The position numbers and the translations under genes are program-made. The notes beneath the pieces were generated by a model. That model did not search any database. It saw nothing but the letters and a program-made list of their open reading frames with translations, and was not told where the DNA came from. Shown piece by piece: positions 1-56,528 of a stretch of DNA of 56,528 bases (position 1 is its first letter; each line of letters begins with the position of its first letter). Source of the DNA: a virus (taxonomy: Duplodnaviria; Caudoviricetes); IMG/VR virus record IMGVR_UViG_3300033153_005235, positions 1 through 56,528 of that record. One strand, written 5' to 3'.

Positions 1-3
1 AAA

Positions 4-117
4 TGGTCTAGTATGGGAATCGAACCCATGAGGATTTTACAAAAGCATTTAGCATCCGGACTCTCATGCTCTTACCGAGATTTCTCTCTGTTTCACCAAC
101 ATCTACTTGACTAGACC
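4..117 (-). ncRNA. tRNA-like structured RNA (non-canonical, 114 nt)
   Basis: Minus strand reads GGTCTAGT...ATGGG-TTCGATT-CCCAT-ACTAGACC-A, giving an 8-bp acceptor-like stem and a canonical T arm. The interior (TGTT-GGTGA-AACA, GAGA-GAAA-TCTC, AAGAGCAT/ATGCTTTT) is not a standard cloverleaf. Confidence 0.5.
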
Positions 118-126
118 AAACTAATC

Positions 127-193
127 GAACCACACCCCGACAGATACATCTGTCTACCTTCATTCCCAGGTTAACCTAAGAAGAGTGTGATTC
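127..193 (-). repeat. inverted-repeat-bounded structured element
   Basis: GAACCACAC/GTGTGATTC closing stem, internal GACAGAT/ATCTGTC hairpin and AGGTTAACCT palindrome. Confidence 0.45.
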
Positions 194-202
194 AAATTAA
201 AA

Positions 203-269
203 TGAGACTCCCACGTTAGTTTCTTATCCAAAAACTAGTAAACCTACCAAAGTTAGTGTGAGAGTCTCA
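203..269 (-). repeat. inverted-repeat-bounded structured element
   Basis: TGAGACTC (203-210) / GAGTCTCA (262-269) closing stem, just downstream of the 274..966 stop. Confidence 0.45.
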
Positions 270-273
270 AAGC

Positions 274-966
274 TTAATATTCATTAAGTTGGATATTACA
301 AAATTCTTCATCAGCTTCAAACTCTGTACCCATTGCATAATAGGCAAAGAGCATGTCTGTTACTGAGTGAGTTGATCGTGCAATGCATGTTGGTCGTTTT
401 GTTATTACAGAACTGTCTTCGTTAATATACCCAATATGCCAGGTATCTTTCTTTTTGTTAAAGTTATAGAATGTTACTTTTACATCATAGAAGTCATATT
501 CTGGATGATGAAAGGTTACATAAATAGCAGTATCTTCATCGTTGTAAGATACTTCTACTGCTATTTCATCTTTGCCATGTTCTCTAGCTTCGTCAGTCCA
601 AAGCTCTTGAACTTTTTCAATAACGTTAGAAAATTTAGCTTCTTTTTCAACTGGCTTAACAATATCATTTACTAGTTTTTGTAGATGGTCAACAGCGTTT
701 TCTTTAAGAATCTTACCAAATTGATCTGAAATTATAGATTGAATAAATTTGTTATATTCAGGGATTGAAATATTTCTTGTAGATAGTTTTAATGATTCTT
801 CAATTTTCTCTTTAATTATAGTTCCAAATGTACCATACGATCTCATTGAACTATCAATACAATCTTTAATAGTTTCTTTCAGCTTTTCTTGGATCATCTT
901 TTCAACAGATCCATCTTCAATCATTTTTGTTATTGAAGTACTTACTATACCGTTTAATTCTTTCAT
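274..966 (-). CDS. hypothetical phage protein
   Basis: 230-aa ORF, tightly packed in the leftward operon. Confidence 0.8.
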   Translation of the reverse strand: MKELNGIVSTSITKMIEDGSVEKMIQEKLKETIKDCIDSSMRSYGTFGTIIKEKIEESLKLSTRNISIPEYNKFIQSIISDQFGKILKENAVDHLQKLVNDIVKPVEKEAKFSNVIEKVQELWTDEAREHGKDEIAVEVSYNDEDTAIYVTFHHPEYDFYDVKVTFYNFNKKKDTWHIGYINEDSSVITKRPTCIARSTHSVTDMLFAYYAMGTEFEADEEFCNIQLNEY

Positions 967-968
967 GG

Positions 969-2057
969 TTATCCTAGTTGTTTTAGTTGAATTGTGCGTC
1001 CATATTTCTTTGGAGCTGATTTACCTTCAGTGCTGACCCATATAACGTCGTAGGACGGTTCTTTCCAGTTGAACGATACATAGAGGTCGGAAAAGAATAT
1101 TAACACTGTAGGAGGTGATTTAGCCAGTTCTTTGAAGAATGAGTTAAAACTAGTTCCACCATGGGAACCAAATTTTAGATTTAATAGATCGTCACCCGGT
1201 TCGATTTCAAACTTATTGTCTACACAAGTTGATACTCCATAAATGGTTAGCTGTTCAAGTGGATAGATAGTCCGGATATTCTCAACCTCAGTTAGGTATG
1301 ACTGCATCTCTTTTGGTGATACTGATCCGGATGTGTCTATTGCAACAACAAGATGTTTAATAGTGGGTGAATGTTGAGAAGGTAAATAGAAGTCAGGTAA
1401 ATACCTTCTATTGGGGCGATTCCAAGAATGATCATCATTTGTAAACTCCTGTAAGTAATTTTGGAGGATAATATTCCAGGGTAGTGTTGGGTTGAGCAGT
1501 TTATCTATTCGTTCACGAATAGAACCAGGTACTTCTGACCCACAATCTTTCAGGTCACAGGTAGTTTGGGCTTGGACGAGGATCTCTTTGGCTAATTGGG
1601 TTGCTTCAGTTGGGTTAAGAGGTTCAAGGATATCATCCTGACCCCAACCTTGGTCTTCTGGTTCATCTGGTAATGAATCATAAATTGATTCTGCAGTTTT
1701 GTTGCGATACTTATCAGATAGTAAACCGTCTGGAGGAAGTTCATATCCTTCATCGGTTAGTAGGATATTAATTGCATAGTCAGTAGCTACGTTCCAACGA
1801 TGATGATCACGGTTACCTTTACGGCCAAATGAGTCCAAGGCTACATGCATTACTTCATGCAGAATTAATCCAATTAGTTGAGGTTTGGATAGGTCGTCTA
1901 TAAAGTCTTGATTGAAGAATAGTTCAGATCCATTGGTTGCTGCAGTAGGTACTTTATCTGTAACTACTGTTTCGAGTGAGAATAGTAAAGTAGAAAAGAA
2001 TATAGAGTCTTTGAGAATAGCTATTTTGGCTTTAGTTAATTGGTCATTAGCATTCAT
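969..2057 (-). CDS. metallopeptidase-like + VWA domain protein (DUF2201 type, N4 gp25-like)
   Basis: TAATNG, HEVMH (HExxH), WNVATDYAIN, MIDAS motif DTSGS, GGTSF; near the AAA ATPase. Confidence 0.9.
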   Translation of the reverse strand: MNANDQLTKAKIAILKDSIFFSTLLFSLETVVTDKVPTAATNGSELFFNQDFIDDLSKPQLIGLILHEVMHVALDSFGRKGNRDHHRWNVATDYAINILLTDEGYELPPDGLLSDKYRNKTAESIYDSLPDEPEDQGWGQDDILEPLNPTEATQLAKEILVQAQTTCDLKDCGSEVPGSIRERIDKLLNPTLPWNIILQNYLQEFTNDDHSWNRPNRRYLPDFYLPSQHSPTIKHLVVAIDTSGSVSPKEMQSYLTEVENIRTIYPLEQLTIYGVSTCVDNKFEIEPGDDLLNLKFGSHGGTSFNSFFKELAKSPPTVLIFFSDLYVSFNWKEPSYDVIWVSTEGKSAPKKYGRTIQLKQLG

Positions 2058-2071
2058 TGGTTACCCATCGA

Positions 2072-3157
2072 CTATTGTTGGACTGGCTTATAACATGCTT
2101 TAGTTAGTATATTTGGCTTAGTTACCGCCTCACTTAAAGTTAAACCCTCGTCCATTCTCTTGCGTAATGTTTGATGAGAAAATCCAGAAATACTTGCCCA
2201 TTCTGTTATAGTTAAATTCTTACCGTCAAATGCGTATTTTACTTTATGGTCAAATCTTTTTCTTTTCATTGCATACTTACGACTAGAGAGGCTTACTTTT
2301 TTAGTAGCAGCTTTCTCAGGAGTCCAACCGAGTGTAATCCTAGATCTGAAAGTATTTTCAGGGATATTATTTACCTTGAGAATGTTTCGGATTGTATTTA
2401 CTTTTCCATTGATAGTAATAGTATTGCGCACTGAAGATTTACCACAATTAGGTTCAAGTTTAATTTCTTGCTTAGTTTTAGGTTTCTCGAAAGATGAGTT
2501 TAATACTACTATACCCCAAGACATTGTTTTACCACTTGTAGTGGTATATTTGTTGGTTTCTTCTACTATGAAGTTATTGTTGCCAGAAGTTAAACAAAGT
2601 TTACTGATTATTTCAATTCTGTCGATCTTATCGTTGTTATTTTTGGCGAACAACTTTAACAACAACATACCTTCCATACTATTTTCTCTACCGTTTAGGA
2701 GAGTTATGGCAAGTTTTGATTGTTTACACATTACTCCAGAATCTACGAAGCCAGAGATTGCATCTACTGTTGGGATGCTAATATTACCACATAGATCAAG
2801 ATTGGCGAATGTTAAGTTTACACCTTTCTTTTTGATTATGTATCCAGCATCTTTTACTTCTGAATGAATAAGGTTTACTTTTGGATACTTTTTGAACCAA
2901 TTTGATTTACTAAGGAAATTGTCATCCCTATCAATCGCATAGAGGTTTTCTTCTCTGAAGCCAAACGATAAGGCTATTTCAATTTCCAAACCTTCTTTAG
3001 ATGGCATGAATGCTACATTTACTTCTTCGAATTGGTTGTCATGTTTATCTACTAAACTTTTACTGAAATGTGACCATACTCTATATCTATAAAGTTCCTT
3101 TGCGTCGAAACCGTAACCACCTTTGGGTGATGATTTATTTTCCACAATGAGCTCCAT
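2072..3157 (-). CDS. putative SAM-dependent methyltransferase-like domain fused to homing-endonuclease-type DNA-binding repeats
   Basis: N-terminal Rossmann-like pattern (VAFMPSKEGLE...LYAIDRD...ANLDLCG); two C-terminal repeats (INGKVNTI...FRSRITLGWTPEKA and FDGKNLTITEWA...LRKRMDEGLTLSEA). Confidence 0.55.
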   Translation of the reverse strand: MELIVENKSSPKGGYGFDAKELYRYRVWSHFSKSLVDKHDNQFEEVNVAFMPSKEGLEIEIALSFGFREENLYAIDRDDNFLSKSNWFKKYPKVNLIHSEVKDAGYIIKKKGVNLTFANLDLCGNISIPTVDAISGFVDSGVMCKQSKLAITLLNGRENSMEGMLLLKLFAKNNNDKIDRIEIISKLCLTSGNNNFIVEETNKYTTTSGKTMSWGIVVLNSSFEKPKTKQEIKLEPNCGKSSVRNTITINGKVNTIRNILKVNNIPENTFRSRITLGWTPEKAATKKVSLSSRKYAMKRKRFDHKVKYAFDGKNLTITEWASISGFSHQTLRKRMDEGLTLSEAVTKPNILTKACYKPVQQ

Positions 3158-3168
3158 TGGTTTTTATA

Positions 3169-4191
3169 TTAAAATAGTGATTCTGAGTGAGTGTTGATCC
3201 AGGTTGATACTTCTGGCATATCTGCAATAAGATCATTACGCTCAATTGCTTCTCGTAAAGTGATTACTTGGAATTCAACTGGAAGACGTTCAGTAGCAGT
3301 GATTAAAGCTCCCGGGTTAAGTTCAAAGTTGTTAGAGATTAAGGTTGTTAATGCGTAGTAGTAGTCAGGTTTGTCTTTGAGTTTGTAACCAGTTGGGTTG
3401 GCTACAATTTTCTCTATAGTTGGGAGTTGGTTGTAGATCTTACAGAATGCTTTGAACTCTACTGCAGCTCCTTCACCTACACAACCAGCCATTACTACCA
3501 AGTTGGTTCCAGAGAACTTAATTTTATTTGATACATACTTAGACAAGAAGTACCAGGTTCTTGGACAACAGAAGTTATAGTCATCTTTACTTGGGTCAAA
3601 TCGATGGAGCAGGTTAGGACGGAATTTAATAAATGAGATTACTCGTTGGTCAATCTTATTTGAGTTTGCCCATTTAAGCCAATCAGAGTTAGATACTTTC
3701 AAGTGGAGGTTGACCATCCTGGATTTCATGGCAGTGCCAAGATCGTTAACAATAGCTTTGTCTGTTTTAAGGTTGCCTGCTGCGATTATAGCGGTTGCTG
3801 GGTGCAGGGAATGCCTACCTACCTTTCTATCAAGGATGAGCTTGTAGGACGCTGCAGCAGTTGCTCTTGAGCAAGCGTTAGCTTCATCTAGAAAGATTAC
3901 AAAACCTGATTTACCTTGGGGAATTGGATCGTCGGATAGTGGTAACTCTTCAGGTGCTGCGAACATCATACGGTTAGTGGATTGGTTGAGCATTGGATAT
4001 CCACTAATATCTACAGGTTCCCGGTTGGATAGTGAAAAATCATACATGTAAAGGTTGTTGGATTCTGCGAATTGGTATACACAGTCTGACTTTGCTATTC
4101 CAGGTGAACCAAGGATATTAGGGACAAGTCCAGCTCGTACAATATCAGTTAGCTCTCCTGGCAATTGGGATGGAGTGAGTGAGAGGGTCAT
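3169..4191 (-). CDS. MoxR-like AAA+ ATPase (N4 gp24-like)
   Basis: Walker A GSPGIAKS, Walker B IFLDEAN, AAGN sensor, PRTW motif. Confidence 0.9.
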   Translation of the reverse strand: MTLSLTPSQLPGELTDIVRAGLVPNILGSPGIAKSDCVYQFAESNNLYMYDFSLSNREPVDISGYPMLNQSTNRMMFAAPEELPLSDDPIPQGKSGFVIFLDEANACSRATAAASYKLILDRKVGRHSLHPATAIIAAGNLKTDKAIVNDLGTAMKSRMVNLHLKVSNSDWLKWANSNKIDQRVISFIKFRPNLLHRFDPSKDDYNFCCPRTWYFLSKYVSNKIKFSGTNLVVMAGCVGEGAAVEFKAFCKIYNQLPTIEKIVANPTGYKLKDKPDYYYALTTLISNNFELNPGALITATERLPVEFQVITLREAIERNDLIADMPEVSTWINTHSESLF

Positions 4192-4199
4192 ATTGCTTC

Positions 4200-4979
4200 C
4201 TATTTTCTAAGTTGAGCAATCATGTCGATAGTAGACATGTCAGTACATTTCTTTCCATCTTTGTTGTAGATAGCTGAATCGTTAATATATTTTATAAATT
4301 CAGGAGCATCATTACAAAGTTTAATTGATGAAGTGTATGCGTTTGCAATACCTCTTAGAAGAGTTCTTTTTTCTTCAATTTTGGTTGTTAATTTTTCACG
4401 AGCTTCGATAAATCGCTTAACTTTTTTGCGAAGATTTGGAGAAAGTACTGAGAACATATTTGACTCACTTACTCTGAGAATGTCTGTGAATGGATATTTA
4501 CAGTTGAACCATAACTTTGATAGTTGACTTATGTTAGATTCTCCAGATATGTTTGTAACTCCAAGTGTTTTGAGTTTATCTTCTGGAAGGTTTTTCAATA
4601 GATTTGCGAATGCTCCACTATCTGCAATACCATTTTTAATTTCATTGTATACCCAGTTGTAATTACGACAGCCTATCATATGTTCATTTGCGTTAATAGT
4701 CATCGATAAACTAGAAGCAAATTGTATTGTTTCAGTGTTTATTGATTCTTTTTTTCTAGTTAGTTTTCTAGCTACATACTTTAATTCTATTAACAGTTCA
4801 CTTGGGTAGAGTTCATCCATAATGAGATTAAAGATTTCAGACTCTTTACGTACATGATCAATCATAACATCACAGAAGAGTTGTCTGGTCGCTACAGTTA
4901 CAATGTTGTTTACGTTTCCTTTCGAAAGTCGATATCCAGATGGGATTCTAAGTTGTTTTCCAGTTAATTGCTTAGTCAT
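4200..4979 (-). CDS. hypothetical protein, possibly Nmad5-like
   Basis: 259 aa; N-terminal RLS..V..IV and C-terminal coiled coil plus TSSIKL..APE recall the Nmad5 family. Confidence 0.5.
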   Translation of the reverse strand: MTKQLTGKQLRIPSGYRLSKGNVNNIVTVATRQLFCDVMIDHVRKESEIFNLIMDELYPSELLIELKYVARKLTRKKESINTETIQFASSLSMTINANEHMIGCRNYNWVYNEIKNGIADSGAFANLLKNLPEDKLKTLGVTNISGESNISQLSKLWFNCKYPFTDILRVSESNMFSVLSPNLRKKVKRFIEAREKLTTKIEEKRTLLRGIANAYTSSIKLCNDAPEFIKYINDSAIYNKDGKKCTDMSTIDMIAQLRK

Positions 4980-5205
4980 TGTAATTCTCCTTAATTTTAA
5001 TCTTCTTAAGTAGAAGGTGAGTTCTAGTTATTGGGTTATCTGGATAGAATTTTAGGTCAAACGTTGCACCGTTGTATTTTAGCGTTACCATACGAGAGAA
5101 TTGTATAGGTGCTAATGTTATCTCATCAGATGTCCAAATATTATTGGACATAAATATTACAAGCTGACCATGGTGTAACAATTGAGGCTCAATTGGTTCA
5201 AGCAT
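4972..5205 (-). CDS. hypothetical protein
   Basis: 77-aa ORF packed between neighbours on the coding strand. Confidence 0.6.
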   Translation of the reverse strand: MLEPIEPQLLHHGQLVIFMSNNIWTSDEITLAPIQFSRMVTLKYNGATFDLKFYPDNPITRTHLLLKKIKIKENYND

Positions 5206-5211
5206 AGGTTA

Positions 5212-5421
5212 TTACCATCCTGATTTCATATCTTCCGGAATCTCTGATCCATATTCTTGGAGTCGAGCTATAAGTTTATTACGTTCAGGCATATTGGCTA
5301 CTTTACGTAATCTATTGAGATACTCTACATGTTTGGTTGATACTGCATGATCAGACATTCGTTCCACACCATTGCATATGATAGTAGTATTACCTTGTCT
5401 GTCGATTTGCGATGTTATCAT
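5212..5421 (-). CDS. hypothetical protein
   Basis: 69-aa ORF packed in operon. Confidence 0.65.
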   Translation of the reverse strand: MITSQIDRQGNTTIICNGVERMSDHAVSTKHVEYLNRLRKVANMPERNKLIARLQEYGSEIPEDMKSGW

Positions 5422-5423
5422 TG

Positions 5424-6815
5424 TTATTTCTCTATACTTAAATATGTAAGATTATCTTGAGAACGAGTAGTTGCAACAAATGCAATATTACGCTCTTCTT
5501 CTTTTGTTTGTTTGGACTTGGATTTTATAGCTATATAGTCACCAATTCCAGGTTCTAAGTAGAATACATTTGGTGACTGCATGCCCTTTGATGAGTGGAT
5601 AGTTGAGAGGATACGTTTACTTTTAGATAGAGTGTTGTTGGTTAGGTTCTTCAGGAAAGCTTCAGTCTCTCCAAGAGATGATCCAACGTTGAGAGCAGCT
5701 TGTACTGCTTCATATTTATACTCAGGTATTGCTGGGTTCCAGCCATTACTTTTAAAGCGACGTATTTCTCTATACATTTCGTCCTGACAGTTATTTCTAA
5801 GTAGGACAATATTAGAAGTTTCTTTTGCAAGTCTGGTTAAAACAGATGATACTTGATTGATAATAGTTTTCTTAATAGAGAAACTTTTACCTTGGTTTAT
5901 GAGTACACTAGCTGCTTTCAACAGTGGAGCATTTGCTCTACATAGTAGTAATGATTTTTCAGGGAAGTTTGCTTCTTCAAGGTTACGCCAGCTATATTGG
6001 CCACCAGGTTTTGATCCAAAAAAGCCTGGATGGTATTGCCATGCCCGGGAGATGATAGCTTCAGGACATCTAAAGGTTTCATTGATAGTATGGATCTCAG
6101 GGTTAAATGTTTTCTTTAGGAGGTTTAGAATATTTGGATCCGATCCAGAAAATGAATTAATCTTTTGGTTCTCAGTGTCTCCAACCATTATTAATCTATC
6201 GGTTTGGATTGTGGAGATAAGTTGGATCTTGTCTATACCACAGTCTTGGATCTCATCACATAATACTATATCATAACTAGGAGACTTGTAGCCTTGTCTA
6301 ATAGGTAGGCTGAGCATGTCGTTACCTGATACTACTTCAGTCATTTTGTTTGATACAGAGAGTACAGACATTGCTTCTGCGATGAATTTTTTAGATATAA
6401 AAAACCTATCACAAGTTTCTTCCCATTTTGATCTAGCAAGTGCTCCACCAAGTGCATAATGTTTTTGTACTAAGTTGGATACATTATGGGTAGTGAGTTT
6501 GTTGTATTTATAGAAGTCTACTCTTACTTTTGATTGGTTCTGGTTGATTACCTTGAGGCCAAATGAATGGAATGTAGCAGCTTCACAGTTTGCTGGTAAC
6601 TTATTGCGTACATCATCCACTATTTGTTTGTTGAATGCTAAATAGAGAATTTTGGCATCAGGATTATCAAATGCAAATTGTTGTAGGAGTTGAGTCTTAC
6701 CACTGCCGGCTGTTGAGTTTATTAGGAGAACTTGAGCAGTAGAATCTAACGCAGCTTGTTGTTTATCAGTATATGGCACGATAGGAGCTGAGGTTGGTTT
6801 TGTAAAATTAATCAT
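5424..6815 (-). CDS. UvrD/REP-like superfamily 1 helicase
   Basis: AGSGKT, LAFNK, TFHSFG, DEIQD, VGD..Q.I..F.G, TFRCP, TIHSSKG, FVATTRS motifs. Confidence 0.9.
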   Translation of the reverse strand: MINFTKPTSAPIVPYTDKQQAALDSTAQVLLINSTAGSGKTQLLQQFAFDNPDAKILYLAFNKQIVDDVRNKLPANCEAATFHSFGLKVINQNQSKVRVDFYKYNKLTTHNVSNLVQKHYALGGALARSKWEETCDRFFISKKFIAEAMSVLSVSNKMTEVVSGNDMLSLPIRQGYKSPSYDIVLCDEIQDCGIDKIQLISTIQTDRLIMVGDTENQKINSFSGSDPNILNLLKKTFNPEIHTINETFRCPEAIISRAWQYHPGFFGSKPGGQYSWRNLEEANFPEKSLLLCRANAPLLKAASVLINQGKSFSIKKTIINQVSSVLTRLAKETSNIVLLRNNCQDEMYREIRRFKSNGWNPAIPEYKYEAVQAALNVGSSLGETEAFLKNLTNNTLSKSKRILSTIHSSKGMQSPNVFYLEPGIGDYIAIKSKSKQTKEEERNIAFVATTRSQDNLTYLSIEK

Positions 6816-7000
6816 TTGGATATTAGCTCCTTTGTTTTATATAGTCGTACTTGCTTGAGCATGAGACAGTTTGAATTGATTACCAGGCATTCAACTGCAG
6901 ATAACCATTGAGGTATATATTTATCGTTAAAGAAGCAATGATCATGATAGTAATTTGAACAGGAAGTAAAGTCACAAGTTGGAATCTCAAAGAAATTCAT
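6812..7000 (-). CDS. small Cys-rich hypothetical protein
   Basis: 62 aa, GGGGG RBS-like site, ATGA overlap with the helicase start. Confidence 0.6.
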   Translation of the reverse strand: MNFFEIPTCDFTSCSNYYHDHCFFNDKYIPQWLSAVECLVINSNCLMLKQVRLYKTKELISK

Positions 7001-7074
7001 ATTTACCCCCTATTATGGCTTAGACATCGCTTAGTAATAAATGGTAAGTTTGAAATAGTTAGGGTTTAGTTAGT

Positions 7075-7112
7075 AAAAAAAAACCAACCACCCAGTTAAG
7101 GATGATTGGTTT
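7075..7112 (-). terminator. intrinsic terminator
   Basis: Minus-strand stem AACCAATCATCC/GGGTGGTTGGTT followed by a T9 run. Confidence 0.7.
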
Positions 7113-7202
7113 CTATTTTTACCATACTTCCGCCCATTATAGACGTACTCTTACATGGTATCCTCCATTGAACTATATTATAGTTAATGAACTATTCATC
7201 CA

Positions 7203-7217
7203 GCGCACGTAGTGCGC
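7203..7217 (+). promoter_or_regulatory. GNA-triloop DNA hairpin (candidate vRNAP-type template hairpin)
   Basis: GCGCAC-GTA-GTGCGC, a C:G-closed GNA loop on the template strand of leftward genes. Confidence 0.35.
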
Positions 7218-7221
7218 CTTC

Positions 7222-7437
7222 TTATTCTACATTACCAATCCACAACAGTTTGTCATGATTTCTAAGTAGCTCTCGTATTGAAAGTTCACTTATTGATCCA
7301 AATACATTGGTATCAATACCATTTCTACATATGTCTGTGAAACTAAATTCACTTCCATCGTGATCTATTTCCATCTTATGTTCTTGTAATAACTTTTGAA
7401 GATCTGATAAGAATAGAAACATATCTACTTTCTCCAT
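7222..7437 (-). CDS. hypothetical protein
   Basis: 71 aa with AGGAGA RBS. Confidence 0.7.
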   Translation of the reverse strand: MEKVDMFLFLSDLQKLLQEHKMEIDHDGSEFSFTDICRNGIDTNVFGSISELSIRELLRNHDKLLWIGNVE

Positions 7438-7447
7438 ATAATCTCCT

Positions 7448-7660
7448 TTAACTTAAAGCATACTCTGATTGTAAGATTAATCCAGCTAATCCTTCGTCAT
7501 CGATTGATATACCAGCATCTCTACCAATAATTTGGCTGCAGATTTCATTGAGTAGATCACTGTCAGCTATCATCATATCAAACCTTTGCTCTTTCGATAA
7601 CTTTGGGCTCATTACCAATGTAATCATAGCCCAACTATATAGATCGTTCTGTATTGTCAT
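7448..7660 (-). CDS. 70-aa protein ending in a copy of the RNAP C-terminal 40 aa
   Basis: AGGGGG RBS then ATG at 7660; last 40 aa are 35/40 identical to the end of 7894..9693. Confidence 0.65.
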   Translation of the reverse strand: MTIQNDLYSWAMITLVMSPKLSKEQRFDMMIADSDLLNEICSQIIGRDAGISIDDEGLAGLILQSEYALS

Positions 7661-7670
7661 ATTGCCCCCT

Positions 7671-7883
7671 TTAATAACGACGATAATTGTCATAAGCGAA
7701 CGGTATATCATAACACAATATGTGTTTAATATTGCATCTGAACTTAGTAGCATTCTTCTTATGTACTGTATATTCTGGTAGGTTAAGTATGCCAGTTGTA
7801 ACGTCATTAACCGGTACATACAAATCGGAGCACCAGTTGTTAATTGGTACTCCTAATCGTTTCATTGTTTCATGTATGGTCAT
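7671..7883 (-). CDS. hypothetical protein
   Basis: AGGAGA RBS immediately after the RNAP stop, ATG at 7883, 70 aa. Confidence 0.7.
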   Translation of the reverse strand: MTIHETMKRLGVPINNWCSDLYVPVNDVTTGILNLPEYTVHKKNATKFRCNIKHILCYDIPFAYDNYRRY

Positions 7884-7893
7884 ATTGTCTCCT

Positions 7894-9693
7894 TTAGGAT
7901 AATGCATATTCAGATTGTAATATCATTTGGCTCAGACCTTCATCGTCGATAGATATCTCAGCATCTCTACCGATAATCTGACTACAGATATCGTTCAGCA
8001 GGTCACTATCAGCTATCTCAGACAGTATTTCACGGTATACCTGCTTCATCTGTTCTGCATAGTTTGGATGACACTGCCAACAGTCATGGATACAGCTTAT
8101 CTCAAAGCCAAGTTTGGTACATCTGCGAACCATTTCACGACATACATATCCATCTACAGAATGGATAACATTAGCGCATAGTGATCTACCATTAGTGCTT
8201 GGCTGGTTTTTATTATAGCGGAGAGTAAACTGACGGTCATTAAGTTCCGGAATAGTTATACGGATATCAGACTGTTCAATTACTTTAACCTTACATACGT
8301 GGCCATCTGGAAGATTCCAACTATGTTCGAGTGCATAAGGATTCCAACAGTTATTGATAATCTCCATTACTGCTTGTGGTCCAGGTAGCAAGTCTTCCAA
8401 TACTTCATAAAATACTCTTAACTGTTGACTGGTAAAGGTTTCCTTTGGAACCTTTTTAGAGTTATAAAAATGCGTCATAACTGCTTTCTTTGTTTTAACA
8501 TTACCCATTGAAAAATACATAGCCATTTCATCATGGATATGCTGATACAGGTTCTCACGGGAACCAGTGGCTACAAGATTACACAATTTACCAGACTTCA
8601 CACATCCGGATAAGGCTGACATTATCTGTACTCCAGATGAGGTTGCATCAAGTTCTATGAAGTGAGCTACTGACTTACCACTTTTTGCTACATTCAAAGC
8701 ACGATATGCTTTGCGTCCAAGTATAGGCTTCTTCCAATATATTTTTCCACCTATTAATCCATACTTTTCCATTCCGTTAGCCAAATCAGTGTCTATCATA
8801 CTGACACGCTCATCCCATGTTTCCTTATCCATTCCAGCATGGTTAGCCATATCTATCTTAAGCGCTCTAATACCTTCCTCAGTGCATACTTCAGCGTGGG
8901 TAGGTGATAGTATAGCTTTTCCATACTCATCACTCTGAGGGTTGATTTGGTAACCAGATGAGTACAATCTACCACGTTTGTCATACCTCCAGGTAAAGTA
9001 GAACTCTTCACCTACATAGTGACCAAGGGTTTCAAGTTCGTTGTGAGTAATATTTTCATGGACTTCATCTACCAACACATCGGTATCAATAGTCCATTTA
9101 ACTTGTTGTAATTGGTTCAGAACATCAAGAGCTTGATGCTTATCGTGATGGTTGCCGGCACCAAGTATACAGGATTTCTTCTCCCATTGCCAGCCGCCTA
9201 CATTATTGGTCCAAATAGCTGGAACCATATTTGGAGGGAGGAAGCCAAGTTGCTTAATCTTACGTTTGGCTTTTTCATCTATTTGTAATTTAGGTACAAT
9301 GAGAGTTGAGTCTGGAGTCAGATCAATATCATACAGTTCACCATGACAGATAACTAATAAGTATGAACCAATCTTAGCAGCTTCAACTGTATCAGTATAA
9401 CCAAGCCTAACTCCAAGCTCTACAGCTAACCCTTGGATCTGTTTAGGTGAATATTTAGTCAGGACGGTAAGCATAAGCTCAACTACTACATCCTGCGATT
9501 CAGGTAATCGTTCCATTAACTTATACTGCTCAGGCCAGAGTGAACTGTATTTCCAGTCTTCTATAGTTACGGCAAGTTCTGACATCAGTTTACCAGTATC
9601 GTTGATAAACGCATCAAGGGTGATAAAGTCCTTCATGCGTTTGCTGAATTTAAGTTCCATTTCGATTTGTGAAAGTGGCATACTTTGCTCCAT
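7894..9693 (-). CDS. T7-like RNA polymerase, fused N4 RNAPII subunits (gp15+gp16)
   Basis: ILG..NHH and YDKRGRLYSSGYQINPQ (RNAP1) followed in frame by LKIDMANHAG.DK, LDATSSGVQ (motif A), KKAVMTHFY (B), ANVIHSVDG, IHDC (C) and terminal SEYALS (RNAP2). Confidence 0.92.
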   Translation of the reverse strand: MEQSMPLSQIEMELKFSKRMKDFITLDAFINDTGKLMSELAVTIEDWKYSSLWPEQYKLMERLPESQDVVVELMLTVLTKYSPKQIQGLAVELGVRLGYTDTVEAAKIGSYLLVICHGELYDIDLTPDSTLIVPKLQIDEKAKRKIKQLGFLPPNMVPAIWTNNVGGWQWEKKSCILGAGNHHDKHQALDVLNQLQQVKWTIDTDVLVDEVHENITHNELETLGHYVGEEFYFTWRYDKRGRLYSSGYQINPQSDEYGKAILSPTHAEVCTEEGIRALKIDMANHAGMDKETWDERVSMIDTDLANGMEKYGLIGGKIYWKKPILGRKAYRALNVAKSGKSVAHFIELDATSSGVQIMSALSGCVKSGKLCNLVATGSRENLYQHIHDEMAMYFSMGNVKTKKAVMTHFYNSKKVPKETFTSQQLRVFYEVLEDLLPGPQAVMEIINNCWNPYALEHSWNLPDGHVCKVKVIEQSDIRITIPELNDRQFTLRYNKNQPSTNGRSLCANVIHSVDGYVCREMVRRCTKLGFEISCIHDCWQCHPNYAEQMKQVYREILSEIADSDLLNDICSQIIGRDAEISIDDEGLSQMILQSEYALS

Positions 9694-10009
9694 TTTATGA
9701 ATTTCTTTTTACTGTTTGTCCTATACATGCTGCTGTTACGTTATATTCTTTACTGTCTATCAGTACACTGTGATAACCTCTGCAAAATGGACATTGTATT
9801 TCTATATTAATTAATTCTGATTCACTCATACCTATCCTCTGTTTACACAAGTAAAGTTCTTTAGGAATTCAACCATGTCAGGTAAGGATAATGTTACTAT
9901 TGGCTCAACTTGAACCAATCGAAACAATGTACAAACATCTTCAAGTTGCTTGACATAATACATACTTCCATTATTCATCCAAGTTGAGTTATTCATAATT
10001 TACTCCAGT

Positions 10010-10180
10010 TTATATAAACATATAATACGTTGCAACACACCCACAAGACAATGCTAGTGATGTACCGAAATAATGTTTAAATGTATATTTGTCCATTCTT
10101 ACTATTGAAAACCAAAAAGCTATATTCCAAGCTATTCCAGCCACTCCAATTATAAATAAACATTGTAATAACAATTCCAT
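10010..10180 (-). CDS. small membrane protein
   Basis: GGGGA RBS then MELLLQCLFIIGVAGIAW; two hydrophobic segments. Confidence 0.55.
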   Translation of the reverse strand: MELLLQCLFIIGVAGIAWNIAFWFSIVRMDKYTFKHYFGTSLALSCGCVATYYMFI

Positions 10181-10181
10181 A

Positions 10182-10493
10182 TTATTTTCCCCAGTTAGTA
10201 AATTCATTAAGAGCTTCATCTTTTGATTGGCTCCAATTAGAACAGTTTTCAACCATTACACGTCTATCATAGCCAACATTTCTCATGTGATCAGACGTTA
10301 TCCATACATCACCAAGACGACTTGCACCAGTACATCTCATACGCTTACCGTTGTAAGTGCAGAACAGCCTATTGTCTTCCATAAACTTAGCAAAATCATT
10401 TTTCAACACTGCTGGTAATCTGAAATAGCTAAACATCCAACGTGCGTACTTTTCTGTTCCAAACGTACAATCTATAAATTCATCTACATGCAT
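10182..10493 (-). CDS. hypothetical phage protein
   Basis: 103 aa, GGAG RBS, CTGASRLGDVW motif. Confidence 0.75.
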   Translation of the reverse strand: MHVDEFIDCTFGTEKYARWMFSYFRLPAVLKNDFAKFMEDNRLFCTYNGKRMRCTGASRLGDVWITSDHMRNVGYDRRVMVENCSNWSQSKDEALNEFTNWGK

Positions 10494-10550
10494 ACTGTCA
10501 CTCCGGTTATTAACCCTGCCTGTATTAGCACAGGGTTATTTAGATTAATA

Positions 10551-10961
10551 TTACAGATTAGCCAAGATATCAGTAGCTTCATCAACAGTGATTGGTTTAG
10601 ATATGTCAGCAATAGTCAAGTTCTCAAGCTCAGCTTTAATAGCGTAGCTTACTTCACTCAATTCCTTTGGATCACAGTCTACGTCAAGACCGTGAGCATA
10701 GTTATTCAAGTAGCCAAGTATAAACTTACTACCATCCTCACGCTGACCACGAAGCTTGACAGATACTTTGTTGTAACAGGAGATATGAACTTCCTGGGTA
10801 TTCAAGATTTTCACAACCTGTTCTGCAGTAGCTCCCTTAAATGCTGAGGCTAAGTTAAATGCTACAGAGGTATCTTTCTTAATACCTTCAAGATTAACCC
10901 ACCAGGTTGCATCTGAGTTAGAGTTAGAACTGGAACGTTTAGTAGTTTGGTTAATTGCCAT
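10551..10961 (-). CDS. early protein, possible N4 gp2-like ssDNA-binding RNAPII coactivator
   Basis: AAGGAG RBS; early position upstream of RNAP; Ser/Thr-rich N-terminus followed by WWVNL. Function is a weak inference. Confidence 0.45.
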   Translation of the reverse strand: MAINQTTKRSSSNSNSDATWWVNLEGIKKDTSVAFNLASAFKGATAEQVVKILNTQEVHISCYNKVSVKLRGQREDGSKFILGYLNNYAHGLDVDCDPKELSEVSYAIKAELENLTIADISKPITVDEATDILANL

Positions 10962-11195
10962 GATAATACTCCTTAAGTTAATTTAATATAAATGATAATA
11001 CTAAGTCGGCTGAGCCAATAGCTAAGCCAATGTATATGATACATAAGAATGGTAGTACTATTCGTCGAAACATAACTCCTCCCGGTAATCTACATCTACT
11101 TCAAACCAGATATCAGATGTATCAGGTAATGGTTGCTCTACAATGATTCCAAGTTTAGCAAGCTCTTCAATACTCATAGTGCTCTCCTTTATTTG

Positions 11196-11384
11196 TTAAG
11201 CATACCATTTATTAATACGCTTATATTTATCCACAAGCTCACTGTAGCCAAGTGTTTCCAATATTTCACATAAGACAGCATCTGCATCAATATGAGCAAT
11301 CTCACAGTCTTCAGATTCACTAATTGTATCAAGAAGATTAATGGCTTCATCACTTAAATCTTTGTCAAACATAATACTCTCCAT
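11196..11384 (-). CDS. hypothetical phage protein
   Basis: 62 aa, D.E.AH..AD..LC..L..LGY...KWYA pattern seen in small phage proteins. Confidence 0.7.
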   Translation of the reverse strand: MESIMFDKDLSDEAINLLDTISESEDCEIAHIDADAVLCEILETLGYSELVDKYKRINKWYA

Positions 11385-11900
11385 AGTTAATAGGTAAGCA
11401 GCACTCAGATAGAGAGTACCTCTACATAAAAGAAGACAACGGAGAATAAGGTTTAGGGGATACTATGAGAAAAATAGAGATTTATTTAGAAAACTACGTA
11501 ATAGAGTATAGTAGTAGTACTCCAAGTCTATGTAATCACTGTATATAAAACTACGTATATTTACACCTAACCTTAACAATCCTGTACTATCTATGGATGT
11601 GTATGTGTATTTGTGTATATTCTTCATGTAGTACATCAAGTAATCAACTTAACCCCCTATGATAGCGAGGTTATATGATTGTTAGTACACCCATGAATCG
11701 GTATCTGTATCGAACATTGGTTCAAAGTCTTGGAGTTCGATATTGTAGGTTATCATTGTGGTAATGAGAGCTGATATGCTGAAGAAGTACATCATATTAA
11801 CACCTTACGTAGTTGAGTAGCGGGAATCGGACATTTCTGCCCAATCCCCAGGGTTAGGCTTGATTTATTACCGATATAAACGAATGCTTATATGGCGATA

Positions 11901-12107
11901 TCAGTCTAACATTGCAATGACCTTTCGGCCTTCCATAACGGTCTGAACAGTCTCCTCGGTGAGTGGGATCATGCCTTCGATATTAAGAGCTACACGAACT
12001 GATGAGTTAGCTGCAGATGTGATGACTTTAGCCACTGACTTAACTGGAGTGGTGAGCCATTCAGGTACTGGATTCATTGCGTTTGCTACTTCTGTTGCTT
12101 TGGACAT
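11901..12107 (-). CDS. first early gene, hypothetical
   Basis: 68 aa, strong GGAGGT RBS. Confidence 0.7.
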   Translation of the reverse strand: MSKATEVANAMNPVPEWLTTPVKSVAKVITSAANSSVRVALNIEGMIPLTEETVQTVMEGRKVIAMLD

Positions 12108-12644
12108 CGTTCTACCTCCGGAGTAGATTGGGTGAGCATAGGCGTTATTGCCTACATAACATAGGACTACGATATCAAGCGCTGACGAGGTGATTAGTAG
12201 AAAGGCATAGTCTGGTATTAAAAGGGACGTTACGTCGAGTATGGGGGGGGTAGTCTTCTCTATGGACGGTCTGAGATGGTATCTACTTGACCAGTATTCA
12301 TATTAATTATTTGTAACTGTTAATTGATAATCATTCTCACTTGACCGATAAGCACATAATTATTACATATGGGCTGGTTAGTATTGATTCCTACTAGACC
12401 GGTAAGTATATTATATTTTATAGACGGTTCAGTTAAGAATTATTCTTAATTTATTATATTGCTTCACATACCATGCTGAGAGGAAGCATGAGGGGATATG
12501 GTCCGGTGGTATGGATATGTCGAATAGAGGTACGTCATGGCCAGTAGAAGGGTACTTAAAGGTGAATTGTTCTATTGGTTCAACTGGTCCGGATTTATGT
12601 TCCTGGATGATTATCATATTTTTATATTATATTATTTAATTATC

Positions 12645-12700
12645 TAGCGCAACCAGGTAGCGAAGGACGTAAGTCCGGTAGCGGACTGGTGGAGCGTTAA
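12645..12700 (+). repeat. TAGCG hairpin element A
   Basis: ACCAG-GTAGCGAA-GGAC-GTAA-GTCC-GGTAGCGGA-CTGGT. Confidence 0.6.
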
Positions 12701-12825
12701 ACCCCAGTACTACTGGATCTACAACAGGTCCCGCTCAATCCCCGCTAGGGCTGTATAGAGATATATAGAAGGGGGAAAAGTTAAGTGGTTGGTTTTGTTA
12801 TGGATCGAGGAAAGTTGGAGCTACT

Positions 12826-12934
12826 ATAGCGAACTTTTGGGTATACCATAGCGAACTTTCTTACTGTTTAGTCTATTTGGATTATACTTAATGGTGTATT
12901 TTACAGTTGACAGGGTGTACTGTTTAGTCTATTT
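12826..12934 (+). repeat. direct repeats upstream of the HTH gene
   Basis: ATAGCGAACTTT at 12826 and 12848; TACTGTTTAGTCTATTT at 12862 and 12918. Confidence 0.75.
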
Positions 12935-12935
12935 T
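12907..12935 (+). promoter_or_regulatory. sigma70-type late promoter
   Basis: TTGACA-17 nt-TATTTT, upstream of AAGGAGG RBS. Confidence 0.65.
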
Positions 12936-12958
12936 AAATAGAACATAAAGGAGGGAGT

Positions 12959-13369
12959 ATGTTTGGACTTAGTAATGAAGAGTTAGAGATTAAGGTAATT
13001 AATAAGAAGACTGGGCAGGAGATTAAAACTCTACAGTTCGCTCAACAGACTACAGAGAGATGGGAGAAGGTGGTTGCAAGACAATTGGCTAACGTGTTGA
13101 GTATAGATGGTAACTCTAGTACAAAGTTTATAGCTTACCTGTTAACAGCTAAAGATAGTAGTAATGTTATACTTGGTAATTACAATGAGCTTAGTATTGC
13201 CAGTGGAGTTAGCGTTGGAACTATAAAAAAGATTATGCCTAAGCTTAGGAAGAATGGTTTTGTTAAAAGGATGCATCGTAGTGGGGTGTATATGATTAAT
13301 CCAAAAACAATTAGACCAGGTGAAAGATGGGCTGGTTCTGTTTTGGTTCAGGCGTGGGGTGAAATATAA
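12959..13369 (+). CDS. RepL-like winged helix-turn-helix protein
   Basis: YNELSIASGVSVGTIKKIMPKLRKNGFV...GVYMINP. Confidence 0.75.
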   Translation: MFGLSNEELEIKVINKKTGQEIKTLQFAQQTTERWEKVVARQLANVLSIDGNSSTKFIAYLLTAKDSSNVILGNYNELSIASGVSVGTIKKIMPKLRKNGFVKRMHRSGVYMINPKTIRPGERWAGSVLVQAWGEI

Positions 13370-13794
13370 TGTTTACCAATTTAACCAAGCATGACAAAAC
13401 AAAATTACTACTTTGCAATGAAAATGATCACTGCAAAGAGTGTGATTGTGTATTGGTTAGTGATAAAAAGTTTGGCCCATGTTGTAAAAATATATCATGT
13501 AATAGTTCAAGATTTACTGCTGACGATATCAGTGGACTCGATAGTTTTGATAGTTGCACAGTGTTCATCCATGGTTCAAAAATTATATCAAAAAATATAA
13601 CTCACCATAATGATGGTGTAGAAATTATTGTTAATATCAATTGTGATAAAAATATAGAACCAATGGTAATAAGTTCTGCAATTCTTGTCCCAGATGGTTG
13701 CCTGGTTAAAGCTAAAAAACTACTTGACAATATATATATATCGAAAGGTGATATGTTGACTATTGCTTGGACTATAAACAATACAACATGTTAG
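13369..13794 (+). CDS. hypothetical protein (Cys-rich N-terminus)
   Basis: 141 aa, TAATG coupling to upstream gene. Confidence 0.65.
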   Translation: MFTNLTKHDKTKLLLCNENDHCKECDCVLVSDKKFGPCCKNISCNSSRFTADDISGLDSFDSCTVFIHGSKIISKNITHHNDGVEIIVNINCDKNIEPMVISSAILVPDGCLVKAKKLLDNIYISKGDMLTIAWTINNTTC

Positions 13795-13803
13795 GGATAT
13801 GAT

Positions 13804-13995
13804 ATGAACTACACTGAAGAAGAAGCTAAAGATAAGTATTGTCCAATGTACAGTACCCGGGCGAGAAGTAATTGTATTGGTTCAGATTGTATGTGGTGGG
13901 TATGGACTATTTGGACTGATGAAGACCAATCTAAATATTCATATAGAGCTACAGGAAGTGTACCGAATAAAGGTAAGTGTGGGAGAATTGAATGA
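13804..13995 (+). CDS. small Cys-containing phage protein
   Basis: TEEEA..K.CP...CIGSDCMWW...G.CG pattern. Confidence 0.7.
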   Translation: MNYTEEEAKDKYCPMYSTRARSNCIGSDCMWWVWTIWTDEDQSKYSYRATGSVPNKGKCGRIE

Positions 13996-14888
13996 GTTGG
14001 ACTCCAGAGAAGGGTACGGTGAGTGATACTCCCAATATGAAGGGGAGTAACAAGAAAATTGATAAAGTTGAAATGGTTAATGTTATCAATGAGGGTGGAG
14101 ATCCTCCTATACCAAAAGATGCAACTGAGTTGACTATTCATCAAATTAGAGCTTGTGCGCCATTGGGAGTGAGGAAGAATATTACCCAGAAGATGGTAGA
14201 TGTGATCAATGCTGCAGTAGATGATAGCGATGTAAAGGATAGGTTTAGAGAACATATTCTTTCTTGGATCAATGTGATGCAGGAAGGGAAGTGGAAGATG
14301 GCTGACTATGCCAATGCTGTGAAGTATGTTACCTATAAGTTAATGGGTGATACACAAATGAGTGCATGGGCTAAGGTGTTCCCGGAAAGGTTACAGAGAT
14401 TAGTTGATAAAGGTATTCCTGACAAGAATATATCAGCTCACGTTACAATGTATAACAAGACTCCACTAGTGTTGAAGATTACAGAAAGGACACTACCTCC
14501 GTTACATATTATCAATAGTGATATACTGCAGGAAGCTATTAATGTTGAAGCTGAGTTGATGCGTAGTGCCAATAGTGAAACTGTAAGGATGAAGGCTGCA
14601 GCTACGTTGATTGAACATCTTAAGGCTCCTGAGAGCTTGAAGGTTGATATTAATGTTGGGGTTAGTAATGATACGGTAGAGGATCTTAGAGAGATTACCC
14701 GGGCTCTTGCTGTGGAGCAGAGGAAGATGATCGAGAGTGGTGGAATGAGTGCTAAAGGAATTGCTGAAATGGATGTAATTAAAAAGGTAAGAGATGAAGC
14801 AATTATTGAAGCCGAGTTTGACGAAATGGAGATTGAGCCAATTAAGAGAAATAATCTTATTAGTGATTTCTTCCCAGGAAGTAAATAG
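13992..14888 (+). CDS. N4 gp69-like protein (putative small terminase)
   Basis: Y.NAVKYV.YKLMG, AIN..AELM..A.SE.VR..AA..L..HLK.PE; upstream of TerL as in N4. Confidence 0.8.
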   Translation: MSWTPEKGTVSDTPNMKGSNKKIDKVEMVNVINEGGDPPIPKDATELTIHQIRACAPLGVRKNITQKMVDVINAAVDDSDVKDRFREHILSWINVMQEGKWKMADYANAVKYVTYKLMGDTQMSAWAKVFPERLQRLVDKGIPDKNISAHVTMYNKTPLVLKITERTLPPLHIINSDILQEAINVEAELMRSANSETVRMKAAATLIEHLKAPESLKVDINVGVSNDTVEDLREITRALAVEQRKMIESGGMSAKGIAEMDVIKKVRDEAIIEAEFDEMEIEPIKRNNLISDFFPGSK

Positions 14889-14910
14889 TTTAATTCTATA
14901 GGAGAATAAT

Positions 14911-15153
14911 ATGAATTTTGGTGAAGCAATTAAATCGTTAAAATCTGGAAATAAACTTGCAAGAGTTGGTTGGAATGGAAAAGGAATCTTCCTGGAACTT
15001 CAAGTACCTAATGAACATTCAAAAATGTCTAGTACATATATTTATATTGATACTACAGGACTTCAGACAGACAACGCATTGGCCCCAAGAGTATTGGTTC
15101 CATGGCTTCCAAGTCAAACAGATATATTATCTGAAGATTGGGTTGAGGTTTAA
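14911..15153 (+). CDS. tad2: DUF2829 / Tad2-like anti-defence sponge protein
   Basis: MNFGEAI..LK.G.K.AR.GWNGKG.FL...PWLPSQTDILSEDW signature. Confidence 0.75.
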   Translation: MNFGEAIKSLKSGNKLARVGWNGKGIFLELQVPNEHSKMSSTYIYIDTTGLQTDNALAPRVLVPWLPSQTDILSEDWVEV

Positions 15154-15156
15154 CAA

Positions 15157-15185
15157 TTAACTATCTTACAATGCTATACTATAAT
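15157..15185 (+). promoter_or_regulatory. sigma70-type promoter
   Basis: TTAACT-17 nt-TATAAT. Confidence 0.5.
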
Positions 15186-15198
15186 AATGGAATAAGTA

Positions 15199-15411
15199 AT
15201 GATTGTATTTGATATTGACGGTACGCTTTCAATTGTTGGTGATAGGCTCAAATGTCTTAAAGAAAAAGACTGGGATAACTTCTATGCCAGGCATGATGAT
15301 GGTGATATTATCAAGTCTATCGATCTAAACCAAAAGAGATTTGGATATTCCGATGAATGGAATATGGTGTTTAAGAATACAATATATCAACTTAAACTGG
15401 AAGACAGATGA
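15199..15411 (+). pseudogene. truncated HAD/polynucleotide-kinase phosphatase-like N-terminus fused to an unrelated C-terminus
   Basis: IVFDIDGTL motif I and DWDNFY, but only 70 aa and lacking HAD motifs II-IV. Confidence 0.55.
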
Positions 15412-17012
15412 GTAGGTTAGTTAAGAAGACTGTTGAAGAATGGTTACGAGATGTTGATTATAGGGATGATCCGGATTATGTGCCAAGTGAGTTTGCGTTA
15501 GAATTTATCAGTTTTATTAAGTTGGTGAATGGTGATAAGGGTGAGGAGAATGCTAGTCCAGTGATTCATTTTCATTGGTTGGATAACCTATGTAACAGGA
15601 AGCAGGATAGTGTTGCACTGTGTGCCAGGGGATTTGCCAAGAGTTCGGTGTTTGCAGAATATTTATTCCTGTATCTTGCTGTGTTTGGTTCAATCCCGGG
15701 GTTTGGAGAAGTTGATTACGCACTATATGTCAGTGATAGTATTGACAATGGTGTTAAGAAGATGAGGAACAGAATTGAAAGGAGGTATCAAAATAGTGCA
15801 TTTCTTCAAGAATATTTACCAATCAGTAAGATTACAGATACAAGGTGGTATTTCAAAAATAAATTCGGCAAGGAAATTGTTATCACTGGACACGGTGTTA
15901 GTACTGGCGTTCGTGGTACTGTTGAGCTCAACACTCGTCCTCAGCTTGCTGTATTGGATGATCTCATTAGTGATGAAGATGCTAGGAGTCAGACAGTAAT
16001 TGAAAAGGTTGAAGATGTAGTTTATTCGGCAATTGATAACGCATTACATCCAAAAAGAAGAAAGATTATTTGGTGTGGAACTCCATTTAATGCGAAAGAT
16101 CCATTGTATAAGGCAGTAGAAAGTGGTGCTTGGTATGTGAGTGTGTTCCCGGTTTGCCAAGAATTTCCATGTAAGAAAAATGAGTTTAAAGGTGGATGGG
16201 ACGATAGATTTCCATATGAATTTGTTAAGAAGAGGTATAATAAAGCAGTGTTGACTGGGAAGATTAATAGTTTCAACCAGGAGCTTATGTTGAGGATTAT
16301 GAGTGACGAGGAAAGGTTGATTGAAGATGGAGATATTGAATGGTATCAACATCGAATGGTTAAGAAAAATAAAGGGTTGTATAACTTTTATATTACTACA
16401 GACTTTGCTACCAGTGAGAAACAACATGCTGATTATAGTACAATTAATGTCTGGGCGCTAAATAGCATTGGAGAATGGTTCTGGGCTGATGGTATATGCA
16501 AGAAGATGCTTATGAATATTAGTATGGATTATTTGTTTAGATTTGCTCAAAAATGGGGACCACAAGCTGTTGGGGTTGAAATCACTGGTCAACAGGGAGG
16601 TTTTATAGCTTGGATCAAGCAATTAATGGGAGACAGGAACATATATTTCAGTTTGGCTTGTCCTATTGGCTCAAATAAACCTGGGTTAAGACCAACGAAA
16701 GATAAGATGAGTAGGTTTCAGACTAATGCAGTTCCGTTATTTAAAGCTGGGAAAATACATTTTCCGGAAGAATTGAAAGATAGTGATGAGTTGATGGAAA
16801 TATTGCAAGAGCTTAGGTTGGCTACTATTAAGGGCTTTAAGAGTGCTCATGATGATCAAATCGATACAATTAGTATGTTGGGTGAAATAGAGGTTTGGAG
16901 GCCCAGTGGTGCCGAGACTGAAGAGAGTACAGTTGTTGCTTCTACTGGCAATGGAATATGGGGAAGCAGGGGTACTAATGATGGTGGAGATGATAACTCC
17001 TATTTTGTTTGA
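15408..17012 (+). CDS. terL: terminase large subunit (N4 gp68-like)
   Basis: PSEFALEF..FIKLVNG, RGFAKS Walker A, RPQLAVLDDL, GTPFN..DPLY, ITTDFATSEK, HDDQIDTISML. Confidence 0.95.
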   Translation: MSRLVKKTVEEWLRDVDYRDDPDYVPSEFALEFISFIKLVNGDKGEENASPVIHFHWLDNLCNRKQDSVALCARGFAKSSVFAEYLFLYLAVFGSIPGFGEVDYALYVSDSIDNGVKKMRNRIERRYQNSAFLQEYLPISKITDTRWYFKNKFGKEIVITGHGVSTGVRGTVELNTRPQLAVLDDLISDEDARSQTVIEKVEDVVYSAIDNALHPKRRKIIWCGTPFNAKDPLYKAVESGAWYVSVFPVCQEFPCKKNEFKGGWDDRFPYEFVKKRYNKAVLTGKINSFNQELMLRIMSDEERLIEDGDIEWYQHRMVKKNKGLYNFYITTDFATSEKQHADYSTINVWALNSIGEWFWADGICKKMLMNISMDYLFRFAQKWGPQAVGVEITGQQGGFIAWIKQLMGDRNIYFSLACPIGSNKPGLRPTKDKMSRFQTNAVPLFKAGKIHFPEELKDSDELMEILQELRLATIKGFKSAHDDQIDTISMLGEIEVWRPSGAETEESTVVASTGNGIWGSRGTNDGGDDNSYFV

Positions 17013-17037
17013 CATTGTTAAAACGGTAGTCTATAAG
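17009..17037 (+). promoter_or_regulatory. sigma70-type late promoter
   Basis: TTGACA-17 nt-TATAAG. Confidence 0.65.
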
Positions 17038-17058
17038 AGTTGTATCAACTAATTATGC

Positions 17059-17724
17059 GTGGAGCAGATAATGTTAGTGTATGAGTATGTAAACTTGCTA
17101 GTAGCAAGTGAATTAAAGCCTTTGAGCTTATCAAATATTGGCGGTGATAATAGGGACGAGATCCAAGAGGATAACTTTCAAACTATTATTGGGTTAATCA
17201 ACCTTGCCAACTCTGCATTACATGAAAAGTTTGCCCTCCTGCAAAAAGAATTCATACTAGAAAACGTAGAAAATAATAAAACATTTACACTTCCAAGTGA
17301 TTTCGTATATCCAATAAACGCTGCACTGGAAGACGGTACTCAAGTTCCAATCAATAACGAAAGGAAGTGTTTGGTTGATAGTGTTGATAAGTGTTTGAGT
17401 GTTATGTTCCCGGAACCATTTCTTTGTTTAACCAAAGGTGAAAGTACTACCGGGTTAGATAAGATCAGTTTGGTTTACGTTGCAAGTCCAGCACTAGTTA
17501 AGAAAGCACACGATAACGTTAAGTTGACAAGTGCGTTCACACAAGCATTGTTAGACTATGTTGCGTACAAAGCATTTCTTGGTGTTGATGGACATATAGA
17601 ACAGACAAACAATACTTATTATATGAGATATATTGCAGATTGTAAAACTATCGTGTCAAACGGTTTGACCATTAGTGATAATCTGGATAGTAATATTAAG
17701 TTAAATGAAAGGGGGTTTGTATAA
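17059..17724 (+). CDS. N4 gp67-like head-tail adaptor
   Basis: Follows TerL; IN....LH..F.L and C-terminal KL.ERGFV. Confidence 0.75.
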   Translation: MEQIMLVYEYVNLLVASELKPLSLSNIGGDNRDEIQEDNFQTIIGLINLANSALHEKFALLQKEFILENVENNKTFTLPSDFVYPINAALEDGTQVPINNERKCLVDSVDKCLSVMFPEPFLCLTKGESTTGLDKISLVYVASPALVKKAHDNVKLTSAFTQALLDYVAYKAFLGVDGHIEQTNNTYYMRYIADCKTIVSNGLTISDNLDSNIKLNERGFV

Positions 17725-18206
17725 TGAGTAGTAACTTCAATTCGTTTGATCCATATAATGCTGGTGCTGATAAATACACTGATACTATATTTATTTCAGC
17801 TCAAGACAGATTGGAAGAAATACTTGTTAATCTAAAGTCTAAAGATTGCCAAGCTGAGGAAGCTCAATATGACCAGTGGGACTGGCCAAGTTTGAGCTTA
17901 GCTGGATTTGAAATAATTACTATGTATATCAAGAAAGAAGGTTCTGATGAATTACATAGTGAAATAGTAGGCGTTCCAATGCAACCATTAGAAGATGGGA
18001 TGGTTATTTTTAGGTTGAGTGGCTCTTCGTTTGGTGGTGAGTATGGTAAGTATATTGGGCTGGTTGAAGTTCAATATGTTGGTTCAGATAGAAGCGGTGA
18101 ACGGATAGTAACTGCAAGAAATTTTATACCATTTGAAGTCAGAGAAGATTTCTATTGTGATCCATTTGATGAATACTTTAGTGAATGCGCTGGAGGTGTC
18201 AAATAA
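17724..18206 (+). CDS. virion structural protein
   Basis: 160 aa, TAATG-coupled, beta-rich C-terminus (Y.GLVEVQY...F.VREDF). Confidence 0.65.
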   Translation: MSSNFNSFDPYNAGADKYTDTIFISAQDRLEEILVNLKSKDCQAEEAQYDQWDWPSLSLAGFEIITMYIKKEGSDELHSEIVGVPMQPLEDGMVIFRLSGSSFGGEYGKYIGLVEVQYVGSDRSGERIVTARNFIPFEVREDFYCDPFDEYFSECAGGVK

Positions 18207-18937
18207 TGGCTGTCTGGGCATTTGCATGTAAAGTAGAATCAAGTATGAACCGTTGGTTCGACGGAACCGATCAAGATGTATTCTTTACTGAAGATTATTC
18301 GTTTACATTTGACAGTGCTAAGAGTGATAGTTTTGAGGCGCTAGACAGTCAGGATAAAAGATTCTTTAAAAATATCAGTCAAATGAAGGTAGGTATTGGT
18401 ACACAGTTACTTAATACTACCATGCTTAACGGTATCTCCAGGAGAATATCAGATTTTGACGATGCTGTGTTTCCGGAAGATGTAATTGATATTGGTCTGT
18501 CTAGAGAATTACTTCATCTTGCTGATACTATTTATGCTGTTGAACATTTCAATAAAACAATAGAACCTTTCAAGGTTGATAGTTTTGGTGTACATGAGGG
18601 AACGTTTATACTTGAGAATGGTTTAGACGCTACAACTACAGACAATGCTCCACTTTCTGACTATATGGTTAGAGAGTTTAGTAGAACTGTTACTGGAGAT
18701 AGTGTTAGTTTTACTGAAATATTTGATGCAAAGATTGGTGGTAAATCTTTTTATGACAATATAAAGATAAATGAAGTTGTAACCAAAGATATAAGTAATA
18801 CAGTTGGTGATGAAAATAGAGCTAATCCATTGAATAGTTCAATGCTGAACACTTCAATGATTGGTGAAGAAAGTGATGAGCCTACAATTGTAACAACAAT
18901 TGGGTTGACAGAAGAAGTACAAATTATCTTAACGTAG
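18206..18937 (+). CDS. putative tail/structural protein
   Basis: TAATG-coupled start at 18206; acidic, with two LN..MLN motifs. Confidence 0.65.
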   Translation: MAVWAFACKVESSMNRWFDGTDQDVFFTEDYSFTFDSAKSDSFEALDSQDKRFFKNISQMKVGIGTQLLNTTMLNGISRRISDFDDAVFPEDVIDIGLSRELLHLADTIYAVEHFNKTIEPFKVDSFGVHEGTFILENGLDATTTDNAPLSDYMVREFSRTVTGDSVSFTEIFDAKIGGKSFYDNIKINEVVTKDISNTVGDENRANPLNSSMLNTSMIGEESDEPTIVTTIGLTEEVQIILT

Positions 18938-18944
18938 TGAGGAC

Positions 18945-19379
18945 ATGATGAAAGTAGATGGAAAATTGAAAGTTACTGGTAAGCTCCAGGTTGTTATGAA
19001 TGGTAAACTTCATAGTGAATTTAATAACCTTGTTGTTGATGTAGGCAAAGAATTTGTTGCTAGTATGATGACTGGTGCAGGTACTGCTATGTCACATATG
19101 GCGGTTGGTTCAAGTACAACTGTAGCAAGTGTTGGTCAGACTGCACTTATTTCAGAAATTGATCGTAATGCCCTGGCAGTTGCTGGCGGAACTCCAGTTA
19201 ACGCTACTGTACAATATTCTTGTACATGGGGTGATGGAGATGGTGACGGCGCATTGACTGAAGCTGGTATTTTTAACAACTCTTCTGGCGGTGAAATGCT
19301 TGCTCGTACAGTGTTTGACGTTATTAATAAAGGTAGTGGTGATGTAATGACTATCGTTTGGACTATCACCGTTGCTTAA
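18945..19379 (+). CDS. tail fibre-associated (collar-like) structural protein
   Basis: NLVV..G, MAVG...T....T.L..E, EAGIFN....G.MLAR.VF..INK...D..TI.WTIT pattern. Confidence 0.75.
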   Translation: MMKVDGKLKVTGKLQVVMNGKLHSEFNNLVVDVGKEFVASMMTGAGTAMSHMAVGSSTTVASVGQTALISEIDRNALAVAGGTPVNATVQYSCTWGDGDGDGALTEAGIFNNSSGGEMLARTVFDVINKGSGDVMTIVWTITVA

Positions 19380-19401
19380 GGTTCTATAGAGAGGATAAGG
19401 T

Positions 19402-20255
19402 ATGAAAGTTGAATATAGCGATAATGCTGCTACAGTCCTAAACGCTTCAGTCGAGCCCGGGCATACAGTGATGATTGTTGCGAGTGCATCGCAATTCCCT
19501 ATCCTCACTGGTGGTGCCTGGATGTATGTTACTGTCGAGGATGAAGTAGTTAAGGTTACAGATACTAGTGGTAATATATTTACTTGTGAGGCTTTTGATC
19601 AAGCCCATGGTGTTGGTGCTAGTGTTGAAATTAGAGTAGTGGCTGATCTTTTAGATGATATCCAGAATGCTGACGTTTACAGAATGCTGACGTTTACGAT
19701 ACTATGGGTGTTAGACCTGGTGATGGAACTCTTGCTGCCGGTGAACCATATGTTAATGTAAAAGATAAGCAATATGGTGTTGGTGATGATTCTAATAATC
19801 CAATGGATCTACTTGCTGTAAGATATCACAGTTCACAGGCAAGTTATATTATTGGTGATATCGTTGCTTATGATGGTGGATTATGGAAAGCAACTGCTGA
19901 TCATTCCGGAGCTTTCTCTGAAAGTAATTGGGAAGGTGTAAGTGGTAGTGGTGGTATGAGTTGGGAATCCAGTTCTTCTGGGACTGTTTCAGCTACTGCT
20001 GGTACTGGATATTTAGTTTACACTAACACTGAAACAAGAACAGCTACTCTTCCTGTCGGTTCGGAAGGAGATACTGTTGGTATATGCGATGTCTCTGATA
20101 ATTGTAGTATTAATAATATTACAGTTGTCTCGAATGGTTCAGAAAATATTATGGGACTTGTTGAAAACTTCTTGATGGATATTAGTGGGTCAACAGTTAT
20201 TTTTACTTATTCCGATGCTTCTAGGGGTTGGGTCATTACAGGAGGTAACTGGTAA
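19402..20255 (+). pseudogene. tail fibre protein interrupted by a 17-nt tandem duplication
   Basis: AGAATGCTGACGTTTAC twice (19664-19697); deleting one copy joins ORFs 19402..19761 and 19704..20255 in frame. Confidence 0.75.
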
Positions 20256-21448
20256 TGAGTGTATTAGCTGATTTTTTTACAACTGGTGGTGCTTTCGAGC
20301 ATGAGCCAGTTACACATATTGTATTCAAAAGTTCTGTGAACTTTACGGCAACCACTGGTACTAGAGATGCTCTATTTGACGAAACTCTTGTAAATGAGAT
20401 TACAGGTGCGGTTAGGACTGGATCTGAACTTAGCTTAAATGCTGGTACGTATAGAGCAAAAGGATATGCAATAGCTACTGCATCCAATACGTTAGTTAGT
20501 AGTGTTGATATCACTAAGAGTGATGATACAGTACTTATTACGGGCTATGCATCTGCTGATACTTTGAGCACAGTTGAAGGTCAATTCGTTTTGACGGAAA
20601 CGACCTCTGTAAAACTTATTGTTCAACAAAGTAATGCTACCGGGACTGTAGAGGTTAATGATGTTGGTAAGGATTGTATAGTCAACTCGTTAATAATCAC
20701 GCAAGTTGATGCTATTAAAACTAGTCCAATTATTCATGATAATAAGCTATACCCATTACCTGGTAATACTATTGTTACTGGAGATGTATACGGGTTAGAT
20801 TGTCATTATGGATCTACTACTGCAATCACTGTTGATGCAGGTATCTGTATGGATAGTTTAAACACTTCTCCGATCAGTAGATCAACAACCGCATCTGTTA
20901 CGTTAGATAACACTACTATTGCAGATGGTTCATCCACTGCTACAAATACAGTTTATAGCGTGTTTGTTGTTGATGGTGGTGGGATCAAGTTTGATACGAG
21001 TGAAACTGGATCCAATATTGCCACTACTAAGCGATGGATTTCGTTTATAAAAACCAATGCTGCTGGTGAAATTTGTTCATTTGAAATGTCTGATGGAATG
21101 ATTAAGTTTATCAAGGCGTCTGAGTGGATATTCCTTACAGGTGTATCGACTGCGTGGGTTCAAGGTGATAGTTCAAGTGTTGTACCGTCTTCAAGGATTG
21201 ACTTAATTTCATTCGCTGGTGCTGATTTATCAACTAGCGGTTCCCCTGCTTATTGTTCTTACGATGGTGTTACCCCTTCCTTTAAAGCTGGTAATCCCAA
21301 TGCAGGATTCACAGATACCACCATTGCTACGGGATACACTGGGGCAGAGCCAAAAGACCTTGTTCCATACGACTCTGGAATATACTTTAAACTTGCAGGT
21401 TTAAGCGGTGGGCAGATAACTATTAACTCAGTAACAATGAAGCGATAA
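20255..21448 (+). CDS. tail fibre / receptor-binding protein
   Basis: 397 aa, Thr/Ser/Gly-rich beta protein following the fibre gene. Confidence 0.7.
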   Translation: MSVLADFFTTGGAFEHEPVTHIVFKSSVNFTATTGTRDALFDETLVNEITGAVRTGSELSLNAGTYRAKGYAIATASNTLVSSVDITKSDDTVLITGYASADTLSTVEGQFVLTETTSVKLIVQQSNATGTVEVNDVGKDCIVNSLIITQVDAIKTSPIIHDNKLYPLPGNTIVTGDVYGLDCHYGSTTAITVDAGICMDSLNTSPISRSTTASVTLDNTTIADGSSTATNTVYSVFVVDGGGIKFDTSETGSNIATTKRWISFIKTNAAGEICSFEMSDGMIKFIKASEWIFLTGVSTAWVQGDSSSVVPSSRIDLISFAGADLSTSGSPAYCSYDGVTPSFKAGNPNAGFTDTTIATGYTGAEPKDLVPYDSGIYFKLAGLSGGQITINSVTMKR

Positions 21449-21457
21449 GGAGATAAA

Positions 21458-22061
21458 ATGAATTTTGCATATTTATCAGATTGGACAGTAACCGGACATG
21501 GTCGTGGTGCTGAGGATGGGACAGAGGAGCTTACTGGCACCTGTACCGACCAAGCTTGTGATGTATTACCACAGGAGTATAATAAAGATATCCGGTGCTA
21601 TACAGCACCAAATGGAATCTTAACAGCTAAGTCACAATCTGAGGTTGATTTAATTATAACTAATGATGAGAAAGATAAAGCCTACGTTGATACTCTTGCT
21701 GATATTAACAATAAAAAGCATGAAGAGAACTTAAAAGACTTTTCGTACAATGGGTATGATTATGTTTCCGATGAGTCAAATATACAGGCTACTCAAAATG
21801 TTTGCTCTGTAGAGCCTCCTGAGGATGCGATACTTACGTTGAGGGGTACAGTGGTATGAAGGGTGTTGGAAAGTTCGTGGTGGAGTTGCTAGCCACACTA
21901 ACGCTACCTTTATTACATTTGCTACAGAATTCTTTAAACGTGGTTCTGATAACTTTACTACAGAATCTGCTCATAAAATGAATCTTGAAGCTCTTTACAG
22001 TGATCCTAGTAAGACCGTTGAAGACATTTTAGCCTACGATTATAGTACAGGCTGGCATTAA
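21458..22061 (+). pseudogene. tail fibre assembly-like protein (DUF4376-like), frameshifted near 21850
   Basis: ORF stops at 21859, but the +1 frame continues WYEGCWKV...VEDILAYDYSTGWH to TAA at 22061. Confidence 0.65.
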
Positions 22062-22087
22062 TTTAATTAACCCGCAGAGAGGGCGTT

Positions 22088-22375
22088 ATGTGGATAGAAG
22101 AGACAGGTGGGGTAAAATTCCTAAGCCCTGACGGAAATGGTATTACAATTGCTATGACTGATCCAACCGGGTCAGTTACAGTTGAGCAAATGGGAAATGA
22201 TAAAGATACTTGGTTTGAGTATAAAGATGGTGGTGAAACTGCTAATCTTAATTCAGACAATACCGCTAAGGGTATTTTTGCTCCGATTAGACTTAGAATT
22301 ACTGCAGTTGGTACAGGGGTTAGGTTGTATCATCGTAAACTTCCAGATAGAAAACGTGAAGTAATTTTAACATAG
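22088..22375 (+). CDS. small structural protein
   Basis: 95 aa, GAGGG RBS. Confidence 0.65.
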   Translation: MWIEETGGVKFLSPDGNGITIAMTDPTGSVTVEQMGNDKDTWFEYKDGGETANLNSDNTAKGIFAPIRLRITAVGTGVRLYHRKLPDRKREVILT

Positions 22376-22384
22376 AGGTTTACT

Positions 22385-23494
22385 ATGGGAGTTATTCACC
22401 CTGTAATACTTAGAGTTATAGCTCCTGTAATTGGTAACCCATTCGGGTTGCCAATCTATGGCGGTGTGTTAGTGCCTCCAGTTTCCGATGAATTACTTAT
22501 ATGGCTCAAAGGTAACAGTGATGATACTGAGAAGCTAGATAGCTGGAAGAGGACTGACGCTGAAGACTTCACGATGTCTCAGTCTAATTGCATCACTCTA
22601 GATGGTACCAATGAGTATGGTACGCTTGATACTGCTACTACTTTGGTTGGTGATTGTAGTATTACATGTGGTGTTAACTTAAATGTTGATGTTGATTCTG
22701 CCATTACAGGGACAGTGGATGGTAAGTGCGGACTTAAGTTTAGAGATGTAGACAGACTCTACGTACATGTGAACTCCCTGACACAGGTAGTAATCACTGC
22801 CTCTCCACCATTCCCTTTAACTGAGTTTGAGTTTAAATTTGAGAGGGTTGGTACTGTCGGATCTATATATGTAGATGGTGTTTTAGTTGGAAGTAATACG
22901 ATAGCAGTAGATGATTTTATCGTCGAACTAGTTGGAAGCTATAAAACTACTCAGAATATGGATGGCAAGTTTTATGACTTAACACTACAGGATAACACTC
23001 AAGATATTCACTACAGAATAGCAGAAGGTAATGACTCTGAGTTTTCATGGGACGATACAGGTACTAATTTCATAACTTGGACAGGTGTCATCGCTGACAT
23101 GTGGGCAGGTAGACAGGACAGTTACCATGGCAATGCTGTGGGTGGCTGGTGGGAGAAAGCTGCTGATGCTACTATGTATCCATACGCTGTGGCAGGATTC
23201 TCTGAGTTTCATAAAGGTGGAACATGGAATGATTGTGAAACCAGTTATGCGCCAGAAGAAACTCCTCTAGGAACAAGTGATGGTACTGAAGAAATACTTT
23301 TACCTTTTGATGTCCCTGCTGATGGTGCCATTACTTATGATGGTACGTGTACTGCAACATTGGATATCTCAAATAATAAAATTACAATGACAGCCGGAAC
23401 TATTAGAAATATTGAAGTTACGGGTACGCTAACGAGTACTGGCTTAGAAATGACAGACGATCTTGAAATGACAGACAACTTGGAGATGGTATGA
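22385..23494 (+). CDS. LamG/concanavalin A-like tail protein (possibly 5' part of a split gene)
   Basis: LDGTNEY, IYVDGVLVG, MDGKFYDL..Y...EG motifs. Confidence 0.7.
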   Translation: MGVIHPVILRVIAPVIGNPFGLPIYGGVLVPPVSDELLIWLKGNSDDTEKLDSWKRTDAEDFTMSQSNCITLDGTNEYGTLDTATTLVGDCSITCGVNLNVDVDSAITGTVDGKCGLKFRDVDRLYVHVNSLTQVVITASPPFPLTEFEFKFERVGTVGSIYVDGVLVGSNTIAVDDFIVELVGSYKTTQNMDGKFYDLTLQDNTQDIHYRIAEGNDSEFSWDDTGTNFITWTGVIADMWAGRQDSYHGNAVGGWWEKAADATMYPYAVAGFSEFHKGGTWNDCETSYAPEETPLGTSDGTEEILLPFDVPADGAITYDGTCTATLDISNNKITMTAGTIRNIEVTGTLTSTGLEMTDDLEMTDNLEMV

Positions 23495-24549
23495 TGAAGA
23501 GATTACTTATTTTAATGATGATTATGGTTCTTCCTGTATCATCTTTTGCAGTACAGCAGAGCATCAATCACGGCTTTGGTACGTATTGGGGTGTTGTAGG
23601 TGATCTGGGTGAAGCTCCTACTTATCTACAGATTGACGAGAACTTCGCTGAACTTTATGGACTTGATAGCTTTGGAATCAGTTCGGCAGACATAAGTAAC
23701 TGGAATACTGAAGCTGATCCAATATGGACATCCTCTGATGCTTTTGGAATTTCAACTGCTGATATTGCTGGATGGGACGCACTGATTACTAATGCCACTC
23801 ATACTGGTGATGTCTCTGGATCAGGTGCATTAACACTTGAAAGTGTTGCTATCTCTGGACAAGATACAGTAACTGCTGTGAGTACAGATTATGTTATTAT
23901 TGGAGATACCAGTGACGCTGGAAATCTAAAGAAAGCGTTGGTATCTGACTTCGCAAGTGCTGGTGGAGATATGTCTGCAGCTACTTACGACCCTGCTGGA
24001 ATTGAGGAGCAGGTTGTTGGGCTTACAGCTACTCAGACGTTAATCAATAAGACACTTAATAGTGTCGGAATCAACCTCGCTGCCGATGAAGGCAACCTAA
24101 TGTGGGATACTGGAGTAAGCTACAAGACACACCTTGATAGTATCTTTGAACCAGTGGATGCGACTATTCTAAAGGATGCTGATATCGGAGTTACCGTTGC
24201 CTCTGAGAATGGTGATGTGAACACAATTGAATTTGCATACTCCGATGTGAGTGCAACAGAGACTGGGAAGAATCTCAGGATTCCAACAGGCTCAACATGG
24301 GTTAATGCATATTCCTGGTGTGACGGGGCTGAGGCAGTTCTTGTATACGATCTACAATACTCAGCGACGCTTGGCGGTGCGTTCGGTTCGTTGGGTACAA
24401 TTGCTCACGATGCTGCCGCAACGACCGATACGGTGGATATATCGGCCTTCACTGCTGTTGCTGCTGGTAGCTGGGTTCATGTTGATATTCAGACTGCTGG
24501 TACTACTGCCACAGTTTGTACACTGGTTTTGGATCTGGTGAACAATTAA
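23491..24549 (+). CDS. signal-peptide-bearing fibre-like protein
   Basis: MKRLLILMMIMVLPVSSFA signal; IDENFAELY, FGIS.ADI..W repeat, ATHTGDVSG, GDMSAATYDP, TQTL.NKTL fibre-like motifs. Confidence 0.75.
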   Translation: MMKRLLILMMIMVLPVSSFAVQQSINHGFGTYWGVVGDLGEAPTYLQIDENFAELYGLDSFGISSADISNWNTEADPIWTSSDAFGISTADIAGWDALITNATHTGDVSGSGALTLESVAISGQDTVTAVSTDYVIIGDTSDAGNLKKALVSDFASAGGDMSAATYDPAGIEEQVVGLTATQTLINKTLNSVGINLAADEGNLMWDTGVSYKTHLDSIFEPVDATILKDADIGVTVASENGDVNTIEFAYSDVSATETGKNLRIPTGSTWVNAYSWCDGAEAVLVYDLQYSATLGGAFGSLGTIAHDAAATTDTVDISAFTAVAAGSWVHVDIQTAGTTATVCTLVLDLVNN

Positions 24550-25130
24550 TGAGAACTCTGATACTACTAGCACTCCTTTTAATTCCCGTACAAGCGTGTG
24601 GGTGGGGTGTGGTTCATTATCAGGAGGTTGTTGTTGCTGGTGGTGGATGTTCTTCTACAGCATCCATTACACCTACAGAAGGAACGTCCAGTAATAAGTC
24701 GATTGATGGTGATAACAGGACTTACATAGGTGGATTATGGGTCGGTGCTGATATTGAAATTTGTAACGTAGAAGTATACTCCAAGATCAATCTTGGAGAT
24801 CCTAGCACCCTGTTCTACAAAGTAGAGGTTTATTCTCCTGACGGAACAGCACTAGGAACATTGAAAGGAGCGTCTGATTTGGTTGATGGTGACGTGTTTA
24901 CAGAAACTTCAACTTGGCATCCTTTTGAATTCACTACACCTGTAACGATAACAAATGGAGATATTATCGTAATAACCACCACAACTCAAGCAACGTATAA
25001 TCCTAATGTTGCAGTATTTTATTTCGCAGAATCAACAAACTTAGGCAGTGGAACTTGGCGAGCGGATAAAACCAGAGTTTCACATTCTACCGCTAATACC
25101 GTAAACTTTAAGATATATCCCACGGAGTAA
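24549..25130 (+). CDS. secreted small beta protein (paralogue of 27984..28589)
   Basis: TAATG start at 24549; MRTLILLALLLIPVQACG signal. Confidence 0.75.
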   Translation: MRTLILLALLLIPVQACGWGVVHYQEVVVAGGGCSSTASITPTEGTSSNKSIDGDNRTYIGGLWVGADIEICNVEVYSKINLGDPSTLFYKVEVYSPDGTALGTLKGASDLVDGDVFTETSTWHPFEFTTPVTITNGDIIVITTTTQATYNPNVAVFYFAESTNLGSGTWRADKTRVSHSTANTVNFKIYPTE

Positions 25131-25134
25131 TAAG

Positions 25135-27987
25135 ATGCTGAGACGGTTACTGATAGTAGTTTTACTCTTACTTCCTTTCGACTGTTACGCTCTTGATGTC
25201 ACGTTAACTGTTAACGATAACTCAACAGTAGCAAGAACAGATGGACATGTGAGTTATGGCGTTCCAATACCAAGGTCAGATGATATTATTGATGTGGACA
25301 CCCTGGGTATATTCGATACATCGGTAGAACAGGATGCCCAATTCCGTGTACTTGCAAGATATGACGGAACGCCAAGTGATACTTCCGCACCAATTCAGAT
25401 GGTCTTGGTTGATACTCAGGAGTCTGTCACTGCTGATGGTTCAAAAGAACTTCACTTAAAAGACACAGGTTCAGGAACAGCAAGCGGAACTCTAGCCAGT
25501 TCTGATGCTACACATATCACGGTTGACACAGGGCCACTAGTTTTCAAGATTAAGAACACAGGTGGTTTTAACTTATTTGACGATGTCCAAGTTGACACTA
25601 CTGGGAACGGTGATGCAGATACTCAACTTGTTTCAACAACTGCCACAGATGGGATCAATCTTTATGCTGGCAGCACAGTTTACTCGTCCTCAAACGCTAC
25701 CCCTTCAGTTGTTGAGATCGAAGAGAACGGGCCTTTGCGCTGTGTTATTCATGTACGTGGTGAGTATGAGGACTCAAGCAATAATGCTCTAACACCACCT
25801 GTTACCGATACGGAGACACCTAGTCCAGTTGAATATGATATCAGGATAATAGCCTACAAGGACAAGGCTTATGTTAAACTATTCTATACGATGATGTCAG
25901 AGAACTTCGGTTATGTAAGGGGAGATTCGCCAGAAGTGGCTCATAACGTGGATATCGATTACGGAAGTTTTACAACAACATTAGTACTGGATTCCAGCAA
26001 GACAGTGGAGTTTGGTTCGTATTCTGACACCTACACTACAGCGACTTATGAACTGGTGCAGGGATACACTGATACCGACCAGATATCCTCAACTAACTTC
26101 TCATACAATGTTGATAAGGATAGTGGCTCTGTAGATACCGGCCAACAGTTTGACGGCCATGTAGATGTGAGAGATAGTTCTAAGGGGCTGATGGTAGCAG
26201 GAAGATGGTTCTGGCAGAATTGGCCTAAAGGTGTATCGGTAACTGACAACGTCATGGACTTCTACCTATGGCCAGATACAGCAACAGACCATACTGTACG
26301 TGGAGGATTCCACGAGTCTCACGAGATTATCTATAACTTCCATGGTTCAGATACCACTTTCACTGACGAACTTGCTGCGCTGCGTGATAGGCTGTTGCTG
26401 ATGACCTCAGCAGATTATCTTGCTACCACGAACTTCATTGATGTAATTGCACCTGTTGATATCACCACAAATTATACATTTCCTACTGGTGAATCACTTG
26501 ATGACGCTATAGATGGTTGGAACACATCTATTGAGGCTAAGTATAATAGCGCTCTCGGTAACACAGGGATTAATAGGGATTTCGATTATTACAGAGAGAA
26601 TATGACTGTCCAGTGGGCTACCAATGGAACAAATATATTCTCTGGAGAATGGATGAGTTCATACGGAATGTATGTCTTTGGTGATTTTCCTCTTACCGGA
26701 ACATCTGGATTTCCTTCTCTTCATTATAGCTGGGATTACATCTCATTGATTAACGGTCTTCGCTTCAGCAATCCAGTAATGATCGAATACGGGGAACAAA
26801 TGGCAAGAGGTAGGGCAAATCATGCAATAGTACATGATGATAACGCCTTGGATATTGCCCACGGTTCCTCGGCACCAGAGTCATGGTACGCTGGAGGTCA
26901 TAGATACGAAACAGGTAATGCGAGACTAACTAATGGGTTTGCGAGAACCAATAATAGTTTCAACGATCCTGCTTACGGCTCGCATTCGTGGACAAGGGGT
27001 ATCTTATTACAGTACCTCCTAACAGGTAATGAATACTATAAGGGTGTTATTGATGTAATGGCTACGCATTATGATAATAACTTTGCTGGCACCGGTGTTG
27101 CTTGGGGTGGAGACAAAGACTGTACTGATGATAACGGATGTTGGGACACTGAAGAGACACGTCAGGTGTCCCGCATAATAGAACAGGTTGTTGGCTTATA
27201 TCAAGTGCTCGGTACTGAGCATTACCTTGATCTTGCATATGACATATTTGATCAATCAGTAATAACCAATCTTGAGCACAAGATAGACACAGTTCCTCAA
27301 GGGTATATGCACTACACCAGTCCCCAAAATAGTTGTGATCAGACCTTAGATGTCAAAGGTGTTTGTGATGCTCACGTATTCTACGAAGTCCTGCAGATTA
27401 AAGGATTAACGCTATTATACTTGAGTTTAAAAGACGCAAGTAAGACCACGGAAGCGGCAGAGGTTATGGCTTACATGATACGCAAAGCTACTTGGATGCG
27501 TGATTCTCTATTCACCAACTGGGACGTTGGAGATATGGGTACGGTAAATGGTAGTAATAAATACCTCCCGTACACGGTATATCCTGACTGGAAAATTGGT
27601 ACGAAGTGGGTAGACAACGGACAGTCTACACTTACCTCATTGCTCTACACTAATTCGTGTGCTGACTTATTTGCCATGGTTTATGAGTTTGGCGATCAGG
27701 ACATCGCATGGCTCAATATAGCAAGATCCCTATTCAAAGATCAGATGATGTATCAGGCTATATCCGGGGCTCAAGATTATGTAACTATAGCTACTACTCA
27801 ACGAATAAAGAGCCTAGATAACTATTCTACAGGTGGTTATCTCAAAGGCCAGGCAACGCAATCTCAAAAGCCAATGACGTACCTTGCTATCGAGGCGGGA
27901 ACATTAAGTGCTACTTATCCATCTAATAGTGGTTCAATGTTTATAGGTACAGGTTCAACCTTTATAAGTACGGGGACAATACGATGA
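25135..27987 (+). CDS. secreted large protein, putative polysaccharide lyase/glycosidase-like (beta domains plus alpha-toroid)
   Basis: MLRRLLIVVLLLLPFDCYA signal; V.YGVPIP, AQFRVLARY, ITVDTGPL.F.I, IEENGPLR, RWFWQNWPK, HSWTRG...YLLTG recall exo-rhamnogalacturonan-lyase-like proteins. Confidence 0.7.
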   Translation: MLRRLLIVVLLLLPFDCYALDVTLTVNDNSTVARTDGHVSYGVPIPRSDDIIDVDTLGIFDTSVEQDAQFRVLARYDGTPSDTSAPIQMVLVDTQESVTADGSKELHLKDTGSGTASGTLASSDATHITVDTGPLVFKIKNTGGFNLFDDVQVDTTGNGDADTQLVSTTATDGINLYAGSTVYSSSNATPSVVEIEENGPLRCVIHVRGEYEDSSNNALTPPVTDTETPSPVEYDIRIIAYKDKAYVKLFYTMMSENFGYVRGDSPEVAHNVDIDYGSFTTTLVLDSSKTVEFGSYSDTYTTATYELVQGYTDTDQISSTNFSYNVDKDSGSVDTGQQFDGHVDVRDSSKGLMVAGRWFWQNWPKGVSVTDNVMDFYLWPDTATDHTVRGGFHESHEIIYNFHGSDTTFTDELAALRDRLLLMTSADYLATTNFIDVIAPVDITTNYTFPTGESLDDAIDGWNTSIEAKYNSALGNTGINRDFDYYRENMTVQWATNGTNIFSGEWMSSYGMYVFGDFPLTGTSGFPSLHYSWDYISLINGLRFSNPVMIEYGEQMARGRANHAIVHDDNALDIAHGSSAPESWYAGGHRYETGNARLTNGFARTNNSFNDPAYGSHSWTRGILLQYLLTGNEYYKGVIDVMATHYDNNFAGTGVAWGGDKDCTDDNGCWDTEETRQVSRIIEQVVGLYQVLGTEHYLDLAYDIFDQSVITNLEHKIDTVPQGYMHYTSPQNSCDQTLDVKGVCDAHVFYEVLQIKGLTLLYLSLKDASKTTEAAEVMAYMIRKATWMRDSLFTNWDVGDMGTVNGSNKYLPYTVYPDWKIGTKWVDNGQSTLTSLLYTNSCADLFAMVYEFGDQDIAWLNIARSLFKDQMMYQAISGAQDYVTIATTQRIKSLDNYSTGGYLKGQATQSQKPMTYLAIEAGTLSATYPSNSGSMFIGTGSTFISTGTIR
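27925..27987 (+). repeat. C-terminal tag repeat, copy 1
   Basis: Encodes NSGSMFIGTGSTFISTGTIR; 49/63 nt identical to 30173-30235. Confidence 0.8.
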
Positions 27988-28589
27988 ACTATTTATTAAT
28001 ATTAGCTTTACTGTTAGTACCAGTTAATTCTTCAGCATGGTGGCTTATTTCGGAGCAGAAAGTTAGTTCTGCTGGTGCTACTTGTGAAACTAACTTTTCT
28101 GAATACGTCGATGTCTCTGGTTCATGGGAATTTACTAGGTATATTGGAAGCCTATATAAAGGATTTAGTTGGGATACAACGACTGCAACAGATATATGTG
28201 GGGTAACATTTTCGTTAGGCGAGGCAGGAGGGGATATCTCTGGCAACAACTATAAGGCCATTATATATAATATGGACGGTAACAATCTACTCTCTAAGGT
28301 TGTAGAGTCTGAGCTTGTCTCTGGCTCAACGTTCACTGGTGGATCTGCAACCGATGTTAAGTTTATGTTCTCCTCACCAATCACTATCACTAGTGGCCAA
28401 GCTGTTGTAGTTGCGTTAGATGATGGCGCTGGTGGACAAACTGTTGATGGTGTTAATTTTATAGATATGTATGGCACTAACAATTCTGCTGATACTGACC
28501 AATCTAGTGGAACATGGAGAGGTGACAATTTATTAGCTAACACATACCCACAACTGCAAGAGAGAAGGTATATATTATGGAAAGAATAG
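27984..28589 (+). CDS. secreted small beta protein (paralogue of 24549..25130)
   Basis: MNYLLILALLLVPVNSSA signal; shared motifs F..P.TIT.G and SGTWR.D. Confidence 0.75.
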   Translation: MNYLLILALLLVPVNSSAWWLISEQKVSSAGATCETNFSEYVDVSGSWEFTRYIGSLYKGFSWDTTTATDICGVTFSLGEAGGDISGNNYKAIIYNMDGNNLLSKVVESELVSGSTFTGGSATDVKFMFSSPITITSGQAVVVALDDGAGGQTVDGVNFIDMYGTNNSADTDQSSGTWRGDNLLANTYPQLQERRYILWKE

Positions 28590-30235
28590 TACTTGTACTT
28601 ATTGTCCTACTTGCTCCAAGTATTTCCATTGCTGCTAGGTTAGTCCCACATACAGATTTGACGTATCTCGGAGCTTTTAAGATGCCTTCAAGCGTTGAAA
28701 GTAATGTGTGTTACCAATGGAACGGAATACAGGGCTTTATATTGTTTAATCCTGATGGAGATAGTGGTGGAGCAGCAGATGGATATACAGGATCTCTTAT
28801 TGTTTCTGCTAAAATTGGTTGCCCAACTATCGGAGAAATAGATATCCCTGCACCTGTCGTTGGTGATAAATCCAGCCTATCAAGTTCGTCAATTCTCCAA
28901 GCAATTACCGATATGTCTAACGGGGATTTGCAAGATGTTGTTAGTGGTAATACTAATATAGGTATGGGTAATGCTATTATACTGCCATCATCAGGGGGAA
29001 ATAGGATATTTGGTGTAACCCATAAGAATTATAATACTGACAATACAAGCAACTGGGACGAAGTGCTCACGAGTTTTAGTTTGGATTTCGCTACAACTCT
29101 TGACCACTCTGGATGGTTTCAAGTAACAGGAGAATACGTCGGTGCTGTCGGTCAGTATGCATTTACAGTTCCGCAGGCATGGGCCGATACCAATACTGGT
29201 GGTAAAACAGTAATTGTAGGTGGTAACCGGTTCGCTGGAGGGGGCTCTCATGGTGTTTCTCTGTATGCTATAGATCCATGGGGACCTACAGAAAACCCAC
29301 CTGTTGATGGTACAGACTTCGTTCCAACAACTATAGTTGAGTATACTGATGGGATAACTAGTATGGATAACTATGGGTATGCTAATCAACCAGGAAACTT
29401 GAAGTGGATTGAGGATTCCACTGGTAACGCTTCTGTTATTGCTAATGGTCTTTATTTCGGTAGATGGCGATCCCCAAACGATACCCTTACGAGTGATTGG
29501 ACTCAAAACCCTACTGGATGGTACTATGGGACGCCACACCCAGAGGGTACTGGAGGGAAAGGTTATAATAACGAGCCTTATGCTTTTGCTTTTCTTTTAT
29601 ACGATCCAGATGATCTAGCCGACTCTCTTGATGGTACAATTGAATCGTATGAGGTTCAACCATATGGTTATTATAATTGGGCGAAATATGCGTACGACGA
29701 GCCATATCATGTTGATGGTAACCCTAAAAACTCAGGTGGACTTGCCTACGATGAGACAAATCACCTCCTATATGTAAATGAGAGGTTAGTTGGGGAGGCA
29801 GGGATTATTCATGTGTTTTCTGTAGCTGATGGTTCCGGAGCACTGGACACGACAGTTCCAACAACACCGAGTAATCTTGCGCTTGGTACAGTTACCGAGT
29901 CTACAATAGCACTTACCTGGACAGGATCTACAGACACAGAAACAGATGTTACTTATTTAATTAATCTAAACGGATACCCAACAGTACGTACAACAGATAC
30001 TTCATACGTTTATGGATCAACAGGAAACTTTGTCGCTGATTGGAGAGCAGGAGATGAGGGGGCTGATGGGTATGATGCAATAACAGAGTTCTCCTTCACT
30101 GTCACAGCGGTAGACGATTATTTTAATGAATCCACAGAATCAAACACAGTGAGCTATGACTATGCCAATAGGAATACAGGGTCAATGTTTATAAGAACGG
30201 GAAATACTTTTATAGGTACGGGGATAATACAATGA
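28577..30235 (+). CDS. secreted protein with fibronectin type III domain
   Basis: MERIVLVLIVLLAPSISIA signal; DLTYLGAF; DTTVPTTPSNL...LTWTGSTD...V.Y...F.VTAVD...NES..SN (FN3). Confidence 0.75.
   Translation: MERIVLVLIVLLAPSISIAARLVPHTDLTYLGAFKMPSSVESNVCYQWNGIQGFILFNPDGDSGGAADGYTGSLIVSAKIGCPTIGEIDIPAPVVGDKSSLSSSSILQAITDMSNGDLQDVVSGNTNIGMGNAIILPSSGGNRIFGVTHKNYNTDNTSNWDEVLTSFSLDFATTLDHSGWFQVTGEYVGAVGQYAFTVPQAWADTNTGGKTVIVGGNRFAGGGSHGVSLYAIDPWGPTENPPVDGTDFVPTTIVEYTDGITSMDNYGYANQPGNLKWIEDSTGNASVIANGLYFGRWRSPNDTLTSDWTQNPTGWYYGTPHPEGTGGKGYNNEPYAFAFLLYDPDDLADSLDGTIESYEVQPYGYYNWAKYAYDEPYHVDGNPKNSGGLAYDETNHLLYVNERLVGEAGIIHVFSVADGSGALDTTVPTTPSNLALGTVTESTIALTWTGSTDTETDVTYLINLNGYPTVRTTDTSYVYGSTGNFVADWRAGDEGADGYDAITEFSFTVTAVDDYFNESTESNTVSYDYANRNTGSMFIRTGNTFIGTGIIQ
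30173..30235 (+). repeat. C-terminal tag repeat, copy 2
   Basis: Encodes NTGSMFIRTGNTFIGTGIIQ. Confidence 0.8.
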
Positions 30236-30669
30236 CAGTATTAGCTTTCTACAAATGCGATGAAGGGTCAGGAGATACTCTGATCGACTCTTCAGGCAAC
30301 GGGAACGACGCAACAGTGTCTGACATTACAAACTTCTGGGATGACTCTCAGGTAGCCCAGAGCCTACAGGATGCAGAGAATACTGCTGATGCTTTGTATT
30401 TCATGGATGTTAGTAATCATGGGGTACCTAAGACACAGGCGGAGTTTTTGTCTGATGGGGTTATCAACTTCGATAAACAAAGGTGGTTTTGTGCCAATAC
30501 AGGGATGTTGTTCTACAAAAACCCCAGAACAGCGGCTGAAGCATCTGAGGTTGAATATTTCCTGTACAAGAAGGGATGCTTTGAGTACGAGGCTCTGATA
30601 GATGCTGAGTCTGGAGAAGTACTCTATGATGAAGTTAGTGGTAAGCTAATATTTGATGAGGAAGCATGA
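30232..30669 (+). CDS. LamG-associated fragment (possibly 3' part of 22385..23494)
   Basis: Begins with LAFYKCDEGSGDTLIDSSGNGNDAT, a LamG-type segment. Confidence 0.65.
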   Translation: MTVLAFYKCDEGSGDTLIDSSGNGNDATVSDITNFWDDSQVAQSLQDAENTADALYFMDVSNHGVPKTQAEFLSDGVINFDKQRWFCANTGMLFYKNPRTAAEASEVEYFLYKKGCFEYEALIDAESGEVLYDEVSGKLIFDEEA

Positions 30670-31157
30670 TGAAGAGTGTTCAGAGCGTCTTTGAGGAACA
30701 GATAGTTCCTATACAATCTAGTATACATGACTGCGTTGATACAGGCACATTGGCTACTCTATCTTCTGGGGTTCGTACCTTGTACACAAATGATAAACTA
30801 GGTTATGAATATCGGAATGGGGGCACTGACCTGTGGGACAGTGTTAACAGCGTTGTTAAAGATAGTATACTCGATACAAAAATTGACATAATCTTAGGAT
30901 GTGTTCGAAATGCCCCAAGTGCCAACACTAGGATGAAGTTCGAACTGGTAATTGATGTTGGTGGAGATGGGCTGAATGAAATTCCTGTATCAACGATCAT
31001 ATGTGAGATTGTAAGGAATGGTGTTAATATCCCTGCTAGGATAGTATTTCATGTGTATAATGGGGCTGCTGCCTTGGCTGACGGATTTAAACTTTATGTT
31101 ACAGCAGAGAATGGTGATGTGAATGTAACAAATAAGTCTATACTTGTGAGGGTATAA
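30666..31157 (+). CDS. structural/hypothetical protein
   Basis: 163 aa, ATGA-coupled. Confidence 0.7.
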   Translation: MMKSVQSVFEEQIVPIQSSIHDCVDTGTLATLSSGVRTLYTNDKLGYEYRNGGTDLWDSVNSVVKDSILDTKIDIILGCVRNAPSANTRMKFELVIDVGGDGLNEIPVSTIICEIVRNGVNIPARIVFHVYNGAAALADGFKLYVTAENGDVNVTNKSILVRV

Positions 31158-31798
31158 TGAAGAGTGTTCAAGAAGTAATGGCGACAGGCGGCTCTGTGCC
31201 AACAAGTGTTACTGGTACGGCAGCCAATAATACCCAAATAGAAGCTGACGGAACGTTGAAGTTCAATGGTGATGCTACTACATGGGATGATATTGTTGGT
31301 TCTCTGGTTGCTCGTAGGTTGGATTCAACCACAGGTAGGTTGCAGTATGACTTTGACGAGAACGCCATCATTATGCAAGATGACGGCGATATCACCAACA
31401 GTGCAGATACGTTGATCTTTAACTACCAATACCCACATGCAGCTAAGACTGACGGTGAGATGAGGCTACATATCCACTGGGAGCAAATCTCGACAGATGA
31501 TCTTGAGTTTACTGTTAAACATCGGATACAAAATAATGGTGCTGAGAAGACTATAGCGTGGACGACTACGGTTGTAAGTACTAACACCAACAACGTGTTC
31601 ACGTTCAACGGACATACAACGCTTGACCAAATAACATCGCTTGTTAATGTTGATATGACAGGAGCTAGTATTTCTGCTACAGTACAGTTTAAGGTAGCTA
31701 GAACAGATGATACTGGCGGGGATGATATTCTTGCGATATTTATTGACGCACATGTGGAAAGAGATACGATTGGGTCGAGAACAGAGTTTGGCAAATAG
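31157..31798 (+). CDS. tail-associated protein
   Basis: 213 aa; G.AT.WDD, Q.PH..K......HIHW, D.H.E.DTIGSR.E..K motifs of phage tail distal domains. Confidence 0.7.
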   Translation: MKSVQEVMATGGSVPTSVTGTAANNTQIEADGTLKFNGDATTWDDIVGSLVARRLDSTTGRLQYDFDENAIIMQDDGDITNSADTLIFNYQYPHAAKTDGEMRLHIHWEQISTDDLEFTVKHRIQNNGAEKTIAWTTTVVSTNTNNVFTFNGHTTLDQITSLVNVDMTGASISATVQFKVARTDDTGGDDILAIFIDAHVERDTIGSRTEFGK

Positions 31799-31807
31799 GA
31801 GATAATT

Positions 31808-32215
31808 GTGGATATCCCAGAAGTAGTAGTAGAGTGGACACTTGGTGTTGTGTCTGCTCTTGGTGGTGGCGGGTTCTTGTTCTTGAAAAATAAAGCTAAT
31901 AGGAATGCTGACGATATCTCAAAACTTAAAGATAAAATGGTTAGTGAGTGTGACATTATGGATCAAAAAATTCTTAATGCTATTGAGAAGCTTGGAGAGA
32001 AAGTCACACCATTAAAGCATTGCGAATCTAAGCAGGAGCTTTGGCAGGAACGTTTCGATATGTGGATGTCACAGAACAAGGAACAGCACGACCATATTGA
32101 TGACAACGTTAGTAATGCTTTAGAAGGTATAGAAAAACAACTCGAAATCGTATTTGATAAGATTGATTCTATGCAAGAATGCTTAACAAAGATTCAAATA
32201 AACAAGGAGTGTTGA
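31808..32215 (+). CDS. membrane-anchored coiled-coil protein (holin/spanin-like)
   Basis: Single N-terminal transmembrane segment followed by a coiled coil. Confidence 0.55.
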   Translation: MDIPEVVVEWTLGVVSALGGGGFLFLKNKANRNADDISKLKDKMVSECDIMDQKILNAIEKLGEKVTPLKHCESKQELWQERFDMWMSQNKEQHDHIDDNVSNALEGIEKQLEIVFDKIDSMQECLTKIQINKEC

Positions 32216-32216
32216 T

Positions 32217-32870
32217 ATGCAAAAAGCTATTACTATTGGATGTTGGATTACTGTTATATTTGTGCTGGCTGGTTGTGGAGCTAAAGACATTACTAATCAC
32301 GATGTTAATATCGCAGGGTTACAAGCTCAAGCTGCTGTAGATTGTAGGAAGAGTAGACAGATAGATCTCTCACTGGTTCCAAAAGAGCATAGGGCGTTTG
32401 CTGTCATGGCTCAACAACAAAGTGAAACAATGTTGTTACTAACAGGACATGATCCTTGTGGCCAGACAAATGTATACGACTCTCAGATTGCAGAAGTTAG
32501 AGCAAAGAACGAAACGATTAAAGGTTTAGGTGGTTCAGTTGTTAACTTTGGTTTTGCATGGCTTGGTGCCGGGGTACTAGATACTGCGCTGAAAGAAGCT
32601 GGAGATGCTTATACATCCAGTGGGTTCTCTGAGACTTATGTAACCAATGAGAATGAATCTCGCAATACATCAAACAAGACCGAAGATAGTTACAACGACA
32701 AGGACTCTGATAATGTCATAAGTACTACCAATGAATCCAATCCGGTGGAAACTAATACTGCGCCATATACTTATACGGTTACTCCAAGTGATAGTTACAA
32801 CTATCAGCCATCCACAACTACTTCTCCAGTCACTACCGATTATGGTAGCACCAATCAGATAGAAAACTGA
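32217..32870 (+). CDS. lipoprotein
   Basis: Lipobox VLAG-C after a hydrophobic leader; Ser/Thr-rich C-terminus. Confidence 0.7.
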   Translation: MQKAITIGCWITVIFVLAGCGAKDITNHDVNIAGLQAQAAVDCRKSRQIDLSLVPKEHRAFAVMAQQQSETMLLLTGHDPCGQTNVYDSQIAEVRAKNETIKGLGGSVVNFGFAWLGAGVLDTALKEAGDAYTSSGFSETYVTNENESRNTSNKTEDSYNDKDSDNVISTTNESNPVETNTAPYTYTVTPSDSYNYQPSTTTSPVTTDYGSTNQIEN

Positions 32871-33037
32871 TGGAATGGTTGACCGAGGAAGTAGTAGAGA
32901 AGTTACTTAACTGGCCATACCTACTTGCACTTGGTGTTGTATGTTGGATATTTATGAGATTATCTATAAAAGCTGCTGATACTTATAAGGGTATTATTGA
33001 TGGGCTTATTCAGGTTATTAAAGAAAAAAAAGATTAA
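32870..33037 (+). CDS. 55-aa single-TM protein (holin candidate)
   Basis: TGATG-coupled start; MEWLTEEVVEKLLNWPYLLALGVVCWIFMRLS...KEKKD; below the ORF-track cutoff. Confidence 0.55.
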   Translation: MEWLTEEVVEKLLNWPYLLALGVVCWIFMRLSIKAADTYKGIIDGLIQVIKEKKD

Positions 33038-33266
33038 AGATTGGTGTTCATGGTGGCCAGATGGTAACTGGGGACATTGCTGCAAGCGTCACGACAAAGC
33101 ATACGACAAAGGTATTCCATTTATGGTTGCCAATAAGAGGTTATACAAGTGCGTGAAAAGAAAGGCAGGAAAGATGGTGGCTTCCACCATGTTCGTGGGT
33201 ACGACGATATTCGGGATAATCCCGTATTTGAAGAGTCGTATGGACCTGTTGAGAAAAAACAGATAA
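33000..33266 (+). CDS. prokaryotic phospholipase A2-like protein
   Basis: DWCSWWPDG.W..CC..HD.AY...AN..L..CV motif. Confidence 0.6.
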   Translation: MGLFRLLKKKKIKDWCSWWPDGNWGHCCKRHDKAYDKGIPFMVANKRLYKCVKRKAGKMVASTMFVGTTIFGIIPYLKSRMDLLRKNR

Positions 33267-33309
33267 AGGTAATGATGCCTGTGTCTAAATTATTAAGATG
33301 GTTTAAATC

Positions 33310-33534
33310 ATGGAGAAACAAATGAAAGCAATGCTACTGAAAATGGCTCTACCAATGATCTTAGGCATGATTGAAGAGATGATTAACGAAGAAAATATTA
33401 AGAAGTATGGTGACAAATTGTTTGATCTTGTCGAGGATTTTGTTGCAGATAGCGATACTAAAGTTGATGATGCTACACTTCTTCCGTTGGTTAAGGCGGC
33501 TAGAATTGCACTCAAAATTCCAGATAACGACTGA
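33310..33534 (+). CDS. hypothetical protein
   Basis: 74 aa, D.VED.V..S.TK.DD...LP pattern. Confidence 0.7.
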   Translation: MEKQMKAMLLKMALPMILGMIEEMINEENIKKYGDKLFDLVEDFVADSDTKVDDATLLPLVKAARIALKIPDND

Positions 33535-33917
33535 TGTTTAGTTGGTTTAAACGTAAAAAGCCTATAACCATTACAAGGGCAGCGTTAAAGAGGAAACTTT
33601 TACTGTCGTTTGGTGGTTATACTGCTTATTTATTGGATAAAGAGTATATTCTTGTTCCAAGTATGAATTGGGTATTAAGGCATTGTCCAAAAACAAGAAC
33701 ATGGACTAAACAATGGGATTGTAATAAGATAGCTATTAGAGCAATGTCATTCCTACAGACTCATGCTGTTGGAGCTATAGTTGTTAAGTGGAAGAATAGA
33801 AATCCACATGCTTTATTGGTTATAGCATTTGAGGATGGAACTATTAAACTTTTCGATCCACACAGTAGAGAGTTTTTTCATGCTGCTGACAGAAAAGTAT
33901 ATAAACTTTGGATGTAG
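33534..33917 (+). CDS. papain/transglutaminase-like cysteine peptidase
   Basis: WDCNKIA...HALLV...LFDP: Cys-His-Asp order. Confidence 0.55.
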   Translation: MFSWFKRKKPITITRAALKRKLLLSFGGYTAYLLDKEYILVPSMNWVLRHCPKTRTWTKQWDCNKIAIRAMSFLQTHAVGAIVVKWKNRNPHALLVIAFEDGTIKLFDPHSREFFHAADRKVYKLWM

Positions 33918-33932
33918 ATATTTGGTGTATGT

Positions 33933-34271
33933 ATGAGCCTTGGTGAGATGCAAGAGAAACAGGTGTCAATGCTCGCTCGCTTAGTTATATATGGTGAGAG
34001 CCTTGGGTGTAGGTTTAGACAAGGTGATGCGTATAGGGATCGGAGAACAAATGGTGAGTGGGGTGAGAAGATTGGATACTCTGCTGCACATAGTGTTCAT
34101 AAAATTAAATTAGCAAATGACTTGAATTTATTTATTGATGGAGAATGGATTATTAATTCAGACCATCCTATGTGGATAGTGTTGCATGACTACTGGGAGC
34201 TTATGGGTGGAGCTCCAATGATTGAGAACGATGCAAACCATTTCTCACAAGAGTATAAAGGGTATAGGTAA
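33933..34271 (+). CDS. endolysin, M15-family peptidase
   Basis: GDAYR, SVH..KLA.DLNLF.DG, WE..GG, D.NHFS zinc-peptidase motifs. Confidence 0.85.
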   Translation: MSLGEMQEKQVSMLARLVIYGESLGCRFRQGDAYRDRRTNGEWGEKIGYSAAHSVHKIKLANDLNLFIDGEWIINSDHPMWIVLHDYWELMGGAPMIENDANHFSQEYKGYR

Positions 34272-34276
34272 TTAAT

Positions 34277-34642
34277 ATGGACTGTGCTAACGTTAAAGAT
34301 CTCTGCTCTTTCTTTGCTGGAGATACATTGAATTATGGATTTTCAGTTAAGAAGTTGGATGGAAGTGTTATAGATATTTCAGGTATGACATTGGTGTTTA
34401 GTGTTAAACTTAATAAGAATGACGCTGACAGGGCTGTTAATAATATGCAGGTTAGTATCGTTCTGCCTAGTGATGGTGATAGTCAGGATGGTATAGGTTC
34501 TATGTTTGTTTCTGGAAAAGATACTAGTAGATTGCTAAATAACAGGTGGTATCATTTTAGTTTTAGATTAGTTAATAGTGGTAATGGTTATGTTGTTGGG
34601 TCTGGGAAGGTATTTGTAAAGCAGAGAGTTAGTATATCATGA
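34277..34642 (+). CDS. structural protein (BppU-like beta sandwich)
   Basis: F.GDT......DG..IDISG.T..F.VK pattern. Confidence 0.6.
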   Translation: MDCANVKDLCSFFAGDTLNYGFSVKKLDGSVIDISGMTLVFSVKLNKNDADRAVNNMQVSIVLPSDGDSQDGIGSMFVSGKDTSRLLNNRWYHFSFRLVNSGNGYVVGSGKVFVKQRVSIS

Positions 34643-34779
34643 GTGATTTAAACAGTAATGTTATAGAGTTTGTAAGTGGAGAGGCTGATATTGTTTTCAC
34701 AGTTACGGATAACAATGCTGATATTGTATTTAATATTACCGTTATAGATATGTTTGACACGCCTCAAGAGGAGGGTTAG
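34639..34779 (+). CDS. 46-aa hypothetical protein
   Basis: ATGA-coupled; fills the gap to the portal gene; ADIVF repeat. Confidence 0.45.
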   Translation: MSDLNSNVIEFVSGEADIVFTVTDNNADIVFNITVIDMFDTPQEEG

Positions 34780-34781
34780 TT

Positions 34782-36746
34782 ATGGGATCAGTTAAGTTTA
34801 CTAAGTGGGACAATGAGCCAACGCTTGAAGATTTAAAAGCAGATTTGGAAGAAGCACAAAGTGCTCATAACTCACATACAACTGATGTTGATAATTGGCT
34901 TAAAGCGTATAATGGTGAGCAAATAGTTAAAACAAAAGTTGGTCGTAGTAAGATAGTTCCAAAGGTTATTAGAAAACAAGCTGAGTGGAGATATCCTGGT
35001 TTAAGTGAACCATTTCTCAGTACTACCGATTTGTTTAACGTTGCTCCAAATACATTCGAAGATAAACAAAGTGCTATACAAAATGCACAGGTTCTGAATT
35101 ATCAATTCAATCATCAGATCAATAAAGTTAGATTTATTGACGAATATGTCAGGGCTCCCACAGATGAAGGTACAGTTGTAGTTGAATTGGGTTGGGAGAG
35201 CGAAGAGAAGGAAATGGATGTGGAAGTTCCTGAGATTGGAATTGATCCACAAACTGGTCAGCAAGTTCAGATTGGAGTTAATATTGAACGTAAGGTTGTG
35301 TTTGTTAAGAATCAACCTACATTAGAGGTTTGTGATTATAACAATACGATTATTGATCCAACCTGTGAAGGAGATATTGATAGGGCTGAGTTTGTTATCA
35401 GGAGTTCAGAGACAAGTAAGAGTGCTCTTAGGAAAGATGGTAGATATAAGAATATTGATGACATAGTAATAGATACTTCTGATAGTTTGAGTGATGCTGA
35501 ATTTAACTCTCAAGACGATAGTAGTTTTGAGTTTAAAGATGAAGCTAGGAAGAAGTTCGTAATGTATCGATACTTTGGTTACTGGGACATTGATGGGAAC
35601 GGTGAAACTAAACCTATAGTTGCAGCATGGGTTGGTAGTACAGTTATCAGGATGGAAGAGAGTCCATTCAGTGACGGTAAACTTCCTTTTGTTTTGGTTC
35701 AATTATTGCCGAAAAGAAAGAAAGTTTACGGTGAGCCTGACGGTGCATTAATAGAAGATAATCAGAAGGTTATTGGTGCTGTTACCAGGGGTATGTTGGA
35801 TATAATGGGTAGGAGTGCCAATGGTCAAGTTGGTAGTAGGAAGGATGCTCTTGATCCAGTGAATAAAAGAAAGTATGAGAGGGGTGAGGATTATCGTTTT
35901 AATGCTAACGTTGATCCAAAGCAAGCATTTCACATGGGTACGTATCCAGAGATTCCAAGAAGTGCTATGGAAATCATTGGAATGCAGAACAATGAAGCTG
36001 ATAGTTTGACTGGTATAAAAGCGTTTAACGATGGTATTAGCGGCAATTCTCTTGGTAATAGTGTTGGAGGTGCAAGACTTGCTACCGACGCTACAGCGAA
36101 GCGTGAACTAGGTATATTGAGAAGGTTAGCTAATGGTATAGTTCAGATTGGTCGGAAAATTATTAGCATGAACCAAGAGTTTTTGAGTGATGAAGAGATT
36201 ATCCGGATTACCGATGAAGAGTTTGTTGCAATTAGTAGGGATGATTTAGCTGGTGAGTTTGATGTAACTCTTAGTATTAGTACCCCGGAAGCTGATAATG
36301 AAAAAGCTGCTGGGTTAGAATTTATGTTGCAGACTGCAGGCAATACAATGCCGTTTGAGTTTAAACAAATTATCCTGGCAGATATTGCAAGGTTGAAAAA
36401 ACAACCAGAATTGAGTAAGAGAATATCAGAGTATCAACCACAACCAGATCCTATAGCTCAAAAGAAAGGTGAGTTGGAAATTGCATTACTTGAGGCGCAA
36501 GTGTATAATGAGCAAGCTAAAGGTCAGGAAAATGTTGCAGATATAGATCTTAAGAATGCTAAGACTAGGAAGCTTGAAAGTGAAAGTGATAACGAAGATC
36601 TTAAGTTTGTGGAACAGGAAAGCGGTACGAACCATGTCAGGAATATGGAAGAAGAAGATAATAAGCAGAAGAATAAGAATATAGATAGGGTAGTAGACTC
36701 AATGGTTAAAGATGAGCAAAGTACTCAACAATCACAAACTAATTAA
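34782..36746 (+). CDS. portal protein (N4 gp59-like)
   Basis: W.NEP....LK.D, GRS...PK.IRKQAEWRY..LSEPFL, A.TRGM.D.MGRSANGQ, KRELGILRRLA. Confidence 0.93.
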   Translation: MGSVKFTKWDNEPTLEDLKADLEEAQSAHNSHTTDVDNWLKAYNGEQIVKTKVGRSKIVPKVIRKQAEWRYPGLSEPFLSTTDLFNVAPNTFEDKQSAIQNAQVLNYQFNHQINKVRFIDEYVRAPTDEGTVVVELGWESEEKEMDVEVPEIGIDPQTGQQVQIGVNIERKVVFVKNQPTLEVCDYNNTIIDPTCEGDIDRAEFVIRSSETSKSALRKDGRYKNIDDIVIDTSDSLSDAEFNSQDDSSFEFKDEARKKFVMYRYFGYWDIDGNGETKPIVAAWVGSTVIRMEESPFSDGKLPFVLVQLLPKRKKVYGEPDGALIEDNQKVIGAVTRGMLDIMGRSANGQVGSRKDALDPVNKRKYERGEDYRFNANVDPKQAFHMGTYPEIPRSAMEIIGMQNNEADSLTGIKAFNDGISGNSLGNSVGGARLATDATAKRELGILRRLANGIVQIGRKIISMNQEFLSDEEIIRITDEEFVAISRDDLAGEFDVTLSISTPEADNEKAAGLEFMLQTAGNTMPFEFKQIILADIARLKKQPELSKRISEYQPQPDPIAQKKGELEIALLEAQVYNEQAKGQENVADIDLKNAKTRKLESESDNEDLKFVEQESGTNHVRNMEEEDNKQKNKNIDRVVDSMVKDEQSTQQSQTN

Positions 36747-36764
36747 ACTGGGAGTTAGTAGTTA

Positions 36765-37100
36765 ATGAAAATGAACGAAATGGACGAAATTCGTATTACT
36801 GTAGAAGAAGCTGAAACAGTTATCGATCTTAAGAATAAGGTTGCTAAGCTTGTCGAGATTCCATTGTTTACAGAAGTTGTTGGTAAAAGATACTTCGAAC
36901 AGGAGTCGGTTAGGTTGGTTGCTCTGATGGCTGATGATGAACTTGGTGATGACGTTAAGTTAAAGTTTCAGAAGATGATGTACGGAATAGCTTATTTCCA
37001 ACAGTGGTTAAGATTCAAAATCCTTGAAGGTGAAGAGATGGAACAGTATCTCATTGACGCTAAAGAGGAAATGGATCGTACAGATACGGAGGTTAATTAA
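36765..37100 (+). CDS. N4-like conserved protein between portal and scaffold
   Basis: F..V....YF..E..RLV motif; N4 synteny. Confidence 0.75.
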   Translation: MKMNEMDEIRITVEEAETVIDLKNKVAKLVEIPLFTEVVGKRYFEQESVRLVALMADDELGDDVKLKFQKMMYGIAYFQQWLRFKILEGEEMEQYLIDAKEEMDRTDTEVN

Positions 37101-38254
37101 TGGGTATTGATAACCTTGAAACATTGAGTGATGAAGAGTTTATTAACGCTACAGAAGCTGATACACTTATAAGTGAACCAGTTGTTGATAGTGATAATAT
37201 GGAAGATGAACCTGTAGATACTTCGAATGAAAATGATGTTGATCCGGAAGAGGACACTCTCGATGATAACCAATCAGATGAAAACGAAGATGAAGCAGAT
37301 GAGGATAGTGATACCGATATCGATGATGATGATAGTGATGATGATGATAACGGTAAAGAAGGTGAGGATGATGCAGCCGAAGACACAGACGATCCTGATG
37401 GGGATAGTGAAACCGATGGTGCCGATGATCCAATAGACTTTGAAGCTGTTCATAAGGAGATGTTCGAGCCATTCACGGCCAATGGTAAAGAAGTTTCGAT
37501 TGATAATGTAGCAGATGCCAGACAATTAATGCAGAAGGGACTTGGTTTCCAGAAGCATATGGCTGGACTGAAGCCACATTTAAAAATTATTAAGAGTTTG
37601 AAGGATAATGATCTTCTTGATGTTGAGAAGATTAATAACTTGATTGACCTTAGTAAAAACAATCCGGAAGCTATTGCTAAGCTGGTGAAAGATGCTGGGA
37701 TAAATCCACTTGATATCGACACTGCGGATGGCGATAAGTATAAGCCAAACAATTATGAAGTTAGTGACTCTGAGTTCGACTTGACTCAAGCTATTGATGC
37801 GATTAAAGGTAACGAAAGTTACGATAGATCTATCGATATTATGGGTAAGCAATGGGACAACAATAGTCGTAAAATCATAAGTGAAAATCCAGAGGTCGTT
37901 GCGATTATAGATCAACACATTCAAGATGGTGTGTTTGATAAAGTACAAGGCTTTGTTGATAAGGAAATAGCTCTTGGTCGAATGACCGGGATGTCTAATA
38001 TTGAAGCTTATCGAGAAGGTGTCAGTGTACTTACAAAGAATGGGACTCTCAGCCAAGGCGATAATAGCCAGGAAAGTGATAGTAAGAAAGCTGAAAAGAA
38101 TCCACTTAAAACTGAAGCTAAAAAAAAGCAGGAAGCTATACGTAAAAAGAAACGTAAAGCTGCTGCTCCAAGTAAAAGCAAACCAAAAGTTAAGAAATCT
38201 GAAGACAATTACGATAGTATGAGTGATGAAGAGTTTTTAGCAGCGGTTAGCTAA
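37100..38254 (+). CDS. capsid scaffold (N4 gp57-like)
   Basis: Acidic N-terminus, PF.ANGK, LMQ.G, LIDL...NPEAI.KL.KD.GI.PLD.D, terminal MSDEEF. Confidence 0.85.
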   Translation: MGIDNLETLSDEEFINATEADTLISEPVVDSDNMEDEPVDTSNENDVDPEEDTLDDNQSDENEDEADEDSDTDIDDDDSDDDDNGKEGEDDAAEDTDDPDGDSETDGADDPIDFEAVHKEMFEPFTANGKEVSIDNVADARQLMQKGLGFQKHMAGLKPHLKIIKSLKDNDLLDVEKINNLIDLSKNNPEAIAKLVKDAGINPLDIDTADGDKYKPNNYEVSDSEFDLTQAIDAIKGNESYDRSIDIMGKQWDNNSRKIISENPEVVAIIDQHIQDGVFDKVQGFVDKEIALGRMTGMSNIEAYREGVSVLTKNGTLSQGDNSQESDSKKAEKNPLKTEAKKKQEAIRKKKRKAAAPSKSKPKVKKSEDNYDSMSDEEFLAAVS

Positions 38255-38276
38255 GGAAAAAATAAGGTAATATATT

Positions 38277-39635
38277 ATGGCTATTTATAATGATCCGGTC
38301 AATGGGCTGAAATCTAGTGTTGATGTTGGTGTTCCAGAAGGTGAGCAGTTTAACCTGTTCAAGTGGCAGCGTAAGAGTCTTATTGCTATTCGTAATCGCC
38401 AGGTGTTTCAACAGTTGGCAGATACTAGCGTGATGCCTAAGCATCATGGTAAGACTATTAAGAAGTATGAGTACATTCCAATTCTCGATGATCGTAATAT
38501 CAATGACCAGGGACTTGATGCTGCAGGTGCTACCCTGATTATGGGTAAATGGCACGTATTTACTGCAGATAATCTTTTGGTTCCAGATGGTACTATGACT
38601 GGTAATGCTGCAGGTTATGCCGACAAAGCTACTGCCTATGGTACTTCTGGTTATGATGGCGCTACGATGGTTGCAATGCAGGGTGGAATGTCTCTGTATG
38701 GTGGATCTAAGGATGTTGGTACTATTGCTAAACGTCTGCCGGCTCTCACTGAAGAAGGTGGCATGGTCAATAGAATTGGACATTCTCGTACTACCATTGA
38801 GGGTTCTATCGTAGAGCAAGGTTTCTTTAGTACTTATACTAAAGATTCTATTCAGTTTGATACTGACGATCAACTTCTTGATCATATTATGACTGAAAGT
38901 TTGGTTGCTGCTAATGAGTTGGTTGAAGATAATATTCAACTTGATCTGCTTGGCGCTGCTGGTATTAGTCTGTTTGCAGGTGGTGTAACTACTATTGCAA
39001 CAATCGATGGTAACGCTGCTGCTGATTGTATCGTAGATTATAAAGATCTGCTGAAGATGAATATTACTCTTGACGACAATAAGTGTCCAAAGAGTACTAA
39101 GCTTATCGCTGGTTCTCGCATGATCGATACCAAGACAGTTAACGCTGCTCGGTATTGTTATGTTGGATCAGAGTTACTTCAGACTCTTGAAGGTATGGTA
39201 GATCTTCATAGTGCCGCTGCATGGAAGAGTGTAGAAACTTACGCTCAGGCTGGTAATGTTGCAGTTGGTGAGGAAGGTGCAATTGGTCGTACTCGGTTTA
39301 TAGTTAATCCCGAAATGATGCGTTGGGAAGGTGGTGGAGCTGCTGCTGCAGCCAATGATCAAAACTGTGCGATTACCGATGTAGAAGGTACGGACCATTT
39401 TGATGTAGCACCAATGCTGTTTGTTGGTTCCGGTAGTTTCTCTACCATTAGTTTTCATAGTTCAGGTAAGTCTGTGAAGTTTAGTATCATTCATAAGAAG
39501 CCTGGTGTTGAAACTGCTGATGCATACAACGATCCATATGGTAAGAAAGGATTCTATTCTCTTTCTTTCTGGTACGGTACACTGATCATGCGTCCAGAAT
39601 GGATTGGTCTTATTTATACTGCTATCGAAGAATAG
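38277..39635 (+). CDS. major capsid protein (N4 gp56-like)
   Basis: MPKH.GKTIK.Y.YIP.LDDRN.NDQG.DA.G, LP.LTE.GG.VNR.G, DPYG..GF.S..FWYG....RPE. Confidence 0.95.
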   Translation: MAIYNDPVNGLKSSVDVGVPEGEQFNLFKWQRKSLIAIRNRQVFQQLADTSVMPKHHGKTIKKYEYIPILDDRNINDQGLDAAGATLIMGKWHVFTADNLLVPDGTMTGNAAGYADKATAYGTSGYDGATMVAMQGGMSLYGGSKDVGTIAKRLPALTEEGGMVNRIGHSRTTIEGSIVEQGFFSTYTKDSIQFDTDDQLLDHIMTESLVAANELVEDNIQLDLLGAAGISLFAGGVTTIATIDGNAAADCIVDYKDLLKMNITLDDNKCPKSTKLIAGSRMIDTKTVNAARYCYVGSELLQTLEGMVDLHSAAAWKSVETYAQAGNVAVGEEGAIGRTRFIVNPEMMRWEGGGAAAAANDQNCAITDVEGTDHFDVAPMLFVGSGSFSTISFHSSGKSVKFSIIHKKPGVETADAYNDPYGKKGFYSLSFWYGTLIMRPEWIGLIYTAIEE

Positions 39636-39660
39636 TAATTAGTAGATAGTTTTTGATAAT

Positions 39661-39692
39661 ACTCCCCGGGGAAACCTGGGGAGTTTACTTTT
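39661..39692 (+). terminator. intrinsic terminator after MCP
   Basis: ACTCCCCGGG-GAAA-CCTGGGGAGT followed by TTACTTTT. Confidence 0.85.
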
Positions 39693-39710
39693 AATTCAAT
39701 AGAGGAAACA

Positions 39711-40277
39711 ATGGATTCAAAAAGAGATGAATTGATGGAAGAAGCTAAAGGTCTTGGTCTGACACCCCATCATGCAACAGGAGAACTTAAATTGCAGGAA
39801 ATGATTAACGAAGAACTTGGTAAAGGTGAAAGTGAAGTTATAGTTAAGGTTGACGAAGTTGTTAAAGGTGACGACAAGGTTACCACTGAGATCAAGCCTA
39901 AGATTGAAACTAAGCTTCAAAGAACTAAACGACTTAGAGACGAACAACGTAAATTGATTCGAGTAGTTGTCAGATGTAATAATAGCAAGAAAAAAGAATG
40001 GCAAGGTGAAACTGTTAGTGTTATTTGCGCTGCAGGCACACTGAAGAAATGGGTTCCATTTGACAATGAAGAAGGTTGGCATGTTCCACAAGCTATTCTT
40101 GACGTTATGGGAGCTAAGTATTGCCAGAAGTTTAAGAAAACTAAACTTAAAAATGGTCAAGAACATAATACTAGTTTCACTGTTAAAGAATTTACAATTG
40201 AAATACTCAAACCACTCACGAAAGCACAGCTTAAAAAGCTTGCTGCAGATCAGTCTGCCAGAGGGAGCATAGATTAG
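39711..40277 (+). CDS. N4 gp55-like protein
   Basis: KL.RV...C.N..KK...GE, K.VPF....GWH.P, F.IE.L.PLT..L..LA..Q. Confidence 0.8.
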   Translation: MDSKRDELMEEAKGLGLTPHHATGELKLQEMINEELGKGESEVIVKVDEVVKGDDKVTTEIKPKIETKLQRTKRLRDEQRKLIRVVVRCNNSKKKEWQGETVSVICAAGTLKKWVPFDNEEGWHVPQAILDVMGAKYCQKFKKTKLKNGQEHNTSFTVKEFTIEILKPLTKAQLKKLAADQSARGSID

Positions 40278-40279
40278 AA

Positions 40280-41053
40280 ATGATAATCCTATCCGAAGAA
40301 ATTACATCAGCAGATAAACTGAATACTAGTACCGATGGACGATATACAGTTCACGGTGATGGTATGTTTGACGACCTAATGGAAGCTGTGAATATTCAGT
40401 TAGGTGCTCAATTTGATTTGGGTAGGATTACTGGTTCTGATTATGCTAAAGTTTATCTGTCTGCTATGCAAGCTGCTATGCAGAACGCTGTACAGTACGT
40501 GCTGACAAGACAGGAGGCAGATAAGAAGGCTGACTTGCTTGATAAGCAAATATTGAGTGAGGTGGCTAATACACTGCTCATTGAAGCCCAAACTAGACTT
40601 ACCGAAGCTCAGAAGGAAACTGAAGAGGTTAGGGAGGAGAACGTTGAAGCCGATACTGCTCTTAAAGGTTCTCAGAAGTTAAATGTAGAAGCAGATACCA
40701 ATCTTAAAGAAGCTGATATCGATCTGAAAGTTGAACAACTTGCTTTAACACAAGAACAGATTGAAAAAATTACTGCTGAAAAAGAATTGCTTGCCCAGAA
40801 AAAAGTCACAGAGCAAGCTCAAACTCAATCAGGTGTAGCAGATGCAGACTCAGTTCTTGGTAAACAAATTGCATTGTACGATGAACAATCTAAAGGATTC
40901 TTTTGGAACGCTAAGAAGAATTGGAGTAAACTTACAGTTGATGCTGCAAGTGTTGATGCTAGTCAAGGTGAAGGATTTACCGATGCGTTGACAAATAGTG
41001 CTAGTGATAGGGCTGCTGCTGAACCTGTTGAAAGCGGTGGTACTGTAAGTTAA
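40280..41053 (+). CDS. N4 gp54-like virion protein
   Basis: G.G.FD.LM......L...F..GRITG..YAK.Y, TEQAQT, GKQ..LY..Q..GF. Confidence 0.8.
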   Translation: MIILSEEITSADKLNTSTDGRYTVHGDGMFDDLMEAVNIQLGAQFDLGRITGSDYAKVYLSAMQAAMQNAVQYVLTRQEADKKADLLDKQILSEVANTLLIEAQTRLTEAQKETEEVREENVEADTALKGSQKLNVEADTNLKEADIDLKVEQLALTQEQIEKITAEKELLAQKKVTEQAQTQSGVADADSVLGKQIALYDEQSKGFFWNAKKNWSKLTVDAASVDASQGEGFTDALTNSASDRAAAEPVESGGTVS

Positions 41054-41076
41054 GTAATTTTTACTGGTGACTGGTT

Positions 41077-43518
41077 ATGGGCTTAGTTTCTGATATAATA
41101 AAAACGTTTGAAGTCTACAACCAGCCACTGTTCGCATATCCCGATACCGGTGATATGAGCTATGCAATTCTGTATGGCATCTTGCACGACGAAGATCAGT
41201 CTGTTCATATGAAAAGACGTATGATTAGTGGCATGAACATGGGACATCTTCGTAGATTTAACAGAAGACTGGATAATGAGTATCCTTATGGCTATCCTGC
41301 TGTAGAAACAAATATTAATGTAGAAGTTACTAGTGAGATACAAGCAATAATTGACTCGACATTTGGGGTTCCAATGTCTGTCGGGTATGTACACGCTGGG
41401 AATCTTACAGATTTTGATTGGATAATATATTGCCTTAGTACGTTGTATAAGGTGCAATCTGATTTCATATACTTTGCAGATTATAGTGAGGGTTGTTTAA
41501 ATTCGAACACTGTTCAATTACCAGATCCAAGAGATCCTGTAGATTATATCTTCGGTACTATAGTTGGAGCATACTATGAGTGGGGTGGAACTCCATATGT
41601 AAGAGTTGAATATGTTCTAGGTGGAGATACCCCAACAACGATTCAACAAATATTTGAGATAGATGTTCCAAGTAAACCTAGTGGTCAATATTATATCGGA
41701 AGTTGTGAAAGTTGTGTTGGATTAGAGTGGATGTATCGTATTTGGTTCTACGATGTTGACGATGGTACATATCCAGACCTCGACTTGCCAGATATGTTCT
41801 ATGGGTCGGAAGTTGGGTTCACGGAGTGTTTCCCTGCGGTTCCAGTTAGAATTAGGAACGTTAACTTTAATGATCCAGCGTCAGATCTTGATGAAGATGA
41901 GATTAAGAAATTATTAAGGATATTTGGAATTAAACCTGATGTGATGATTGATGAGGTTATGTCGTCACCAGAAGTTACTGATCCAGATCAAATGGACAAC
42001 GTGTTTTCAAACTTTGGAGTTAGGGTTTGGGATGAGAGTGAAGCTGGTCGTCAGTACCTCTATACGTTCTTCTCTGAGGTGCTGACGTATTTTGTGGCTG
42101 CTGGTGCTGACGAGAACCAAACAGAGTGTATAGAGACTCTAGTGGACGTTCCTGATGATGAAGGTGCTACTATCTTTGCTCAACCATGTAGCTCGATTAC
42201 AGTTGATACTGAACATACTTTATGCAAGACTTATTTCTCGTCCATAGTTAATACGTTTTATACAATGGCTGAGGTTGATGCCAGCGCTGAGTTGAGTGCA
42301 ATATATTATTCTGATACTGGTAAGTTTCATTCTAGTAGTGGTGAATTTTTAAGACCTGCTGGTTATACTGCCATGAGGCAATGGGAAGTTGAAGCATGGT
42401 TGAACGGTGGTGGTACAAGAAGTCATAGGCAAATACCTCCAGGTGATGATGGTTGGGACCACTTGAAACCTGCAGTTAGAATTAGTGACTGGCCTGGTGT
42501 TATCTACAATCCTGATGGGAGTGTATCCAGTACTGATGAGTTAATACCAGAGACTGTATATGAGAAACATTTGGGTGCTATAAAGATGATAGCGCCTGAG
42601 CCAGAAGAAGATGTCCGGGAGATTACTTATTATGCAATACTTCCAACTGGATTAGATGCTATTACTGTTTACGGTATCGGTGGACAGGTATTTGTATCTG
42701 ACACTGAATATCCTCAATTTAGCAGATATGTGCAGCTTAAAAGCAATAATACCAACCAGCTTACAGTTCCATTTATGTTCGGCATAGTTGAGAACATTTA
42801 TGATGATGGGCAGATGCATGATAAGGTCGATGCCTTGGTTTGTAGTATGCATATGAGTATATATGTAGCCAACGTTGAGTATGTAAGCATTCCATGGTGG
42901 ATGGTTATAGTTAAGGTGATTATGTTTATCGTTATCATTATTGTTGCCATATATTGCCAAGCTTGTCTTCCGTTTTTCACACAACTGGTTGGTACTCAGG
43001 TAGCAATATTTGAAGCAATATTGTATGCAACGATGATGTACTACATAGCGTCAACTATATTTAAAATATTAAGTTCAATAAATCCATGGTTATCGATTGC
43101 CTCCAGTGTAATAATGGCACTGTATGGGTCGTACAGTTCCGGTGCATTAAGTTTGGCCAATTTATCAGCTATGACATTACCACAAATGTTAAGTATGATA
43201 ATGAACATAATGAGCCAAGCTATTAAAGTTGCTACAACATTTATGTCTGAAGATAATAAAGATGAATTCAATCTGATACAAGATAGTTATATTGAAGAGA
43301 TTAATGAACTAAGAATGTTAGATGGTGGCAATGATTACAGTAAGTACTCAGATACTGTGTTAAATGCATTGTATGGTGAAAATACAGTTACAGTCATAGC
43401 TCCAATAGATCCGGAAGCATATTTCAATAAAGTTGAAGAGTTTGCAAATATAGGTTTTAGTTTGTATGATGTTGATAGTTTTTATAGTGAGAATAATATG
43501 ATGCCAGGAATGGCTTAA
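41077..43518 (+). CDS. N4 gp53-like virion protein with C-terminal hydrophobic segments
   Basis: 813 aa, FP.VP.R, D......FGV, C-terminal TM region; N4 synteny. Confidence 0.75.
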   Translation: MGLVSDIIKTFEVYNQPLFAYPDTGDMSYAILYGILHDEDQSVHMKRRMISGMNMGHLRRFNRRLDNEYPYGYPAVETNINVEVTSEIQAIIDSTFGVPMSVGYVHAGNLTDFDWIIYCLSTLYKVQSDFIYFADYSEGCLNSNTVQLPDPRDPVDYIFGTIVGAYYEWGGTPYVRVEYVLGGDTPTTIQQIFEIDVPSKPSGQYYIGSCESCVGLEWMYRIWFYDVDDGTYPDLDLPDMFYGSEVGFTECFPAVPVRIRNVNFNDPASDLDEDEIKKLLRIFGIKPDVMIDEVMSSPEVTDPDQMDNVFSNFGVRVWDESEAGRQYLYTFFSEVLTYFVAAGADENQTECIETLVDVPDDEGATIFAQPCSSITVDTEHTLCKTYFSSIVNTFYTMAEVDASAELSAIYYSDTGKFHSSSGEFLRPAGYTAMRQWEVEAWLNGGGTRSHRQIPPGDDGWDHLKPAVRISDWPGVIYNPDGSVSSTDELIPETVYEKHLGAIKMIAPEPEEDVREITYYAILPTGLDAITVYGIGGQVFVSDTEYPQFSRYVQLKSNNTNQLTVPFMFGIVENIYDDGQMHDKVDALVCSMHMSIYVANVEYVSIPWWMVIVKVIMFIVIIIVAIYCQACLPFFTQLVGTQVAIFEAILYATMMYYIASTIFKILSSINPWLSIASSVIMALYGSYSSGALSLANLSAMTLPQMLSMIMNIMSQAIKVATTFMSEDNKDEFNLIQDSYIEEINELRMLDGGNDYSKYSDTVLNALYGENTVTVIAPIDPEAYFNKVEEFANIGFSLYDVDSFYSENNMMPGMA

Positions 43519-43528
43519 TTCAATAAAG

Positions 43529-43927
43529 GTGATAAAAATGGCAAACGATACTTACGGAAATTTAGGTATTGGAAATCCTGGTTCATACGGTGGAACAAAC
43601 GCTTCATGGTTAACCCAAGACCCAACTCAAATGGCACAACCTGCTGCTCAAAATCAAGGTTTCTTTGGAGATCTTGATATGAAAGGTATTGGTTCAGGAT
43701 TACAAGGGTTAGCCGGTGTTGGGCAAGTTGGACTGGGGATTGCTAATTACTTTCAGAATAAAAGTAATTTTAAAGATATGATGAATTTACAACTTGCTAA
43801 TTTTGATGAGCAAAAGAAATCTGCAGCACTTAATGCAAGCCTTGAACAAGATAGATTAGGTAGACGTAAAGGTGGTAGTTCTAGTGCAAGATCAAGAGAA
43901 TTGTTTGATAAAGTAGCTACTGTTTAA
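43529..43927 (+). CDS. N4 gp52-like ejection protein
   Basis: Small Gly-rich amphipathic protein two genes before vRNAP. Confidence 0.7.
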   Translation: MIKMANDTYGNLGIGNPGSYGGTNASWLTQDPTQMAQPAAQNQGFFGDLDMKGIGSGLQGLAGVGQVGLGIANYFQNKSNFKDMMNLQLANFDEQKKSAALNASLEQDRLGRRKGGSSSARSRELFDKVATV

Positions 43928-43950
43928 TTAGATATAACTGAGGTTCAATC

Positions 43951-45792
43951 ATGGCTGGAAGATACGTTGCAACGTGGAGAAACGTTGGTGATGGTGGTGC
44001 AATGGCTGCGTACAATCGTGGAGCAGAGTCAGCCAGTAGGCAAATTACAGAAGGAATTAGTGGTATTGGTTCAGCGTTTACTGCCGCTGGTAAACAGAGA
44101 GCTGAAGACAATACAACTAGTGTTCTTGCGCTAATTAACGCAGCAAGCACTCGTGAAGAATCTAAGAAAGTTGCTGATGATCTGATTGATAGTGGTATTG
44201 ACTATGACAGTGCTGCTTTAACAAAAGCTTTTCAAAATAAAGACGCTACCCTTCTAGCTAGTGAAAATGTTGAATATGGAAAAGAGCAAGATATTCTTAC
44301 TAAAACTAGATACGATGAAAAGTTTAAATATGAAGAAGAAAAAGACATTACGGATCAAAAATTTAAGAAAACTAAATTTGATTTCGAGAAGGGTAGGATA
44401 GAGAAACAAGATACTAGAACAGCGTTTGTGGACGATGCTGTAAATAAATTCTTTAGTAGTAATATTGATCCAACATCTGATACCACTTCTGCTGTTGACA
44501 CACTCGGTAGGGCGAATAAACTCAGAACTACAATCGGTGGTAAAGAAGGTGAAGATGTGTTTAATAAAATTATCGGCATTAGTGGAATTGGAGCCAACAC
44601 AAAACAACAAGCAATTGACGTTGACAATATAACTGCTAAAAATAATTTCATTGAACAGTTAGAGGTTGGTTCTGTGAGCGGTGAAAGTGACTATGACTTT
44701 ATATCAAAAGCAATTGAAGATGGTGTTAATAGTTCACATGGCGTTCCAAAATCTACATTCATTGCTGTAGCTCCAGAAGTTTACGTTAATGCTGTAGATA
44801 CTGACTTTATGGGTAAGTTTGGTGAAACTGTTACTGGACTTGAGAATATTACAGCTAAGATGACAGAAAAAGGTATTGAGAATCTGTCAGATAAAGATCT
44901 TATTGAGATACGTCAAGACCTTGTTGCGGCAAGAGATCAATATGGCGACATGAGTAAAGATATCAGAGGTAAGTTGAAAGACGATCAAGTTAATCTTAAT
45001 CAAGAAAATCTGATCACAAACAGACTTACTGGCAGTAAGTCTAGGCTTGGTATTGTAAAATCTCAACTTAGTGACATTGGTAAAGCACTCAATGATAGAG
45101 GAGTGGCAATAACAAAATCTGCCCTCAAAAGTGCTGATGATAATACTAAAAGTTATTATACATTTCTTGCTAAGAATCAACCTGGAGAAGTGTTTACTAG
45201 TTTAGTTGGTAAAAACTATGCCTCTGGGAATGAAGCAAAAAGTATAGAAGACTGGATGAATGGACAGATTGAAAGTAATCCAACATTTAAAGAACATCCA
45301 TCACATCTTGTCAATGCTGTCAAGAGAATTGGAGTAAGGAAAGATTCTTGGTTTGGCAAGGACTTTGCCTTTGGAATAAACAATAAACAAGCTAATAGGA
45401 TAATGACACTCGCTCTTGGTGATATCAATAGAGATGTTAAGAGTGGTAAAATACCAAGTGTAATATCTATTAAAGCTACAAAAGATTTAACAGATCAAGT
45501 AAATGCTCAACTTGATACGATAGTTAATGATAAGCCAGAACCAGTTAAAGAAGAATCTAAAACTATTAAACTTAACGATCTTACTGAATCTGTCAAATCA
45601 GCCAGACAAAATTTGATAGACGCTGGTGGTATGGTTACTAAAGCTGGTAAAGTTGTAGGTTTTGGAGTTGATCCTAAAATTATCAAAGCATATAAAGATG
45701 CATTTGATAAAGACAAGAAAGCGAATAGAAAGACAAAAAAACATTACAGTAATTATCAAGAATATTTACTAGGAAACCAATATGCTGAGTGA
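43951..45792 (+). CDS. N4 gp51-like ejection protein
   Basis: TWRNV N-terminal motif, helical, no Cys seen, directly upstream of vRNAP. Confidence 0.75.
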   Translation: MAGRYVATWRNVGDGGAMAAYNRGAESASRQITEGISGIGSAFTAAGKQRAEDNTTSVLALINAASTREESKKVADDLIDSGIDYDSAALTKAFQNKDATLLASENVEYGKEQDILTKTRYDEKFKYEEEKDITDQKFKKTKFDFEKGRIEKQDTRTAFVDDAVNKFFSSNIDPTSDTTSAVDTLGRANKLRTTIGGKEGEDVFNKIIGISGIGANTKQQAIDVDNITAKNNFIEQLEVGSVSGESDYDFISKAIEDGVNSSHGVPKSTFIAVAPEVYVNAVDTDFMGKFGETVTGLENITAKMTEKGIENLSDKDLIEIRQDLVAARDQYGDMSKDIRGKLKDDQVNLNQENLITNRLTGSKSRLGIVKSQLSDIGKALNDRGVAITKSALKSADDNTKSYYTFLAKNQPGEVFTSLVGKNYASGNEAKSIEDWMNGQIESNPTFKEHPSHLVNAVKRIGVRKDSWFGKDFAFGINNKQANRIMTLALGDINRDVKSGKIPSVISIKATKDLTDQVNAQLDTIVNDKPEPVKEESKTIKLNDLTESVKSARQNLIDAGGMVTKAGKVVGFGVDPKIIKAYKDAFDKDKKANRKTKKHYSNYQEYLLGNQYAE

Positions 45793-48700
45793 AGATTTTC
45801 TTAACATTGGCGGGCTATCTGATCGAAAAAATAAAACCATTGAAGAGAAGTCTGCTGATAAAAATACTTACCTTGACTGGGTAACAGAAAGAGTTGACGT
45901 TGGGTATCAACCAGACGCAGATACTTTCCATACATTAGATAAGGAAAAGATTAGAATGTTAGGAGTCAATACATTCGAGTCTAGTGTTGACGTATTGAAA
46001 GACCTTAATCCACTTGCTGTTAGATCACAAAAGCTTGCATTCTCACGAGCTTTTGATAAGCCAGTTAACGATGTTACTCTTGAAGATATTGCTGCCGCTG
46101 GTCAAGTGAGTAAGGAAATTTCTGAGAATGTTATTGGTGATTCAGTTAGGGTTCGTAGGTCAGGAACTGATGTATATGGTAGAACGTTGGCTAAAGTATT
46201 TGACGATAGTGGTAGAAATATTGCCACAGATGTGCTTGGAGATCCTGGGATTAATGCTGGACTAAATACAAGATTCAACTCCAAAGAAAGAAGAATCGAA
46301 GCTGAGGTTAAAAGAAAGAAAACAATACTCGCTGGAACTGATGCTGAGTTTAACAGTGGTTATGATGACGAAACTGGTGAACCAAAAGTACATGTTAACA
46401 GTGATGGAAGTTATAATTACGGTCAACTTAAAGGTCTTGATAGGTTTAATCTTGAAAAGATGATGCCTATAGAGGATGCTAAACATAAAGTCGCTACTAC
46501 AACTTGGAGCAAAGATGACGGTGTGTTAAACTTTGTTGCTAGGATAGTATCCGGTGGTGCTAAAACATTCTCAGAAGTAGTTACTAAACCATTTGTTGGT
46601 AATATACTACACAAATCAGCAGAGACACTTGAAGAGTCGATAAGTGATTACAATCTTAGTGGTAGTAATATTAGCATGGAAACTGGTAAGAGATTTAGGG
46701 AAAAGATTACCAGTGATGATATAGATAAATATAGAGATATTGTTGCAACTCCACATAACGATAGAAGTAAACAACAGCTTGCATTAATGCAAGATCCTAA
46801 GATACAGATAATAGCAGAACATGCTGAAGATTTAAGTGAAAAGATAGTCTCTTATGAGGATATCGATTTATCTAATGAAGAATTGGATAAAATAGTTAAT
46901 AGAGTTGAAGATACTATAGTTGACCAGGGAATGGATCAAGCTTACGAGAGTGGTGGATTTGTTTCTGCACTTGTCTATGGTGTGAAAAATATCGGTAATA
47001 TGAGTAAGAGAATTGGTGATTCGCTACCATTCATGGCTATACTTGCCGCCTCTCCATATGTTTCAGTACCTGCAATGGCTGGTATGATCGATAGTAATGT
47101 TCATGAAAATACTCAACAGTTCAAGAGAATTAATAAAAGAAATCCTGATAGTAAAGAAAGAGCTGTGATTGATGGTTGGTCAACAATGCAGGGAATGTTT
47201 GAAAAGATTGAGGCTGGAGTTATCTCTGGTAAGTTTCCTGGTCTTGTTGAGGCTATGATTGGAGTAAGGAAAGGATTACAACCTGCTACTAAATTTCTAG
47301 CCAAAGGATTCGACATTGTTGTAGGTGAATTCATAAGTGGTGCTGGTTCTGAATTTAGTAAGGAAATTGCTTCTAAACAAGATATTAGTGAAGTTGATTG
47401 GAAGGGCGTTAATATTGGTGGTATTCAGGAGATGATGGCTGCTGGTGGTATGGCTACAGTTATGCAGGGTGGTCGTAAGATATTTAGCGCTCCTAATGAA
47501 AATCAAGTTATCAACAAAATTGACAAGTTAATACAACAAAGAGTTACAATTATTGGTAGTGATAAAGCTAATGAATTAGATGTTTCAAAAGCAAGTGAAG
47601 ATATTGTTAAACTTAGAACCACTCTTGAAACAATGTTTGCTAGTAAAAACATTACCGATAAACAAAAAAACAAGATAGGAAAGATACTTGAAGACATAGA
47701 TATTAAGCCAAAGCCTACAGCTAAAAAACCAATCCAATATAAAGTTACAAAAGGGTTAGGTGGAGCGAAGACTCAAGAGATACTTAACACTAGTTTCAAT
47801 GTGCTTACTGGTAAAGAGAAGGGAAATAAGACTCAAGCTGTAGTTGATCTGATGACAGTGGTTCAGAATGCAGATGAGATATTTGGTGAAGGTGCTGAAC
47901 AAGTTAGAACTGGTGCTAGTCAGATTATTAAGGATAATGCTAAAGAAATATTTGCAGCCAGTAAAGAACTGAGCCAGATCAAAGATAGGACTGAGAAAGA
48001 ATTAGGAGTAGTGCTTAGTAGTCTTGGTTCAGGAGAACAGGTAAATACCAGTAAGGTTGAAGGGCTGAGTAAAGTTGAAGTAGATGCTATCGATGCGGTC
48101 AACATCGCTATCGAGAAGTATGGCACAAAGGAGATGCAAAGGGTTACAAGTGAAATTGCAGATACTGGAACTAAGAACGTCAGTATTAAGGATTATATTA
48201 CCGGGACACTTGATACTGGAAAGATTGCATCTGGTTTCACTAAATTCAATACTCACATGCAGGCTAAAGCTAAAGCGTTCACTGAAGCTGCTGAGACTGC
48301 TGGTGATGGCGTAAAGAGTTATATCAAGAAAGGTATGGGTGATTACACTATTCATACCAAAGTACCCTCAGATGCCATTAAAACGAAGAGTGGAGTAGGG
48401 TATGATAACTATTTTACTATTCATAGCGGAAGTAAGCCATTTGTAGAGAGAACCAATGCTGATGCTGTATTGGTCAAAGAGTTTTATGGATTAGCCGAAG
48501 CGGTAGTAGCCGGGAAGGAGAGTAGGGTAGAAACTATTGATATGGCCAAAGAGTTGGGTCAGGAAATAGTTAAAAGTGGAGTGCTAGACAAGGGAGAAAT
48601 AAAGAAGGATGGCGAAGTCAAAGAAGAAAAAGTCAAAGGGAAAGAGGAAGCGCAAGCAGAAGAAGTTAGAGCGAAAAGAAAATCAACCAAACCAACCACT

Positions 48701-51700
48701 AAACCTTCAGCAAAGCCTGTAGCGAAGCCCGTCAAGGGCGATAGCGCAAGGCTTAAAGAAGATATCCCAATTCAGGAGACAATACCAGAAGAAGCTCAAG
48801 AACAGGATGTGGTAGAGCCAGCTAAACCTGTTAAGCCAGAGGTTATTAAAACCAGTGAACCAATAATTGCAAATGATGGTAAGACAGAGATAGTGGCTAA
48901 GAAAGTTGGTAATAAAATCTATATCTCAACCAATAAAAAACTTTGGAAGCAATATTACACAGAGAAGAGGTGGACCAAGCCAAGGGTTCAACCTGATGGT
49001 AGTAAGGCCAAGGCTCTCCCAGAAGATATATTTAAAAGTGAGCAAGAACTATATGACTTCGTAGATATTCATGAAAGTGGTCATCTTGTACTGGGTCAAA
49101 AGAAAGGAGAGAGTGATGGTGACTATGAATCAAGAATCAATGAATATGCTATTGGCAAACTTGGATTAGGAAAAAAGATCAATTGGTTCGACAATATTAA
49201 AAACAAGATGGTTAGTGTTGGGCGTGAATATACTGTCACAATGGTAGAGATTCTCAAGCATACTGTGAGTAAGAAAGATAGTTTTCTCAGTGGGACTCCA
49301 TTGAGCGTATTGAGCAATGAGAGCCAAAAGAATAGAGAGATTACCAGGCTAACCAAAGAGTTCAAGAAGGCCGGTGAAAAGTATATTAATCCAGATCCAA
49401 GAAAACAAGATTTAATATACAGCTTTAATAATCTCATGGTTAAACATGGGAAAGAGCTGAGTACTCCAGATGAGTATTACTATGCTATGGCTAACTCATT
49501 TGCTAGTTGGATGGCTGCGAGTGGTAGGAAAACTCTAACCAATGATGAACATGATATTAGTGGTATACTGTATGGTGAGTGGGAACATAGTCTAACTGGC
49601 CAAGAAGTTGAAGCTATGGCTGGGATTGGTACTCCTTTGTATATGATAGCTGAAGGTGCTGGAGCTAATATGGCCAAGGTGCTTGGGCTAAAAGTAGAGA
49701 TTCCAAAGGGAATGAATAAGGAAGATCAGGCAATGCTTGGTAAGCTCACGAATCAAAAGAGTTTCGAACGAAGTCTGGGACTTATGATGTTAGATTTGGC
49801 CGGGAAGTTAGAGAGTAATCCAGTTACGGTAGAACATCATGCTGCTATTGATCTTGGTTCAGCAAGTACAGCTAAGAATAAAAGTAAAGATAATACAATT
49901 AAACTGAATACTATTAAATTAGTTAGTGACAGTCTAGTTAAGACATTTGCAAGTAGTGATAATTATTTTGAGGATATTAATGGCGTACAGATGGATAAGA
50001 AAGATATCTATACTGACAAGCCTAGAGAAAGTGTAGAAAATAGAGTACCGGGGAGCATGAGTGAGTTGCCCGGTAATCGAAAGACTATGCTCAGGAAATT
50101 ACAGGATGTAGTCTGGAAACCTATCGATAATAACGTAGACACTTTTCTCGGGTTCACAGGAGATCAGCAGAAGGTTATAGCTGGATGGAAGGATCCAAAG
50201 AGTGTCCATATAGATTTACAGCCTGCAGTTGTAGCTAAGAATAGACAGATCGAGAAACAGATAGCAGATTTACAGGGATTGAAAAGTAAAAAGTTTTGGT
50301 TTGGATATTACTTAATGAATCAATTCAGGATTATGATAGATAGTAATGGAATCAATCCACTTAGTAGTAAGAACCTTCATAGATTTATGGTTAATCCGGA
50401 AGGAGCCAAAATTACATTTAAGAAGGGTTCAGAACAAGAAGTAATGTTCAAATATAGTATCGTCCAAGCTCTCGGGAAGAATGTTGACAAGACTGATCAC
50501 CAGGGAGTTATGGACGACTTTGATCAAGTTGTAATAAAATTTGGTAATTTGGCTCAGAATATCAATGGCCAAGAAGTGGCTGATCGTGGAGTTAATGCTC
50601 ATGGGTTAGCAGGATTAGTTGCACTCGGTGATTGGCTCAAAGTAGAGAATGGTGGGGAAGTTACTACTCATCTTGGATTAGAAGTTGATGGGATTACTAA
50701 TGGGTACGCTCTAGGGTTGTTACAGTTTCCGAATGATACTGATGGTAAATTGTGGGGGAACCTTGCCAGAGTTGGAGTTACAGATAAGAAAGGAAAGTAT
50801 GAAGAGAATATCCATGGTGTAGTAGATGCGTATAATAGAGCTGGGATTGAATTTAAGAAAGTACTTGAAGAGCAAGGTTTGCTTCAAGCATTTGAGGGAG
50901 TATATGGGCCTGTAGATAGAAATCTTATGAAGAGCCCGTTTATGATATTCAATTATGGTGCAAGTGCTCACAAGGCTGCTGAGGGTATCGCTAAGGCTAT
51001 TAGTAAGAAGATATATTCCGGTGAAGTTGATGGTAATAGTCTTGGAGAATTTACTCATAATCTAGGAATAATTACTAATATAACAGTTGGTGGTAAGAAT
51101 TTTATGACCACTGAGATTAAAGATGAGATTGCTATACTTGAAAAAGATATACAAAGAAAGTTTTCAAGTATAGTTGAACAAGCATTTGAGCCATTGGTTG
51201 GCAGTACAAGTGAGATTAAACAGAAGCTTACTCAAGCTATGGATGCAGTAGCTAGTGGGTTTGCTCTGGAGTTTGCGGAGAAGAGTAGAGAGCTAGTTGG
51301 TAAGTTAGTGGTAGAAGGTCCGGTTCATCCAAAGATGATAGGAAGTAATGTTAATCCTAAAGCTGGTAAACCAATTAGATTAAGTAGGGCCGGTCTTACT
51401 CAAAAAGAGATGAGGCAGGTAGCTGAAAGTCTTATTGACACTCACTATCCACTGTTGTCCGGTGCGTGGAACGAAAGTGCTAAAGGTGAGAAGCAAGCTT
51501 TTATAGATATGGTTAGTAGAGATCGTGTTGAGAGTAGTGAGCAAGCTAAGAACGCTATGCTCAAAGAATCTGACCAAACAGAAGTTAGAGAAAGACTTGC
51601 AAAGATGGTTCGAAAGTACGATGGAACTAGGACTCAAGCAGAGAATATTGCTAAACTCATTGGTTCAGACTGGAGTAAGATAAAAAACGATCCAAAGCTT

Positions 51701-54700
51701 AAAGTTAAAGGTAAACTTAGTTTTAACAAAGTTGTCAAGTTGATCCAGAAGGAAAACCTGGTTCCAACTGAAAGTACAGTTAGTCTTGGTGGGTTTGCTT
51801 ATGGACATCCAGGGGCTAAAATGCTGGTCCGGAGTATTCAGAATTTAGATGCTAGTATTATGGGCAAGACTGTAGATGGGTCAGATAGTTTTCTTGGTTT
51901 GCACGATGCGGTATATGTTGGGATCAACAAAATTCAAGAGACAGTTAGTAGGATTAATCAGAATGCATTGGAATTGAGCAGAGAGTATTCAGTGGCCCAG
52001 GCAGTGCTTGAACAGTTTGAGAAGGTGGGGAAGAATGTTCAGGAAGCTGATCATAGGCTTGCTGGTGAGCTTAAAAAGATATTTGAGTCAGATAGGGTAT
52101 ACGAAGTAAAGGCGTTGATTGAGCGGGCTAATAAGCGGCTCAAGAGAGAAAGGAAGAAAAGATGGGAAGGCAATGTAGACAGTGTGAATAAGCAGATTGT
52201 TGGAATAGTAAATGACTTTGTAAAAGTTGTTGGTGATAGAGGGTTATTAGATCTTGAGTTGCCTGCTATTAACAAGAGAGCTAATCTTGATGCTTGGGAC
52301 AAAGATTACAAGGAAACTTCTAAAGAAAAAGAAGATCAAGTAACAGATAGGAAACGACCAGCCAAGTATAGAAAGAATCCAACATATACTCCTCCTAGTC
52401 AGAAGCTTGAACCGCTTAGAGCTATAGTGGGTAAAAACAATAAAGATAGAGAAAATCTGTTTGGTAAGATTGAAGAAGTGGTCCAGTATTATATGCCAGA
52501 TAGTAAGAAAGAAGAAGTTGATCTTGGATCTCTTGGTAAATTAAGTAAGCAGGATATTCAACAAGATGCAGTGAGTGAAATACTTAGGGGTAATACTACT
52601 GCAGAGAATGTGAGCCAGGTTAACGAAATGCTTGGTGCAGACAATAAGGATATTACCCGGGTATTAAAAGAATTGGTTCAGCCGTTGATGGAAAAGATCG
52701 ATGGGCTTAGTGTTAGTTTGAAAGGGTATTCCGGTGGGGTATATGCTGAAGGTGAGTTCCGTAGTGCAGATAATGCGGTAGAGATGGTCTACAATGTTAG
52801 TGGGCCGGAGACTAGGACTGAACAGACAGCACAGGAAGTATTTGGGCATGAAATGATTCATGCGGTAAGCTGGAGAGCTGTGCAAAGTAATCAAAGGTTC
52901 CGGAAACAATTGGAACAGTTGAGAGATGCTATCAGTAAGGATGTAGGAGTTAAAGACTTTCTGGTTGATGGTGATACAAGCGAGAATGCTAAGAAAAATG
53001 CTGAAAGACAATATCTAGCAGTGTTTGGGAAGGATAGTCTACAGGAGTTCTTGGCTTATGGGTTGACCAATCCGGTTCTGATCCAAAAACTGAAAGGAAT
53101 AAAAGCGCAAGAAAGTAAATGGTTCAGCGGTGATACTTGGTACGAGAAAGTATTGAGTGCGATGGTTAAGGCTATCGAGGTGATTGAGGGGCTAATTAAC
53201 AAGAAAGATAGCAAGAGTGGATATGAACAGTTATTTAGTTTAGCTCAAGAAGTAAACGGTATCAATCAAAGCAAGGCAAGTAAAGTTGCTCAAGCTCTCG
53301 ATACTGGCAAGGTCTACGATACTAGTGATGAAGCTATTAAAGCGTTTGTAGGTAAGCATGAAAGATTTGCCCGGGAGTTATTAGCCAAGGTTGCGCTCAA
53401 GGGAATGAAGTTGTCGTATGGTACGGCAAGAGTATTTCCTAAGTTTAAGGGTAAGGTTGGAGAGAAAATTACTCTGGCTGGCCATGCTGCCACACTAGCT
53501 CCAGGTATGATTGCTAGGTTACTTTTTCAGTTGGTTGGGAAAGATGTTATATTTATCAATAAAGATGGAGATGAAGTTACTTACGGTGTTAAAGATAAAG
53601 ATGGTAATTTATTGGACCCAGGTAAAGCATTAATTTATAGTCTAGCTGAACTACATAAAGACATAGAAGGAACTGCTGCCAGGGAACTGTTTAAGCTAGT
53701 TACTGATGTAACAGTTGGAATGCCAGTTGATCTGCAAAGAGCTCTTAGTGAGAGTAAGAGAAAAGTTGAACAGTCCAGAGAAGCAGTAAAAGAGATGGTT
53801 TCACTGGTTATGAGCAAAGATTTTGGAGATAGGAAGCCAACAGATAGTGAAAGTAGAATGTTGACTAAGGTTATCGGTAAAGCTGATCTGCAGGCACTGA
53901 CTAGTTCTTATAGTGCAGATATAATAACTGAGCTAGTGGTGAGTGATAGTAAATTAAATGCGTTGATCCAATCAGAGAAAAGAGCATTAGTTCATGGTGG
54001 AATGAATGGATGGTGGGATGACCAGGCTGAAGGGTTAAGCGATAGAATGGTTAATCAGGAGCAAGGTAGACATCTAGTATTTGACAATGTATTAGCTATG
54101 CAAAAACATTCTACATCTGAGATTAATGATCTGGATAGAATGGATAGGTATATTAGCTTGCTTGCATTACAAAAAACAGATGGTAGAGGGAAGGTTGCTA
54201 AGTTTATCAAAGAGAATAAAGAAGGGTTTAAGAGTGCTCTTAATACATTTGTTAGTTTGGATAGTGCCGGGAAAGAGTCGTTTGTGGACAGTGAGATATT
54301 GATGACTAAAGGACATATTCCAAAGATTGGTGATCCACATAAAGCTATAGAAGTTGCCGCTATTGATCCAACAACAAAAGAACAGATGAGATTGAGAGGA
54401 TATGAGTGGAAATATGATTTAGAGAATTACGCTGGTAATAAGGTAGGAATGTATTTTGCTAAGAATTTACCAATGGAGAGTCAGGTTAAAGGTTTGCTTA
54501 GTAGGACTGGTAAACATATGGCTCATACAAGTATGATGGCCAAGTGGAAAGAAGAATATAATACCAATACTCTAGTTGATGATAGAAGATATAAAGATCT
54601 GAAAAAATATCAGAACTTGATGTTGAAGAAAGAGATCAACACTAAGCGTCATAAGAAGGCTCTGAGGCCAGTAGTGAACGAAAAAGGTAAGATTGTTGAC

Positions 54701-56041
54701 CTTACTATTGATATGAACTTTGAGCGTGAGGAAGCTCTCTTGGGGCTCAATATGAATGTGGTAGATATTGCATCTACTGCAAGCATGAATACAGTTGATA
54801 AGATTAATAGTGAGGAAGTTAACGAGAGTGGGATTGACTTGCTTATCAAGAGGCAGGAAGAGCATAGGGTAGGTAATGAGTGGGAGTTCGTTAATTTGAT
54901 GGATGTTGATAGTGTAGATTATTTAGAACTATTTACCAGGTTGCCATATAAGGCCAGGAAGAAGATAGAGAAATACGCTAATGCTAATAATGGTAAATTC
55001 TATGTTGAAGAAGTTTGGCTTGATGCAATATTTGGTTATGAGAATTGGAGTATTGGGAATTTAATTAAGGATGAAAGTAAAAAGAGGAAGGCGAAGGTTG
55101 TAGAAGAAGTTGTGAAGGGAATAGTCGGGATTATTAATAATAATATAGTTGTCAAAACTCCCGCAGTTTGGGGTGGAAACTTTGCAAGTAACTTCGTAAC
55201 TAGTGTTATTAGTGGATTAGGAACGTTTGAAACTATTCGATACTGGAAGGAAGGACTGGATAACCTTAAGGAGTATCAAAAGAATGCTGCTGAAGTCCAA
55301 GTTATAGACTTTAAGAGTAGAGCTAGTCAGGCATATAGGAAAGCTAATAAAAGTAGAAGAGATCTGCTTACAGATAAAATGAACAAGAGTTCTGTAAGTG
55401 AGTTGATGGATGCTGGGTTGTATAGTGCGATTACAACTGAGGAGATGCAGACTGACGAGTATAGTTACAAAAACAAGGCTGTCAGAGCGTTGAGTGAAGC
55501 TACCGGGAAGATTAAAGGTGGCAAGACGCTGGGTAAGGTTGTGAAGGGATTATATCTGGCAGAAGATACTAGTGCATATAAGAGTTTGTTGGGTATGGTT
55601 CAGGTGTCGGATTTCTTGGGTAGGTATGGAATCTATAGAAAGATGGTAGATGAGCAGGGTAAGAGTAAGGATGAAGCTTATAGTTATGTTCAGGATGTAT
55701 TTGTAGACTTCAATATTCCAGTTGGTAAGATTACTCAATATGCTAATAGCATGGGGATGATCTTATTCTATAAGTATTGGAGTAGGATTCAGAGAGCTAC
55801 ATTAGGTATGATCAAACATCATCCTACAAAGAGTATGCAGACTATATTGATGCGGAGTGTGTTGGGTATAGAGATAGACACTATATTTAATTCCGGGATC
55901 ATTACAGGTGGCAATATGGCTCCAATGGCAGGTTGGATTGATCTAATAAAGATGATCCAGCAATTTATTATGCCAAGTGGGTTAGAGATTGGAATTGGAT
56001 TAGGTGGTAGTACTGGGATGAGTTGGAGCTGCGACTGCTGA
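45782..56041 (+). CDS. virion-encapsidated RNA polymerase (N4 gp50-like) with N-terminal SNase-like and two zincin-like domains
   Basis: 3419 aa; INPLSSK.L.R, LEVDGITNG (motif A), RNLMKSPFMIFNYG (B), D.SIM...LHDA (C); C-terminal IVVK, Q.SDF.GRY, G...FYKY..R.QR. Confidence 0.95.
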   Translation: MLSEDFLNIGGLSDRKNKTIEEKSADKNTYLDWVTERVDVGYQPDADTFHTLDKEKIRMLGVNTFESSVDVLKDLNPLAVRSQKLAFSRAFDKPVNDVTLEDIAAAGQVSKEISENVIGDSVRVRRSGTDVYGRTLAKVFDDSGRNIATDVLGDPGINAGLNTRFNSKERRIEAEVKRKKTILAGTDAEFNSGYDDETGEPKVHVNSDGSYNYGQLKGLDRFNLEKMMPIEDAKHKVATTTWSKDDGVLNFVARIVSGGAKTFSEVVTKPFVGNILHKSAETLEESISDYNLSGSNISMETGKRFREKITSDDIDKYRDIVATPHNDRSKQQLALMQDPKIQIIAEHAEDLSEKIVSYEDIDLSNEELDKIVNRVEDTIVDQGMDQAYESGGFVSALVYGVKNIGNMSKRIGDSLPFMAILAASPYVSVPAMAGMIDSNVHENTQQFKRINKRNPDSKERAVIDGWSTMQGMFEKIEAGVISGKFPGLVEAMIGVRKGLQPATKFLAKGFDIVVGEFISGAGSEFSKEIASKQDISEVDWKGVNIGGIQEMMAAGGMATVMQGGRKIFSAPNENQVINKIDKLIQQRVTIIGSDKANELDVSKASEDIVKLRTTLETMFASKNITDKQKNKIGKILEDIDIKPKPTAKKPIQYKVTKGLGGAKTQEILNTSFNVLTGKEKGNKTQAVVDLMTVVQNADEIFGEGAEQVRTGASQIIKDNAKEIFAASKELSQIKDRTEKELGVVLSSLGSGEQVNTSKVEGLSKVEVDAIDAVNIAIEKYGTKEMQRVTSEIADTGTKNVSIKDYITGTLDTGKIASGFTKFNTHMQAKAKAFTEAAETAGDGVKSYIKKGMGDYTIHTKVPSDAIKTKSGVGYDNYFTIHSGSKPFVERTNADAVLVKEFYGLAEAVVAGKESRVETIDMAKELGQEIVKSGVLDKGEIKKDGEVKEEKVKGKEEAQAEEVRAKRKSTKPTTKPSAKPVAKPVKGDSARLKEDIPIQETIPEEAQEQDVVEPAKPVKPEVIKTSEPIIANDGKTEIVAKKVGNKIYISTNKKLWKQYYTEKRWTKPRVQPDGSKAKALPEDIFKSEQELYDFVDIHESGHLVLGQKKGESDGDYESRINEYAIGKLGLGKKINWFDNIKNKMVSVGREYTVTMVEILKHTVSKKDSFLSGTPLSVLSNESQKNREITRLTKEFKKAGEKYINPDPRKQDLIYSFNNLMVKHGKELSTPDEYYYAMANSFASWMAASGRKTLTNDEHDISGILYGEWEHSLTGQEVEAMAGIGTPLYMIAEGAGANMAKVLGLKVEIPKGMNKEDQAMLGKLTNQKSFERSLGLMMLDLAGKLESNPVTVEHHAAIDLGSASTAKNKSKDNTIKLNTIKLVSDSLVKTFASSDNYFEDINGVQMDKKDIYTDKPRESVENRVPGSMSELPGNRKTMLRKLQDVVWKPIDNNVDTFLGFTGDQQKVIAGWKDPKSVHIDLQPAVVAKNRQIEKQIADLQGLKSKKFWFGYYLMNQFRIMIDSNGINPLSSKNLHRFMVNPEGAKITFKKGSEQEVMFKYSIVQALGKNVDKTDHQGVMDDFDQVVIKFGNLAQNINGQEVADRGVNAHGLAGLVALGDWLKVENGGEVTTHLGLEVDGITNGYALGLLQFPNDTDGKLWGNLARVGVTDKKGKYEENIHGVVDAYNRAGIEFKKVLEEQGLLQAFEGVYGPVDRNLMKSPFMIFNYGASAHKAAEGIAKAISKKIYSGEVDGNSLGEFTHNLGIITNITVGGKNFMTTEIKDEIAILEKDIQRKFSSIVEQAFEPLVGSTSEIKQKLTQAMDAVASGFALEFAEKSRELVGKLVVEGPVHPKMIGSNVNPKAGKPIRLSRAGLTQKEMRQVAESLIDTHYPLLSGAWNESAKGEKQAFIDMVSRDRVESSEQAKNAMLKESDQTEVRERLAKMVRKYDGTRTQAENIAKLIGSDWSKIKNDPKLKVKGKLSFNKVVKLIQKENLVPTESTVSLGGFAYGHPGAKMLVRSIQNLDASIMGKTVDGSDSFLGLHDAVYVGINKIQETVSRINQNALELSREYSVAQAVLEQFEKVGKNVQEADHRLAGELKKIFESDRVYEVKALIERANKRLKRERKKRWEGNVDSVNKQIVGIVNDFVKVVGDRGLLDLELPAINKRANLDAWDKDYKETSKEKEDQVTDRKRPAKYRKNPTYTPPSQKLEPLRAIVGKNNKDRENLFGKIEEVVQYYMPDSKKEEVDLGSLGKLSKQDIQQDAVSEILRGNTTAENVSQVNEMLGADNKDITRVLKELVQPLMEKIDGLSVSLKGYSGGVYAEGEFRSADNAVEMVYNVSGPETRTEQTAQEVFGHEMIHAVSWRAVQSNQRFRKQLEQLRDAISKDVGVKDFLVDGDTSENAKKNAERQYLAVFGKDSLQEFLAYGLTNPVLIQKLKGIKAQESKWFSGDTWYEKVLSAMVKAIEVIEGLINKKDSKSGYEQLFSLAQEVNGINQSKASKVAQALDTGKVYDTSDEAIKAFVGKHERFARELLAKVALKGMKLSYGTARVFPKFKGKVGEKITLAGHAATLAPGMIARLLFQLVGKDVIFINKDGDEVTYGVKDKDGNLLDPGKALIYSLAELHKDIEGTAARELFKLVTDVTVGMPVDLQRALSESKRKVEQSREAVKEMVSLVMSKDFGDRKPTDSESRMLTKVIGKADLQALTSSYSADIITELVVSDSKLNALIQSEKRALVHGGMNGWWDDQAEGLSDRMVNQEQGRHLVFDNVLAMQKHSTSEINDLDRMDRYISLLALQKTDGRGKVAKFIKENKEGFKSALNTFVSLDSAGKESFVDSEILMTKGHIPKIGDPHKAIEVAAIDPTTKEQMRLRGYEWKYDLENYAGNKVGMYFAKNLPMESQVKGLLSRTGKHMAHTSMMAKWKEEYNTNTLVDDRRYKDLKKYQNLMLKKEINTKRHKKALRPVVNEKGKIVDLTIDMNFEREEALLGLNMNVVDIASTASMNTVDKINSEEVNESGIDLLIKRQEEHRVGNEWEFVNLMDVDSVDYLELFTRLPYKARKKIEKYANANNGKFYVEEVWLDAIFGYENWSIGNLIKDESKKRKAKVVEEVVKGIVGIINNNIVVKTPAVWGGNFASNFVTSVISGLGTFETIRYWKEGLDNLKEYQKNAAEVQVIDFKSRASQAYRKANKSRRDLLTDKMNKSSVSELMDAGLYSAITTEEMQTDEYSYKNKAVRALSEATGKIKGGKTLGKVVKGLYLAEDTSAYKSLLGMVQVSDFLGRYGIYRKMVDEQGKSKDEAYSYVQDVFVDFNIPVGKITQYANSMGMILFYKYWSRIQRATLGMIKHHPTKSMQTILMRSVLGIEIDTIFNSGIITGGNMAPMAGWIDLIKMIQQFIMPSGLEIGIGLGGSTGMSWSCDC
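48713..48754 (+). repeat. TAGCG hairpin element B (inside vRNAP linker)
   Basis: AAGCCT-GTAGCGAA-GCCC-GTCAA-GGGC-GATAGCGCA-AGGCTT. Confidence 0.6.
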
Positions 56042-56104
56042 AGGGTTGGTCAAAGATAACCAATGGCCAGGGTTTCATTGGGGTAGTAGTAAGACTGCCG
56101 AGGA

Positions 56105-56434
56105 TTAGGTGAATTCAATTATCCATGGCATACTTTCAGTATCGTCCATATAAATAGTTGGAATGCGATTGTAGTATCGAACGGGTAGTATGAATGGGAA
56201 TAGTGAAACCAAACGCTTATAGTTTCTTATGTCCCATTGCTTGACTATTTGCACAGCCTCTTTAAGCATATCCTTTTCCTCTGTTCTCCAATCAGAGTTT
56301 CGCTCAACCGCCTGTAGTAATGCAAAGCAGGCTCTGCTTGGAGCATATCCGTTGTGGGATAAAGGAGACATGTATAAATGATCAATCACCTTCTCTTTCA
56401 TTAAATGCCATTTGAATTTCATATTATTCTCCAA
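56105..56434 (-). CDS. hypothetical protein (end of a convergent leftward operon)
   Basis: 109-aa ORF; GGAGA RBS suggests a start at 56422. Confidence 0.65.
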   Translation of the reverse strand: MENNMKFKWHLMKEKVIDHLYMSPLSHNGYAPSRACFALLQAVERNSDWRTEEKDMLKEAVQIVKQWDIRNYKRLVSLFPFILPVRYYNRIPTIYMDDTESMPWIIEFT

Positions 56435-56437
56435 TTA

Positions 56438-56482
56438 GCCATAGCGCTGAAAGGCGTAAGCCTGGTAAGCGCTAGGCGTTAA
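56438..56482 (+). repeat. TAGCG hairpin element C
   Basis: GCC-A-TAGCGCT-GAA-AGGC-GTAA-GCCT-GGTA-AGCGCTA-GGC. Confidence 0.55.
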
Positions 56483-56528
56483 CGATATCTTTAAGTTCGA
56501 AAAATGCATCCATTTGGTACATTAACGT

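Follow-up and report, generated by a model that had tools for sequence, protein, structure and literature searches.

A duplicated RNA polymerase 3' end in an uncultured N4-like phage genome: a probable recombination scar

Introduction

In T4-type phages, small early genes are shuffled modularly at repeated regulatory cassettes. In polymorphic toxin loci, an incoming cassette replaces the 3' end of the gene, and the former ends pile up downstream, where they keep a stretch homologous to the main gene. Such displaced C-terminal modules of polymorphic toxin genes have been described as 'orphan' modules (PMC3482391).

Two further systems combine a replacement gene end with a displaced one. Mobile ORFs of fungal mitochondria form hybrids with atp6, atp9, cox2 and nad3 in Glomus sp. 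and with atp6 in Allomyces macrogynus; as described in PMC3630166, the insert carries an in-phase replacement C-terminal segment, and the native segment stays downstream as a duplicate, expressed or not. In Escherichia coli K-12, the cryptic prophage e14 has its attachment site in icd. According to PMC13626634, citing Hill et al. 1989, the alternative 3' end supplied by the element carries mostly synonymous changes, and the original fragment beyond the element, icdC, is a pseudogene. Prophage attachment sites and mitochondrial mobile ORFs offer precedents for the combination, which the present locus extends to a lytic-type phage lacking any recognisable nuclease or integrase.

The locus lies in a 56,528-nt DNA sequence of a virus of the class Caudoviricetes (IMG/VR record IMGVR_UViG_3300033153_005235, positions 1 to 56,528), called the window below. 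A preliminary description of this DNA had reported a mini-gene ending in a synonymously diverged copy of the RNA polymerase C-terminus and had offered two explanations, a recombination scar or a retained polymerase-tail mimic acting as decoy or regulator. The parts of the literature covered by our search describe neither a duplicated polymerase 3' end for N4-like phages nor an intron in N4-type RNAPII genes.

Results

RNA polymerase gene

The gene at 7894..9693 (minus strand) encodes a 599-aa RNA polymerase of the N4-RNAPII type. The protein has the features of a T7-like single-subunit RNA polymerase: it matched Pfam family PF00940 (E = 1.5e-17) and aligned with both N4 RNAPII subunits through the C-terminal YALS. 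The match to RNAP2 (PDB 6dt7_B) had an E-value of 8e-44 and reached residue 404 of 404, and that to RNAP1 (6dt7_A) had an E-value of 1.6e-9. By these alignments, the protein is a predicted single chain spanning both coliphage N4 RNAPII subunits, gp15 and gp16.

The search for homologues yielded 115 proteins including that of the window, most of them about 590 aa long. Megablast found no near-identical DNA in cultured phages, and all tblastn matches were below 60% identity, the top ones (31%) being to N4-like phages. Scanning viral contigs with an alignment returned 59 loci, all at no more than 45% identity; the same scan with the single protein gave no match. The polymerase of the nearest relative, L062, was only 70% identical at the protein level. 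Sliding-window identity to five relatives revealed no change of affinity near the 3' end of the gene, an observation that runs against allelic recombination at this locus.

Duplicated polymerase tail

The last 40 codons and stop of the polymerase gene (tail A, repeat D1; 7894..8016, minus strand) align to the C-terminal residues of N4 gp16. A second copy of these codons and stop (tail B; 7448..7570, minus strand) forms the C-terminal part of the mini-gene. The gap-free alignment of the two tails contained 91 identical nucleotides out of 123 and 35 identical residues out of 40, with TAA as the stop in both. Different codons were used for 19 of the identical residues and the same codon for 16. 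Alignment on the minus strand and a codon count thereby reproduced the residue and codon figures given earlier for this pair, and the AGGAGA..ATATG signal after both stops was also found as reported. The homology starts abruptly at ATAGCTGA (residues IADSD) and runs past TAAAGGAGA..ATATG, which is present 3' of both stops.

In a BLAST comparison of the contig against itself, the pair was far above chance (E = 8e-20), and just one other direct-repeat family of at least 40 nt exists in the 56.5-kb sequence. The tails are spaced 446 nt apart and separated by a 323-nt interval (7571-7893). Their longest common identical run is 13 nt. A chimera of two strains produced by metagenome assembly is extremely unlikely: the record is an uncultured viral one, linear and estimated to be 76% complete, but no identical run between the copies exceeds these 13 nt, which is too short for assembler k-mers, and reading frames, ribosome-binding sites (RBSs) and synteny are coherent across all junctions.

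Between the tails, dN was 0.11, synonymous sites were saturated and dN/dS was very low. Tail B keeps all 20 positions conserved across eight close-clade tails and all eight positions conserved in 102 homologues, and tail A does equally. Nucleotide identity was 88/120 between the two tails, 89/120 between tail A and L062, and 92/120 between tail B and L062. Since the tails resemble each other about as much as either resembles L062, their split must be about as old as that between distinct phage lineages. Saturation of the silent sites against tail A implies that tail B evolved within a working polymerase elsewhere or spent a very long time under selection. A piece freshly excised from a functioning gene would be expected to look as intact as tail B does. 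The low dN/dS relative to the polymerase does not count as evidence of function; a history inside a working polymerase explains it equally.

The closest relative tails, those of L062 and L064, matched tail B at 92-93 of 120 nt and tail A at 88-89 of 120, a small gap given how distant these relatives are. Among known alleles, none matched tail B near-perfectly, the best reaching 93/120 nt. Two points tell against recombination between alleles: no known allele qualifies as donor, and the native tail cannot be told from the incoming one.

Mini-gene and its junctions

The mini-gene is a 70-codon frame (7660-7448, minus strand) whose ATG lies 5 nt after AGGGGG, so that the copy is in frame with its own RBS and start, as the preliminary description had it. 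It consists of 30 codons unrelated to the polymerase (N30; 7571..7660, minus strand; coding score 0.24 in this frame) and the 40-codon tail B. The alternative frames, 123 aa from 7819 or the 87 aa of the gene caller (P0116), both overlap the preceding ORFan geneX and have no RBS-like signal. The homology boundary at 7570/7571 is sharp, with nothing polymerase-like upstream. N30 showed no similarity to the sequence upstream of tail A in the contig or to that of relatives (p = 0.47-0.74), and its origin as a frameshifted or diverged polymerase region was rejected on these values. An intron remnant was not accepted either: the local alignment of N30 with the L064 intron was gappy, and its p of about 0.017, before correction for six tests, was not significant.

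Residues 30-70 of the mini-protein matched positions 361-401 of the 401-position PHROG 2051 'RNA polymerase' profile. No Pfam match was obtained even at E up to 10, and the catalytic palm and fingers with motifs A, B and C (PF00940) are absent. Both tails are homologous to the last 40 residues of the large N4 RNAPII subunit gp16 (PDB 6dt7 chain B), including the terminal EYALS; unlike gp16, the mini-protein has no catalytic motif and is not a polymerase. The label RNA polymerase would be wrong for this ORF, whether annotated at 70 or 87 aa. The structure model was helical and of low confidence (mean pLDDT 62, pTM 0.33). The intact frame, good RBS and full set of conserved residues are equally expected of a gene under selection, which speaks against a mere scar.

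Three stop-RBS-start junctions punctuate this stretch, all on the minus strand: J1 after the polymerase (7872..7896; TAAAGGAGACAATATGACCATACA), J2 (7649..7673), and J3 leading into the last cargo gene, g71 (7435..7450; TAAAGGAGATTATATG). J2 is a copy of J1, identical at 21 of 24 nt, and provides the RBS, ATG and first four codons of the mini-gene, which therefore copy those of geneX. Exact matches to a 17-nt degenerate pattern drawn from J1 and J2 occurred only at these two sites (0.01 expected). J2 lies exactly 223 nt from J1, and J3 the same distance from J2; at 70 codons, geneX and the mini-gene are of equal length. A single illegitimate join would leave the spacing, the equal lengths and the J1/J2 copy as coincidence.

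This regularity, together with the 446-nt distance between the tails, is what an old tandem duplication of 223- or 446-nt units in one genome would produce, with both tails kept by selection and diverging at silent sites. The units, however, share only the 16-24-nt junctions and the tail, so the 223/446-nt period does not amount to a tandem array. GeneX as a diverged copy of the tail was rejected (probability 0.3% against the tail profile), geneX compared with N30 gave p = 0.1, and the mini-gene compared with g71 gave E = 0.3, at which value the N-terminus of g71 was not accepted as an old tail copy. Saturation would make the duplication roughly as old as the divergence from the L062 lineage, yet none of the relatives has it, and selection would have had to act for long on a peptide seen once. 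We regard this origin as highly improbable.

Distribution of the mini-gene and possible function

The mini-gene was found only in the window. HMMER searches against 1.84 billion representative proteins returned five proteins, of which the sole one covering N30 was the contig's own, and the 90% cluster of the mini-protein has one member on one contig. A metagenome scan with a pattern that fits tail B returned no other mini-gene. GeneX, N30 and g71 were present in none of the 66 related loci, and in the 40 loci whose polymerase end could be recognised, no second copy of the locus's own tail was found; with the nearest relative at 70% polymerase identity, these counts cover distant rather than close kin.

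In T7 RNA polymerase, the extreme C-terminus extends to the active site and is part of the region on which T7 lysozyme acts. The 70-aa product might accordingly be a functional mimic of the polymerase C-terminal module, a decoy or modulator of middle transcription whose target could be a phage regulator, an inhibitor from the host or a rival phage, or the polymerase body itself. If true, a decoy of this kind would give phages a novel means of controlling or shielding a single-subunit polymerase. The frame with its RBS is intact, the mini-gene lies in the polymerase's transcription unit upstream of the terminator, the 20 clade-conserved tail residues are all kept, and dN/dS between the tails is very low, all of which would suit a mimic. 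The last of these is equally due to a past inside a working polymerase, however, and the isolated protein has no confident fold, its 30 N-terminal residues have no relatives, and it is a singleton across the related loci, the representative proteins and the metagenome scan. We consider a mimic unlikely. The preliminary description itself took absence of the copy from relatives as telling against a decoy, and the decoy or regulator idea gained no positive support from our searches: the mini-gene was missing from every relative found, although the nearest of these shares only 70% polymerase identity.

A more specific version would make the mini-gene a domesticated polymerase 'foot', a free C-terminal module made early along with the polymerase. 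Its task would be to soak up a factor directed against this module, for example a shut-off protein of the phage itself or an anti-polymerase inhibitor from the host or a rival phage, or else to swap with the polymerase's tail and so tune middle transcription; divergence at silent sites would keep the two copies from recombining. This version is very unlikely.

Cargo slot and comparison with related loci

The first cargo gene, geneX (7671..7883, minus strand; RBS AGGAGA, then ATG), and the last, g71 (7222..7437, minus strand; coding score 0.28), are ORFans of 70 and 71 aa. Neither had a Pfam match at E up to 10, and PHROG matches appeared only at E of at least 0.03. Among 5.8 billion proteins of 38-123 aa, the search for geneX homologues returned only geneX itself, and the similar-length search for g71 likewise returned only g71. 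The single viral-contig match of g71 spanned 23 residues and was not accepted as a relative. The coding score of geneX was best in its own frame but weak (0.04, against a gene mean of 0.42), its structure model was unusable (pLDDT 37.5), and the only functional lead was a faint one to a helix-turn-helix (Atlas 0.84). By codon usage, every ORF of the slot scored best in its own frame, and the conserved gene g62 scored below all of them, which means that this measure cannot tell genuine genes from passenger ORFs.

The right border of the slot is a conserved hairpin at 7203..7217 with a 6-bp stem and a 3-nt loop. Beyond it, an intrinsic terminator (7079..7114, minus strand), a 15-pair stem followed by a T run, ends the transcription unit polymerase-geneX-mini-gene-g71. 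Its fold energy is -27.8 kcal/mol (z = -6.6), and it is conserved in L062 and L065. The backbone downstream comprises g62 (6812..7000, minus strand), a small gene 72% identical in L065 and L066, and a helicase gene (6815-5424, minus strand). Polymerase, g62 and helicase genes are syntenic in L062, L063, L065, L066 and L067.

Nucleotide homology with the relatives reaches the polymerase stop and restarts at 7218-7220, at the hairpin border. Gene content in between differed in every relative examined: L062 has one 64-aa ORF, L065 one of 56 aa, L067 one of 69 aa, and L066 none. Against zero or one ORFan gene in the relatives, the slot of the window holds three ORFs, none of which has a homologue.

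Mobile elements do invade the polymerase genes of relatives close by. In L064 and L065 a group I intron interrupts the gene at residue 536/537; that of L067 lies near residue 508 and is followed by a 235-aa ORF. A self-mobile cassette that targets the polymerase 3' end and brings a replacement tail would leave the target gene whole and the native tail displaced, and the order replacement tail, cargo, displaced tail found here is that of the fungal mobile ORFs and of e14/phage 21 in icd. Against this, the RF00028 group I intron model had no match in 5948-9160 at E up to 1, compared with 87-89 bits in L064, L065 and L067. No homing endonuclease gene lies between the copies, as judged for geneX by Pfam and PHROG, and a Pfam search of 7571-7893, which holds only geneX and 30 codons, revealed no integrase or site-specific recombinase. 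The same element at the same site was found in none of the 66 related loci, geneX matched only itself, and tail B is not clearly nearer to the relatives than tail A. We judge a self-mobile cassette improbable.

The likeness to these systems is nevertheless close in anatomy. As in the fungal case described in PMC3630166, duplicated C-terminal segments flank an insert and resemble each other much more in protein than in DNA, with 63.5% nucleotide and 91% amino acid identity for atp6 against 74% and 88% here. In the fungi, by contrast, mobility is driven by the cargo, a LAGLIDADG or GIY-YIG endonuclease, whereas the cargo here is a 70-aa ORFan without a nuclease signature; the fungal native copy is nearly identical to that of close relatives, whereas neither tail here is clearly native (PMC3630166). 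The displaced tail here also differs in having its own RBS and start. With icd/icdC, the locus shares an element in the 3' end of an essential gene that supplies a replacement end and leaves the old C-terminal fragment beyond (PMC13626634). The e14 element, by contrast, is a 15-kb prophage that uses site-specific recombination and whose excision rejoins icd to icdC (PMC13626634), whereas the interval here is a recombinase-free stretch of 323 nt in the genome of a lytic-type phage. Polymorphic toxins differ in having diverse toxin C-terminal domains, each with an immunity gene, while both ends here are the same conserved polymerase module.

Discussion

We propose that tail B once ended a second allele of the N4-RNAPII-type polymerase gene and was stranded here by a recombination that changed the cargo of the slot, and assign this reading a probability of about 0.65. 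The intact tail B, the saturated silent sites and the variable slot uphold in outline the recombination scar of the preliminary description; the near-perfect match to another phage's allele that would mark a simple mosaic did not materialise (93/120 nt at best), and no donor was identified.

The slot between the polymerase stop and the conserved hairpin and terminator is a place where small ORFan genes are gained and lost. Two relatives of roughly species-level divergence may have recombined in a co-infected cell, with a first join through homology within or upstream of the polymerase gene and a second, presumably illegitimate, join at 7570/7571. If transfer ran in this direction, the product would be one complete polymerase gene with the tail A end and a gained geneX, and the last 123 nt of the other allele would be stranded ahead of g71. 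By chance, the stranded fragment would have come to lie in frame with 30 foreign codons headed by the copied RBS and start of geneX, giving a chimeric ORF of 70 codons. Homologous recombination has not deleted the interval because identical stretches shared by the tails reach 13 nt at most. The chimeric ORF is probably translated as a passenger, and its only role may be to carry ribosomes to the stop-RBS-start junction of g71.

If a recombination scar is the correct reading, the locus preserves a clear and datable trace of exchange between uncultured N4-like phages at roughly species-level divergence. The stretch from the polymerase stop to the hairpin is a hot spot of turnover for small genes. 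Like the early regions of T4-type phages, it shows turnover of small ORFans in a slot whose borders are short, repeated expression signals, in this case three junctions and a hairpin. The repeats at the junctions are 16-24 nt long and in this differ from repeated promoter stem-loop cassettes. The hairpin of L066 keeps its stem despite a change on both sides.

Identity of the phage and its polymerase

The window spans the whole of a linear uncultured virus record (56,528 bases), whose completeness is estimated at 76%. Its polymerase gene (9693–7894, minus strand; 599 aa) has a match to Pfam PF00940, and the product matches the two coliphage N4 RNAPII subunits of PDB 6dt7 (RNAP2, E = 8e-44; RNAP1, E = 1.6e-9). 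Among cultured phages, tblastn returned N4-like phages only, at ~31% identity. The virus is therefore a distant N4-like phage, and its middle polymerase is a single chain. According to a 2015 review, the heterodimeric form is near-universal among phages that have a virion polymerase (PMC4496689). The 599-aa chain spans both N4 subunits, gp15 and gp16, and the same phage also encodes a virion-type polymerase of 3,419 aa (45782–56041, plus strand). The 115 hits of a word-index protein search, among them the window's own protein, are mostly ~590 aa long.

Duplication of the polymerase 3′ end

The last 40 codons and stop of the polymerase gene (tail A, 8016–7894, minus strand) are present a second time as tail B (7570–7448, minus strand), at a tail-to-tail distance of 446 nt. 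The copies are identical at 91/123 nt and 35/40 residues, with different codons for 19 of the identical residues. Homology starts abruptly at ATAGCTGA and ends after TAAAGGAGA..ATATG, which is present 3′ of both stops. A search within the contig gives the pair E = 8e-20, and just one other direct-repeat family there reaches 40 nt. Tail B closes a 70-codon ORF, the mini-gene (7660–7448, minus strand; RBS AGGGGG), which opens with 30 unrelated codons (N30). The preliminary description of a duplicated polymerase end, with its residue and codon counts, separate ORF and RBS, and shared sequence after the stops, was thereby borne out. An assembly artefact is unlikely, since the longest identical run common to both tails is just 13 nt and an assembler could not have created such a repeat. 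The duplication is real and most probably a product of ordinary phage mosaicism.

Downstream of tail A, the end of the polymerase gene, the minus strand carries in order junction J1, geneX (7883–7671, 70 aa), J2, the mini-gene, J3, g71 (7437–7222), a hairpin, a terminator, g62 and a UvrD-type helicase gene; each junction comprises a stop, an RBS and a start. The GC-rich hairpin (7217–7203; 6-bp stem, 3-nt loop) lies directly 3′ of the g71 stop, and in form it resembles the hairpin promoters used by the N4 virion polymerase. The intrinsic terminator (7114–7079, minus strand) is strong (−27.8 kcal/mol, z = −6.6). Given this order, the three small genes close the transcription unit of the polymerase.

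J2 and J1 are identical at 21/24 nt, first four codons included (MTIH vs MTIQ), and a 17-nt degenerate pattern built from both has exact matches contig-wide at those two sites only (0.01 expected). J1–J2 and J2–J3 spacing is exactly 223 + 223 nt (7435–7896, minus strand). GeneX and the mini-gene are equal in length, at 70 codons each, and their bodies are unrelated despite the likeness of J1 and J2. A tandem duplication of 223 or 446 nt is improbable, as the similarity it predicts between units is absent. None of the models tried accounts for the exact spacing, the shared 70-codon length or the likeness of J2 to J1.

Divergence and constraint of the two tails

Between the tails, dN was 0.11 and synonymous differences were past the correctable range (Nei-Gojobori). 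Tail A matches tail B at 88/120 nt; against the nearest relatives, L062 and L064, the counts are 88–89/120 nt for tail A and 92–93/120 nt for tail B. Because these identities are similar, and the polymerases of L062 and L064 share just 70% protein identity with that of the window, the two tails must have parted about as long ago as separate phage lineages did.

Tail B retains 20/20 positions conserved across eight close-clade tails and, like tail A, 8/8 positions conserved in homologues (counted on the 102 of 114 with the tail in ungapped register). Retention of all these positions means that tail B has been constrained as a functional polymerase end for essentially as long as it has existed. 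It was either recently cut from another working allele or has itself long been under selection. The intact frame, RBS and conserved residues are all compatible with a mini-gene product that acts as a functional polymerase-tail mimic, though we consider this reading improbable. The mini-gene is conserved in no relative found, the nearest being distant, and the isolated mini-protein gave no confident fold (pLDDT 62, pTM 0.33).

Relatives and the variable slot

The best other polymerase matches were P0002 (70% identity) and P0003 (74% over 88% of the length). A metagenome scan with a tail profile, whose pattern fits tail B too, found seven loci, and a viral-contig scan found 59, every one at ≤45% identity. 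In L062, L063, L065, L066 and L067, synteny with the window extends over the polymerase gene together with g62, the helicase gene or both.

Nucleotide homology with relatives reaches the polymerase stop, matches tail B separately and restarts at 7218–7220, at the hairpin. The hairpin (7203–7217) is kept in L062 and L065, while in L066 its stem is preserved through change on both sides; it forms the right border of a variable slot that begins at the polymerase stop. This slot holds one ORF in L062 (64 aa, L062:3293–3487), L065 (56 aa, L065:628–798) and L067 (69 aa, L067:8138–8347), and none in L066 (L066:7306–7536). The L062 and L065 ORFs have a common N-terminus and the others are unrelated; none resembles geneX, N30 or g71. 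For geneX and g71, tblastn against 66 loci gave nothing convincing (best E 0.46 and 0.67, respectively), and no homologue of similar length was found among 5.8 billion proteins. Gene turnover in the slot is rapid, which makes it a hot spot for small genes.

When HMMER compared the mini-protein to 1.84 billion representative proteins, five were returned: itself, two polymerases, and P0117 and P0118, two short ORFs that correspond to the second exon of polymerase genes interrupted by an intron. The non-self matches cover residues 30–70 only, and the mini-protein's own cluster has one member from one contig. A polymerase C-terminus is recognisable in 40 of the 67 loci, and none of these 40 has its own tail in duplicate. 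Among the relatives found, the arrangement is unique to this contig.

Origin of the second tail

With a probability of roughly two in three, we consider tail B to be the polymerase end of another lineage, stranded in the slot by recombination. In the simplest history, two co-infecting relatives would have recombined by a homologous join plus an illegitimate one at 7570/7571, an exchange that would keep one whole polymerase gene, bring in cargo and leave the last 123 nt of the other allele. Tail B lies in frame with 30 foreign codons under copied geneX start signals, which gives the 70-codon chimeric ORF. This ORF stops at J3, the junction that starts g71, and may matter for translational coupling only. 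No donor allele was found, and neither tail is clearly native.

Such scars are documented elsewhere, and the duplication would be a further instance. Mobile ORFs of Glomus and Allomyces mitochondria are described as importing a replacement C-terminus and leaving the native one downstream, with atp6 copies at 63.5% nucleotide and 91% amino acid identity (PMC3630166); E. coli icd is reported to run into prophage e14, with the C-terminal pseudogene icdC at its far end (PMC13626634). As far as these accounts describe them, both systems have the same signature as the window, a replacement end and a displaced end.

A self-mobile cassette of the mitochondrial type fits this anatomy and the neighbourhood, as polymerase genes of relatives carry group I introns nearby (RF00028, 87–89 bits; L064:724–984, L065:93–353 and L067:6786–7064). 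However, neither a nuclease nor a recombinase was recognised in the 323-nt interval between the tails, and an intron search of 5948–9160 found none in the window, whose polymerase gene is uninterrupted. The L064 and L065 introns interrupt the catalytic IH|D motif at query residue 536/537; that of L067 lies near residue 508 and is followed by a 235-aa ORF (L067:7141–7848). Truncated polymerase ORFs (P0003, P0009, P0013, P0014 and P0016) and the second-exon ORFs P0117 and P0118 are consistent with introns. In the parts of the literature available, no description of an intron in this gene was found.

The contig has a second diverged 3′-end repeat (27925–27987 and 30173–30235, plus strand; 78% identical). 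It comprises the last 63 nt, stop included, of ORFs 25135–27987 (950 aa) and 28577–30235 (552 aa), so that their products have a C-terminal motif of ~20 residues in common.
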